41,776 nucleotides of DNA, taken from assembly GCA_001790445.1 (NCBI GenBank), contig MGCQ01000007.1, forward strand, positions 17,030 through 58,805. Reading direction: 5' to 3'. The translations under genes were made by a program, and so were the position numbers. Each line of letters begins with the position of its first letter. Within the stretch, counting starts at the first letter, position 1. The DNA comes from Candidatus Saccharibacteria bacterium RIFCSPHIGHO2_12_FULL_41_12. GTDB taxonomy: Bacteria > Patescibacteriota > Saccharimonadia > Saccharimonadales > 2-12-FULL-41-12. The notes beneath the pieces are model-generated. The model ran no database searches and was not told where the DNA came from. It saw only the letters and a list, made by a program, of their open reading frames with translations. Shown in pieces: positions 1 through 41,776 of this stretch.

Positions 1-839
1 ACACAAAAAGTAATGCTTTTACAAACCCTGCCAAAAGACAGCTGACAAGCGATATTTTAGGCGTTAATCAAAATATTCAATTTATAGATGTGTCAGCAAA
101 CTTTAGCAAACTCAGGCAAATCAAACAGCCTGAGGAAATAGCAATGATGAAAACTGCCGCAAAACAAACAGTCAAAATATTTAAAAATATTGCCACAAAA
201 TTACCAAAATTCACCAGCGAACACGATCTATCCATAGAACTCGGCGTAGCCTTAGTCAAAGGTGACATTGCTGTGGCTTATGACCCGATTATCGCGGGTG
301 GTGCAAATGCCAATACTCTACATTACCACGGAGCCAGCGCGCAATCAGTTGCCGAAGTAGTTCTTCTTGATATTGGCGTAGAGCACGGTGGTTATGCATC
401 TGACGTCACGAGGACTTATTTTGATCCGACAAATCAACGGTACGGCGATGTGCACAAGGCGCTTCTAGAAGTCTATGACTATGCTTGTTCTCTCGTAATG
501 CCAGGGATGACCATGACACTGATAGAACAACGGGTCCGACAATTTATGGGTGAAAAACTGCGTGAGCTTGGTCTTGTTGACGTGATCACCCCCCAGCTAA
601 TTGGTCAATTTTTCCCACACGGTCTAGGACATTTCGTAGGACTTGATGTACATGATGTTGGAGATAAAGATAAACCACTCGTTGCGGGTATGGTAGTGAC
701 GATGGAGCCTGGCATTTACATCGAAAATGAGGGTTTTGGTATGCGTCACGAAGATACTCTTCTCATTACCGAGTCAGGATATGAAAATTTAACTCAGCAG
801 GCACCAATCACTGGAGAGAGCAGTTCCTCGAAATTATGA
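1..839 (+). CDS. Xaa-Pro aminopeptidase (M24 family), 5'-truncated by window edge
   Basis: M24 motifs LLDIG..GYASDVTRT, HGLGHFVGLDVHD, TMEPGIY, GMRHEDT; frame is open upstream of the listed GTG at 90 to the window start. Confidence 0.9.
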   Translation, partial: TKSNAFTNPAKRQLTSDILGVNQNIQFIDVSANFSKLRQIKQPEEIAMMKTAAKQTVKIFKNIATKLPKFTSEHDLSIELGVALVKGDIAVAYDPIIAGGANANTLHYHGASAQSVAEVVLLDIGVEHGGYASDVTRTYFDPTNQRYGDVHKALLEVYDYACSLVMPGMTMTLIEQRVRQFMGEKLRELGLVDVITPQLIGQFFPHGLGHFVGLDVHDVGDKDKPLVAGMVVTMEPGIYIENEGFGMRHEDTLLITESGYENLTQQAPITGESSSSKL

Positions 840-1219
840 GACGTAGACACAGCTTATTATCATTGTTTTTGTTGCGTTGGTTTGTCGGCTCTCTTGGCAT
901 TTGGATCGCTGCGGGACTTTTGGGTGGGTCTATAGACTACCAAAATAGTCCAAAAGTAATTATTTTTTCGGGCCTGATTCTTGCAATTGTTAATACTCTT
1001 ATCAAGCCAATCTTAGTATTTTTAGCATTTCCGTTTATATTGCTGAGTCTCGGTCTGTTTATGATTGTAGTTAATGGGCTTATTCTTGCAGTTGTGAGCA
1101 ATTTGTATGGTCCGCTTCATATCGACGGTTTTGGCTCAGCTATGCTTGCAGGAATGATCATCGGGCTGGTAAACTATCTAGTAGTAACTATTATTGAACA
1201 ACCAAGGGGAAAAGAATGA
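836..1219 (+). CDS. 4-TM membrane protein, phage-holin-4/YvlD-like family
   Basis: hydrophobic; VNTLIKPIL..L..P..LLSLGLF..VVNG pattern typical of the family. Confidence 0.75.
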   Translation: MRRRHSLLSLFLLRWFVGSLGIWIAAGLLGGSIDYQNSPKVIIFSGLILAIVNTLIKPILVFLAFPFILLSLGLFMIVVNGLILAVVSNLYGPLHIDGFGSAMLAGMIIGLVNYLVVTIIEQPRGKE

Positions 1220-1428
1220 ACATTTTTGGGTATATAGCAATCGTGTCTATGGTTCTGATGACTATACTTATTTTGATGCAGACTAGGGGCGCAGGACTTG
1301 GTGCAGGACTTGGTGGTGGTGGCGAAGTTAATACGGTCAGGCGGGGGAGCGATAAAAGCATTCACCAAATTACTATTATATTGGTGATTATTTTTTGCGT
1401 GTCTTTGCTCCTTGGCATCTTAGTTTAG
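1216..1428 (+). CDS. secG: preprotein translocase subunit SecG
   Basis: two TM helices flanking ILMQ.RGAGLGAGLGG..RRG. Confidence 0.9.
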   Translation: MNIFGYIAIVSMVLMTILILMQTRGAGLGAGLGGGGEVNTVRRGSDKSIHQITIILVIIFCVSLLLGILV

Positions 1429-1434
1429 AGCGTT

Positions 1435-3228
1435 TTGGGTACTCATTTGGATAATCAAAAAACCACAAGATTCAAACGTTTGCTAAGAAAGCAGCGAAGA
1501 AAAGCAGAAAAGAGCGCTTTGTCAGCTGATTCACGGATTGACCAGCATCTTGGAAACAAAGTCTATCGGTTTGAGTCAGTTCGGAGATTTATGTTCGGCT
1601 GGATAGCGATTGTTTTGTTGATAGCTGGGGTTACTCTTTATCAGTTTAATGTTTTTTATGATGCAACAAGACAAGTTGTTCCCGCAAAGGGGGGTGTTTT
1701 TCGTGAAGGCATTATTGGTAGATTTACAAATGCTAATCCTGTTTTTGCTGTCGGAGCAGTAGATACATCCGTATCAAAATTATTATATTCTGGGTTACTC
1801 AAATACGATGGAAATGGCACATTAGTTGGTGATTTGGCAGAGAGTTGGACTATTGATCCTGGTGGCAAAATCTATACTGTAAAACTCAAAAAAGACGTAC
1901 AGTGGCATGACAAAAAACCTCTTACTGCTGAGGACGTAGAATATACATACAAAATAATCCAAAACCCAGACATCAAATCACCATTTAGGAGTAGTTGGGA
2001 GGGGGTTGAAGTCAAAAAGACTGATGATCGAACTATTATCTTCACCCTGAAAGGATCAATTAGCTCGTTCCCTCATTATTTGACTAATGGCATAATTCCT
2101 AAACATATTTTTAGCAAAATTGATACTCAGCAAATTCGCTCATCAAGCCATAACAACCAGGACGTAATTGGCTCGGGACCGTTTAAGCTGACCAAAGTAG
2201 AAGTTAAGAAATCCGATGACGGACGAACGGCAGAAAGGATATCACTAGCTACTAATACAAATTATCACCTGGGCCGACCAAAAATCAATCAGTATTTTAT
2301 TCAGACCTATAAAGGAGAAGATTCTTTGATCCGTGATTTAAACCAGAGTAGACTCGATGCGATAAATGGTGTTTCAAATCCAGAGAAAATAATTGCCCAA
2401 AACGATAAAATAGTTGACATGTCCAGAATTCTCACAAGCCAGGTCAACGTGTTTTTCAAGGTTAGCGAGCCACCTTTTAACGATGTCAATCTCAGAAAAG
2501 CGCTGACGCTGGCGGTGGATCGCAAAGAAGCCACAAAGGGGCTTGGCTATCCGGTGAAAATATCTGACAGTCCGTTTCTTGACACTACATTTGCTTACGA
2601 CAAAAAACAGATTCAAAAGACAGATGATATTAATAAAGCTAACGCCTTGCTTGAATCTTCTGGCTGGGTTATGAACAAATCTACTGGGGTCAGAGAAAAA
2701 GCTGGGCAGAAGTTAGAGTTTAGTTTGACAGCGAGATCTTTGGATGATTACAAAAAAGTTTCAGAATCTTTGGTCCAACAATGGAAGGCAATCGGCGCCA
2801 ACGTAAGGGTAATTTTATTAGACGAAGAAGAAATGCAAAGTGCAATCGCCACTCATAATTATTCTGTCGTATTGTCAGCGATTAGTCTGGGATATGATCC
2901 TGATGTCTTTGCTTTTTGGCATAGTTCACAGAAAAATATTGGCTCTTCAACGAAGCTAAATCTCAGTGAATATTCCTCAAAACCAGCAGATATTGCGCTG
3001 GAAGGTGGTCGTTCTAGAAGTGATCCAAGTGTTCGAGCTGTTAAGTATGCTCCATTTACCACAAATTGGTTAAACGATAATCCTGCGCTGACTTTGTACC
3101 AGCCACGGTATGTATTTTTGGTCAGAGAACCTTTTTATAATTTCAATACGACCACCATGAGCGCAAGTACGGATCGTTACAATAATGTACATAATTGGAC
3201 AGTCAAAGATAAAAAAGTTCGCAAGTAG
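1435..3228 (+). CDS. peptide/nickel ABC transporter substrate-binding protein (family 5), N-terminal membrane anchor
   Basis: LYSGLLKYD..LVGDLAESW..YTVKLK..WHD..LTAEDV, GSGPFK motifs. Confidence 0.85.
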   Translation: MGTHLDNQKTTRFKRLLRKQRRKAEKSALSADSRIDQHLGNKVYRFESVRRFMFGWIAIVLLIAGVTLYQFNVFYDATRQVVPAKGGVFREGIIGRFTNANPVFAVGAVDTSVSKLLYSGLLKYDGNGTLVGDLAESWTIDPGGKIYTVKLKKDVQWHDKKPLTAEDVEYTYKIIQNPDIKSPFRSSWEGVEVKKTDDRTIIFTLKGSISSFPHYLTNGIIPKHIFSKIDTQQIRSSSHNNQDVIGSGPFKLTKVEVKKSDDGRTAERISLATNTNYHLGRPKINQYFIQTYKGEDSLIRDLNQSRLDAINGVSNPEKIIAQNDKIVDMSRILTSQVNVFFKVSEPPFNDVNLRKALTLAVDRKEATKGLGYPVKISDSPFLDTTFAYDKKQIQKTDDINKANALLESSGWVMNKSTGVREKAGQKLEFSLTARSLDDYKKVSESLVQQWKAIGANVRVILLDEEEMQSAIATHNYSVVLSAISLGYDPDVFAFWHSSQKNIGSSTKLNLSEYSSKPADIALEGGRSRSDPSVRAVKYAPFTTNWLNDNPALTLYQPRYVFLVREPFYNFNTTTMSASTDRYNNVHNWTVKDKKVRK

Positions 3229-3339
3229 CCCTCGCGGGGCAGAATTAATATAAATGCCAATTGCCTAAGACTCCTTGCTTATGCTACTCTGGTATGTAGA
3301 TTATGAGGGTAAATAGAGCAAGAAAGGTGGCATCAGGTT

Positions 3340-4959
3340 GTGAATAAGTTGGCCCATTATTTGCAAGAGCATCTTCGTGGTGAAGTTATCGTATCTGACA
3401 GCGTTAGACAAAGATACGCTCGTGACGCTAGTATTTTTGAACAAATGCCTAGTCTCGTGGCATATCCGATGGACGAAAGTGACATCCGCAAGGCAGCACG
3501 GTTTGCCTGGCAACTTGCTGAAAGAGGCCGGATTATATCTATTACCACACGCGGAGGCGGTAGTGATTTTTCTGGTGGTGCGATAGGTCAGGGGATTATG
3601 CTGGTGACGCCAGTGCACATGAACAAGATTTTAGAATTTGATTCAAAGAGTGGCTTTGTGGTGGTTGAACCAGGTATTAATTATGCCAAATTGCAACAGA
3701 TGCTACATACACACGGACGATTTTTGCCTGCTTACCCTGCGTCCTTAGAATATTCAACAATCGGCGGAGCAGTTGCCAATAATTCTAGTGGGGAACTGTC
3801 TGTAAAATACGGCGACACCAAAAATTTTGTCAATAGTCTACGGATAGTTTTGGCAAACGGCGAAGTCATAGATACAGGGCGACTGTCAAAGAGAGAACTA
3901 AGCAAAAAAATGGGCTTGTCATCGTTCGAGGGTGAACTATATCGCAATCTAGATACTTTGATCGAAGAAAACCATGATCTTATCACCAAATTTGAGCCAA
4001 CTTGGACCAAGAATGTTTGCGGTTATGATATCTTTTCGGTTAAGAAAAAAGACGGTTCTTTTGATCTAACCCCTCTGATAGTTGGGTCGCAGGGCACACT
4101 TGCGATTGTCAGTGAGGTGACTATGACCAGTGCAGATTATAATCCAGAGACAACGGTTATTGCCGCATATTTGCATGATTTTGGAAATATAGAAAAGATC
4201 ATTCAGCAGGTGTTAAAGATTAAGCCAAGTGCGTTTGAAGTTGTGGATAAATACTCACTAGAACAAGTCGTCAAAACCAGCCCAAATTTTCTTAAGGGAA
4301 GCCTGCCAAGCCGAATGCCAGAACTTATTTTGTTAATAGAGTTTGATGATCCGACCAAACAACAGACCAAAAATGTCAAAAAGACCCTTAAAATTCTCGA
4401 AGGTTTGCAGATAGATTACAGAGTCGAAACAGAAGAATCAGAACGACAAAACCTCTGGAAATTGCGTCATAGTGTCGGTTCAATTCATCTGCATAATGAT
4501 TCACAGACGGCACCTTTGCCAATCGTTGATGATGGCGTGGTGGCAATAGATAAATTAGAGCAATATTTTACAGGAGTTTATCAGATTTTAGAGAAGTATA
4601 ATCTCAAAATTGCTGTTTGGGGCCATATTGGGCAGGGCAACTTGCACATGCAGCCCTTGCTGGACATTGGGCAGCTAGGTGATAGACAAAAGGTCTTTCG
4701 GCTAATGCGTGAATATCATGATTTGGTGCTGTCCCTGGGTGGTTCTATCTCTGGTGAATACAATGACGGCAGACTGCGCGGTCCATATATCAAGCAACAA
4801 TTTGGTGACGAAATTTACGAGCTATTTATGAAGGTCAAAGCAGTCTTTGATCCATATTTTATTCTTAATCCAAAGGTAAAGATCGACGTTACTGGTGATG
4901 ATGTCTTGCCACTGCTACGAAGTGAATATTCCCTAGATCAACATATCCCAAGAAGCTAA
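3340..4959 (+). CDS. FAD-binding oxidoreductase (GlcD/D-lactate dehydrogenase-like)
   Basis: RGGGSD.SGGA, STIGGAVANN, GSQGTL, GHIGQGNLH, GGSISGE motifs. Confidence 0.85.
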   Translation: MNKLAHYLQEHLRGEVIVSDSVRQRYARDASIFEQMPSLVAYPMDESDIRKAARFAWQLAERGRIISITTRGGGSDFSGGAIGQGIMLVTPVHMNKILEFDSKSGFVVVEPGINYAKLQQMLHTHGRFLPAYPASLEYSTIGGAVANNSSGELSVKYGDTKNFVNSLRIVLANGEVIDTGRLSKRELSKKMGLSSFEGELYRNLDTLIEENHDLITKFEPTWTKNVCGYDIFSVKKKDGSFDLTPLIVGSQGTLAIVSEVTMTSADYNPETTVIAAYLHDFGNIEKIIQQVLKIKPSAFEVVDKYSLEQVVKTSPNFLKGSLPSRMPELILLIEFDDPTKQQTKNVKKTLKILEGLQIDYRVETEESERQNLWKLRHSVGSIHLHNDSQTAPLPIVDDGVVAIDKLEQYFTGVYQILEKYNLKIAVWGHIGQGNLHMQPLLDIGQLGDRQKVFRLMREYHDLVLSLGGSISGEYNDGRLRGPYIKQQFGDEIYELFMKVKAVFDPYFILNPKVKIDVTGDDVLPLLRSEYSLDQHIPRS

Positions 4960-5816
4960 ATTTTTATTAACACGGCAGCGACTATCACTAGTATGGCCGA
5001 AATAAATTTTCTGAAAAGGTGATTTTTCTCTTTGAGCAAAAAGTAGCTTAATAAAACAGTCGGTATGATCTGTGCAGGCAAAATTATTGCGACTTTTGCA
5101 GGTTCTGGCGCCGACCGATAAGCCCAGTACGTGAATACAAAATAGCTCACGCTAGGTATGGCGGAAATAAACAGAATGTGCAGGGTGTTGATCAACTTTT
5201 CTTTATGTTCTGATATGTCTGCAACAATTGCTCGCCATTTTACTGCGAACACAACAGAAGTTGAGCTAACGTAGGCAATAACGAGGTACGAAGCAGCACT
5301 GACTTGTTGTGATAATTCTGAGCTAGCCAGTAAAAATGCTGAGAAAGAAAGCCCAGAAAGGATCATCAGTGTTACCCCGCGTTTGTGGAACTCGACCTTG
5401 CCATTAACTACGTTCAAAATGGCTAGAGCCAAGATGATAATTCCGACGAAATTAATCGGGCTAAGTTTTAGATCAAGAAAAACGAGTGACATCAAAGTCG
5501 TGAACACCAATGTGGAAGAAAAAGCTATTTGTGCTGTGCCGTTTGTCAGGTTTTTGATTGCAGCAAAATATAGGATATTCCCGACTCCTTGGCCAATTGC
5601 TACCAGCGCTACGGCAGTCAGGCTAACCTTGGCAAGATCGATGTCGATACCACCCAAAAAAGGTGACACAAGGACCGAAACGATAAGTCCAGCGATTAGA
5701 AATAAAACAGTTTGGGTTTCACTGGATACTTTGATTTTATTTGATACAACTTTTGTAGAAATGCCCATAAAGGCACGAAAAATAACAGCAAATAATGTCA
5801 ACACTAACCAATTCAT
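4956..5816 (-). CDS. EamA/DMT family transporter
   Basis: ~10 TM helices in two repeats, C-terminal LSYFLLKEK. Confidence 0.8.
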   Translation of the reverse strand: MNWLVLTLFAVIFRAFMGISTKVVSNKIKVSSETQTVLFLIAGLIVSVLVSPFLGGIDIDLAKVSLTAVALVAIGQGVGNILYFAAIKNLTNGTAQIAFSSTLVFTTLMSLVFLDLKLSPINFVGIIILALAILNVVNGKVEFHKRGVTLMILSGLSFSAFLLASSELSQQVSAASYLVIAYVSSTSVVFAVKWRAIVADISEHKEKLINTLHILFISAIPSVSYFVFTYWAYRSAPEPAKVAIILPAQIIPTVLLSYFLLKEKNHLFRKFISAILVIVAAVLIKI

Positions 5817-5842
5817 TGACGGTATTATAACAGGCGTCTATC
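5773..5842. repeat. ~70-bp direct repeat copy 1 (promoter plus 5' end of EamA gene)
   Basis: gcacgaaaaataac...caggcgtctatc recurs at 7957-8026 with few mismatches. Confidence 0.9.
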
Positions 5843-5984
5843 AATTTGGAGGAGTTATAAAACTGCACCATGACAAGTGTCATTTACTGGTAGTTTTTTC
5901 GTGGTCTGATGGTTCTAAATCTCGGCCTCATCGAAGATTAGAAAATAACGCTATGTAGGTGTTAGAAGAGAATTAAGACACATT

Positions 5985-6053
5985 TTGTTAATTAGGAGGA
6001 ACGTCCTCAGATACCTCAGATACTTGTTAATTAGGAGGAGCGTTCTCAGATAC
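5985..6053. repeat. tandem 30-bp REP-like palindromic repeat (2 copies plus 9-bp duplication)
   Basis: ttgttaattaggagga(a/g)cgt(c/t)ctcagatac at 5985-6014 and 6024-6053; internal GAGGA-acg-TCCTC hairpin; homolog at 10909-10942. Confidence 0.85.
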
Positions 6054-6109
6054 GTACTCTACTAGGGGGTTTTTGCAATAATAAAGTCGAATAATATTAC
6101 TGTTAAAAA

Positions 6110-7780
6110 TCATCCGCTCACAACGCACCTTACATAAATGGAGGCGGATTTCCCAAGATTGGGTTCTATAGAGCCATCGGAGAAATATACGGCCCACGCG
6201 GAATTGTATTCACCAAATTCTGGATCATAACCGACGGTCTCCGTAGCCGACCAATAGTAACTCGCCTGGAAGTTATTTCCATAGGAAACCTTCCCGGCAT
6301 AGATAGCTAGCAGTTCTTGCATGTTAGGCAGACGACCTCCAATCGCCTTACAGGCGTTTTGAGCTGGGTAGCCAGAGAAGTCTACCCCAGGGTTTACCTG
6401 TGGACTGACAAAACTGTACTCTGAGGGATAATTCGGATCAAGGCCGGTGGCACACTGGGGACTGCGACAAATAGAATCAGTTGGGTCCCAAGTGTAGGTG
6501 GAGCCAAGATCGGCACTACGAACATACTTGCCAGACAAGGTACCGGTTCCTGCTATCCAGTTTGGATCTGTTACTACTGTCGTAGCAGCGCTCGTTTGTG
6601 TACCAGTGTAGTTGCTTGTGCCGGTTGCCACAACCTTTATAAATTTAGTCCAATCACCCGTGACTAGGGTATATGTACTTGAGGTTGCTCCGGGTATATC
6701 TGTGTATGTCCCTTCAGAAGTAGCTGCATTTTGCCATTGATAAGTTACGGTCGCACCCAGCGGTGTTAAGGCACCAGCTGTTAAGACCTGACCTACTGTA
6801 GGCGTTCCGGTTATGGCTCCAATAGCGGTGAGTGGGGCTGTCGTAATCACACCAGTCGCTACCACATAATCTACCGGTTTTACATACTTAGCGGCGTCAG
6901 CTCCACCCAGCGTGTAGACGACAGTGATGGTTTTACCGGTACCGACGGCCGAGGTATCGTAAGTTGCTACGGCACTGACAGTGACAACGTCAGGTGCAAC
7001 TACGCCACTGAGAGATCCAGCAGTCACAGCGGCTGTTGTGTCACCATCATATGGTTTTGATAGTGTAAGGCTTGGCGCAGATATGGTTAGTTGATTGATA
7101 GCAAAGGTTACTGAGATAGTATGGTTGGCAGAAACATTCGAAAAAGTGTATGTACTAACTGCACCGGCCGAAACACCATCAACTAGAACATCATCAATAT
7201 GATAAGTGGCACCTGGAGTAATAGTGTAGGTTTGACTTGATCCATCATTTTTAGTTGTAACACCATTAGGAGTAATTGAACCGTTTGCTCCTGCTGTAGA
7301 AGTTAAAGTAAAGGTAGGGATACTTTGAACAGTCGAGACAGTCGTTGCCCCTGTATTGCCTGAACCATAATAGCTTCTTTGAGATGGAGCACTGGGGGTA
7401 GTGTCGTTTGATTCGGCGGTCGGGGTTAAAGTATCAGTGGTTAGTGGATCGGCTTTAAAAATGGCTGTTGCATTAATATCACCTTGAACATTTGTATCAA
7501 TCCTTGAAGCTTCGGTACTGCCATTGTCGCTCCATTTTACAAAGTGATATTTAGAATTAGAAACAGCAGTAACTTTTGTGCCGGTTCTACCCTTGTCAAC
7601 AGTTTGAGGAGTAGTGCCTTCAATCGAGCCGTTTGTTCCTGCTGTGTAGGTCAAAGTAAATTGAGGAATTGGTTTGTTTATGAAAAACTGGTTGATTATA
7701 AAGACAAGAGTAAGTATAGAAAGAAAGCCAACACAAATGCTAATAAATATAGCCCTGTAGGATTTACCGCCTATCATCAA
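6110..7780 (-). CDS. membrane-anchored surface/adhesin-like protein: Thr-rich beta-repeat domains and C-terminal CLec-like (DUF1566/Lcl-type) domain
   Basis: N-terminal TM; LTYTAG.NGSI repeats; SKPYDGDT YDG-like domain; C-terminal AC..IGGRLP..EL...YWSATE...AW.V.F.DG...VRCV. Confidence 0.75.
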   Translation of the reverse strand: MMIGGKSYRAIFISICVGFLSILTLVFIINQFFINKPIPQFTLTYTAGTNGSIEGTTPQTVDKGRTGTKVTAVSNSKYHFVKWSDNGSTEASRIDTNVQGDINATAIFKADPLTTDTLTPTAESNDTTPSAPSQRSYYGSGNTGATTVSTVQSIPTFTLTSTAGANGSITPNGVTTKNDGSSQTYTITPGATYHIDDVLVDGVSAGAVSTYTFSNVSANHTISVTFAINQLTISAPSLTLSKPYDGDTTAAVTAGSLSGVVAPDVVTVSAVATYDTSAVGTGKTITVVYTLGGADAAKYVKPVDYVVATGVITTAPLTAIGAITGTPTVGQVLTAGALTPLGATVTYQWQNAATSEGTYTDIPGATSSTYTLVTGDWTKFIKVVATGTSNYTGTQTSAATTVVTDPNWIAGTGTLSGKYVRSADLGSTYTWDPTDSICRSPQCATGLDPNYPSEYSFVSPQVNPGVDFSGYPAQNACKAIGGRLPNMQELLAIYAGKVSYGNNFQASYYWSATETVGYDPEFGEYNSAWAVYFSDGSIEPNLGKSASIYVRCVVSG

Positions 7781-7956
7781 TAACCTCTTTCCTACTGCGC
7801 GAAAAGAATTGTGACTCGAGTATGATAAAACCGTTAATTTTTCCCCTCTTTTATCTAAGCCTTTTTAGTAATTTAGGAATAGCCTTGACCATTAATTTTC
7901 TATAGACTTTCCCAATGGTAGTATATCAATAAAAAACTTATACTTATATACCATAA

Positions 7957-8026
7957 GCACGAAAAATAACGGCAAAAAATGTCAACACTAACCAATTCAT
8001 TGACGCTATTATAACAGGCGTCTATC
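7957..8026. repeat. direct repeat copy 2: truncated duplicate of EamA 5' end
   Basis: minus strand reads MNWLVLTFFAVIFRAYGI* versus MNWLVLTLFAVIFRAFMG in EamA. Confidence 0.9.
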
Positions 8027-8162
8027 GAATTGGTGGAGCTTTGCAACTTCGCTTGAACCTATTTCCAGCAAAATGTCTAAGCCCAGCCGCCATAAACGGC
8101 AGAGGCGGATGGGGCTCGCCAAACAGAGGAATAACAGGCTAGAAACCTGCTATAATTTTGTT

Positions 8163-9145
8163 ATGAGTGAAAGCAATTTAATTACATACAACAACCAACT
8201 TCGCCTAGCTTTCTCTGACGTAGACGAAACGATAGCAGATGTTTATACACCTGCCGAGCCAGAGATGATTACTGAGCTTTCGTCATATTTACAAGACGGT
8301 GGCAAACTATTTATGGTAACTGGCGGAGTATAGCACGCATACAAAGGGATATAACTGACCATATAGATCCCTCATTACGCCATGATATTCTTGTTAGCCA
8401 TTGTAGTGGTGTTGAAGTATGGGGTTTCACGGATACAGGCAGCTTGAGAGATGAGCCTTTTTATAGTATCTATGAAGCAACATTTACGCCAGAAATGAAA
8501 GAAGCGTGGCGGGAAGTCATTGAGCAGCTCGTAAGAGAGTTTGTGCTTCGCGCTCACCCCGCCCAGCCAAAAATAGATTTTTGGGATACCATTGGTCGTG
8601 ACCCACTAGATATTATGCTTGATGACCGTGGCCCGCAGATAACAATGGAGGTTGTAAACGGTACAGATTTAACTGATGAGCAACTATCCAAGTTAAGTTA
8701 TCCTGTACCTATCACGCATGGAAAGCGAGATTTGCGTACAGCAATTAAAGAGCGTTCTATAAAGCTTTTGAAAGAAGCAGGCGTTCCCATTACCCCACGA
8801 TTCGGCGGTAATTTTGCGTTGGATTTTGCAGTTGAGGGTGTGTCAAAGACTACTTCAATCAAGTCTGTACTCATGAAGCCAGAAGTTCTGTCCACAATAG
8901 GCTTAAAATTAGAAGATGTCCAAAACCCAGCAGAGCTAGAAGTTTGGGGTGATAAATACTCTGTTTTGCATGGTGGTACAGATAGGCACATGAGTGAAGC
9001 TTTACCTCCAGAAGTCCGTTCTATTGATTTTCGAGAAGAGGATCCGTCTGAGTTCCCCGAAGGCTACAATATTGTGGTTTGGGGTGGCGAAAAGCATCTT
9101 CACTATGGATTACTTGAATATTTGCGGTCAAGACACGAGCAATAA
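8163..9145 (+). pseudogene. HAD-superfamily hydrolase split by a single-base frameshift near 8327
   Basis: DVDET motif I and MVTGG in first ORF; second frame open from ~8327 and carries GVSKT and WGD..GTD motifs. Confidence 0.7.
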
Positions 9146-9159
9146 TTCTCTACCGTTCT

Positions 9160-9245
9160 TGGTGCGCGAGAGAGGACTTGAACCTCCACGCCTTTGCAGG
9201 CACTTGCCCCTCAGACAAGCGTGTCTACCATTCCACCACTCGCGC
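9160..9245 (-). tRNA. tRNA-Leu(GAG)
   Basis: cloverleaf with long variable arm, loop CT-GAG-GG, TTCAAGT T-loop, CCA end. Confidence 0.95.
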
Positions 9246-9312
9246 GCATTGATCCAATTATAGCATTTATATCTTTCATAATCTAAGAGGTTAATGTATA
9301 ATTATTTGATAT

Positions 9313-9389
9313 GGGTGATTAGCTCAGTTGGCTAGAGCACCTCGTTTACACCGAGGGGGTCGGGGGTTCGAATCCCTCATCACCCACCA
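9313..9389 (+). tRNA. tRNA-Val(TAC)
   Basis: gggtgat/atcaccc acceptor, TT-TAC-AC loop, GGTTCGAATCC, CCA. Confidence 0.95.
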
Positions 9390-9410
9390 TTGAATATGAA
9401 TAGCCTACGT

Positions 9411-9486
9411 GGCTCTGTAGCTCAGTTGGTAGAGCAGAGGCTTGAAGAGCCTTGTGTCCACAGTTCGAGTCTGTGCGGAGCCACCA
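9411..9486 (+). tRNA. tRNA-Phe(GAA)
   Basis: cloverleaf, TT-GAA-GA loop, GTTCGAGTC, CCA. Confidence 0.95.
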
Positions 9487-9584
9487 TTCGACCTTTTATA
9501 AAAGGGAAAAGAGTAGCCCGAGTGTCGAATTTATTTCGCACCCGGAGCGTTGAGAAAAACCGTAGGTTTGTCTCAAGGATGTAG

Positions 9585-9660
9585 GCGGGTATAGCTCAGT
9601 TGATAGAGCGCATCCTTGCCAAGGATGAGGCCAGGAGTTTGAGTCTCCTTACCCGCACCA
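9585..9660 (+). tRNA. tRNA-Gly(GCC)
   Basis: gcgggta/tacccgc acceptor, TT-GCC-AA loop, T-loop TTTGAGT, CCA. Confidence 0.93.
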
Positions 9661-9697
9661 AAGAAAGAAGGTCTTGAAAAAGGCCTTTTTTCTTTGG
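9658..9697 (+). terminator. intrinsic terminator-like hairpin after tRNA-Gly
   Basis: ccaaagaaagaaggtctt-gaaa-aaggccttttttctttgg inverted repeat with T-run. Confidence 0.65.
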
Positions 9698-9709
9698 TCT
9701 GAGCGAGCT

Positions 9710-9799
9710 CTCAAACTCCTGGCCTCATCAAAAATCAAAAATAGGCCATTCTCCCGACCTGCCTACGGTCGGGAAGTTTGAGTCTCCTTACCCGCACCA
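9710..9799. repeat. tRNA-Gly-derived 90-bp unit A
   Basis: 9710-9729 is the exact reverse complement of tRNA 9624-9643; 9775-9799 is an exact copy of tRNA 3' end 9636-9660. Confidence 0.92.
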
Positions 9800-9962
9800 A
9801 CGCGTCTCTTATTATTAGTATTTGATTATGATGTTATGACTAGGGAGGGGAACGTATAGCTGTTTGACATAAAACGTTCAATTGACTGGTTTGCTAAATA
9901 CGTATCATAAGAATAGTATTAGCTTATGGGGAACGTATAAATAATATGCAGAGATTCGCTAA

Positions 9963-10871
9963 ATGTCAGGAATGAATCACGGCTCAACCAACGTAAAAGG
10001 CTTGAAAATAAGTGCCGTACTATTATTCACGTACTTTATTGCGGAAATAACAGTAGCTTTGATAACCGGAAGCTTATCGTTATTGGCTGACGCTGCTCAT
10101 GAACTATCTACTGTCGTAGCTATAAGCGTATCTTTAATAGCAATTAAACTTACACACACTAAGCCTACATCTAAACGCACATTTGGATTTCACAGAGCCG
10201 AGACCGTAGCCGCACTAACTAACGGTCTTTTATTGTTAGGTATGGCTGCATTCATTATCATACGAGGCATTGATCGCCTGTCCAATCCAGTTGAAATGAA
10301 TGCAGCCCCGATGTTTGCTATGGCAATTGGCGGTATAGGACTTGAAATAGCCGCTTTGATAATTATGTATAAAGGCCAAAAAGAAAGCCTCAATATACGA
10401 GGCTCATTCTGGCATGTCATAAATGCCTTTCTAGGCAGTATTGCAGTTATCATCGCGGCTATATTTATTCAAGTAGGTCAAATATACGAAGCAGACACTT
10501 GGGCGGGGCTGGTCTTTGCCGTCATTTTGACATACGCCGCATATGGAATTATAAGGGATGCTTTACGGATATTAATTGATGCCACACCTGCAAGAATTGA
10601 TATAACCCTGATTGAAAAAGATCTCAAAGCAATAAAAGGCGTAAAAACAACCCATCATTTGCATGCTCGTACAGTCGGCGGTGGTATAGAAACTTTCTCA
10701 GGTCACCTAGTAGTAAGTAATAGTAAAAATACTATAGTCGTCCTTACCCAAGCTAAATCAATACTAGAAAAGAAATATGGTTTCAGCCTTTCAACTATTC
10801 AAATAGAAGATGACAGCATATTTGAAAGCGACCCCAAAGAGATTGAATATCAATCTAACGTGAAGCACTAA
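9963..10871 (+). CDS. cation diffusion facilitator (CzcD/ZitB-like) metal efflux transporter
   Basis: SLSLLADAAH, RTFGFHRAE..AAL.NG, SLNIRGSFWHV motifs. Confidence 0.9.
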   Translation: MSGMNHGSTNVKGLKISAVLLFTYFIAEITVALITGSLSLLADAAHELSTVVAISVSLIAIKLTHTKPTSKRTFGFHRAETVAALTNGLLLLGMAAFIIIRGIDRLSNPVEMNAAPMFAMAIGGIGLEIAALIIMYKGQKESLNIRGSFWHVINAFLGSIAVIIAAIFIQVGQIYEADTWAGLVFAVILTYAAYGIIRDALRILIDATPARIDITLIEKDLKAIKGVKTTHHLHARTVGGGIETFSGHLVVSNSKNTIVVLTQAKSILEKKYGFSLSTIQIEDDSIFESDPKEIEYQSNVKH

Positions 10872-10908
10872 ACAAAAACGAACACCACATATACGCAATG
10901 AAGTATAT

Positions 10909-10975
10909 AATTGGGAGGACCGTCCTCCGCTACCTCAGCTACAAAATTACACCAAGGAGCTCGGCATAGATTCGC
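10909..10975. repeat. REP-like repeat (10909-10942) followed by hsdM 3'-end fragment (10948-10975)
   Basis: 29/34 identity to 5990-6023; 25/28 identity to 13874-13901. Confidence 0.8.
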
Positions 10976-10991
10976 TGGTTGAAATGCATGG

Positions 10992-11109
10992 GCACCAAAG
11001 AAAGAGTCTGGTGTTTTGGCTCAAACTCCTGGCCTCATCAAAAATCAAAAATAGGTCATTCCCCCGTCCGTCTACGGCCAATGAAGTTTGAGTCTCCTTA
11101 CCAGCACCA
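10992..11109. repeat. tRNA-Gly-derived unit B
   Basis: gcaccaaagaaaga (as at 9655-9668), then 11020-11109 colinear with 9710-9799; followed by hairpin at ~11111-11141. Confidence 0.92.
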
Positions 11110-11259
11110 CAAAAGACTTTTCAGGTTTTGAAAGGTCTTTTTTTGCCCACCAATCTGTAGATTATCTGATTTTTGGGTGTAAATATTGTTTGAAAGGTTC
11201 GGTTTTTAGTTGTTAGTAAAATTGAAACTTCATAGAGTTTGTGATAACATTATAAAGTT

Positions 11260-12180
11260 ATGAACTACTCAACACAGTTAAAATCTATCCTCAACGCCTC
11301 TGGTTGGTCTCAAGAACAGTTGGCGCATAACCTCAACGTATCTTTTGCGACGCTTAACTCTTGGATCAATGACCGCTCACAACCGAGAGCTAAAGCATTA
11401 CTGAGCATTGAAAAACTGTATCTTGATACGGTCGGCGTAGATAGTGTAGACGATGCAGCACTCATGCCAGCCAAACTGGCCGCATTGAAGCTATTGGCTA
11501 GCCCCAAATCAATCTCTGGTAGTAAAGAAGTTCTAGATAAATTAACTCTTTACCTGACTTATCACACCAACACTATTGAAGGTAGCACGATGACCCTCAG
11601 TGATGTTGAAGATGTTATCTTTGACCATAAAGTATTATCCAATCGTACCGCCATAGAACAGACCGAGGCGCGCAACCACCAAGCAACGCTCCACTGGTTG
11701 CTACAGGAACTTGTAGATAAGGGTAATGGCTTTGTTATTGATGAGAAGCTAATACTTGGTATTCACTTACGCCTCATGAATGGGATTATCAGCGATGCAG
11801 GCCAGTATCGAAAACATGCTGTGCGGATTATAGGTTCGCATGTGGCCTTGGCTAACTGGGCAAAAGTACCCGAACTTGTAGCCAGCCTTATCGATGACTT
11901 AAAAAGCCCATCTACGGATATCATCAAAGTGTTAGCTGCTACTCATGCCCGATTTGAGAAAATACATCCGTTTAGTGATGGCAATGGACGTGCTGGTCGT
12001 TTAATTTTGCTCGCTCAAGCCCTCAAAGCTGGACTTATCCCACCACTAGTAGTTAAAGAGCGCAAGCATGCTTACTACAAATATCTTGAACTTGCCCAAA
12101 CTAAGGATGACTACATGCCACTCGAGCTGTTTATCTCTGAATCTATGCACTTCACGCAGGAGCTGCTCAATAGTAAGTAG
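11260..12180 (+). CDS. XRE-HTH plus Fic domain protein
   Basis: N-terminal WSQEQLA..LNVS..TLNSW HTH; TNTIEG autoinhibitory-type motif; canonical HPFSDGNGRAGR. Confidence 0.92.
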   Translation: MNYSTQLKSILNASGWSQEQLAHNLNVSFATLNSWINDRSQPRAKALLSIEKLYLDTVGVDSVDDAALMPAKLAALKLLASPKSISGSKEVLDKLTLYLTYHTNTIEGSTMTLSDVEDVIFDHKVLSNRTAIEQTEARNHQATLHWLLQELVDKGNGFVIDEKLILGIHLRLMNGIISDAGQYRKHAVRIIGSHVALANWAKVPELVASLIDDLKSPSTDIIKVLAATHARFEKIHPFSDGNGRAGRLILLAQALKAGLIPPLVVKERKHAYYKYLELAQTKDDYMPLELFISESMHFTQELLNSK

Positions 12181-12246
12181 ATAGCCCTATAAACATCTAG
12201 TATCATATCTTCTGAGGAATAGAGTTATACTTTCAGCAATAATGCT

Positions 12247-12289
12247 GCACCAAAGAAAGAGTCTGTTGTTCAGGCTCAAACCCTGGCCT
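12247..12289. repeat. degenerate tRNA-Gly-derived unit C
   Basis: gcaccaaagaaagagtctg...ctcaaac-cctggcct matches 10992-11035. Confidence 0.8.
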
Positions 12290-12349
12290 ACATACCTCTA
12301 GATTTTCTCTGTTAATAGGAGTAAAATTATAGAGAAAAAGAGAGGTAAA

Positions 12350-13921
12350 ATGTCCGAAGACCAGAAAAAACAGCTACAAACCCAACTATGGAAAATCGCT
12401 AACGAACTACGTGGCAAGATGGATGCTGATGAATTTCGCGATTATATCCTTGGCTTCATCTTTTACAAATATCTTTCAGAAAAAATTGAGCTCTACGCCA
12501 ACAAAGAGCTTTTAGCCAATGACGGCATCAAGTACGCCGATATTGATGAATCTACGGATCAGGGAGCAGAAATTTTAGGGGCTGTGAAAATCGCGGCCAT
12601 CGACAAACTTGGCTATTTCCTCAAACCCAGCGAGCTGTTCCATCACGTTGCTGCGCACGGCAATCTGAACGACAACCTGATCGAACAGCTAGAAAAGACT
12701 CTGGGCGATATCGAATCTAGCACTATGGGCCAAGATAGCGAAGACGACTTTGACAAACTTTTTTCAGAGCTTGACCTCAACGCTAGTCGTTTGGGCAAAA
12801 CTGTTAGCCAACGCAACGATCTCATCGCCAAAGTACTGGTACATCTGGATAAAATTGATTTTCAGCTAGAAAATTCTCAGATCGATATTCTGGGCGATGC
12901 CTACGAATATCTGATCAGCCAATTTGCCAGTGGCGCCGGTAAAAAAGCTGGTGAATTCTACACTCCCCAAGAAGTAAGCACTATACTGGCCCGGGTCGTC
13001 ACGAACGGCAAAAAACAGCTCAAAAGTGTCTACGATCCAACCTGTGGCTCTGGCTCATTATTGCTGCGAGTAGCCAAATATGTGCAAGATGTTGATCATT
13101 TTTATGGTCAAGAACTAAATAACACCACCTACAACCTAGCGCGCATGAATATGATTTTGCATGACGTACATTTTGCCAATTTTGACATCAAGCAAGAGGA
13201 CACGCTCGAGAACCCACAACATGCCGAGCTACGTTTTGAGGCAATTGTTGCCAATCCGCCCTTTAGCGCCAACTGGTCAGCAAATCCGATCCACCTCAGT
13301 GATGATCGTTTTAGCCAATACGGCAAACTGGCACCCAGCAGCAAAGCAGATTATGCGTTTATTCAGCATATGGTTTACCAGCTCGACGACAACGGCACTA
13401 TGGCGGTGGTTATGCCACATGGCGTGCTATTTCGCGGGGCGGCTGAAGGCCATATCCGCCAATATTTGATCAAAGAAAAGAACTATCTCGATGCCGTGAT
13501 TGGTTTGCCTGCAAATTTGTTCTTTGGTACTAGCATTCCAGCCTGTATTTTAGTGTTCAAAAAATGCCGCACCAACCCAAATGATATTTTGTTTATTGAT
13601 TCCAGCCAACACTTTGAAAAGGGCAAGAACCAAAACCGACTGCGTCCGAGCGATATCGATAAAATCATCGAAACATACAGCCGACGCAAAAGCGAAGATA
13701 AATACAGCTACGTCGCTCCGCTTAGCGAGGTAAAAGAAAACGACTACAACCTCAACATCCCCCGCTACGTCGACACATTTGAGGAAGAGGAAGAGATCGA
13801 CCTCGACAAAGTCGTGGCAGAAATCCGCAAAATAGACAAAGAGTCAGTAGGAATTGACCAAAAAATCGCAAAATACACCAAGGAACTCGGCATAAACTCG
13901 CCATTCGGAGAAATAAAATGA
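12350..13921 (+). CDS. hsdM: type I R-M methyltransferase subunit M
   Basis: GEFYTP, YDPTCGSGSLL, ANPPF, PHGVLFRG motifs. Confidence 0.97.
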   Translation: MSEDQKKQLQTQLWKIANELRGKMDADEFRDYILGFIFYKYLSEKIELYANKELLANDGIKYADIDESTDQGAEILGAVKIAAIDKLGYFLKPSELFHHVAAHGNLNDNLIEQLEKTLGDIESSTMGQDSEDDFDKLFSELDLNASRLGKTVSQRNDLIAKVLVHLDKIDFQLENSQIDILGDAYEYLISQFASGAGKKAGEFYTPQEVSTILARVVTNGKKQLKSVYDPTCGSGSLLLRVAKYVQDVDHFYGQELNNTTYNLARMNMILHDVHFANFDIKQEDTLENPQHAELRFEAIVANPPFSANWSANPIHLSDDRFSQYGKLAPSSKADYAFIQHMVYQLDDNGTMAVVMPHGVLFRGAAEGHIRQYLIKEKNYLDAVIGLPANLFFGTSIPACILVFKKCRTNPNDILFIDSSQHFEKGKNQNRLRPSDIDKIIETYSRRKSEDKYSYVAPLSEVKENDYNLNIPRYVDTFEEEEEIDLDKVVAEIRKIDKESVGIDQKIAKYTKELGINSPFGEIK

Positions 13922-14562
13922 GTAGTTACATATTTATGGACGAAAGCGGTGATTTGGGCTTCGATTTTACCAAAAAGAAAACCTCTCACTATTTTGTGGT
14001 AACCTTTTTATTTGCGAAAGACAAGAAAAAGCTTAACAAGTTGGTTCGGAAGATTTTTAGAAACTTTAGCAAAACAGAAATAAAAAATCACCACGGCACG
14101 CTACACGCATTCAAGGAAAAACCCGTAACTCGCATGCGGTTATTGAATCTACTCTCAGAGCAAGACGTGTATATTCTGACCGTTAGAATGAATAAAAAGA
14201 ACGTCTATACAAAATTGCAAGATGAAAAACACGTACTCTATAACTATGTGGTGAATATATTGCTAGATAGAATGATCAGAAAAAAGCTAGTCCCACAGAA
14301 CAAGCCCGTACACTTTGTTGCATCAAAAAGAGAAACGAACAAGTTTTTGAACGAAAACTTTGCGACATATCTTAAAGAACAGTCTAAAACTAATCACAAA
14401 CTAGATATTAATATTGAGATCAAAACCCCTAGTGAAGAAAAAGGGTTGCAAATTGTAGATAGTTTGGCGTGGAGCTTCTTTAGAAAATACGAGCACGAAG
14501 ATGAATCGTATGCAGACATAGTCAAAGGTAAAGTGGTTGAAGAAAATGGCTTATTCACATAA
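13918..14562 (+). CDS. DUF3800-like (RNase H-fold) protein
   Basis: N-terminal YIFMDESGDLG and C-terminal GLQIVD.LAW motifs characteristic of DUF3800. Confidence 0.8.
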   Translation: MSSYIFMDESGDLGFDFTKKKTSHYFVVTFLFAKDKKKLNKLVRKIFRNFSKTEIKNHHGTLHAFKEKPVTRMRLLNLLSEQDVYILTVRMNKKNVYTKLQDEKHVLYNYVVNILLDRMIRKKLVPQNKPVHFVASKRETNKFLNENFATYLKEQSKTNHKLDINIEIKTPSEEKGLQIVDSLAWSFFRKYEHEDESYADIVKGKVVEENGLFT

Positions 14563-14583
14563 CCATCACCCAGAAAAGGAAAA

Positions 14584-14679
14584 TCCTCTGTCGTTATTTA
14601 CGAGGAACCATACGGAGCCCCACGACAGAGGAATTACTTACCATCTGCATTGTAGCATAAGCATTCCGCTTATGTCAAT
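14584..14679. ncRNA. candidate structured RNA downstream of DUF3800 gene
   Basis: perfect 11-bp stem tcctctgtcgt(14584-94)/acgacagagga(14622-32); second hairpin cataagc/gcttatg (14656-14674). Confidence 0.5.
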
Positions 14680-14724
14680 CTCACAACAAAAAAGGAGCTC
14701 GGCGTAGCTTCGCCGGTTTAGATT

Positions 14725-15237
14725 ATGTCCACAATCCCTTTATCAAAAAAGAATAGGCGATTAATCCTCGAGTCATTGAGTAAAAGACAGAATCAACTTT
14801 GGGTAAAGCGCAATGAGCTATTAGAAGATGCAGGGATGAGTGAGGAAGGTATGCACTCAGATTTTATGTATTTGCTCGGCAAGGGGTACATTAGTGTTCC
14901 AGGTCCAGGTCCTATCGATCAGCTACAGTATATTCCTTACGCACACATGAAAATTACAGCTGCGGGTAATGATTATCTAGAGGAGCTTGCTCAAGAGCCA
15001 AAGCAAGCAGAAGCGCAAAAAACATTACTAAGTGTTCCAGGCAATCACAATAAGTTTCATAATGTATCGGTCGGTGGAGGAGTGGACGTGCCTGGCGAGA
15101 ATAATGCATTCACAAAAACAAGTATAGGTCATATACCGAGATCCAATGAACATAAATTGCTTTGGTGGTTTATGAGCATTGTAGCGGGTGTAATTGTTTT
15201 GCTAATAGGTGTGTATGTCCTCGGGGTAGGAAAATGA
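14725..15237 (+). CDS. hypothetical protein, possible winged-helix N-terminus and C-terminal TM helix
   Basis: YLLGKGYI...KITAAGNDYLE pattern; hydrophobic C-terminus; stop overlaps hsdS ATG. Confidence 0.65.
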   Translation: MSTIPLSKKNRRLILESLSKRQNQLWVKRNELLEDAGMSEEGMHSDFMYLLGKGYISVPGPGPIDQLQYIPYAHMKITAAGNDYLEELAQEPKQAEAQKTLLSVPGNHNKFHNVSVGGGVDVPGENNAFTKTSIGHIPRSNEHKLLWWFMSIVAGVIVLLIGVYVLGVGK

Positions 15238-16448
15238 ACACTACAACAACCAAAAAAGTGCCGGAGCTTCGCTTTCCTGAGTTTAGTGGTGAGTGGCAGA
15301 CTATAAAGCTTGGTGATTTTATCGATAGTCTTGATGCAGGAGTTAGCGTAAATTCCGAGGACAGAGTGGCCAAGGATGATGAAAAAGCAATATTAAAAAC
15401 TAGTTGTGTAACCAAAGGCACTTTTGACTGCAAGGAGAATAAGGTCGTTACCGACAGCGCAGAGACTCGAAGGCTAAAAGAATCAATCGAGGTAGATACA
15501 ATCATTATCAGCCGGATGAATACACCACAGTTAGTTGGCGCAAATGCACTTGTACATGAGTCGAACGAGAACATTTTTTTACCTGACAGACTTTGGGCTG
15601 CAAAAATCAAAACCAATGCATCACCAAGATGGATTGCTCTAAAACTTGGTAGTAAAAGTATGCGTGCTCATCTGAGCGTACTAGCAACAGGAACAAGCAA
15701 TTCTATGAAAAACGTCACAAAAGGCGATGTACTTAACGCGAAAATACTTGCTCCGTCGCGCGAGGAGCAGAAGAAGATTGCGGGGTTTTTGGGAGTGGTG
15801 GATGAGAGGGTTGCGGTGATTGATAAAAAAGTCGAGCTGCTGAAAAAATACAGAAAAGGCGTCATGCAAAAAATCTTTCCACCAGCAAACGGACAGACTC
15901 CCAAAATCCGCTTTTCTGATGAAAATGGCAAAAACTACCCTGACTGGCAAGGGAAAAAGCTTGGCGATATATTAGCCTATGAACAACCTACAAAATATAT
16001 TGTTAAATCGACGGAATACGATGATAAATATAAGACACCTGTATTAACAGCCGGCAAGACGTTTATCTTAGGGTATACAGACGAAGAAGACGGAATTAAC
16101 AATGATATTCCGGTCATCATTTTTGACGACTTTACGACCGCTAGTCACTTTGTTGATTTCCCGTTTAAAGTTAAGTCGTCCGCGATGAAAATTCTGAGAA
16201 CAAAAACAGACGTAAATATAAAAGTAGCATACGAGTTACTAAGCAAGATAAAGTTTGTGGTCGGTGATCATAAGCGACACTGGATTGGTGAATTTCAAGA
16301 CTTTGCTATTAACCTACCCAGCGAAAAAGAACAGCAGAAAATCGCAGATTTTCTGACAAACCTAGATGATAAAATTAATGTAGTAGAAAGGCAGCTGGAG
16401 CAGGCCAAAAACTTCAAAAAATCCCTCCTCCAACAAATGTTTGTATGA
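15234..16448 (+). CDS. hsdS: type I R-M specificity subunit S
   Basis: VPELRFPEF, P..EEQKKIA.FL, EQQKIADFL..LD, KSLLQQMF conserved regions; ATG at 15234 overlaps the upstream TGA. Confidence 0.95.
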   Translation: MNTTTTKKVPELRFPEFSGEWQTIKLGDFIDSLDAGVSVNSEDRVAKDDEKAILKTSCVTKGTFDCKENKVVTDSAETRRLKESIEVDTIIISRMNTPQLVGANALVHESNENIFLPDRLWAAKIKTNASPRWIALKLGSKSMRAHLSVLATGTSNSMKNVTKGDVLNAKILAPSREEQKKIAGFLGVVDERVAVIDKKVELLKKYRKGVMQKIFPPANGQTPKIRFSDENGKNYPDWQGKKLGDILAYEQPTKYIVKSTEYDDKYKTPVLTAGKTFILGYTDEEDGINNDIPVIIFDDFTTASHFVDFPFKVKSSAMKILRTKTDVNIKVAYELLSKIKFVVGDHKRHWIGEFQDFAINLPSEKEQQKIADFLTNLDDKINVVERQLEQAKNFKKSLLQQMFV

Positions 16449-18823
16449 AATTGTGCTTAATTAAAACTATAGAAAACTACAAGTCATTTCAAAATTTTCG
16501 ATGGCAGAATTTTTTTAATTCTCAAGAATTTCATGACACAATAAATATACTCTATGGTGAAAACGGAACTGGGAAAAGCTCAGTTTGTAATATCCTAAAA
16601 AGTGTTTGTGGTGATAAAAAGCCTTTCGTAACAAATCAGATACCTAACGGAATTTGTTTGAAGTTTGACAATGGAGAGTATAAATTTTCAAACAAATCAA
16701 ATGCTTGGGACAAAACTAAAAGTACTGACGATTTTTTGTTTTTCGATCGTGAATTTGTACATGACAACATACATCTAGGGAATATGAGAGATACACAAGC
16801 AAACGGACAGGAACAAAAGTCCGGTAAAATGATTGTTCAATTTGATAGCGAAGCGATAAAGCTCCGTGAAGCTCGTCAAAAAACGAAAAAGGCTAAAGAC
16901 GATAAAGATGGTGAAATCAAAAAATACAATGAAGACCATAAAGATACTTTGAAATTTCTACTTTCAGAAGACGAAAGTCCCTTATTTGATACTTATAAAG
17001 ATAAAACAAAAGAAGAAATTACAGGGCTAAAAAAAGAACTCACAAAAGACAAAAAGGGAACGGAGAAGAAACTTGAAACCGATGGAGCAACTCAAAAACA
17101 AGTTAATGATATTCAAAATTCAATCACCGAAATCAGCAACGAAAAAATTGAATTATCATTATCAGAACAATCGATTTATCAAGCATTTTTCAATTTTGAT
17201 CTAAAAGAACAAGTACAAATACAAGCAGAGCAAGATTTAATTGTCAAAATAAGAAAGCATGAAGATTTTTTTCAAACTGGTATTGAAATCAGAGAAGAAA
17301 ACAAAAGCAAATGCCCGTTTTGCCAGTCAGAGAATGAAGAAGAAAATATTGGAAAAATCATCAAAGCTTACAATGATATTTTTGACGATACTTATAAAAA
17401 ACAGCTTCAATCCTTTGAAGACAATAAAAAAGCACTGATTGAAGAACTGGAAGATCTTGTCAATGCAGTTAAAAACTATGATATCGATTCTGTTTTTGTT
17501 TCCATGAGTGAACTAAATCAAAAATACAAAATCAAAGATATTTATTCAGTAGAAGAACAAAAGAAGCACAAAAAACCGACAACAAACAAGATTGCGGATT
17601 TGAAGAAAAAAATCGAAAATCTAAAAAAGCCAAGAAGTGAAGATATTGTAGAAGTTTACAATAAGGCAAAAACCGAATTTGAAACTTTAGAAACCTTTTT
17701 TGACGATATTTACACATTTATTGAGAAGAAAAACAAACTTATTCGTAAATTTAAAACAGATAATACAGACGAGAAAATACAACAAAGAATCACAGTAAAT
17801 AATCAAAAAATTGGAGAAATTGATTTAAGGATAACTTTTTTTACCGAGGGAAAGATTGACAAACAAAAACAAAAAGAAGCTAAAGAAAAAGGACTTGCGA
17901 CTACTCAAAAGGAATTTGAAGATTTAAGGACAAAACACGATAAAGCGAAAGAAGATTATGAAAAATATTGCTCCGAAGAAGTATTTGAAAAGACTTTGAA
18001 AAAAATCGAAGAATATTTTGATAAATTTAAATTCAGTTTCAAATTAAAATTAAAGACAGAAAAAACAAGAAACAAAACTGAATTTCCTTTTGCTTTCAAG
18101 GTTTTGGATAATGAAGGAGATGAAAGAGATTTTAAGGAAGGATTATCAGAGGGAGAATTGCAAGTTTTATCATTATGCTTTTTCTTTGCTTTTCTTGATA
18201 TACAGACGAATCCTGAAAATAAAGTCTTGGTATTTGATGATCCGATTACGAGCCTTGATAACAACAACTTAAGCCATTTAGTAGATCTAATCGCAGAAGA
18301 ACACGCCAAATTTTCTCAAACTTTTATTTTCACTCATCACAGAACGTTTTTTAAGTTTTTGAGAAAGAGTTTTAAAACTGGAAAAAATAATGGCAATCTA
18401 GGAAATGAATACAACATAATTCGTAACAAAAAAGAACTCGGGGGCAGTTTTATTTGTAAAAGTTGTTCAACAGACTTTAAGAATAAACTGGAAGGTTTTG
18501 AAAATAATATTTATAATAAGGCACAACAAGGAACACCAATAAATATTGAGATGAAAATTGTTGAGTATGGTCAATATTTGAGATATGAAGTAGAAAAATT
18601 TATCAAAAACGATTTACTGTTTTGGGATGCTGATAGTCAATTTTCAAAAGCTATCGATGGTATAAAAAATAGCAGGAATGACATTTCTGATCAGGATTTA
18701 GATAAAATAAATAAAGTTTATGAATTTTGTAATTGGACAACCTCTCATGTAGATGTTGGAGATGACCACGGTCTAGAAACATTGAAAACGAATATAAATA
18801 CCTTTATGGGGATTGTTAAATGA
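16445..18823 (+). CDS. RloC-like ABC/SMC-type ATPase with zinc hook; putative anticodon nuclease
   Basis: Walker A GENGTGKS, coiled coil with CPFC hook, LSEGE signature, VFDDPITSLD Walker B/D-loop, FTHH, C-terminal N..SH; lies between hsdS and hsdR; visibly AT-rich. Confidence 0.75.
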   Translation: MKLCLIKTIENYKSFQNFRWQNFFNSQEFHDTINILYGENGTGKSSVCNILKSVCGDKKPFVTNQIPNGICLKFDNGEYKFSNKSNAWDKTKSTDDFLFFDREFVHDNIHLGNMRDTQANGQEQKSGKMIVQFDSEAIKLREARQKTKKAKDDKDGEIKKYNEDHKDTLKFLLSEDESPLFDTYKDKTKEEITGLKKELTKDKKGTEKKLETDGATQKQVNDIQNSITEISNEKIELSLSEQSIYQAFFNFDLKEQVQIQAEQDLIVKIRKHEDFFQTGIEIREENKSKCPFCQSENEEENIGKIIKAYNDIFDDTYKKQLQSFEDNKKALIEELEDLVNAVKNYDIDSVFVSMSELNQKYKIKDIYSVEEQKKHKKPTTNKIADLKKKIENLKKPRSEDIVEVYNKAKTEFETLETFFDDIYTFIEKKNKLIRKFKTDNTDEKIQQRITVNNQKIGEIDLRITFFTEGKIDKQKQKEAKEKGLATTQKEFEDLRTKHDKAKEDYEKYCSEEVFEKTLKKIEEYFDKFKFSFKLKLKTEKTRNKTEFPFAFKVLDNEGDERDFKEGLSEGELQVLSLCFFFAFLDIQTNPENKVLVFDDPITSLDNNNLSHLVDLIAEEHAKFSQTFIFTHHRTFFKFLRKSFKTGKNNGNLGNEYNIIRNKKELGGSFICKSCSTDFKNKLEGFENNIYNKAQQGTPINIEMKIVEYGQYLRYEVEKFIKNDLLFWDADSQFSKAIDGIKNSRNDISDQDLDKINKVYEFCNWTTSHVDVGDDHGLETLKTNINTFMGIVK

Positions 18824-21666
18824 CTACGCAATCCGAACAAACACTAGAAAATAACCTTATCGCTCAGCTGCATGAGATGAAGTACGAGCGGGTTGCTATT
18901 GCTGATGAAGTGGCGTTGGTAGCAAATCTTAAAACACAACTAGAAAAACACAATGGTGTCACGCTGAGCGACAAGGAATTTAGCAAAGTACTGAGTTATC
19001 TGAGCAAAGGCAATGTGTTTGATCGCGCCAAAACGCTACGGGACAAAATGCATTTGGTACGAGATGACGGCACCAGCGCATACATAGAATTTATAAACCA
19101 AAAAAAGTGGTGCCAAAACCAGTTTCAGGTAACGAATCAAGTCACCATAGACGGCGCGTACAAAAACCGCTACGACGTCACGATCCTTGTAAACGGCTTG
19201 CCACTGGTGCAAATAGAGCTAAAACGCCGAGGCCTAGAGCTCAAAGAAGCCTTTAACCAAGTGAACCGCTACCGCAAACATTCGTATGCCGCAGGCTATG
19301 GGCTATACCAGTATGTGCAGATTTTTGTGATTAGCAACGGTGTAAATACAAAATATTATTCCAACACCGTGGGGTACGACAACGACAAAAAAGCATCGTT
19401 CAAATTCACCTCGTACTGGGCAGATAAAGACAACCTAAAAATCACAAAGCTAGAAGATTTTGCCAAAGTTTTCCTAGAAAAATGCCACATCGCCAAGATG
19501 ATTGCCAAATATACGGTGTTACAAACCAACAAAACATTGGTAGTGCTGCGACCGTATCAATATTATGCGGTAGAAGAAATTGTCGACCGCGTAAGTAGTG
19601 GCAACAAAAACGGCTATATTTGGCACACCACAGGCAGCGGCAAAACTCTAACATCGTTTAAAGCCAGTCAACTACTGGTAGATAACCCAGACGTCTACAA
19701 GGTTGTGTTTGTGGTGGACCGTAACGACCTAGACAACCAAACGATTCGTGAATTTAACAATTTTAAAAAAGACAGCGTGGACGCCACTGACAACACTCAT
19801 AGTTTGGTAAAGCAATTTGGCGAGCCCGATACCAAGCTAATCGTCACAACTATTCAAAAGCTCAATAACGCCGTCACGCACGAGCGTCATGCCCTAAAAA
19901 TGGTCACGCATCGCGATAAAAAGATTGTCTTTATCTTTGACGAATGCCATCGCAGCCAGTTTGGCGAAACACACAAGAAAATTACCGAATATTTCACCAA
20001 TCGCCAGTTGTTTGGCTTTACTGGCACACCGATTTTTGCCGAAAACGCCAGCGGCAATGCTATGGGCAAGCGCACTACAAAAGAACTGTTTGGCGAGTGC
20101 CTGCACAAATATGTGATTACCGATGCAATAAGTGATGAAAATGTGCTGAAATTTGCGGTAGAGTATGTCGGTAAATATAGGCGCAAAGACAGCGCCAACG
20201 AGATAGATGTTGATGTAGAAGCCATCGACACCAAAGAGTTGATGGAATCGCCGCAACGGATTGAGAAAATCACTGATTATATTATCGCCAATCACGACCG
20301 CAAGACGCACAGCCGCGATTTTACCGCGATTTTTGCCCTCAGCAGCATAGATGTACTGACAAAATACTATGATATATTTCGAGCCAAGAAACAGTCTGGC
20401 GATCACAACTTGAAAATCGCGACGATATTTAGCTATGGCACCAACGAAGAAGACAAAAATGCCGATAGTATGTTGGATGATGACCCGCAGTTGGATCTAT
20501 TTAGTCAGATCAATCAACATTCGCGCGACAAGCTGGAAAGCTATATTGCGGATTATAACGAGATGTTCGGCACGAGCTATTCTACCAAAGATAGCCAGAG
20601 CTTTTACAACTACTATCGCAACATTGCTGACCGCTTGAAAGCCCGCGAGATCGATATTTTGCTGGTGGTGAATATGTTTTTGACTGGGTTTGATAGCCCG
20701 ACCCTAAACACTATGTACGTAGATAAAAACTTGCGATATCACGGTTTGTTGCAAGCTTACTCTCGAACTAATCGCATATTAAACGAAACGAAATCACAGG
20801 GGAACATTGTGGTGTTTCGTAACCTCAAAAAGGCAACCGATGACGCGCTGCGACTTTTTGCTGATAAAAACGCCCAAGAGGTTATCTTTATGGAGCCGTA
20901 CGAAGATTACGCGGCGAAGTTTGACGAGATGGTGGCGCAACTATACGCACAGACGCCAACCCCCGAAAGTGTTGATAACTTAGTGGGCGAAGAAGCGCAG
21001 TTGGAATTTGTAAAGACGTTTCGTGAGTTAATGCGACTCAAAAACATCCTTGTTTCGTTTGCTGACTTTGATTTTAGCCATGTGTCTATAGGCGAGCAAA
21101 CATTCAATGACTTTAAGAGCAAATATTTGGACATTTACGACAAAGTCAGGGGTGATCACGAGAAAGAAAAGGTGTCAATATTGGAAGACGTCGACTTTGA
21201 ACTGGAGCTGATCCGAAGAGATGAGGTTAACGTGGATTACATTATCCGTCTGCTGGCGCAACTGGTTGGCGCGGATGAGGCCAAGACAGCAAAATTGATG
21301 CAGAACATTATGGACACGATGTCGACTGACGCAACGTTGCGCAGTAAGCGTGAGTTGATAGAGAAGTTTATCAATAGTACGATACCAAATATCTCTAATG
21401 CCGAGGATGTTGAAACGGAGTTTAATAACTTTTGGGACCAAGAAAAGCTCGAAGCTTTTCAGGAAATGTGCAGTGAGGAGGGGCTGATGAATGATAAGCT
21501 GCAGGCACTGATTGATCGCTATTTGTATAGTGGACGCAAGCCACGCAAGGAAGATTTTGCCAAAGCACTCGAAAAACAACCAGGAATTTTGCAAAGAGAA
21601 TCGATTATCAAACGTGTGACCAGCAAGTTTAATGGTTTTATTGAGACCTTTATCGAAGGAGTTTGA
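18820..21666 (+). CDS. hsdR: type I R-M restriction subunit R
   Basis: RYDV..LVNGLPLVQIELK, WHTTGSGKT, DECHR, FTGTP, LTGFD, QAYSRTNR. Confidence 0.97.
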   Translation: MTTQSEQTLENNLIAQLHEMKYERVAIADEVALVANLKTQLEKHNGVTLSDKEFSKVLSYLSKGNVFDRAKTLRDKMHLVRDDGTSAYIEFINQKKWCQNQFQVTNQVTIDGAYKNRYDVTILVNGLPLVQIELKRRGLELKEAFNQVNRYRKHSYAAGYGLYQYVQIFVISNGVNTKYYSNTVGYDNDKKASFKFTSYWADKDNLKITKLEDFAKVFLEKCHIAKMIAKYTVLQTNKTLVVLRPYQYYAVEEIVDRVSSGNKNGYIWHTTGSGKTLTSFKASQLLVDNPDVYKVVFVVDRNDLDNQTIREFNNFKKDSVDATDNTHSLVKQFGEPDTKLIVTTIQKLNNAVTHERHALKMVTHRDKKIVFIFDECHRSQFGETHKKITEYFTNRQLFGFTGTPIFAENASGNAMGKRTTKELFGECLHKYVITDAISDENVLKFAVEYVGKYRRKDSANEIDVDVEAIDTKELMESPQRIEKITDYIIANHDRKTHSRDFTAIFALSSIDVLTKYYDIFRAKKQSGDHNLKIATIFSYGTNEEDKNADSMLDDDPQLDLFSQINQHSRDKLESYIADYNEMFGTSYSTKDSQSFYNYYRNIADRLKAREIDILLVVNMFLTGFDSPTLNTMYVDKNLRYHGLLQAYSRTNRILNETKSQGNIVVFRNLKKATDDALRLFADKNAQEVIFMEPYEDYAAKFDEMVAQLYAQTPTPESVDNLVGEEAQLEFVKTFRELMRLKNILVSFADFDFSHVSIGEQTFNDFKSKYLDIYDKVRGDHEKEKVSILEDVDFELELIRRDEVNVDYIIRLLAQLVGADEAKTAKLMQNIMDTMSTDATLRSKRELIEKFINSTIPNISNAEDVETEFNNFWDQEKLEAFQEMCSEEGLMNDKLQALIDRYLYSGRKPRKEDFAKALEKQPGILQRESIIKRVTSKFNGFIETFIEGV

Positions 21667-21731
21667 GGGTTTAATAATCGCAAAAGTACGTCAACAACTC
21701 ACAAAAAGGGGCTTTTTGGTATGATGTATCT

Positions 21732-22391
21732 ATGAAAAAACTATTTCTTGCATCAAGTGGGCTTGAATACATCAAGCAATTCGTTGGTTTTGGTCCATCT
21801 GAAGTTAAGATGCTCTTTATCCCAACTGCCGGAAATCTTGATAAAGATGCCTGGTGGATCGACAAAGATCGAGATGTTCTAGGCAAAATGGGTTTTCAGA
21901 TTACCGAGCTTGATATATCCAAAGCCAGTGTCGATGAGATGCAAAAGCAATTAGATGCTACCGATATTGTTTATATCGCAGGAGGGAACACATTCTATTT
22001 GCTAAAACAACTCCAGGACTCGGGGTTTGACAAGTTGCTCAAAAACTTCGTAGAAGGTGGCGGTCTGTATGCAGGTGTTAGTGCGGGGGCTATCGTAGCT
22101 GGTGTAGATATTGAGCCAGTTTTGACACTTGATGAACCTGAGAAAGTGCATGGGCTTGAGTCAACCAAAGGCTTGGGATTTGTGAATATTGTACCTATTC
22201 CTCATTACGATATGGCTTCTAGGTCAGCAGCGATAGACGAAATCAAGGAGAAATACGCAGGGAAGTACGACATAGTATTATTAACGGATGAGGATGCCAT
22301 ATATGTTGAGGGTGATACATGGAAGGTAGTGAAATCAGCAAAAACCGCTCTTGAGCACGAGTGGTTCAACAATAACCACGACGGCGTGTAA
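21732..22391 (+). CDS. peptidase E / S51 family (class I glutamine amidotransferase-like)
   Basis: FIPTA, GGNTFYLL, G.SAGA, PHY motifs. Confidence 0.85.
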   Translation: MKKLFLASSGLEYIKQFVGFGPSEVKMLFIPTAGNLDKDAWWIDKDRDVLGKMGFQITELDISKASVDEMQKQLDATDIVYIAGGNTFYLLKQLQDSGFDKLLKNFVEGGGLYAGVSAGAIVAGVDIEPVLTLDEPEKVHGLESTKGLGFVNIVPIPHYDMASRSAAIDEIKEKYAGKYDIVLLTDEDAIYVEGDTWKVVKSAKTALEHEWFNNNHDGV

Positions 22392-22415
22392 CCCCAGATT
22401 TATTTGGTCTATATT

Positions 22416-22778
22416 TTACTCGACCTTTTGAGGTGGGCTACTAGATTCTGGCTTGCTCGGGGCGGTGGCTTGCTCCGCGTTTTTCTTTTCTGCAAAGAAG
22501 TACGCTATAGCGCCAATAAAGCTAAGTCCTACAACAAACGAAACAACGAGGACGAGTATCCATGTACTTCTATCAGGGCTGTTGTGCTTGATCGCATGTA
22601 TGAGCATTAATAGCCAAAAGATAAATGCAATAATTGAAATAACAAGGATAAAAACGAATATCCCAACGCCTAGACCGATAAATGGCTTTGCTTTTTCCGC
22701 AAGCTCGGCACAGTCTATTGGCTGACCATTTAATGTGCATTGTGATTGTGCCGTTTGTGCTATTAGCAAAAAATTCAT
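22416..22778 (-). CDS. small membrane protein with PLDc_N-like domain
   Basis: FW..MLIHA....W.LV.......GAI.YFF pattern. Confidence 0.65.
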   Translation of the reverse strand: MNFLLIAQTAQSQCTLNGQPIDCAELAEKAKPFIGLGVGIFVFILVISIIAFIFWLLMLIHAIKHNSPDRSTWILVLVVSFVVGLSFIGAIAYFFAEKKNAEQATAPSKPESSSPPQKVE

Positions 22779-22877
22779 AACTATCTCCCTAAATTACTAC
22801 CACCATTTAAGCATTAAAATGTCTCAAATTGCAACAAATCTCCCTTTAGGCTTTTTTGGTAAAAATGATGAAAGAAA

Positions 22878-22915
22878 TTGACACTATGTATTACATCGTG
22901 TAAAATGTATTACAT
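22878..22915 (+). promoter_or_regulatory. sigma70 promoter with two palindromic operators for the TA operon
   Basis: TTGACA(22878)-17 bp-TAAAAT(22901); ATGTATTACAT palindrome at 22886-96 and 22905-15. Confidence 0.8.
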
Positions 22916-23183
22916 GACATACAACACAACAGTTACAAGCAAAGGGACTATTACTATCGCTGCACCACTACGTAAAGCTTTAGGGTTAAAGACTGGTCAA
23001 AAGCTAACGGTTACGCTTAATTCAAACAATCAAGTAGTGCTTGATGCAGGCACTGACTTGAAAACCTTTGAAGCAACAAGAGCAAAAATAACCAAGAAAA
23101 TTCCCAGTCATCTTAAAGGACTTGCAGGCGATTCCTTGCGTGAAGCTGCCGCCAAAGCTTGGGTTGCCGGAAATAATGATTAG
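22914..23183 (+). CDS. AbrB/MazE-type antitoxin (VapB-like)
   Basis: TVTSKGTITI..PLRKALGL..G swapped-hairpin motif. Confidence 0.85.
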   Translation: MTYNTTVTSKGTITIAAPLRKALGLKTGQKLTVTLNSNNQVVLDAGTDLKTFEATRAKITKKIPSHLKGLAGDSLREAAAKAWVAGNND

Positions 23184-23559
23184 TTTAGACACAAATGTAG
23201 TCCTGCGTTTTCTGCTTGATGATGTACCCGAGCAGACAAAAAAAGCGACAAATGTAATCGGAAAAAATAAGGTCTATGTCACAGACGTTGTAGTTGTCGA
23301 AGTAGTTTACGTCCTAGAAAAAGTTATCCTGCTACCGCGTCAGGACATAACTCGGCTAGTGACTGATTTTTTGGGGTTTGCAAACGTGGTGCATAATCCA
23401 TACTTTCTATTGGAAGTTATTCAACTGTATGAACACCACCCCTCACTTTCGGTTGTAGATTGTTATGCGACTGCAGAGGCAAAAGCCTACAATAATCAGT
23501 TGATAACATTTGATAAGCGATTAATTAGTCAAGGCGGTAGGCACGTCACTAGTTTGTAG
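23176..23559 (+). CDS. PIN-domain toxin (VapC-like)
   Basis: LDTNVVLR, E.VYVL, S.VD, TFDK acidic PIN residues; overlaps antitoxin stop. Confidence 0.88.
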   Translation: MISLDTNVVLRFLLDDVPEQTKKATNVIGKNKVYVTDVVVVEVVYVLEKVILLPRQDITRLVTDFLGFANVVHNPYFLLEVIQLYEHHPSLSVVDCYATAEAKAYNNQLITFDKRLISQGGRHVTSL

Positions 23560-23634
23560 TATCAAACTAGGTTGTTGTTATAGTACGCGAACGTACGTTT
23601 GTAATACGCTTTACTTTAGGGTATACATAGAAAC

Positions 23635-24177
23635 ATGAGTAAATTAGAAATTGTTCGCCTTGGGCACCCGGCTTTACGTAGCAAATCAAAGCCCGTAACT
23701 AAACGAGAAATAGCAACAAAAGATTTTCAAAAATTTGTAGACGAGTTAGCTGCTATATGCGATAAAAATAACGGGGCCGGTATTGCCGCCCCACAAGTTG
23801 GCGTGAATAAACGAGTAATTGTTGTCCATGTTGATCCAAATAACCCTCGTTATCCTGGCAAAAAGCCATTTCCGTTAGCTATCATAATTAATCCAAAAGT
23901 AATCAGTAGCTCAAAGCGTATTAAAGAAGATTGGGAAGGCGATTTATCATGTGGACTGCGTGCGCTCGTGCCACGACCTGATAAATGTGTGGTTATTGGC
24001 TTAGACCGAGACTCTAACCCTGTGAAGTATGATTTGGATTACGACTTTCACGCGCGTGTTTTCCAGCATGAGATTGACCATCTTGATGGTGTTTTTTTGA
24101 TTGACAAAGTGAAACGCGTGGATACAATAAGCGAAATAGCTGAATGGGAAAAGTATTGGAAGAACAAAAAAATATGA
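23635..24177 (+). CDS. def: peptide deformylase with variant motif 2
   Basis: GAGIAAPQVG, EGDLS (canonical EGCLS), QHEIDHLDG. Confidence 0.85.
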   Translation: MSKLEIVRLGHPALRSKSKPVTKREIATKDFQKFVDELAAICDKNNGAGIAAPQVGVNKRVIVVHVDPNNPRYPGKKPFPLAIIINPKVISSSKRIKEDWEGDLSCGLRALVPRPDKCVVIGLDRDSNPVKYDLDYDFHARVFQHEIDHLDGVFLIDKVKRVDTISEIAEWEKYWKNKKI

Positions 24178-24285
24178 TAGTAGTCCAAGTCATATCTATA
24201 AATTGCGCATAACTTTTGCATATTTAGCATTCGTGGAATATAATCCTAGTATAAGGATAAGTATAATAAATGCATTGGGGGCTTT

Positions 24286-25449
24286 ATGCAAGAAGATCAA
24301 ACAAATAACACTTCAGACTCATCTGGAGATAATCCGGCGCCGCAGGACGCACAACCGGCTGCTAGTTCGGTTCCGCCTGCGCAGGACGCACAACCGGCTG
24401 CTAGTCCAGTTGTCTCACCAAAGGCTGGTGGTGGATCATCTGGTCCATTAAAAAACAAGAAAAAACTTGGAATAATTGCTGGTGTAATTGTTCTGCTGAT
24501 AGCAGCTAGCGCTGGGGCATATAAGTTTGTCTATCTGCCGAACACACCACAGAATGTCTTGAAAAAATCAGTGGCTAACACGTTGAAGCTTCAGCAAGTT
24601 TCTGGCAAGGGTAGTGCCAGTATTACGAGTAAGGGCACGCAATCATCAACAGTTGTTGTAGGTTACGATATCCAAAGTGATGCTGTTAAGAATGCTACAA
24701 ATGCAAAACTAGACGTTGCATTTAACGGAGTAAAAGTACCTCTAGAGGTTAGAGCTGTCGATAAGGCAATTTATCTAAAGTTTAGCGATCTTAGTACCGT
24801 CCAAGCTTTGGCTACTGGTTACATGGGGCCAGAAGGTGGTGCTTTCATGGGGCAATTGGGCAAACAGATCACAAATAAATGGATTGAAATCGATGAGAGC
24901 CTAGTCAAGAACTACACATCTGATAAGTGTTCTTTGCTATCAGGCAATAATCAATTGAGTGAAAAAGATATTAACCAAATCATTAGTCTATATGACAAGA
25001 ATACCTTTATTGACATTAATAAAACTGCTAGTGATACAGTTGATGGACGCAAAGTTACTAAGGCCAATCTGGGTATAAATAAAGACAAAGCCAAAGCTTT
25101 TGGTAAGGATTTCGAACAGCTTGACATGGTCAAAAAGCTAAATAGTTGTGGTGGTGATAAAGTTACCGGCTCCGATAGCGCAAAAAAGGCAGATAATTCT
25201 AAGACTTCTTATGAATTCACAGTTTGGCTAGATGCGTCCAAGAAAGAAATTGTCAAAGTTGCTATAAAAGCTAACGATGACACTACATCGCTCAGTGCTG
25301 ACTTTACCTTCAACAAAGCCAAAGTTGATATCCAAAAACCAACTGATGCAATTCCTGCCATGCAACTTCTTGGTCAGCTAGCGCCTCTTTTGGGCGGAGC
25401 AGGAGCTACAGGTACAGGTACGACTGCAAACCCAACTTTACTTCAATAG
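24286..25449 (+). CDS. membrane-anchored extracytoplasmic protein (possible LolA/LppX-like beta fold)
   Basis: disordered N-terminus with 26-bp duplication (24341-66/24380-405), single TM, beta-rich body. Confidence 0.7.
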   Translation: MQEDQTNNTSDSSGDNPAPQDAQPAASSVPPAQDAQPAASPVVSPKAGGGSSGPLKNKKKLGIIAGVIVLLIAASAGAYKFVYLPNTPQNVLKKSVANTLKLQQVSGKGSASITSKGTQSSTVVVGYDIQSDAVKNATNAKLDVAFNGVKVPLEVRAVDKAIYLKFSDLSTVQALATGYMGPEGGAFMGQLGKQITNKWIEIDESLVKNYTSDKCSLLSGNNQLSEKDINQIISLYDKNTFIDINKTASDTVDGRKVTKANLGINKDKAKAFGKDFEQLDMVKKLNSCGGDKVTGSDSAKKADNSKTSYEFTVWLDASKKEIVKVAIKANDDTTSLSADFTFNKAKVDIQKPTDAIPAMQLLGQLAPLLGGAGATGTGTTANPTLLQ

Positions 25450-25513
25450 AAATTACCTGAATACAGAACACTTTTATAACCAACGATCATTGACCCATGT
25501 TATGCTTTAATGT

Positions 25514-26083
25514 ATGAAATATAAAATTGGGGTATATGGGTCTGCTGCTGGTGAGATTGATGGAGTGGTCCCGAAGATAATTGAACTTGGGAATGCCCTA
25601 AAGAAACACGCTGACTCGGTGATCGTAATCACAGGAGCTTGTAAGGGTCTGCCTTACATTGCCGCCAAGCAAGCACATAGTGGTGGAGTAGAAATCTGGG
25701 GTTATTCTCCTCTACACAACATGGATGAACTAAAACATGATGCTCCTGATGATGATCATAATATTTATGCTAAGTTACAATTTGTATCTGAAGATTTTGA
25801 ATTTGTTGCCAACAAAAGAGTTTGCATGAAATATCGCAACGTGATCTTAACAGCAAATTGTGACGCGGGGATTATAATTAGAGGTCGTTGGGGTAGTCTG
25901 AACGAATTTACCAACCTCATTGATATGCAAAAAGTTGTTGGCGTTCTGACTGACACCGGCGGCGTAGCTGATGAATTGGTGAAGTTAAATCAAAAAATAA
26001 CTAAAGAAGGTCAAGGAAAAATAATTTTCGACGAGGACCCTACAACTTTGATAGAAAAAGTTTTAGATGAACTAGGGTCCTAA
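25514..26083 (+). CDS. SLOG/LOG-superfamily protein
   Basis: IGVYGS, ITGA..G.P, RN.......D..I...G.WGSLNE. Confidence 0.75.
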   Translation: MKYKIGVYGSAAGEIDGVVPKIIELGNALKKHADSVIVITGACKGLPYIAAKQAHSGGVEIWGYSPLHNMDELKHDAPDDDHNIYAKLQFVSEDFEFVANKRVCMKYRNVILTANCDAGIIIRGRWGSLNEFTNLIDMQKVVGVLTDTGGVADELVKLNQKITKEGQGKIIFDEDPTTLIEKVLDELGS

Positions 26084-26161
26084 ACGCCAAAAAAATAGTG
26101 TGATCACCTCTCTTCGACACCAGCCTAACAGATGTATGTTATAATTTTTAAGATACACCGA

Positions 26162-26224
26162 GGTCTCATCGTCAGAGCGGTCTAGGACACCAGGTTCTCA
26201 TCCTGGAAACTTCGAAGAAGACCA
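26162..26224 (+). pseudogene. T-arm-deleted tRNA-Glu(CTC)-like sequence
   Basis: 5' acceptor strand, D arm and anticodon arm match tRNA-Glu at 26247; T arm reduced to cttcgaag; ends agacca. Confidence 0.7.
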
Positions 26225-26246
26225 ACTTTAACAATTAAATTAACAT

Positions 26247-26321
26247 GGTCTCATCGTCTAACGGTTAGGACACCAGGTTCTCATCCTGGAAATCCGGGTT
26301 CGATTCCCGGTGAGATCACCA
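26247..26321 (+). tRNA. tRNA-Glu(CTC)
   Basis: cloverleaf, TT-CTC-AT loop, GGTTCGATTCC, CCA. Confidence 0.93.
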
Positions 26322-26498
26322 TCACGTATCCCGCACCAATCTGTCTGCTTTCTGGTGTAACCAGAAACACCACAGATTTCTTGCCTATTTTTGGCTTACA
26401 AGCTTGCGGTGCGCACTTCACCGTACTTAAGAGTACGGCTCGTTTGCGCTCCTCGCTGTTGCACCAAAACTAGACTAAGTGCGGAACACGTTAATTAT

Positions 26499-26572
26499 GG
26501 TGCGTTGGCCGAGAAGTTAGGCACAGGTCTGCAAAACCTGCTAGACGAGAGCGTTACTCGTACGCACCTCCA
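26499..26572 (+). tRNA. tRNA-Cys(GCA), atypical T loop
   Basis: ggtgcgt/acgcacc acceptor, CT-GCA-AA loop, U discriminator plus CCA; T loop AGCGTTA. Confidence 0.88.
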
Positions 26573-26626
26573 TACTTTGCATAAAGCTTCGTATGGCAAG
26601 CCAAAACACAAAGTTGACAAAATAGC

Positions 26627-26714
26627 GGGCGAGTGGCGGAATTGGTATACGCGACGGACTTAAAATCCGTTGGTTGAATAAACCTTGAGGGTTCGAGTCC
26701 CTCCTTGCCCACCA
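26627..26714 (+). tRNA. tRNA-Leu(TAA)
   Basis: long variable arm, CT-TAA-AA loop, GGTTCGAGTCC, CCA. Confidence 0.95.
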
Positions 26715-26783
26715 GTATATTTATGTGACAGCATGTGTTAAAATATAAAGTACGAATTACGTAGAAATTAAGGGGGAATTTAA

Positions 26784-27350
26784 ATGTCATTGATAGCAAT
26801 ATTAGGAATAATCGCGGTAGTAGTCGTAGTCGGACTAGTTGCGATATATAACGGACTTGTAAAATTAAAAATCAGGGTTGATGAAGCATGGAGTGATATC
26901 ACAGTTCAGCTAAAGAGACGATATGACTTGATTCCAAACTTAATCAGCAGCGTAAAAGGTTACGCCAAGCACGAATCCGAAACGCTACAGAAAGTTACCC
27001 AGGAACGTAGTACAGCTTTGCAGGGTGGTGGATCTGTAAAAGAGGCCGCACAAGCTGACAATGTGTTTAGTGAAGCTCTAAAGAGCTTGTTTGCCGTTGC
27101 AGAGAGCTACCCAGACCTTAAGGCAAACCAGAATTTCTTGGATCTACAGGCTCAGCTAACAGATACAGAGGACAAGATCCAGGCGTCTCGAAGATTTTAT
27201 AACGGCTCTGCCAGAGATCTCAATATCAAGATAAAAACTTTCCCAAACATTATTTTTGCGGGGATGTTAGGGTTCAAACAACGTGAATTCTTCGAAGTAG
27301 ACGAAAAAGAAAACGAGACCATCCAAAAACCTACAGAGGTTAAATTCTAA
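26784..27350 (+). CDS. lemA: LemA family protein
   Basis: YNGLV..W..I.VQLKRRYDLIPNL, E.YPDLKAN.NF, RRFYN. Confidence 0.95.
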   Translation: MSLIAILGIIAVVVVVGLVAIYNGLVKLKIRVDEAWSDITVQLKRRYDLIPNLISSVKGYAKHESETLQKVTQERSTALQGGGSVKEAAQADNVFSEALKSLFAVAESYPDLKANQNFLDLQAQLTDTEDKIQASRRFYNGSARDLNIKIKTFPNIIFAGMLGFKQREFFEVDEKENETIQKPTEVKF

Positions 27351-27386
27351 AGAACGTATAACGGATTACGAATAAAGTATAACGGC

Positions 27387-27764
27387 ATGGCTTCCGAGAA
27401 AATATTTAAATTTACTCAGCTTCGAGCGTGGCAAAATGCACGCAAATTTGCTGTTGAAGTGTATAGGTTAACTAGTGAATTCCCTAGTGACGAAAGATAT
27501 GGGCTTACTGCACAAATTAGAAGATCATCCGTCTCAGTTTCTGCAAATATAGCCGAAGGATTTTCCAGACAAGGTGCAAAAGAAAAAGCACAGTTTTATT
27601 CTATAGCTCTGGGTTCGTTAACCGAGACACTAAGTCATGCTTATATTGCGAATGATCTTGGTTTTTTGCCCTCCGATAGGCTACAATTGTTAGAGGAAAA
27701 GGTAACGGATATTCATAAAATGACGAACGGTCTAATAAAAAGCGCAAAAGGAAGAACCTCGTAA
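27387..27764 (+). CDS. four-helix-bundle protein (23S rRNA intervening-sequence protein family)
   Basis: L.AWQ.A...VY..T..FP..E.YGL..QIRR..VSV.ANIAEG..R motif. Confidence 0.92.
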   Translation: MASEKIFKFTQLRAWQNARKFAVEVYRLTSEFPSDERYGLTAQIRRSSVSVSANIAEGFSRQGAKEKAQFYSIALGSLTETLSHAYIANDLGFLPSDRLQLLEEKVTDIHKMTNGLIKSAKGRTS

Positions 27765-27794
27765 TACGTTATACGTACTACGAAATACGTACTT

Positions 27795-28667
27795 ATGTAT
27801 TCTGAAATAGCTAGCAATAAACGTAAAACTTTCTATATCTTTATCTTTTTCATGTTGGTAGTTGGCGTTATGGCGTGGCTGGTTAGTGGATATCTTGGTT
27901 CGACTTATATCACCCCATATGTTCTTATCGGATGCTTGGTTTATGCGGTCATAACTTATTATTCAGGCGCCAAAATGGCTACCGCTGTCAACGGCGCCAA
28001 ACAAATAGAAAAAAATGACAACCCAAGACTCTGGCGAATAGTCGAAAACTTGGCTATAACTGACGGATTACCTATGCCAAAGGTCTATATCATGGACGAC
28101 CCAGCACCGAACGCCTTTGCCACTGGTCGGGATCCAAACCACGCTATAGTCTGCGCGACTACTGGGCTTTTGGATATGATGGATGATAAGGAACTCCAAG
28201 GAGTGATGGCTCACGAACTTGGGCATGTCAAAAACTACGACATTAGAGTATCTATGTATGCATTTGCTCTGGTCGCGGTCATAGCAGTTTTGGCAGATGT
28301 TATTATGTACACATTTTGGTTTAGAGATAACGACAATAATAACAACGGTATATTTATGATTATTGGCATTGTTGCAGCAATTATCGCACCAATTGTTGCT
28401 GGCATGATTCAGATGGCAATTTCACGCAAAAGAGAATATTTAGCAGACGCTGATGGCGTGCTCTCTACCAGATACCCAGAAGGCCTGGCTTCTGCTCTTG
28501 AGAAAATTGGCAAGACAGGTAGTGCTACTCAGAAACAAAACACAGCAACAGCACATTTGTTTTTTGCTAGTCCGCTCAAGAAAAGGACTTTGACAGGATT
28601 ATTTAGTACGCACCCACCTATTGAAGACAGAGTTGCTCGGATTCGCAATATGGGAACAAAAGCGTAA
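27795..28667 (+). CDS. htpX: M48 zinc metalloprotease HtpX
   Basis: PNAFATG, HELGH, SRKREY.AD, FSTHPP. Confidence 0.93.
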   Translation: MYSEIASNKRKTFYIFIFFMLVVGVMAWLVSGYLGSTYITPYVLIGCLVYAVITYYSGAKMATAVNGAKQIEKNDNPRLWRIVENLAITDGLPMPKVYIMDDPAPNAFATGRDPNHAIVCATTGLLDMMDDKELQGVMAHELGHVKNYDIRVSMYAFALVAVIAVLADVIMYTFWFRDNDNNNNGIFMIIGIVAAIIAPIVAGMIQMAISRKREYLADADGVLSTRYPEGLASALEKIGKTGSATQKQNTATAHLFFASPLKKRTLTGLFSTHPPIEDRVARIRNMGTKA

Positions 28668-28679
28668 AAGGGACTATTT

Positions 28680-29636
28680 GTGGTTAAAAAAGAGACAAAA
28701 CCAGCCACAAAAACTAAACCCTCAGCAAAAGTTCGCAAAAGAAAAGAATCTGGACATCGATCTTTTAAGGTCAGCCCCAAAAAATTTCTTACCCGGCAGG
28801 TCAAACTAAGCGGGTCCTGGCAGCTGTTGCGTGAATCTTGGAAGTTAATAATTTCAAACAAAAAAATCTTTTTAGGACTTATTGCCTTGTTCACCCTGTT
28901 GCAGCTACTCGTCATCCTCCTTTTTGGTGCTGGCCTAGACTTAAATAGCTCGAAACAGCAGATAAAAGAAATGTTAGGCTCTCAGGCTCCGGCATACTCT
29001 GTGGCGTATTCTCTGGTTAACTATTTGGTTATTTCAGTGCAACAGAGAAACAATGAGATAGTCGGAGTTTATCAGAATTTTATAACAGTTATATTTATGT
29101 TGGCAGCTATATGGGCGGTTCGTCAACGAACAGCAAACCAGAGATTTCGTTTTAGCGATATGTTTTACAAAAGCCAATATCCTCTTTTGCAATTTTTGGT
29201 GGTTCTTTTCATCCTAGGATTATCGATGATCCCTTTGATGATTGCGGGTTTTTTGTACACAACAACTATCGTGGGAGGGCTGGCTGTCACTCCCATAGAA
29301 CAAATTCTTTGGGTTTTTCTTTGCATATTGTTAGTCATACTAACAATATATTTATTGCTACCCGGGTTGCTGGCCATCTATATAGTGACATTGCCAGAAG
29401 TTTCACCACGAGCAGCTTATTCATCAGCCTGGAAATTATTAGAAAATCGCCGTCTTGGAGTCGGGATTAGGCTAGTTGCCGGCTATGTTTTTGTCTTTGT
29501 TATTAGCGGTATTTTGATTACGATACTCAGTTATTTGCTTACGTCTGCTAGCGAGTTAATATTTTATTTTGTTACTTTCGTCTCACTACTTGTTATCAAC
29601 ATTTATAGCTACAAGTTATATAGGGAACTGCTCTAA
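28680..29636 (+). CDS. hypothetical multi-pass membrane protein
   Basis: basic N-terminus, ~6 TM segments, between htpX and ligA. Confidence 0.7.
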   Translation: MVKKETKPATKTKPSAKVRKRKESGHRSFKVSPKKFLTRQVKLSGSWQLLRESWKLIISNKKIFLGLIALFTLLQLLVILLFGAGLDLNSSKQQIKEMLGSQAPAYSVAYSLVNYLVISVQQRNNEIVGVYQNFITVIFMLAAIWAVRQRTANQRFRFSDMFYKSQYPLLQFLVVLFILGLSMIPLMIAGFLYTTTIVGGLAVTPIEQILWVFLCILLVILTIYLLLPGLLAIYIVTLPEVSPRAAYSSAWKLLENRRLGVGIRLVAGYVFVFVISGILITILSYLLTSASELIFYFVTFVSLLVINIYSYKLYRELL

Positions 29637-29648
29637 AGAAGAAATTTT

Positions 29649-31646
29649 ATGAATTTGAAACAAGCCAAGCAACGAATAGTCAAACTTCGAGAAATTATTG
29701 ATGAGTATCGATATAACTATCATGTGTTAGACAAATCTATTATGAACGAAGAAGCAGCGGATAGCCTTAAACACGAACTAGAACGTATTGAATCACAGTT
29801 TCCTGAGTTAATAACCAGCGACAGCCCAACTCAAAGAGTTGCCGGTAGCCCATCAAATAAATTCAAAAAGGTAACGCATAGTAGGAGGATGCTTAGTCTA
29901 AATGATGTTTTTGACCTGGATGAAGTACAAAAATGGTCAGAACGCGCCACAAAACTTCTTGAAGGTGAGAAACTTGAGTATTTTGCAGATCTTAAGATGG
30001 ATGGGTTAGCCTGTAGCCTAGTCTATGAAGACGGCATGTTAACGGTTGGGGCTACTCGTGGTGATGGATACGTCGGTGAAGACGTGACTACAAACATTAG
30101 AACGATTCAGTCAATCCCTCTTGTTTTAAGGCAAAAAATCCCCGGACGTGTTGAGGTGCGAGGAGAAATAGTCATGTATAAAAAAGACTTTGAACAACTC
30201 AATAGCAGGCTGGAAAAAGTCGGCGAAAAGCCATATGCCAATCCACGAAATTTGAGTGCTGGAACTATTCGTCAACTTGATCCTAGCGTTGTGGCTTCCA
30301 GAAAATTATATTTCCATGCTTTTAGTTTGGTGTCAGAAAATATAAATACAAAAACTTGGCAACAAAACTATGAAACTCTGCAAATGTTAGGTTTTCGTGT
30401 GGGGGATAATCACGCCGTGTTAAAAAATGTTAAGGCGCTTTGGGAATTTGCGGAATCCTGGCGAGATAAAAGACTGGATTTGGAATATTTTACAGATGGG
30501 ATGGTTGTCAAAATCAATTCGCTTGATCAATTTGCAAGACTGGGTGTTGTTGGTAAAGCACCGCGCGCGGCAGTAGCGATAAAGTTTCCAGCAGAAGAGG
30601 CAACCAGTATTATTCGTGACATAGTTATTAGCATTGGCAGGACGGGTGCGGCAACGCCAGTAGCTGTTTTTGACCCAGTTATTATTGCTGGCACTACAGT
30701 GAGACATGCCAGCTTGCATAATTCCGACGAGATTAAGCGCAAAGATATCCGGATAGGTGACACAATAATCGTCTATAAAGCTGGAGATATTATTCCACAG
30801 GTAGAATCTGTAATTGAAAAACTCAGACCAAAAAACTCTAAAAAATTTGATTTTGAGCATGAACTCAAACGGCAATATTCTGATTTGCAATTTGAAAGAC
30901 ACGAAGGAGACGTAGTTTGGCGAGTCAAGGGACTAACAGGACCCCTGATTTTAAAGAGAGGTCTAGAACATTTTGCTAACAAGGGAGCTCTCAATATAGA
31001 AGGACTCGGAGAGAAAAATGTTGAGGCCTTAGTCGATAATAAACTAGTTTCATCTATTGCAGATATTTATAAACTCAGCAAAAAAGATATTTTGAGCCTT
31101 GATAGATTTGCTGAGTTGTCAGCAGATAATTTGATAAAGGCTATAGGCGAGACCAAGAATCCACCATTGCCAAAATTTATCTTTGGACTAGGAATCCGAC
31201 ATGTAGGAGCGCAGACAGCGATTGATTTGGCAGAAAATTTTAAAAGTTTGGATAAGCTATCAGAAGCAACTTTAGATGAACTACTTAATATTGAAGGAAT
31301 TGGCGACGTTGTCGCAGAATCGATAATTGCATGGTTCGCAGATCCGGATAACATAGAGCTTTTGAAGACATTCGAGAACTTAGGTGTAGAGCCACAGTTT
31401 ATTGAGCTTACAAACGCTCCATTATCTGGACAGAGTTTTGTGATTACTGGCACGCTGGAATTTATGAGTCGCGACGAGGCAGGTGATAAGATCAGAGCTC
31501 TCGGTGGGACATTCCAATCCTCAGTAGGAAAAGGTACAACCTATCTTGTAATGGGGAAAAACGCTGGCGCTTCAAAGGCTGAAAAAGCCAAAAAATTAGA
31601 TATCAAAGTGATTGATGAGCCAGAACTCTTAAATATGTTACAATAA
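29649..31646 (+). CDS. ligA: NAD-dependent DNA ligase
   Basis: KMDG, TRGDG..GEDVT, EVRGE, ANPRN, DGMVVK, HhH repeats, BRCT. Confidence 0.97.
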   Translation: MNLKQAKQRIVKLREIIDEYRYNYHVLDKSIMNEEAADSLKHELERIESQFPELITSDSPTQRVAGSPSNKFKKVTHSRRMLSLNDVFDLDEVQKWSERATKLLEGEKLEYFADLKMDGLACSLVYEDGMLTVGATRGDGYVGEDVTTNIRTIQSIPLVLRQKIPGRVEVRGEIVMYKKDFEQLNSRLEKVGEKPYANPRNLSAGTIRQLDPSVVASRKLYFHAFSLVSENINTKTWQQNYETLQMLGFRVGDNHAVLKNVKALWEFAESWRDKRLDLEYFTDGMVVKINSLDQFARLGVVGKAPRAAVAIKFPAEEATSIIRDIVISIGRTGAATPVAVFDPVIIAGTTVRHASLHNSDEIKRKDIRIGDTIIVYKAGDIIPQVESVIEKLRPKNSKKFDFEHELKRQYSDLQFERHEGDVVWRVKGLTGPLILKRGLEHFANKGALNIEGLGEKNVEALVDNKLVSSIADIYKLSKKDILSLDRFAELSADNLIKAIGETKNPPLPKFIFGLGIRHVGAQTAIDLAENFKSLDKLSEATLDELLNIEGIGDVVAESIIAWFADPDNIELLKTFENLGVEPQFIELTNAPLSGQSFVITGTLEFMSRDEAGDKIRALGGTFQSSVGKGTTYLVMGKNAGASKAEKAKKLDIKVIDEPELLNMLQ

Positions 31647-31660
31647 TCGTTAATTGTTGA

Positions 31661-31737
31661 GGGGCTATGGCGCAGTTGGCTAGCGCGTTTGTATGGCATA
31701 CAAAAGGTCGCCGGTTCGAACCCGGCTAGCTCCACCA
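31661..31737 (+). tRNA. tRNA-Ala(GGC)
   Basis: ggggcta/tagctcc acceptor with G3:U70, AT-GGC-AT loop, CCA. Confidence 0.95.
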
Positions 31738-31767
31738 AAATTTTAATGATATAATATAATTACAAAT

Positions 31768-32655
31768 ATGAAAAAGATCAACACCGTGGACATAGCTTCC
31801 AAAATATCAATGAAGACAGTTTTTTTTCTTTCGTTAGCCTTGCTAATCATTAGCAGCGTGGCTTATTGGAAGTATGTCGTCAATAATCCAGATAGAGTGT
31901 TTGAAGCAATGCTTAAAAATAGCCTTCAGACAAAAAGCCTAACAAAAACCATAGGGCAAGAAGAGCAAGGCGACTCCAACAATCAGACAATTGTTCTAAA
32001 GTTTTCACCTTCTGTAGGAGTAGCATCAAAATATGATCTTCAAAAAGGTCAAGGCGAACAATATGTTGGCACTCAGACAAATGTTATTGGAACAAAAACA
32101 GCAGATTATATCCAGTACAGCAAGATTGAATCATCTCAAGTGTCAGAAGCAAAAAAGAAAGACATAGTAGGCGTGTGGGCCAAAGTTGGCGATGAAAAGT
32201 CAGGTCAAAAGCCTAGTGTTTTTAATGATGCGCTTTTTGGGGTAATTTTGTTTGGCGATTTGGGAGATAACACTGCAAGCAGTATCGTCAGCCAACTTAC
32301 ATCTAGCGATGTCTATGGGATCGACAAGTATTCAACAACTTTTAGTGGAGGCAGGCTTGTTGGTAACTTTAGTATTAAACTTAAACCAAAAAATTTAGTT
32401 GATTCAATCAAGTACTATGCCCAGCAAACAGGCTACGCTAGCGCAGAAGGGCTTGGAGCAGAGGGTGTAAGCAACGAGCCAATTTCGCTTGATATCACAA
32501 TTGATTTAGTTTCTCGCCAGGTGAAAGAAATTAGTTTTGCGGGGGGGCAGAGGATAGAGAAGTACGGATCTTTTGGGCAATATAACGGCATAACTGTCCC
32601 AAATAATCCAATTTCTTTTAGTGAACTTTCTACCAGGCTTCAATCTACTCGATAA
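31768..32655 (+). CDS. membrane-anchored extracytoplasmic hypothetical protein
   Basis: single N-terminal TM then N.P..V......N.L, similar architecture to 24286..25449. Confidence 0.7.
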   Translation: MKKINTVDIASKISMKTVFFLSLALLIISSVAYWKYVVNNPDRVFEAMLKNSLQTKSLTKTIGQEEQGDSNNQTIVLKFSPSVGVASKYDLQKGQGEQYVGTQTNVIGTKTADYIQYSKIESSQVSEAKKKDIVGVWAKVGDEKSGQKPSVFNDALFGVILFGDLGDNTASSIVSQLTSSDVYGIDKYSTTFSGGRLVGNFSIKLKPKNLVDSIKYYAQQTGYASAEGLGAEGVSNEPISLDITIDLVSRQVKEISFAGGQRIEKYGSFGQYNGITVPNNPISFSELSTRLQSTR

Positions 32656-32727
32656 TATACTTAAAGTGATTTGCTATCTTGGTAAACAATATACTAAAAC
32701 TGCTCTAAACTGGTTTATAATAAGTAG

Positions 32728-33978
32728 GTGCTAAAGAAATTATTAAAATCAATCGTTGTCAGAATAGAATATTATTTTGTTGCGAAATTATTATCAAAAA
32801 ACCCTAATGTTAAAGTTGTAGGAGTTGTTGGTAGTGTTGGCAAAAGTGGCACAAAAAAAGCTGTGTTTACTGTGCTGGATCAAAAATACTCAGTTGCGTG
32901 GCAAGACGGCAATTATAACGATATTGTAACTATTCCGTTAGTGTTTTTTGGTCTTGGTTTGCCATCTCTTTTCAACCCATTTGCTTGGTTGACGGTGTTT
33001 TATAAAATGAGAAGATCAATACATAATTATTCTAACGATGTTGTAGTATTGGAACTGGGGACAGACGGTCCGGGCCAAATTTCAGAATTTGCCAAGTATC
33101 TAAAGCTTGATATTGCTATCGTTACTCATATATCAGAGGAACATATGGAATATTTCCAGACACTTGAAGCTGTGGCACAGGAAGAGTTAGACGTTCAGCA
33201 CTACGCAAAAGCTTTAATCGTCGAAGCTACTAGTGCTAGCAAATTTAGTAAATATATAACAGTAGAATATAAAACCTTTGGACCTGAGACCGACGCATAT
33301 GCTCATTTTGTGGTAGAAGGGCGCAATCTAGATATATTTATTGGTAGTAAAGTTTTTGCCTGTCAGTCCAACATTATTGGGGTGCACCAAATGAACAATC
33401 TTGTCGCAGCAGCTCTTGTTGCTGAATATATGGATCTAGAGGACTCCCAGATAGAAAATGGTGTCAGCTCTGTGTTGCCTATGGCGGGCAGGATGAACCT
33501 GTTTGAGGGCAAAGACGGCAGTCTAATAGTCGACGATACTTACAACTCTAGTCCTGATGCGGTGGTTAGGGCAATTAATTATCTTGCTTCTCTTGATATG
33601 CACAATAAGATCGCTGTAATAGGTAATATGAATGAGATGGGGGAGATGTCTTCTAAGCTTCACTACAAAGTTGGCGCTCAAGTCGCTACTAGGGATTTTA
33701 CCGAGGTACTAACGATAGGGGTCGATGCAAACGAACATTTAGCAACAGCTATTGAGAGTTCCGGGCAAAAAGTTCAGAGATTTGATTCCCCTTACGCCGT
33801 CGGCAAATATCTTGCCCAAAAAGATTTAAAAGATACAGCTATATTGTTCAAAGGTTCACAAAACGGAGTATATCTCGAAGAAGCGATCAAATATATTTTG
33901 GCCAATAAAGATGATAAGATGAATCTGGTGCGCCAATCAAAGCAGTGGCTGAACAAAAAGAAAAAGAGTTTTAAATAA
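32728..33978 (+). CDS. murF: MurF-like Mur ligase
   Basis: GSVGKSGTK, LELGTDGPG, DDTYNSSP, G.M.E.G, LFKGS; upstream of ddl. Confidence 0.85.
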   Translation: MLKKLLKSIVVRIEYYFVAKLLSKNPNVKVVGVVGSVGKSGTKKAVFTVLDQKYSVAWQDGNYNDIVTIPLVFFGLGLPSLFNPFAWLTVFYKMRRSIHNYSNDVVVLELGTDGPGQISEFAKYLKLDIAIVTHISEEHMEYFQTLEAVAQEELDVQHYAKALIVEATSASKFSKYITVEYKTFGPETDAYAHFVVEGRNLDIFIGSKVFACQSNIIGVHQMNNLVAAALVAEYMDLEDSQIENGVSSVLPMAGRMNLFEGKDGSLIVDDTYNSSPDAVVRAINYLASLDMHNKIAVIGNMNEMGEMSSKLHYKVGAQVATRDFTEVLTIGVDANEHLATAIESSGQKVQRFDSPYAVGKYLAQKDLKDTAILFKGSQNGVYLEEAIKYILANKDDKMNLVRQSKQWLNKKKKSFK

Positions 33979-34874
33979 TGAAAGTTTTAGTAATCGGCGG
34001 TGGTATTGGCGGCGAAAGAGAGGTGTCACTAAATTCTGCTCGCTATATTTTTGACGCAATAAATTCGAGTCATCAAAAAACATTTTATGACTGGGACGGC
34101 AAACAACAATGGTTGGATGAGAACTTAAATAAATATGACGTGGTGTTGCCGATTTTGCATGGAGAAGGGGGGGAGGATGGACAAATACAAGCCATTCTGG
34201 AAAAGCACAATACAAAATATTTAGGTTCTGACGAAGCTTGTAGCAAATTATGCATTAACAAAGACAGCACACAGAAAGTGTTGAAGGCGGATAATATCTT
34301 AGTCCCGCGCTACAGAGTTATGTCTTGGGAGGAATATCAAGAAAGTGATATCGCGCATAATCCACACGTTATTAAGCCAGTAGATGGTGGTTCTAGTCTG
34401 GATACTTTCATAGATGTTAGAACACATGACCCAAGATTAAGCCAAATCAAGGAAGTCTTTGACAACTACAAAACTCTTATGGTAGAAGAGTTTATTAATG
34501 GCATTGAAGTGACTGTACCAGTGCTTGAGGGGCAAGAGTTGCCATTGATAGAAATTATTCCTCCAGAAGGGGAGTTTTTTGACTATGATAATAAATATAA
34601 CGGACAGACTAAGGAGCTTTGTCCAAGCGTTAATGTCTCGAAAGAGCTGCAAGAAAAAGCACAGAAAATTGCTCAACGTTGTCACGTAGCACTGGGGTGT
34701 CGCCACTTATCCAGAGTAGATATGATCATAGATCGTTATGGGCAAATATATACTCTTGAAATTAATACTATGCCCGGGCTAACCAACCAAAGCTTGTTCC
34801 CTAAGGCTGCGCAGGTGGTGGGGCTAAGTATGCCTGATTTAGTAGAGTGTCTGCTCCGCCAAGTAGCGAATTAG
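33978..34874 (+). CDS. ddl: D-alanine--D-alanine ligase
   Basis: GG...EREVSL.S, LHG..GEDG, KP..GGSS, FDY..KY, EINTMPG. Confidence 0.95.
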   Translation: MKVLVIGGGIGGEREVSLNSARYIFDAINSSHQKTFYDWDGKQQWLDENLNKYDVVLPILHGEGGEDGQIQAILEKHNTKYLGSDEACSKLCINKDSTQKVLKADNILVPRYRVMSWEEYQESDIAHNPHVIKPVDGGSSLDTFIDVRTHDPRLSQIKEVFDNYKTLMVEEFINGIEVTVPVLEGQELPLIEIIPPEGEFFDYDNKYNGQTKELCPSVNVSKELQEKAQKIAQRCHVALGCRHLSRVDMIIDRYGQIYTLEINTMPGLTNQSLFPKAAQVVGLSMPDLVECLLRQVAN

Positions 34875-34912
34875 AGCACCCTATTATTTGTTTGATCTGT
34901 TAAAATAGTTAT

Positions 34913-35821
34913 ATGGCGGATTTTAAAAACAAAAAGGTTTTTTACGGCGATAAATTTATTCCATTTGGCCAAGCGAACTTGAGCATTGCCAGCTCCGCCG
35001 TTTTATATGGTTTAAGTGTTTATACAGTTTTTCCGATCAATAAAACCACTAAAGGTCTGGCGGCTTTTCGGCTTAATGAGCATTTTAGTAGGCTTGTCGA
35101 TTCAGCTCACATTATTGGTATGGATAGTTTTGCGGGTCAATGGACATATAATAAATTTTTAAATAAAGTTAAAGAACTTGCCTCGGTTAACGGAGTTGAT
35201 GAGGATGTTTTTGTCAGGGCGAGTGTTCACATTGACGCAATTCTTCCAGGTACAAAATCTAGAGGTCTCTCTCACGTGCTGAGTATGTTTATATATCCCA
35301 GTGAGCCCATAGTCCCTCAGAGTGGATGTAGACTCAAAACAAGCCTTTGGCGACGTGTTTCCGATAATTCTATCCCTGCACGCGCAAAAGTAAATGGGGC
35401 ATACGTTAATTCCGTGCTGGCCAAACAAGATGCTATCGATAGCGGCTACGATGATTGTGTTTTCTTAGACACGGCGGGACATGTTTGCGAATCCAGCGCA
35501 GCCAATATATTTTTAATTCGGGATGGTGTGTTGATTACGCCTGATACGACTAGCGATTTACTTGAGGGGATAAATCGTAAAACCGTCATTCATATAGCAA
35601 AAGATCTTGGTATCCCTGTAGAGCAACGATTGGTTGATCTAACAGAGCTGTATATCGCGGATGAGGTCTTTTTGTGTGGTACTTCAGCCTACATCGCACC
35701 AGTTATAGAGATTGACTCAAGAAAAATATCTACCAGCAACCCGCAAATAGTTCAAAAGATACAAGAGAAGTATCAATATGTTACGCATTCAGCAGATTCT
35801 AAATTCCTCCAGTTTCTGTAA
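34913..35821 (+). CDS. class IV PLP aminotransferase (IlvE/Dat family)
   Basis: AKVNGAYVNS, E.S.ANIF, LLEGI.R, ADEVFLCGT. Confidence 0.9.
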   Translation: MADFKNKKVFYGDKFIPFGQANLSIASSAVLYGLSVYTVFPINKTTKGLAAFRLNEHFSRLVDSAHIIGMDSFAGQWTYNKFLNKVKELASVNGVDEDVFVRASVHIDAILPGTKSRGLSHVLSMFIYPSEPIVPQSGCRLKTSLWRRVSDNSIPARAKVNGAYVNSVLAKQDAIDSGYDDCVFLDTAGHVCESSAANIFLIRDGVLITPDTTSDLLEGINRKTVIHIAKDLGIPVEQRLVDLTELYIADEVFLCGTSAYIAPVIEIDSRKISTSNPQIVQKIQEKYQYVTHSADSKFLQFL

Positions 35822-35873
35822 GAAGTAAATTATAGTTAAGTTAGCCCTGATCTGTTAAAATATGTGTTATGAA

Positions 35874-36048
35874 TACAACCTTTGCACTTGAGTATAGAAT
35901 TAACTTTCTCTTTGAGAAATGGAACAAGTCGTACATACGGTACGACGAAGTGAATCTCGCAGAAGAAAAGTTAATTCTATGCCAAGAGCCTTTTCGGTGC
36001 AACCCTGAGTTGTCTGGGTTGGCAGGGAGAGGCGGTGCATAGGTTGTG
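35874..36048 (+). promoter_or_regulatory. structured three-way-junction leader upstream of leuS
   Basis: closing stem 35874-88/36034-48; 16-bp stem 35892-907/35967-82; stem 35988-95/36026-33; G-U pairs favour the + strand. Confidence 0.7.
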
Positions 36049-38514
36049 AGGTATAATCCGAAAGATATTGAACCCAAATGGCAAAAACTTTGGGAAGAAA
36101 AAGGTACGTATAAAGCGGATCTAAATAGTTCCAAGCCAAAGTATATCGCCATGAGCATGTTCAACTACCCGAGTGGTGCAGGCATTCACATTGGACATGC
36201 TATGAATTACACAATTAGTGACGTAAAAGCGCGTTTTAAAAGACAAAATGGCTATGAGAGCTATCATCCTGTTGGTTGGGACGCCTTTGGATTGCCTGCA
36301 GAAAATTACGCTATCAAGGCGGGCGTTTCGCCTCAGAAGAGTATGGCAACAATTATTCCAAAATACCATAAACAATACAGGGCGATGGGCTGGAGCAATG
36401 ATTGGTCAAAGGAGATATCGACCCATACACCTGAGTATTACAAGTGGACGCAGTGGATTTTTAGCCAAATGTATAAAAATGGGCTAGCATATCAAGACGC
36501 ACGCATGCAGTGGTGGTGCGAAAAATGTCAGACAGTTTTGGCTAACGAGCAAGTTATTGACGGAAAATGCTGGCGGCATGATGGGTCAGATGATCCAACA
36601 GTAGAAAAGAAGGAAGTCAAGCAATGGTTTTTCAAAATCACAGAGTATGCGGATGAACTTTTAGATTCAATAGACGGATTAGACTGGACCGAAAGTGTCA
36701 AATTAGCTCAAAAAAACTGGATCGGTAAAAGCGTTGGAGCAGATATAGATTTCAAGATTTGGGGTGGCAACCAGTCAATTTCGGTCTTTACAACCAGAGC
36801 TGATACGTTATTTAGTGCAGCCTTCATTGTTCTTGCACCTGAACATGATCTTGTAAATCAAATCACTAGCTCAAAAAACAAACCAGAAGTCGAGGCATAT
36901 CAGAAAGCAGCTCAACTAAAGAGTGAAATTGAGAGACAAGCAGTCACCGACAAAGAAAAATCAGGCGTTTTTACTGGCGCCTACGCAGTTAACCCTGCAA
37001 ACGACGAAAAAATACCGATTTGGGTTGGTGACTTCGTTCTGGCGGGTTATGGAACTGGTGCTGTTTTTGGTGACATCCATGATGAAAGAGATTTTCAATT
37101 TATCAATAAATTTAATATTCCGGCTAAAGTTACTGTTATACCTGAAGATTTGGGTGAGGCAGAACGCGTTAAAAATAAAGAGTATTCTTACACAAAAGAA
37201 GGAGTATTAATCGACTCAGGCAAGTTTAGTGGGATGCGTTCAGAAATTGCTCGAGACGCAATTATTCAATGGCTTAGCCAGAACAAAGTTGCAACCGAAA
37301 AAGTAAACTACAAAATGCGGGATTGGAGTGTTAGTCGTCAGCGCTATTGGGGTGCACCGATACCGATAATTAACTGCGAAAAATGTGGGACTGTACTTGT
37401 TCCAGATGATCAGTTGCCAGTTGTGTTGCCTGAGCTTGAAGATTTTCAACCAAGTGGAGACGGACGTAGTGCCCTTGCTCGCGCAAAAGATTGGTTAACC
37501 GTGGATTGTCCAAAGTGTGGCAAAAAAGCCGAGCGCGAAACAGACACGTTGGATACATACATTTGTAGCAGCTGGTATATGTATCGGTATTTTGACCCGA
37601 AAAACGATGAGAAAATATTTGATTCTGACGTTATTAACCACTGGATGCCGATAGATTTTTATAACGGCGGGGACCATGCGACAGCACATCTACTATATGC
37701 AAGGTTCATAGCACGGTTTTTCACCAAAATTGGCATTGTTGACAACCCGGAACCTTTCAAACACATGCTGTTTAATGGCAAGGTAACGGCCAGTGACGGC
37801 AGTGCCTTTAGCAAGTCGAAAGGCAACGGCGTTGATCCTCTAGAGATCATTGAGCAAGGTTATGGCGCTGATGCGCTCCGGACGTATTTGATGTTTGCTG
37901 CTCCTCTTGAATTCGGCGCACGCTGGGACCCACAGGGTGTCCCTGGTGCATATCGATTTTTGTCGCGTCTTTGGACTCTTGTGCAGGAGTATCTTGGCGC
38001 TAAAAAAGCACCAATTAGTCAAGAGGTTGAGAAAGAATTACTGCGTATAACACATTCAACCATCAAAAAGATGTCTGAGGATATAGAAGCAAACCGCTAC
38101 AATACGGCAATTGCCGCCGCTATGGGCGGAGTCAACGCCCTGTATAAACTAAAAACGGATGCTCTTAGCAACGGTGCAGCTTGGAAAACTGCGCTTGAGG
38201 CTACGGTAGCTTGCGTGGCACCTTTTGCGCCGCATATTGCAGATGAATTATGGGCTCAGCTGGGCAATGAGTCGAGCGTTCAGATTGATAGTTGGCCCAA
38301 GCACAACGATAGATATATTGTGACCGATAAAATCAAAATAGTCGTACAGATTAATGGAAAACTTCGTGGAATGGTTGAAGCATCCAAAGATACGAAGCAA
38401 AAAGATTTAGAAGAGTTGACCAAGAATGAAGAGAACGTAGCAAAACATTTACAGGGCAAAACTATCAAAAAAGTGATTTATGTTCCAGGTAAACTTATCA
38501 ATTTTGTCGTATAG
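36046..38514 (+). CDS. leuS: leucine--tRNA ligase
   Basis: MFNYPSG.GIHIGH, GWDAFGLPAENYA, QKNWIGKS, SRQRYWG.PIP, AFSKSKGN. Confidence 0.97.
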   Translation: MRYNPKDIEPKWQKLWEEKGTYKADLNSSKPKYIAMSMFNYPSGAGIHIGHAMNYTISDVKARFKRQNGYESYHPVGWDAFGLPAENYAIKAGVSPQKSMATIIPKYHKQYRAMGWSNDWSKEISTHTPEYYKWTQWIFSQMYKNGLAYQDARMQWWCEKCQTVLANEQVIDGKCWRHDGSDDPTVEKKEVKQWFFKITEYADELLDSIDGLDWTESVKLAQKNWIGKSVGADIDFKIWGGNQSISVFTTRADTLFSAAFIVLAPEHDLVNQITSSKNKPEVEAYQKAAQLKSEIERQAVTDKEKSGVFTGAYAVNPANDEKIPIWVGDFVLAGYGTGAVFGDIHDERDFQFINKFNIPAKVTVIPEDLGEAERVKNKEYSYTKEGVLIDSGKFSGMRSEIARDAIIQWLSQNKVATEKVNYKMRDWSVSRQRYWGAPIPIINCEKCGTVLVPDDQLPVVLPELEDFQPSGDGRSALARAKDWLTVDCPKCGKKAERETDTLDTYICSSWYMYRYFDPKNDEKIFDSDVINHWMPIDFYNGGDHATAHLLYARFIARFFTKIGIVDNPEPFKHMLFNGKVTASDGSAFSKSKGNGVDPLEIIEQGYGADALRTYLMFAAPLEFGARWDPQGVPGAYRFLSRLWTLVQEYLGAKKAPISQEVEKELLRITHSTIKKMSEDIEANRYNTAIAAAMGGVNALYKLKTDALSNGAAWKTALEATVACVAPFAPHIADELWAQLGNESSVQIDSWPKHNDRYIVTDKIKIVVQINGKLRGMVEASKDTKQKDLEELTKNEENVAKHLQGKTIKKVIYVPGKLINFVV

Positions 38515-38604
38515 TTTTTGGTCAAGCTCGGCATCTAAGATATAATTACTATAAATAGTTGTCAATCAAAGCCAAATGCTTTGATTCAGAAAGGAGTAAA
38601 TTAA

Positions 38605-38745
38605 GTGGGAAAACCGAAAAAAAGGACTTCTCATCGTAAAACTGGCTTGAGGCGTAGCCATCTAGCGCTTAAACTGGCTCGTGCAGTGAATTCAAAAAGC
38701 CCCATTAAAGTATTTACAACAAAGAAACAGTCTCCAAAGGTTTAG
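38605..38745 (+). CDS. rpmF: 50S ribosomal protein L32 (Cys-free type), absent from ORF track
   Basis: GTG start after AAGGAG; MGKPKKRTSHRKTGLRRSH...; TAG at 38743-45. Confidence 0.88.
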   Translation: MGKPKKRTSHRKTGLRRSHLALKLARAVNSKSPIKVFTTKKQSPKV

Positions 38746-38804
38746 TAATTAGATTATTTAGTGTAAACAGAGTAAAATAAACTTAAAGAAGTAGAATTAA
38801 CAAT

Positions 38805-39299
38805 ATGGCATCGAACAGGCATTTGAGTAGAATAATAGTCCTCCAAACCCTCTACGAATTTGACTTTCGTGGAGATGCGGGCGACAACAGTGCCGATATT
38901 GACGAGATATTGAACAGAAATCTCGAAAGATACAAATCTGCCGTTGACGACAAAAAGTTTGCCAAAAACATGACAATTAGCGTACACAAGTTGGCCAGCA
39001 GTTTGGATGAGCAACTGCAACCTTTGGCGCCGGATTGGCCAATTGCCCAGATAGCACGGGTAGATAGAGTTATATTAGAGATTGGTGCTTACGAATTACA
39101 GCATCACCCAGATGTTCCCCCAAAAGTGGTCATCAATGAGGCAGTAGAATTAGCAAAAAGTTTTGGCGGTGAAAATTCTTCAAAATTTATTAACGGGGTT
39201 CTAGGTAGCCTCTTAAAACAACTCAAGCCAGAGGAGTTTGGCGATAAATCAAAAATAAAGAAAAAGAAAGTCGCAAAAAAGAATAAATTAGCAGACTAA
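38805..39299 (+). CDS. nusB: transcription antitermination factor NusB
   Basis: RH.SR...[30 protein letters not shown]. Confidence 0.95.
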
Positions 39300-39310
39300 A
39301 GGAGTGAGTA

Positions 39311-39814
39311 GTGGTTAAAAAACCAAATACGAACATCAACAAAATCAAGAAATTTTTCCCGAAGAGGAATTTTATCATCAAGGAGGCCGTAAAAGAGCCA
39401 ACTAGTGGTGGTATGATTTTTCGTCGTGATAAAAATAATTCAATTGAGATATTGTTGATCCAAGATGCAAAAAATCGTTGGACAATACCAAAGGGCCACA
39501 TAGAAAAAGGAGAGACAGCCAAGGAAACAGCAGAACGTGAGATCAAAGAAGAAACCGGACTTAAAGAGATGACGGTTTTGGGCTATTTGGGAAAGATAAA
39601 CTTTCGATACAGGCGAATGACTAGTTTGGTGCTGATGACCACAGAGATATTCCTAGTCCGAGCAGAGGGTGATAGTTCAAATCTTAAACCAGAAGAATGG
39701 ATGAACGGCATCAAATGGTTTGCAGCAACAGATGCTTTGGACAAAATCGAGTATGAGGATATAGGCAAGTTAATCTTGCTAGGATTAAAAAAAATAAGGG
39801 ATCAAAATTTATAG
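39311..39814 (+). CDS. NUDIX hydrolase
   Basis: PKGHIEKGE....TAEREIKEETGL Nudix box. Confidence 0.92.
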   Translation: MVKKPNTNINKIKKFFPKRNFIIKEAVKEPTSGGMIFRRDKNNSIEILLIQDAKNRWTIPKGHIEKGETAKETAEREIKEETGLKEMTVLGYLGKINFRYRRMTSLVLMTTEIFLVRAEGDSSNLKPEEWMNGIKWFAATDALDKIEYEDIGKLILLGLKKIRDQNL

Positions 39815-39817
39815 TTT

Positions 39818-40558
39818 ATGTTTGATGTATCAAAATATATAGTTTTTGCAAAAGAAAAACTCAAAGTTAAGTTCGACAATATAGATATTTTAATAACAGC
39901 TTTTACCCATCGGTCATATCTCAATGAACACAAAAAAACCGTCAAGGAACACAATGAACGGCTTGAATTTTTAGGTGATGCTGTGCTTGAGTTGGTAGTT
40001 ACTGAATATCTTTATCTGAATTATAAAGAGGCCGAGGGTATTTTGACAAACTGGCGGAGTGCTCTTGTTCGGACAGAAAGCATTGGCGAGGCTGCCACAA
40101 AACTTGATTTTGAACCACTTTTGCGACTAAGCCGTGGAGAAAAAAGAGGTTCCGACAGAGCCAGAGCTCAGATACTGGCCAACGCATATGAGGCTGTAAT
40201 CGGTGCGATATATCTTGACCAAGGATATGAAGTGAGCAAACAATTTATTTTGGACACGTTAGTTGTCACTTTGCCTGAAATTCTTGAGACGGGGTCCTGG
40301 ATGGACGCAAAGAGCTACTTGCAGGAATTGTCTCAGAGTATAGAGGGGTTCACTCCAGTATATCGAGTTCTGGTTGAGGACGGCCCCGATCACGAAAAAA
40401 CATTCACTGTAGGCGCTTTTGTTGGTGAGAAGCTACGCGGTCAGGGCATGGGTCCGAGTAAGCAAATAGCCCAGCAAAAAGCTGCAAGTGAAGCTTTGGA
40501 ATACTACAGAAGCGTCCAGAGTAATATGAAAATTGACAAGAAGGGCAAGAAAAGTTAA
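39818..40558 (+). CDS. rnc: ribonuclease III
   Basis: NERLEFLGDAVL signature, C-terminal dsRBD. Confidence 0.97.
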   Translation: MFDVSKYIVFAKEKLKVKFDNIDILITAFTHRSYLNEHKKTVKEHNERLEFLGDAVLELVVTEYLYLNYKEAEGILTNWRSALVRTESIGEAATKLDFEPLLRLSRGEKRGSDRARAQILANAYEAVIGAIYLDQGYEVSKQFILDTLVVTLPEILETGSWMDAKSYLQELSQSIEGFTPVYRVLVEDGPDHEKTFTVGAFVGEKLRGQGMGPSKQIAQQKAASEALEYYRSVQSNMKIDKKGKKS

Positions 40559-40628
40559 AATTATACGCATAGATTGTATTATCAAAACGTTAAATTATTG
40601 TTAAGGAAGTGAGATTTTGTTTTAGTTT

Positions 40629-41114
40629 ATGTTAAGTATCAGAATGCAGCGGCTAGGTCGCAAAGGTTATCCAACGTACCGCATGGTTGTTCAGGACAAG
40701 CGGCAATCACCAACAAGCGGCAAAGTGATAGCACTAATTGGCAACTATAATCCACATACCAAAGAAGCCAATATAGACAAAGAAGTAGCTACCAAGTTTT
40801 TGTCTAACGGAGCTCACCCCAGCCCAAGAGCTGTTGCTTTATTAAAATCACAGGGTGTAAAAATTCCAAAATGGGTAAAATCAGAGAAGAAAACACAGAA
40901 ACCAATTAAGAATTCTGAAAAACTTCGTAAAAATCGCCCTGCAGAAGATGTAAAATCAGAAAAATCTAAAGAAGTTGAGGCACCGGCAGAAACCCCAGAA
41001 ACTGAAGTAACAGAAGACAAAGCAGAAGCCAAGCCAGAAGAGTCTGCGACAGACGTGCCTGCGGAAGAATCAGCGCCAGAGTCTGACAAAAAAGAACCTA
41101 CAAAAGAAGCCTGA
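40629..41114 (+). CDS. rpsP: 30S ribosomal protein S16 with acidic C-terminal extension
   Basis: IRMQRLGRK..P.YR.VV.D, G.YNP, GA.PS. Confidence 0.95.
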   Translation: MLSIRMQRLGRKGYPTYRMVVQDKRQSPTSGKVIALIGNYNPHTKEANIDKEVATKFLSNGAHPSPRAVALLKSQGVKIPKWVKSEKKTQKPIKNSEKLRKNRPAEDVKSEKSKEVEAPAETPETEVTEDKAEAKPEESATDVPAEESAPESDKKEPTKEA

Positions 41115-41136
41115 GGCTCTCTTTTATCTTTGTGCA

Positions 41137-41299
41137 ATATAGGATTTTCGCACTTTCAGCCATCCCCAACCCTCACCTGACTGGCTGAAAACAACAGGTA
41201 TTCTTTCGATGTAACCTGCTACCTCTCAATAATCCCAGTAGTTTTCATCTAAGCCATATTGAGCTCTGTGAATTGGCGTAAAATACGAAAGTCCTATAT
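41137..41299 (+). ncRNA. candidate multi-stem structured RNA between rpsP and khpA
   Basis: closing stem 41137-50/41286-99 enclosing three hairpins. Confidence 0.5.
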
Positions 41300-41338
41300 A
41301 ATCAAAATATCAGAAATTAACAATCGAGGAGATAATTC

Positions 41339-41776
41339 ATGAGTAGTATTGATCAACAATTTGTTGAATTTGTTGTAAAATCAATTGTCAGCAATCCGGA
41401 TTCAGTCCAGATAACAAGAACAATAGACGAAAAGGGTGTGTTATTAGAACTAACTGTTTCGCCTGACGATCTAGGTAGAGTTATTGGTAAAAAAGGAGCA
41501 ACTGCACAAAGCATTCGAACGCTTCTACGAGCCCTAGGTACCAAAAACGAGGCCAGATACAATCTAAAAATAGTTGATAACGGCGAACCACGACCTGATA
41601 GAGCAGAGAGAGGTGAATCATCAGAGAATTCCGGCGGTTGGGGAGATGCCACGTCAAGTAGCGACGATGTCCAGATGGCTGAAACCAGTGAGCCAACAGC
41701 AGAACCAGTCGTAACGTCAGCAGAAGAACCAGCAGCAGAACAAGCAGAAACGGCTCAAGAAGAGCCAAAACAAGAT
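41339..41776 (+). CDS. khpA: KH-domain RNA-binding protein KhpA, 3'-truncated; absent from ORF track
   Basis: MSSIDQQFVEFVVKSIV.NPD.V...DLGRVIGKKGATAQSIRTLL; follows rpsP; SD GAGGAG. Confidence 0.9.
   Translation, partial: MSSIDQQFVEFVVKSIVSNPDSVQITRTIDEKGVLLELTVSPDDLGRVIGKKGATAQSIRTLLRALGTKNEARYNLKIVDNGEPRPDRAERGESSENSGGWGDATSSSDDVQMAETSEPTAEPVVTSAEEPAAEQAETAQEEPKQD

Follow-up and report, generated by a model that had tools for sequence, protein, structure and literature searches.

The 41,776-nt stretch of the genome of Candidatus Saccharibacteria bacterium RIFCSPHIGHO2_12_FULL_41_12 analyzed here (the window) carries, downstream of a tRNA-Gly(GCC) gene, short folded units whose arms derive from that tRNA. 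With a probability of about one-half, we read these units as structured sites of att type that form a family spread through the order and serve integrase-less cassettes, an enzyme acting on them in trans, and the modules that contain them as punctuating a hypervariable accessory-gene array between tRNA-Gly(GCC) and tRNA-Cys. On the same estimate, the array resembles integrons, cis-mobilizable islands, and Xer-dependent dif modules and is a member of none of these classes. No description of the units was found in the literature searched.

The features of the locus are listed in Table 1. Re-checking confirmed the coordinates and sequences that a first-pass annotation had given for tRNA-Gly and for the 90-bp units. 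The two unit arms derive from the tRNA-Gly segments 9624-9643 (B-O; the 3' strand of the anticodon stem, the variable loop, the 5' strand of the T-stem, and the T-loop) and 9636-9660 (O-B'; T-loop to CCA). A perfect (100%) complement of the former segment, 20 nt long, stands at 9710-9729 and again at 11020-11039, and the last 25 nt of the tRNA are copied at 9775-9799 (25/25) and 11085-11109 (24/25); the direct repeat of the tRNA 3' part that is the hallmark of tRNA-targeting islands is therefore present. The 17-nt end of tRNA-Gly occurs in three copies against 0.05 expected. Exactly three copies of GCACCAAAGAAAGA were found, at 9655, 10992, and 12247; at up to two mismatches there were four matches, a number reached in 0 of 100 shuffles.

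Table 1. Features of the tRNA-Gly array in the window
Feature	Position	Strand	Evidence
tRNA-Gly(GCC), array anchor	9585..9660	+	ARAGORN; Rfam tRNA 69 bits; repeats
Trailer 1 (A-tract / GC hairpin / T-tract terminator), then ggtctgagcgagct	9661..9709	+	inverted repeat 19 nt, 89%
Unit A, 90 nt	9710..9799	+	repeats; fold; covariance model R1 93.1 bits
Unit A, LE: antisense 20-mer	9710-9729	+	
Unit A, A-rich loop	9730-9742	+	
Unit A, H1: sense aggcca (tRNA variable region), pairs with 9720-9725	9743-9748	+	
Unit A, H2 hairpin	9752-9759 paired with 9767-9774	+	
Unit A, O: agtttgag (P1), pairs with 9710-9717	9775-9782	+	
Unit A, B'	9783-9799	+	
Cassette 1: CDF cation-efflux gene, ORF 9963-10871	9800..10991	+	Pfam Cation_efflux 3.2e-38, ZT_dimer
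GCACCA + trailer 2	10992..11019	+	repeats
Unit B, 90 nt, colinear with unit A	11020..11109	+	covariance model R1 81.4 bits
Cassette 2: HTH-Fic gene, ORF 11260-12180	11110..12246	+	Pfam Fic 9.3e-19, HTH_3
Partial third unit: GCACCA + trailer 3 + truncated antisense arm (12275-12289)	12247..12289	+	repeats, 91%
Rest of variable interval, to conserved tRNA-Cys / tRNA-Leu(taa) block	12350..26246	+	Pfam
Possible distal remnant of tRNA-Gly 3' end	26322..26338	+	13/17 match to B', last 9 nt exact

The full module reads, in order, GCACCA with an intrinsic terminator, LE, an A-rich loop, H1, H2, O-B', and often a terminator of its own. LE is an antisense copy of the variable-loop/T-stem/T-loop segment of the tRNA, and O-B' is a sense copy of the T-loop plus the whole tRNA 3' end. 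In sense orientation, each unit also repeats a short stretch of the tRNA variable region, which pairs with the antisense arm, so that the predicted fold is a three-way junction. Units A and B are 89% identical; the fold of unit A has an energy of -18 kcal/mol (z -5.4) and that of unit B, in which the H2 hairpin is degenerate and B' has one mismatch, -8.6 kcal/mol (z -2.6). The arms of the trailer 1 terminator lie at 9657-9675 and 9680-9698, the stem taking in the ACCA of tRNA-Gly, and the same architecture recurs after GCACCA in other genomes. Trailer 2 opens with a 14-mer identical to the tRNA/trailer junction and lacks the terminator hairpin. A terminator often stands 3' of the units, as it does behind a real tRNA gene, which fits a site that needs the tRNA restored after recombination. 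What had been annotated as a degenerate third unit (12247-12289) comprises GCACCA, a 22-nt trailer, and a 15-nt antisense piece; its sense half is absent, and the type I restriction-modification genes are the next feature. This layout of an antisense arm followed by cargo recurs at three other loci (L025, L026, and L063). Junctions between arm and cargo differ in position (after 15, 20, and 33 nt).

The fold is maintained by covariation, both in 27 true units and in 44 aligned rows, as the first-pass annotation had proposed to check. In the outer stem of H2, 137 of 156 cells pair in the 27 true units, with 3-6 pair types per position; the sequence of H2 is variable and not derived from the tRNA, yet the hairpin is kept by compensatory change. 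Across the 44 rows, 85.9% of cells pair, compared with 26-47% when the partners are slid and with 0 of 500 shuffles as high, the counts being made on an alignment fitted to the model and thus leaning towards structure. G-T pairs are more frequent than A-C mismatches (33 versus 15 overall; 14 versus 2 in P1), which points to folding of the + strand.

A covariance model (R1) built from 11 units was run on 151 genomes drawn evenly from the order Saccharimonadales and matched a full-length unit in 19 of them (17 of 121 genera). In a class-level sample the matches were confined to 5 of 151 genomes, all five labelled as the same order. The unit architecture was also seen beyond the order sample, in a genome found by a family-level search (G011) and in 4 metagenome contigs from other assemblies. 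This distribution, together with a close relative that carries other genes, shows that the units are neither unique to the genome nor one local duplication, the outcome against which the first-pass annotation had set its proposal. Fourteen loci were examined together with 14-19 kb of surrounding sequence; at every one of them the units are found downstream of the tRNA-Gly(GCC) gene on the same strand, and tRNA-Cys / tRNA-Leu(taa) end the interval at 8 of them; in the genome of the window the units are restricted to the tRNA-Gly locus. Unit length ranges from 86 to 105 nt, and the B' copy begins 121-125 nt past the tRNA in 9/9 type-1 proximal units. A second unit family exists with the same antisense, sense, and 3'-end logic. 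Twelve variants of tRNA-Gly occur among the 19 loci, and the antisense arm best fits the variant of its own locus in 18 of 23 units (3 ties, 2 worse), a fit that holds for units 3-8 kb from the tRNA. One locus (L062) has a proximal antisense arm that is closer to a foreign tRNA variant than to the tRNA of the locus itself. A genome of the same genus (G001) has tRNA-Gly and no unit, and the unit is therefore dispensable.

The closest comparison is with a contig (L025) whose identity to the window, around the tRNAs and unit A, is 92-100%. In the slot of the CDF gene of the window this contig has a gene for an S66 LD-carboxypeptidase, and its second unit holds a MazE-PIN pair between its two halves; the MazE-PIN of the window is 79% identical to this cassette. 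The expectation that cassette content varies while units persist is thus borne out. Genes generally sit between modules and sometimes between the two halves of one module, and sequence comparison suggests that they behave as integrase-less cassettes or mini-islands that differ between relatives. The cargo of the arrays is diverse and accessory and amounts to 148 ORFs at 17 loci in 112 Pfam families, led by RibD_C, GNAT, PIN, and HAD. The rule of one gene per unit, which had been drawn from the window, breaks down in other arrays, where an interval may hold 2-5 genes or a pair of units may enclose none. The proposed GCACCA core survives in part, being found 28-63 nt upstream of 15/21 distal units and missing at 6/21 (L037, L039, the second unit of L041, L043, unit B' of G011, and the second unit of L020). 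The left cassette boundary is not sharp, and the right one is marked only by this hexamer, at the same 15/21 units. GCACCA may belong to the cassette, because the terminator that it opens varies between cassettes. Cassette 2 begins with a terminator-like hairpin (~11110-11146) right behind the pseudo-tRNA end, and a promoter-like site lies ahead of Fic at 11222-11250. Among assembled contigs, no circular cassettes, circle junctions, or excision joints were seen, nor was an empty/occupied pair with clean breakpoints.

No PF00589 (tyrosine recombinase) match was found in the array of the window or in those of the five genomes for which hit positions were compared, in agreement with the earlier description of the array as integrase-less. 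No integrase gene was seen within or close to any of the arrays examined. Exactly one PF00589 match is present in 16 of the 19 unit-positive genomes. The sole match in the genome of the window lies on another contig and encodes an Xer-type protein (NF040815, 238.8 bits against a cut-off of 220) that scores 133.5 bits with the IntI model TIGR02249, below its cut-off of 265. PF00589 is present in 144/151 genomes of the order with or without units, and its co-occurrence with the units is therefore uninformative. No dif-like palindrome was found beside the xer gene. Co-occurrence with an HUH enzyme, the other enzyme type for which the first-pass annotation had proposed a search, did not hold up: Y1_Tnp is found in 7/19 unit-positive genomes and in 46/151 genomes overall, and there is no association. 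The genome of the window has two Y1_Tnp genes, one weakly RAYT-like. It has no match to PF01548 (IS110-type DEDD recombinase) at a completeness of 92.6%. One of the five other arrays (G067) contains a gene for a large serine recombinase, which does not adjoin a unit. No unit was found in a viral contig collection in two exact-pattern scans.

The array shares with integrons a tandem arrangement of mostly small accessory genes (toxin-antitoxin, GNAT, VOC, DHFR-like RibD_C), set apart by imperfect inverted-repeat sites of ~60-140 nt that are conserved partly in structure rather than sequence, and, as proposed for the units, a target remade at each round. The ends of the unit arms (CTCAAAC/CTCTAAC and GTTTGAG/GTTAGAG) match by eye 5-6 of 7 positions of the attC core consensus, RYYYAAC/GTTRRRY, a possible lead. 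The attC sites act as folded single strands. Their asymmetry lies in extrahelical bases (PMC2727003, PMC5027507); the units likewise have an asymmetric element on one side of the stem, in their case the H2 branch. An inverted-repeat fold and covariation are present in the units; the stem is mostly tRNA-derived and conserved in sequence, and the unit is built from, and tracks, the sequence of the neighboring tRNA. Further differences are that the anchor is a tRNA gene rather than attI, that no IntI gene adjoins any array examined, that the wobble bias favors the top strand and not the bottom one used in attC, and that several genes per interval are common. The cassettes also have terminators of their own, and the site before Fic is promoter-like, unlike promoterless cassettes read from a common promoter.

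Like tRNA islands and the integrase-less cis-mobilizable elements (CIMEs) of Streptococcus thermophilus, the array lies at the 3' end of a tRNA gene with direct repeats of 17-25 nt, restores the tRNA with its terminator, and consists of successive att-flanked segments without an integrase, which would rely on one in trans. It differs from them in that the unit contains an inverted copy of the upstream half of the tRNA, which ordinary att scars lack, in the constant length and covarying hairpin of the unit, in a conservation that extends through a whole order and not just a handful of strains, and in having no cognate integrase-bearing element in the genomes checked or the viral contigs scanned for exact patterns. 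CTX-type elements integrate in tandem and use a pair of inverted half-sites whose fold in single-stranded DNA imitates the host target. Plasmid dif modules of Acinetobacter are recombinase-less, bounded by short sites, and thought to be moved by the housekeeping Xer recombinase (PMC6449649, PMC12907356, PMC13141974). The resemblance to dif modules and Xer-dependent integrative elements (IMEX) lies in discrete gene modules without a recombinase between short sites, putative sites in the case of the units, and in the presence of a host Xer-type recombinase. The units, however, mimic the T-arm and 3' end of a tRNA instead of dif, are ~90 nt long with an extra hairpin, and occur in a single orientation at one chromosomal locus. 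REPIN/RAYT systems (HUH Y1) also involve short, structured, gene-less repeats acted on in trans, as is proposed for the units, but these stand at one locus and are not dispersed, and the Y1_Tnp counts given above show no link.

The arrangement was checked against assembled contigs of other public runs (X1-X4). The tRNA / unit A / CDF junction is spanned in X2 and X4 and the Fic / GCACCA / partial unit / hsdM junction in X2, X3, and X4; the unit B junction is covered in X1 only, possibly the sample from which the window itself came. The repeat might be suspected of being a local duplication or an assembly artefact, given that coverage by this single run and the break of the Logan contigs (X1) inside the repeated antisense arm. 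This suspicion is scarcely credible in view of the same architecture in 18 other genomes of the order sample, G011, and 4 metagenome contigs and in view of the contigs from runs of other studies that span the unit A and partial unit C junctions. Decayed ordinary tRNA islands, in which the units would be attP arms left at attL/attR by a repeatedly integrated classical phage or element that targeted the T-loop of tRNA-Gly, has lost its integrase and most cargo, and is now immobile, are a decidedly improbable source. Direct repeats of the tRNA 3' end with a restored tRNA are the textbook signature of such islands (their tRNA sublocations were reportedly treated by Williams in 2002), degenerate or split units occur (unit B, partial unit C, L064), the G067 array contains the serine recombinase gene, and the foreign-fitting arm of L062 is what imported DNA would show. 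Nevertheless, the arrays compared contain no tyrosine integrase, 16/19 unit-positive genomes have the Xer-type gene only, and the viral contigs yielded no unit in the exact-pattern scans; decay predicts neither conserved length, covarying stems, and an intact 17-nt 3' end in most units nor different single genes between intact units of close relatives.

Two further explanations were weighed. It is quite unlikely, in our estimate, that the unit is a structured RNA or a transcription or processing signal, a + strand transcript with a three-way junction and a tRNA-like 3' tail that serves as an insulator, a processing or stability element, or a regulator sensing or pairing with tRNA-Gly, and that marks gene boundaries since each imported gene brings or needs one. 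The wobble bias towards the + strand, which is the tRNA sense, the strong covariation, the terminators that bracket the units, and the complementarity of the antisense arm to tRNA-Gly at positions unpaired inside the unit would all suit such a role. Against it, the 10-15-nt gap between upstream terminator and unit is too short for a promoter and a promoter scan flagged none in it, no Rfam family matches the unit, and an RNA function leaves unexplained the exact direct repeats of the tRNA 3' end, the units split by cargo (L025), and the restriction to one hypervariable locus. Homologous recombination as the only process is unlikely, with a better claim to attention: the modules would be portable homology and transcriptional insulators, and cassettes would be swapped between strains by a RecA double crossover, for example after natural transformation, with one exchange in the left-hand tRNA-Gly/unit block and the other, to the right, in the following module or in the tRNA-Cys block. 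Natural competence, as described for Saccharibacteria, would suit this. The cassettes are flanked by modules of 112-139 bp, the interval as a whole is bordered by conserved tRNA blocks, similarity between the window and L025 ends at the cassette edges in the way that a double crossover would produce, a bidirectional-looking terminator stands on every module, the antisense-arm/cargo junctions are imprecise, and no dedicated recombinase was found. Homology alone does not account, however, for the way in which the antisense arm follows its local tRNA over 15-20 nt, a hairpin held by compensatory change, the constant unit length and distance from the tRNA, unrelated genes and terminators that end at one hexamer (15/21), or a second unit family of the same logic.

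On the preferred reading, that of att-type sites worked in trans, a circular or single-stranded cassette would bring one module, which would recombine with the T-arm / 3' end of tRNA-Gly or with a resident module. The event would regenerate an intact tRNA 3' end and terminator and leave a new target, and arrays would therefore grow in tandem. From the comparisons above, we infer the role of the module as a recombination site, the place of crossover, and the acting enzyme alike. The enzyme would be supplied in trans, and a housekeeping-type Xer enzyme is the first candidate because it is the only tyrosine recombinase in most unit-bearing genomes; its involvement at the units is inferred by elimination. 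A more specific, tentative proposal is integron-like capture without a dedicated integrase, in which the ~90-nt site, with its antisense and sense copies of the T-arm region of tRNA-Gly, would fold in single-stranded DNA into a three-way junction, as might happen on the lagging-strand template or in transforming DNA. The folded junction might be recombined with tRNA-Gly or a resident unit by the single Xer-type recombinase, or it might find its target by pairing with the two strands of the tRNA gene; every event would restore the tRNA and make a new target. Such capture would make the locus an order-wide shared marketplace of accessory and defence genes in ultra-small genomes.

Saccharibacteria and other CPR bacteria have very small genomes with few recognizable mobile elements, and to our knowledge how CPR bacteria exchange accessory and defence genes is largely unknown. 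The locus offers a testable candidate answer for one order, a single hot spot from tRNA-Gly to tRNA-Cys whose content turns over. Should the units be recombinogenic, they would add a third kind of natural cassette platform to integrons and dif modules, illustrate how a recombination site can follow its target by having copies of both target strands, and provide a ready-made landing pad for genetics in cultivable Saccharibacteria. Should they not be, they would still be a structured element that is widespread in the order and, as far as the literature searched goes, undescribed.

Beyond the partial third unit, the variable interval contains the type I restriction-modification genes hsdM, hsdS, and hsdR, with DUF3800 and AAA_13 inserts, as well as S51 peptidase, MazE-PIN, deformylase, and other genes. 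Near its far end, directly behind tRNA-Glu and ~160 nt ahead of tRNA-Cys, the short match to B' is possibly a remnant of tRNA-Gly, a weak assignment in that a 9-mer match could be due to chance. Similarity to relatives picks up again at tRNA-Cys (26499).

The repeats that the first-pass annotation had described behind tRNA-Gly(GCC) were all recovered at the window locus by sequence and repeat analysis. A 20-mer 100% complementary to tRNA positions 9624-9643 was found at 9710-9729 and repeated at 11020-11039, and the last 25 nt of the tRNA were copied at 9775-9799 (exactly) and at 11085-11109 (with one mismatch). The two spacers so delimited, units A and B, were colinear, 90 nt each and 89% identical. 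The junction between tRNA end and trailer, GCACCAAAGAAAGA, had exact matches at 9655, 10992 and 12247, and the 17-nt tRNA end was observed in three copies versus 0.05 in shuffled sequences. The supposed third unit (12247-12289) proved to be partial: GCACCA, the 22-nt trailer and 15 nt of antisense arm are present, and the rest of the unit is missing. A type I restriction-modification cluster comes after it. GC content drops to 0.29-0.35 at 16-19 kb of the window, within this cluster, and the region 12350-21666 looks like a defence island carrying a foreign insert. No antisense copies like those of tRNA-Gly were found behind the window's other seven tRNAs, and across the whole genome (856 kb, 9 contigs) units occurred at the tRNA-Gly locus only.

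Positions of annotated features in the window and of related elements at other loci
Feature	Location	Context	Assigned by
tRNA-Gly(GCC)	window 9585-9660	last gene of Leu-Val-Phe-Gly tRNA cluster	ARAGORN
CDF cation-efflux gene	window 9963-10871	between units	Pfam
HTH-Fic gene	window 11260-12180	between unit B and partial third unit	Pfam
hsdM	window 12350-13921	type I restriction-modification cluster	Pfam
DUF3800 gene	window 13918-14562	interrupts type I restriction-modification cluster	
ORF, no family given	window 14725-15237	interrupts type I restriction-modification cluster	
hsdS	window 15162-16448	type I restriction-modification cluster	
AAA_13 ATPase	window 16445-18823	interrupts type I restriction-modification cluster	
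hsdR	window 18820-21666	type I restriction-modification cluster	
Type 2 unit	L054 about 7390-7570		
Type 2 unit	L026 664-840		
Type 2 unit	L017 11635-11788	minus strand	
~250-bp shared segment	L025 2809-3070; L026 1628-1883; also L064, L066, L024, L039		

The units are a family that extends beyond this genome and not a local oddity. A search by exact pattern, run on a single genome per species, detected them in three other Saccharibacteria/Saccharimonadales assemblies, and a pattern scan of metagenomes gave six matches, four of them true contigs. The other two (L021 and L022) lie within coding sequence, lack a tRNA and were set aside as due to chance. A covariance model, R1, built on an alignment of eleven units of 89-93 nt, matched over its full length in 19 of the 151 genomes sampled evenly across the order, and these 19 fall into 17 of 121 genera; the 151-genome order tallies include one genome, G062, that is flagged as unpublished and is counted in denominators only. 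Genomes searched in the order comprised this sample and a 30-genome family set. At E <= 1e-4, R1 matched five of 151 genomes in a class-level sample, all labelled as the same order, and it had zero matches in 92 genomes of 14 families (f72-f85) absent from the order sample. In a genome of the same genus (G001), tRNA-Gly is present with no unit across the 10.6 kb downstream. A search of Rfam with the unit returned no matching family, and no published description of a tRNA-Gly-derived unit was found in the abstracts of the literature searched.

The comparison covered unit-bearing loci from 13 genomes, each spanning 14-19 kb, and that of G011. The units found by R1 lay downstream of tRNA-Gly(GCC) on the same strand at all 14 loci, and tRNA-Cys and tRNA-Leu(taa) close the interval at eight of them, as in the window. 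The distance from tRNA-Gly to tRNA-Cys ranged from 3.4 kb to 16.8 kb. The copy of the tRNA 3' end started 121-125 nt past the tRNA in all nine arrays with a tRNA-adjacent type 1 unit; the proximal unit is missing from three arrays (L056, L057 and L061). Directly 3' of tRNA-Glu and ~160 nt 5' of tRNA-Cys, the window contains a 17-mer (26322-26338) resembling the tRNA-Gly 3' end: 13 of 17 positions match, the last nine exactly, and 14 of 17 match the corresponding segment of a tRNA-Gly variant from G083. It may be a scar at the distal end of the variable interval, or a chance match. When the sequence preceding tRNA-Cys was aligned for four genomes, no homology was seen past this short motif.

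The unit is assembled from three tRNA segments: B (anticodon-stem 3' strand, variable loop and T-stem 5' strand), O (the T-loop octamer) and B' (T-stem 3' strand, acceptor 3' strand and CCA). Along the unit, antisense B-O comes first, then an A-rich loop (13-17 nt), a short variable-region copy in sense orientation, a hairpin (H2) without counterpart in the tRNA, and finally sense O-B'. Both sense pieces pair with the antisense arm, the octamer forming helix P1 and the variable-region copy helix H1, so that a single-stranded unit is predicted to adopt a three-way junction and to leave a 17-nt tail free. The predicted fold of unit A had an energy of -18 kcal/mol and a z-score of -5.4; predicted z-scores were -4.9 for a unit from locus L019 and -2.6 for the degenerate unit B. 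Each unit is preceded by a terminator (A-tract, GC hairpin, T-tract) whose first bases are the tRNA-end ACCA. The same logic is found in a second family, type 2, consisting of a short antisense/sense hairpin of T-stem and T-loop sequence, whose 19-nt loop is conserved (gtgagtgagcaaagcgaac in two genomes), then ~75 nt, and then the exact last 17 nt of the tRNA (B'). Members are the unit of L054, the second unit of L026 and unit A' of G011.

In a model-fitted alignment of 44 matches, 85.9% of cells paired, versus 26-47% when partners were slid by 1-3 columns; changes on both sides occurred at 19 of 21 pairs, and the observed values were reached in none of 500 shuffles. Because this alignment holds tRNA genes that match R1 weakly, the pairs were recounted on 27 units after 17 rows had been dropped (three same-genome duplicates, 11 tRNA genes and three partial units). 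For the outer H2 stem the recount gave pairing in 137 of 156 cells, and each of its six positions showed 3-6 pair types; P1 was paired in 123 of 135 cells and H1 in 144 of 159. The stems covary, in an alignment whose fitting to the structure makes the counts lean towards it. Among the same units G-T pairs outnumbered A-C mismatches by 33 to 15 overall and by 14 to 2 in P1, a wobble bias that suggests that the plus strand (tRNA sense) is the folding strand. By its positive GC skew the plus strand is also the G-rich one, and so would be the lagging-strand template.

The antisense arm follows the local tRNA. The 20-nt B-O segment exists in 12 versions over 19 loci, and the arm was closest to the tRNA of its own genome in 18 of 23 units, with three ties and two worse cases, both of them diverged units of G161. 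The fit extended far from the tRNA, being 20/20 at 3.3 kb in L054, 20/20 at 4.1 kb in L064 and 19/20 at 8.1 kb in L056. Unit A agrees with the tRNA at every one of the 20 arm positions, only 14 of which are paired inside the unit, so the constraint relates to the tRNA or its gene and not to the unit's own stem alone.

Units persist while cassette content varies, as is seen on a metagenome contig from near kin (L025; upstream tRNAs 100% and 97%, tRNA-Gly plus unit A 92% identical to the window). Behind its first unit this contig carries an S66 LD-carboxypeptidase gene where the window has the CDF gene, followed by GCACCA with a terminator and then by an antisense arm that shares 95% identity with the second arm of the window. 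A MazE-PIN pair splits the unit there, between antisense arm and sense half; it has 79% DNA identity to window 22869-23561, where the copies are not beside a unit. In tblastn searches the window CDF, Fic, HsdM, S51 and holin-like proteins matched none of the fetched loci; among the window proteins tried, only MazE and PIN had matches, both in L025. The proposal of one gene per unit does not hold as a rule, since intervals contain from zero genes (between two units of L023) to two or three (between repeats of G011 and L019), and in some layouts cargo comes directly after the antisense arm (window 12275-12289, L026 and L063). The 148 ORFs in the variable intervals of 17 loci matched 112 Pfam families, the commonest being RibD_C (5) and GNAT, PIN, HAD and SMC_N/AAA_23 (3 each); this tally was itemised for the 25 commonest families, and recombinases were therefore tested separately. 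A segment of ~250 bp with a small ORF (63 aa in L025, where it has no Pfam or NCBIfam match) is common to six loci of different genomes at 80-89% DNA identity; housekeeping flanks are at only ~65-72%. Its position in L025 and L026 is immediately 5' of a unit half or GCACCA.

The claim that cassettes end at GCACCA stands in part. Distal units and antisense arms numbered 21, and 15 of these have the hexamer 28-63 nt upstream, with a terminator after it. It is lacking upstream of six: L037, L039, the second unit of L041, L043, unit B' of G011 (GCACTA in its place) and the second unit of L020 (with a truncated antisense arm). No further tRNA likeness was detected upstream of the hexamer. Terminator sequence varies between cassettes, and similarity between the window and L025 returns only ~14 nt before the antisense arm, so hexamer and terminator may belong to the cassette. 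A contig from a public run that is possibly the source sample matches the window from 12195 onward and has 255 nt of unrelated sequence before. This contig suggests a co-occurring variant with another gene before the same cassette end, and hints that ~50 nt upstream of GCACCA can be common to different cassettes. Locus L032 and the window have ~25 nt in common upstream of GCACCA.

The genome has one PF00589 gene, on another contig, which passes the XerA-type model NF040815 (238.8 bits; cut-off 220) and falls under the XerC, XerD and integron-integrase cut-offs. PF00589 was detected in 144 of 151 order genomes, in most of them as one match scoring about 145-160 bits, and exactly once in 16 of the 19 unit-positive genomes; none was inside the array in the five unit-positive genomes compared. 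No dif-like palindrome was found beside the genome's own xer gene. One large serine recombinase is encoded 45 kb past the window end, and serine recombinases were present in three of five unit-positive genomes checked; a requirement for the large type is ruled out by its absence from the unit-positive genomes G065 (99% complete) and G148 (96%). In G067 the gene of a 523-aa large serine recombinase (L056 16656-18227) lies within the tRNA-Gly to tRNA-Cys interval; the unit of G067 is ~6.5 kb away, on the other strand.

An HUH partner had also been suggested. The genome has two Y1_Tnp (HUH) genes of ~220 aa (C7:118685-118978 and C9:97583-97813), one of which is a weak match (55 bits; cut-off 80) to REP-associated tyrosine transposase. 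Y1_Tnp genes, sometimes in many copies, occur in 46 of 151 order genomes and in 7 of 19 unit-positive ones; with no association, an HUH/RAYT partner was ruled out. The genome has no IS110-type recombinase and one rve integrase gene, on another contig. Two exact-pattern scans of viral contigs, covering two tRNA variants only, found no unit. Neither a cassette-skipping joint nor a circle junction was seen in Logan contigs of groundwater and soil runs, which cannot show rare forms; the joints that did appear were sited in the upstream tRNA cluster and derive from other organisms' tRNAs. A dedicated integrase in cis is therefore excluded for most arrays, and the remaining candidates are the housekeeping Xer-type enzyme, an enzyme of an element outside these assemblies, or homologous recombination.

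We consider it about evenly balanced (probability near 0.5) that the module of GCACCA, terminator and unit is an att-type site for integrase-less cassettes, which would recombine with the tRNA-Gly T-arm/3' end or with a resident unit. That a conserved, structured site at cassette borders would be a recombination site is what we infer from sequence comparison. Exchange by homologous recombination only, with modules providing homology and insulation, is unlikely; a role of the units at the RNA level is somewhat harder to credit, and their origin as decayed classical islands appears improbable. Neither a pure scar nor a pure homology patch explains, jointly, the fixed length and fixed position of the unit, a tRNA 3' end that is intact and followed by a terminator, the inverted copy of the tRNA upstream half that follows the local tRNA, an H2 of variable sequence and kept structure, another unit family built on the same logic, and gene turnover between intact units.

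Read in this way, the module would work as an integron attC/attI system does, but the array has no IntI and its cassettes are not promoterless. It could equally be compared with tandemly accreted cis-mobilizable islands, although a cognate integrase-bearing element was not found. Acinetobacter dif modules likewise have no dedicated recombinase, whereas the array sites are not known to be dif-like. By their defining features the module would belong to none of the three.

The proximal antisense arm of one locus (L062, from G173), ctcaaactcgtggcct, lies ~57 nt past tRNA-Gly, and 2 of its 13 core positions disagree with its own tRNA. Its sequence is the one that the tRNA variant of G077 would predict, as if the module came from another lineage; imported DNA would look so.

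Follow-up and report, generated by a model that had tools for sequence, protein, structure and literature searches.

Correia elements (CREE) of Neisseria and the ERIC, RUP, and BOX repeats are small, non-autonomous, co-transcribed MITEs that form structures in the mRNA and can affect gene expression. Termination-reinitiation coupling is found at overlapping ATGA or GTGA gene pairs in operons. Rickettsia palindromic elements (RPE), as summarized in a review of MITEs (PMC10969869), are multicopy palindromic repeats of roughly 150 bp with no known transposase; they insert in frame into unrelated housekeeping genes and are carried as extra peptide segments. In the 41,776-nt stretch of Candidatus Saccharibacteria DNA analyzed here (the window), a folded structure spans the start of leuS. 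Based on sequence comparison, we consider it probable that this structure is one copy of a multicopy, mobile, folded repeat of the Saccharimonadales that resembles RPE and carries a translational relay, and that it is not a sensor of leucine or tRNA-Leu. The repeat family is apparently undescribed so far. A literature search (supplements outside its scope) returned no account of palindromic or miniature inverted-repeat elements in Saccharibacteria and no relevant work on leaderless genes, structured RNA, or start-codon repeats.

The element resembles RPE, as that review describes them (PMC10969869), in being a short palindromic repeat with many copies and with in-frame, stop-free insertions in unrelated genes; the likeness is one of functional class. 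Rickettsia belong to another phylum. Unlike RPE as portrayed there, the Saccharimonadales element is commonest at the start codon, where it has a built-in stop, a Shine-Dalgarno (SD)-like run, and a new start, and it folds not into a simple hairpin but into a three-way junction that is conserved along with its loops and shows an excess of G-U pairs. It shares with co-transcribed MITEs the character of a small repeat that adjoins genes and folds in the transcript (PMC10969869). In contrast to MITEs, its terminal arms (P1) pair without sequence conservation (11 of 11 P1 pairs changed on both sides in an 82-copy alignment), the bases repeated on its two flanks vary in length, and it appears to have a translated relay frame. 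As in coupled uORFs, the stop of the element lies −4 to +6 nt from a buried next start with an SD-like run upstream; unlike those, the coupling module is portable, arriving with a mobile repeat, and its upstream frame begins at the former leaderless start codon of the gene. Like a T-box (RF00230), the leuS copy is a structured leader before an aminoacyl-tRNA synthetase (aaRS) gene with the start region hidden, whereas the element has no model match, specifier, or T-box sequence, is not limited to aaRS genes, and is not conserved at leuS. The features of the locus, and of a second copy in the window, are as follows.

35853..35861, + strand: putative host promoter −10 box TGTTAAAAT, an extended −10 recognized by sequence, with the hexamer TAAAAT at 35856-61
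35869..36042, + strand: 57-codon through-frame ("uORF") from the original leuS ATG (35869-71) across the element to TAG (36040-42)
35874..36047, + strand: inserted repeat element, 174 nt if set between ATGAA and GAGG
35875..35886, + strand: 5′ strand of the closing helix P1, pairing with 36036-36047 (consensus structure mapped onto the window)
35887..35986, + strand: junction helix CTT/AAG (35887-89 with 35984-86) enclosing arm P2
35892-35934 paired with 35940-35982, + strand: long arm P2
35988..36033, + strand: arm P3 (35988-36009 with 36015-36033), its 3′ strand being the SD-like purine run
36024..36034, + strand: SD-like GGGAGAGGCGG, sequestered in P3 (family consensus AAAGGYGGTG)
36036..36047, + strand: 3′ strand of P1, containing TAG and bases 1 and 2 of the GTG
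36046..38514, + strand: leuS, 822 aa, GTG start at 36046-48, with LeuRS Pfam domains
26320..26498, − strand: second, diverged copy (R1 match, 115.4 bits)

An earlier reading from sequence alone (here, the sequence-only reading) had described a −10 box of the TGnTAAAAT type, an ATG at 35869 opening a 57-codon ORF in frame with leuS, and a TAG 3 nt before the in-frame leuS GTG, and all three were confirmed. The last T of the −10 box lies 7 nt 5′ of the ATG, so the leuS transcript should be leaderless. This box on the + strand was not flagged by a simple promoter scan because the scan demands a −35 hexamer; a −10-like hexamer occurs at the equivalent position in 7 of 11 gene-start copies. The sequence ctgttaaaatat is common to this locus and to the empty leuS site of G001, a genome of the same genus, in which it lies 6 nt 5′ of the leuS ATG. 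In relatives, leuS has the leaderless start ATG AAG AGR TAY AAT. Homology with these genes begins at 36048, and the LeuRS encoded here would begin MRYNPKD..., one residue shorter than the MKRYNPK... of relatives. The inserted DNA is about 165 to 175 nt long. At leuS its edges can be placed only to within about 5 nt, since RTGA is present at either end. The covariance model spans 35869-36051 in the leuS copy, with an R1 match of 174.3 bits. DNA contigs from three other samples have the leuS site filled and are error-free across one or both junctions, and no empty leuS allele or joint skipping the element was seen in the contigs of the four DNA runs checked.

The closed structure that the sequence-only reading had drawn from 35874 to 36048 was borne out. 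The minimum free energy (MFE) of 35822-36075 is −81.2 kcal/mol, against −56.2 ± 4.7 in dinucleotide shuffles (n = 200; z = −5.28; 0 of 200 shuffles reach the native value), and 59 of the family's 60 consensus pairs can form in the leuS copy. The predicted fold leaves the upstream ATG unpaired and has both the SD-like purines and the GTG in helices. The P2 tip is GTCGTAC-loop-GTACGAC, and conserved purine-rich internal loops interrupt this arm; the gtcgtac (35928-34), gtacgac (35940-46), and third-arm gggagagg (36024-31) motifs were found where that reading had placed them, as was a closing stem that takes up both TAG and GTG. Across the 82-copy alignment of the three-way junction, 93.2% of cells are paired (64.2% in shuffles and 31 to 46% in slid controls). 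Covariation, proposed earlier as a check, is extensive: both partners vary at 57 of 60 pairs, and helices 8 to 10 (the P3 arm) are 94 to 97% paired with covariation at every pair. The G-U-A/U-A-C of the tip helix is invariant in 82 of 82 copies, and G-U plus U-G combinations number 331 versus 68 for A-C plus C-A. Judged from this alignment, selection acts on the structure as formed by this strand. Over the whole window the element has no Rfam match at gathering score, and within 35300-36600 no family, T-box included, fits the structure at E ≤ 10. The only nearby Rfam match is a subthreshold group-II fragment at 36040-36111 (18.7 bits versus a gathering score of 32).

A genome-wide copy search, also suggested by the sequence-only reading, detected 17 full-length copies (115 to 192 bits) in the 856-kb genome and about 7 weaker or partial loci. 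Genes 3′ of copies are leuS, uppP, two glycosyltransferase (GT) genes, and genes for an M16 peptidase, an rfbB-like protein, and a membrane protein, together with ruvX, uvrB, pyrG, and dnaK; tRNAs are also among the neighbors. Of 61 genomes sampled in the order Saccharimonadales, 50 carry the element, with 1 to 33 matches per carrier, as do only 6 of 150 other genomes in a phylum-wide sample. Sites occupied here but vacant in G001 are those at the M16, ruvX, membrane-protein, GT, and leuS genes and four beside tRNAs; the tsaD site is the reverse, filled in G001 and empty here. The earlier suggestion of an inserted element is thus supported. Gene-start copies have a start codon on both sides, for example ATGAAA[...]GTGAAA versus an empty GTGAAA, and ATGG[...]ATGG versus an empty ATGG. 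The bases found on both flanks are the start codon plus 0 to 5 more (RTGAAA, ATGA, ATGG); alternatively, the element itself may end in RTGR. Presence/absence differences between species could partly reflect loss instead of gain.

Of the 14 full-length copies compared in this genome, 13 have no stop in frame 0, whereas both other frames are stop-free in 0 of 14. In column shuffles, a mean of 5.0 copies are stop-free in frame 0 and 0 of 2,000 shuffles reach 13, under a null that severs the linkage of neighboring columns and so expects too many stops. The distance from the through-frame stop to the gene start is +3 nt in four copies, +6 nt in one, and −4 nt in three (8 of 10 copies measured); for uvrB and pyrG it was read by eye as +1 and +3. 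The same layout of open frame, stop, and start is seen in 10 copies here and in 31 of 82 sampled copies of relatives; 43 of these 82 were classed as "other" or as lying upstream with no open frame. The SD-like consensus is conserved across the family. Neither this assembly nor the scanned part of G001 yielded a 16S rRNA 3′ end; that of same-family G008 is ...GGAUUACCUCCUUUCU, and with this anti-SD (CCUCC), taken from G008 and not from this genome, the SD-like run can pair with one internal mismatch. The spacing from the run to the GTG is long, at 12 to 14 nt. The sequence shares two traits with termination-reinitiation leaders, a frame ending near the main start and an SD-like run upstream.

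These observations suggest the following account. In this lineage, the element would have inserted into a leaderless leuS, either at its start codon or immediately behind it, such that the host promoter and original ATG now open a 57-codon frame across it. The element would keep that frame stop-free, close it with the TAG within P1, and also bring the SD-like purine run and a new GTG 3 nt past the TAG. A 70S ribosome would initiate on the unpaired 5′-terminal AUG, melt the helices burying the SD-like run and the GTG as it translates, terminate at the TAG, and either restart at the GTG or pass the site to a new ribosome. LeuRS would therefore still be produced, as MRYNP.... In short, translation looks to be relayed through the element. 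Such a design may permit residence at many gene starts, with stop-less versions lying in frame inside housekeeping genes. If correct, this account shows how the ultra-small, gene-dense genomes of Saccharibacteria tolerate a mobile repeat: its own relay would let the element occupy the start codons of genes that are essential and often leaderless, leuS among them, and a stop-free version would let it reside within enzymes. For annotation, dozens of 55- to 60-codon "hypothetical genes," "structured leaders," and odd GlmS, FolD, and DnaG insertions in this group would be one repeat family, which is missing from Rfam and could be modeled and masked.

Much of the same evidence bears on another explanation, which we regard as unlikely: that the copies are host-serving regulatory leaders, a common cis-acting RNA (a protein or ligand site, an RNA thermometer, or a stabilizing 5′ fold) gating genes including leuS. 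The conservation of unpaired purine-rich internal loops, the GUAC tip helix invariant in every aligned copy, the burial of the SD-like run and start codon, and the roughly 5:1 excess of G-U over A-C, which points to strand-specific selection, all speak for such a role. Orthologous copies also stay folded. The uppP copies of G000 and G001 differ by 3 compensatory changes and the glmS copies of G012 and G007 by 13, with 0 broken pairs in either comparison, and between G000 and G001 identity is 87% in the uppP copy versus 72.6% across the whole 1.5-kb locus. From these alignments, the persistence of folding at the same locus points more to a function preserved at the site than to plain selfish DNA. 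However, no pathway is common to the downstream genes, copy number varies among close relatives by as much as 0 versus 33, with 25 versus 7 matches within one genus, and copies also lie antisense to neighbors, between tRNA genes, and in frame within enzymes. At least one syntenic copy is decaying (54.7 versus 183 bits), no Rfam family was matched, and there is no known ligand or protein partner.

Copies inside genes bear on whether the insert is removed. Eight of the 82 sampled copies of relatives are intragenic (GlmS twice, DnaG, FolD, MsrA, Mpg, an ATL-like protein in antisense, and one unnamed), and all eight are in frame and stop-free, in differing element frames; a test of the flanks turned up no intragenic copy that breaks the frame. 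The roughly 57 to 60 residues are missing from the orthologues in G000 and G001. Unlike these copies, the one at leuS ends in a stop and makes no fusion. The glmS insert occupies the same codon in two, probably three, genera, with congeners that have no insert. In the glmS (G012 and G007) and pre-tRNA-Met copies, the 3′ strand of the closing helix is preexisting host sequence and the 5′ arm is the reverse complement of that sequence; protein-level comparisons hint at the same arm-to-flank match in MsrA and FolD. It is possible, if doubtful, that the repeat is not passive selfish DNA but an RNA or single-strand element whose 5′ arm matches the bases directly 3′ of the insertion point, through either pairing-guided integration or coevolution of the arm with host coding sequence as a translational gate. 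Pairing-guided integration, if true, would make it a guide-directed mobile element of a new type, for which no protein is known. The strand-specific covariation and host-matching arms make this family a tractable case for weighing RNA selection, single-strand DNA mechanics, and template-switch repair against one another.

The sequence-only reading had also raised the idea that the insert is spliced or bypassed, the RNA being excised or the ribosome hopping so as to restore ATG AAG AGG TAT (MKRYNP). Deleting 35874-36047 does yield ATGAAGAGGTATAATCCG, as claimed, and recreates the exact N terminus of 4 of the 5 nearest relatives displayed; P1 juxtaposes both junctions, and the pairing of the intragenic P1 5′ arm with host sequence 3′ of the insert is reminiscent of an internal guide. 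The ATGAA and GAGG flanks survive any insertion, however, and so the restored N terminus is not independent evidence. No intron or ribozyme family was matched at E ≤ 10, the group-II fragment being below threshold and outside the element. The intragenic copies keep frame and lack stops without exception, whereas a removed insert needs neither, and at 3 of 8 gene starts measured the through-frame overlaps the next start in a different frame (ATGA or GTGA), as coupling but not excision would lead one to expect. Removal or bypass is therefore disfavored, and we consider it very improbable.

A dedicated leuS sensor of leucine or tRNA-Leu, whether T-box-like, a tRNA mimic, or a leader-peptide attenuator, is still harder to credit. 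The sole point in its favor is the location of the element directly 5′ of leuS, where it buries the start. The absence of a T-box consensus noted earlier was upheld (RF00230 has no match at E ≤ 10), the peptide has no leucine run, and tRNA mimicry, which the sequence-only reading had offered, finds neither a tRNA model match nor a tRNA-like call. The 5′ regions of relatives' leuS show an empty site of the kind it had proposed to look for, ATG AAG AGR TAY, and the element itself is kept at leuS in 0 of 29 relatives; the only one of 30 leuS loci searched that has it is that of this genome. In this genome, copies of the element stand before no fewer than 10 unrelated genes. Of the new cis-regulator proposed earlier, a leuS- or leucine-specific device thus falls away, and translational coupling stands as the best fit to the sequence among the fates listed. 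Finally, the view that the copies are small genes, each encoding a functional protein of about 57 aa, would explain why the frame is open in most copies here, usually with an ATG at the 5′ edge, but can be set aside as scarcely plausible, given that the product matched no Pfam family, entropy at codon positions 1 to 3 (0.87, 0.77, and 0.64) has no third-position excess of variation, stem changes are compensatory in the RNA yet alter residues, intragenic copies read other frames, and many of the relatives' copies (43 of 82 by the above classes) have no open frame.

No mobilizing enzyme or parent IS was found for the mobile repeat among the Y1, TnpB, and GIY-YIG candidates examined, a further difference from MITEs. 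Y1 (HUH) transposase genes occur in 17 of 50 element-bearing versus 1 of 11 element-free genomes, with no clear link; they are missing from six genomes with 14 to 22 copies, and none adjoins a copy in G000. The idea of TnpB with an omega-RNA was rejected, TnpB being present in 1 of 61 genomes, one without the element. A GIY-YIG mobilizer was likewise rejected: element halves flank none of 21 small GIY-YIG loci, and a copy lies nearby in 1 of 21. Two small GIY-YIG ORFs of this genome lie within tRNA fragments and bear no likeness to the element. The second copy in the window fills the entire spacer from tRNA-Glu (26247-26321) to a tRNA-Cys-like gene (26499-26572), antisense to both, and the same tRNA spacer in G001 is only about 10 nt.

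The 5′ region of leuS, whose 822-residue product carries LeuRS domains, contains every feature that the sequence-only reading had listed (TAAAAT box, ATG, 57-codon ORF, TAG/GTG, heptamers, and gggagagg), each where it had been placed:

35853-35861, + strand: −10 box TGTTAAAAT
35869 (ATG) to 36040-36042 (TAG), + strand: 57-codon frame (frame 0)
36046, + strand: leuS GTG, three bases past the TAG and in the same frame
tip of the long arm, + strand: heptamers gtcgtac/gtacgac
36024-36031, + strand: gggagagg

The closed fold drawn by that reading across 35874-36048 is far beyond chance: the minimum free energy of the region was −81.2 kcal/mol, versus −56.2 ± 4.7 kcal/mol for 200 dinucleotide shuffles (z = −5.28), none of which folded as well. 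The upstream ATG is predicted to be unpaired, with the GTG paired in the closing helix (P1) and the SD-like GGGAGAGGCGG paired in a separate arm (P3). The proposed Rfam check yielded no match to the structure at E ≤ 10, with T-box, tRNA-like, intron, and ribozyme families all absent, in agreement with the earlier remark that no T-box consensus is visible. At gathering score, Rfam detected seven tRNAs and nothing else over the whole window. A weak match to the snoRNA family GlsR6 at 35600-35648, inside an aminotransferase gene (24 bits versus a gathering score of 75), is almost certainly due to chance.

The leuS element is a member of a large Saccharimonadales repeat family and not a regulator of leuS. 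BLAST of the element against its own 856-kb genome (G000) returned many copies at 72 to 85% identity, and a profile search recovered 14 full-length copies as well as diverged ones. RNAalifold on an alignment of 17 copies (A1) gave a three-way junction of 60 pairs, with compensatory changes in 49. The covariance model based on A1 (R1) completed the genome-wide search that the sequence-only reading had proposed, detecting 17 loci at 115 to 192 bits together with some seven that are weaker or partial. Genes directly 3′ of copies comprise leuS, uppP, two glycosyltransferases, an M16 peptidase, an rfbB-like gene, a membrane protein, ruvX, uvrB, pyrG, and dnaK, which share no common pathway; other copies lie directly 5′ of tRNA-Met and tRNA-Trp, antisense beside tRNA genes, or antisense between protein genes. 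The suggested new cis-regulator, as a device specific to leuS, is contradicted by this placement before unrelated genes and by the absence of the element from leuS in all 29 relatives compared. Of 61 genomes sampled within the order, 50 had between 1 and 33 R1 matches; across the phylum, R1 matched only 6 of the 150 other genomes sampled, two of which belong to the same order. Under the same filters, the same-genus genome G001 had 7 matches versus 25 in G000. The family is missing from Rfam, and our literature searches found no paper on it. The window holds one further copy:

26320-26498, − strand: second, diverged copy, filling the spacer between tRNA-Glu and a tRNA-Cys-like gene

The intact tRNA-Glu (26247-26321) is closely preceded by a partial 5′ tRNA-Glu copy (~26160-26215). 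The tRNA-Cys (26499-26572) is an ARAGORN call below the Rfam tRNA gathering score and is conserved in G001. Elsewhere in G000, ~125 nt upstream of the copy at C8:91065-91241 (C8 ~91250-91380) match four unrelated G001 places at 70 to 95% identity (C1 454763, 295723, 721205, and 701582), and this flank appears to represent another, distinct family of short repeats.

Selection on the structure was examined in 82 copies from ~25 relatives (A3), an alignment that was fitted to the model, so that its counts lean towards structure. Standard pairs filled 93.2% of cells, versus 64.2% after shuffling and 31 to 46% with slid partners; both sides change in 57 of 60 pairs, and none of 500 shuffles attained the observed value on any measure. 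The tip helix G-U-A/U-A-C is invariant (82/82), and several purine-rich internal loops are conserved across copies. Copies at the same locus stay folded. Between G000 and G001, the uppP copies (87% identity) differ by 3 compensatory and 4 one-sided changes with 0 of 61 pairs broken; between relatives G012 and G007, the glmS copies (70% identity) differ by 13 compensatory and 4 one-sided changes with 0 of 55 broken. G-U plus U-G pairs outnumber A-C plus C-A (331 versus 68), which indicates that the fold matters on the strand given here, the mRNA-sense one at gene starts. Selection may act on a specific DNA single strand instead of RNA.

To place the insertion, we compared leuS across 29 relatives, taking in ~1.5 kb of flank at each locus. 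R1 matched none of the 29, the site being filled only here, which bears out the earlier suggestion of an inserted element; homology to the relatives begins at 36048, the last GTG base. The copy is a lineage-specific insertion at the start codon. In four relatives (G005, G006, G008, and G012) leuS begins ATG AAG AGR TAY AAT (MKRYNP), precisely the N-terminus that the sequence-only reading obtained by removing the insert; G001 has ATG CAG AGA. A −10 box lies 6 to 10 nt before the leuS ATG in 4 of 5 relatives, so leuS should be leaderless in those four, and in G006 the ATG directly follows the stop codon of the upstream gene. Because the G001 leuS site and window 35851-35863 share ctgttaaaatat, the promoter and ATG 35869 are the old leuS promoter and start codon, with the element behind them. 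The proposed alignment thus revealed empty sites with an ambiguous edge: insertion between ATGAA and GAGG (174 nt, no duplication) restores MKRYNP exactly, and insertion behind ATG(A) of an element ending GTG(A) would mean that the ancestor had MRYNP or that a codon was lost. Since flanks survive any insertion, the restored N-terminus is no evidence for splicing. DNA contigs from three other samples had the site filled without differences, and none skipped the element. LeuRS N-termini of the relatives (loci L040-L068) sort by identity into two groups at odds with the family labels, one 80 to 91% identical that includes other-family genomes G030, G038, and G039, the other 50 to 67% identical that includes same-family G002, G003, G007, G013-G016, and G018, a pattern hinting that leuS was replaced or transferred within the order.

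Comparing the flanks of all copies with nearly the whole G001 genome revealed further filled and empty sites:

M16, ruvX, membrane protein, GT_3k, and leuS sites: filled in G000, empty in G001
four tRNA-side sites: filled in G000, empty in G001
dnaK 5′-UTR site: filled in G000, empty in G001
uppP site: filled in both
GT_37k site: filled in G000 (183 bits), filled but decayed in G001 (54.7 bits)
tsaD site: empty in G000, filled in G001

Gene-start copies have a start codon plus 0 to 5 further bases on each side:

ATGAAA[...]GTGAAA versus empty GTGAAA
ATGA[...]ATGA versus empty GTGA
ATGG[...]ATGG versus empty ATGG

These flanks reflect either a start-codon duplication of variable length or an element ending RTGR that landed just behind ATGR. 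The 3′ end of the pyrG copy reads ATGGCT, which is also found at the membrane-protein locus and suggests that a short 3′ flank can travel with the element.

Frame 0 is free of stops up to a conserved TAG in 13 of 14 full-length G000 copies (one stop in total), versus none of 14 for frames 1 and 2 (54 stops each). Shuffling columns, with paired columns moved together, left a mean of 5.0 copies open and never attained 13 in 2,000 trials, a null that breaks neighbor-column linkage and therefore overstates how many stops to expect. Third codon positions show no concentration of variation, and the 57-codon product has no Pfam match; what is kept is thus a stop-free frame and not a protein. Distances from stop to start were as follows:

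+3 nt: leuS, M16, membrane protein, GT_3k
+6 nt: uppP
−4 nt (ATGA or GTGA overlap): GT_37k, ruvX, rfbB
by eye: uvrB +1, pyrG +3

Of 11 gene-start copies, 7 have a −10-like hexamer 6 to 9 nt ahead of the 5′ ATG; at least three others have that ATG at or beside the end of the upstream gene. The family consensus AAAGGYGGTG could pair, with one internal mismatch, with the 16S 3′ end found in same-family G008 (...ACCUCCUUUCU). The 82 copies of relatives comprise 31 with the same layout, 12 before an ORF without an open frame, and 31 otherwise placed. The earlier guess that translational coupling might be involved was correct as to layout, with stops −4 to +6 nt from starts; for the relay itself, we infer that translation would terminate at the TAG and restart at the leuS GTG. 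The element would add a portable stop-restart module to start codons.

Deep intragenic insertions account for eight of the 82 sampled copies; the host genes encode GlmS (same codon in G012 and G007), DnaG, FolD, MsrA, an Mpg-type glycosylase, an ATL-like protein (antisense), and one unnamed product. All eight are in frame and stop-free, although the element frames used differ, and they contribute 57 to 60 residues absent from the G000 and G001 orthologues; the flank-synteny test found no frame-breaking intragenic copy. This pattern argues that the insert is translated rather than removed from mRNA, favoring the read-through option of the earlier reading over splicing or bypass. In-frame read-through inside genes is given in PMC10969869 as the hallmark of Rickettsia palindromic elements, which the present element resembles in this respect; unlike them, it has the extra stop-restart module at start codons. 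One glmS locus (G007:C11:14337-15916, L124) has two copies, the first at the start codon and the second within the gene, in frame, and another (G022:C62, L167) has a start-codon copy with part of a further copy in front of it.

Among relatives, the glmS insertion has a patchy distribution: G012 and G007 have it, their respective congeners G005 and G014 lack it, and G058 probably has it too. In G012, coding sequence that was already there supplies the 3′ strand of the closing helix (GCCTCTCCTG), the empty G005 gene having GCCTTTCCTG at this position (encoding ..LSC before GIGHTRWATHG), and the 5′ arm of the element (CAGGAGAGGC) is the reverse complement of GCCTCTCCTG. G007 versus G014 shows the same arm-to-host match, and the 5′ arm of the copy before tRNA-Met is perfectly complementary, over 12 nt, to the host flank as it stands in G001. 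Protein alignments suggest such matches at MsrA and FolD as well. In the gene-start subfamily, including leuS, the helix 3′ strand travels with the element and only the start codon is host sequence. Host-matching arms could possibly arise by arm-to-flank coevolution under selection for the helix, by template-switch "palindrome correction" during replication, or by target choice through base pairing.

No mobilizing enzyme was found among Y1/HUH, TnpB, and small GIY-YIG candidates, and the way in which the element moves is something we infer. Y1/HUH transposase genes occur in 17 of 50 element-bearing versus 1 of 11 element-free genomes and are absent from six genomes with 14 to 22 copies; TnpB occurs in 1 of 61. 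Two Y1/HUH (IS200-like or RAYT-like) homologues lie outside the window (G000:C7:118685-118978 and G000:C9:97583-97813) in open frames of 220 and 228 aa, with no element copy adjoining. A small GIY-YIG gene as part of a full-length element was rejected, as only 1 of 21 loci had a copy nearby and none was flanked by halves. Two such genes (82 and 104 aa) lie inside tRNA clusters outside the window, at G000:C1:157916-158116, between two copies of a tRNA 5′ part (aatgccggagtggcgga...), and at G000:C9:137435-137653. Many relatives have similar GIY-YIG ORFs of 80 to 134 aa.
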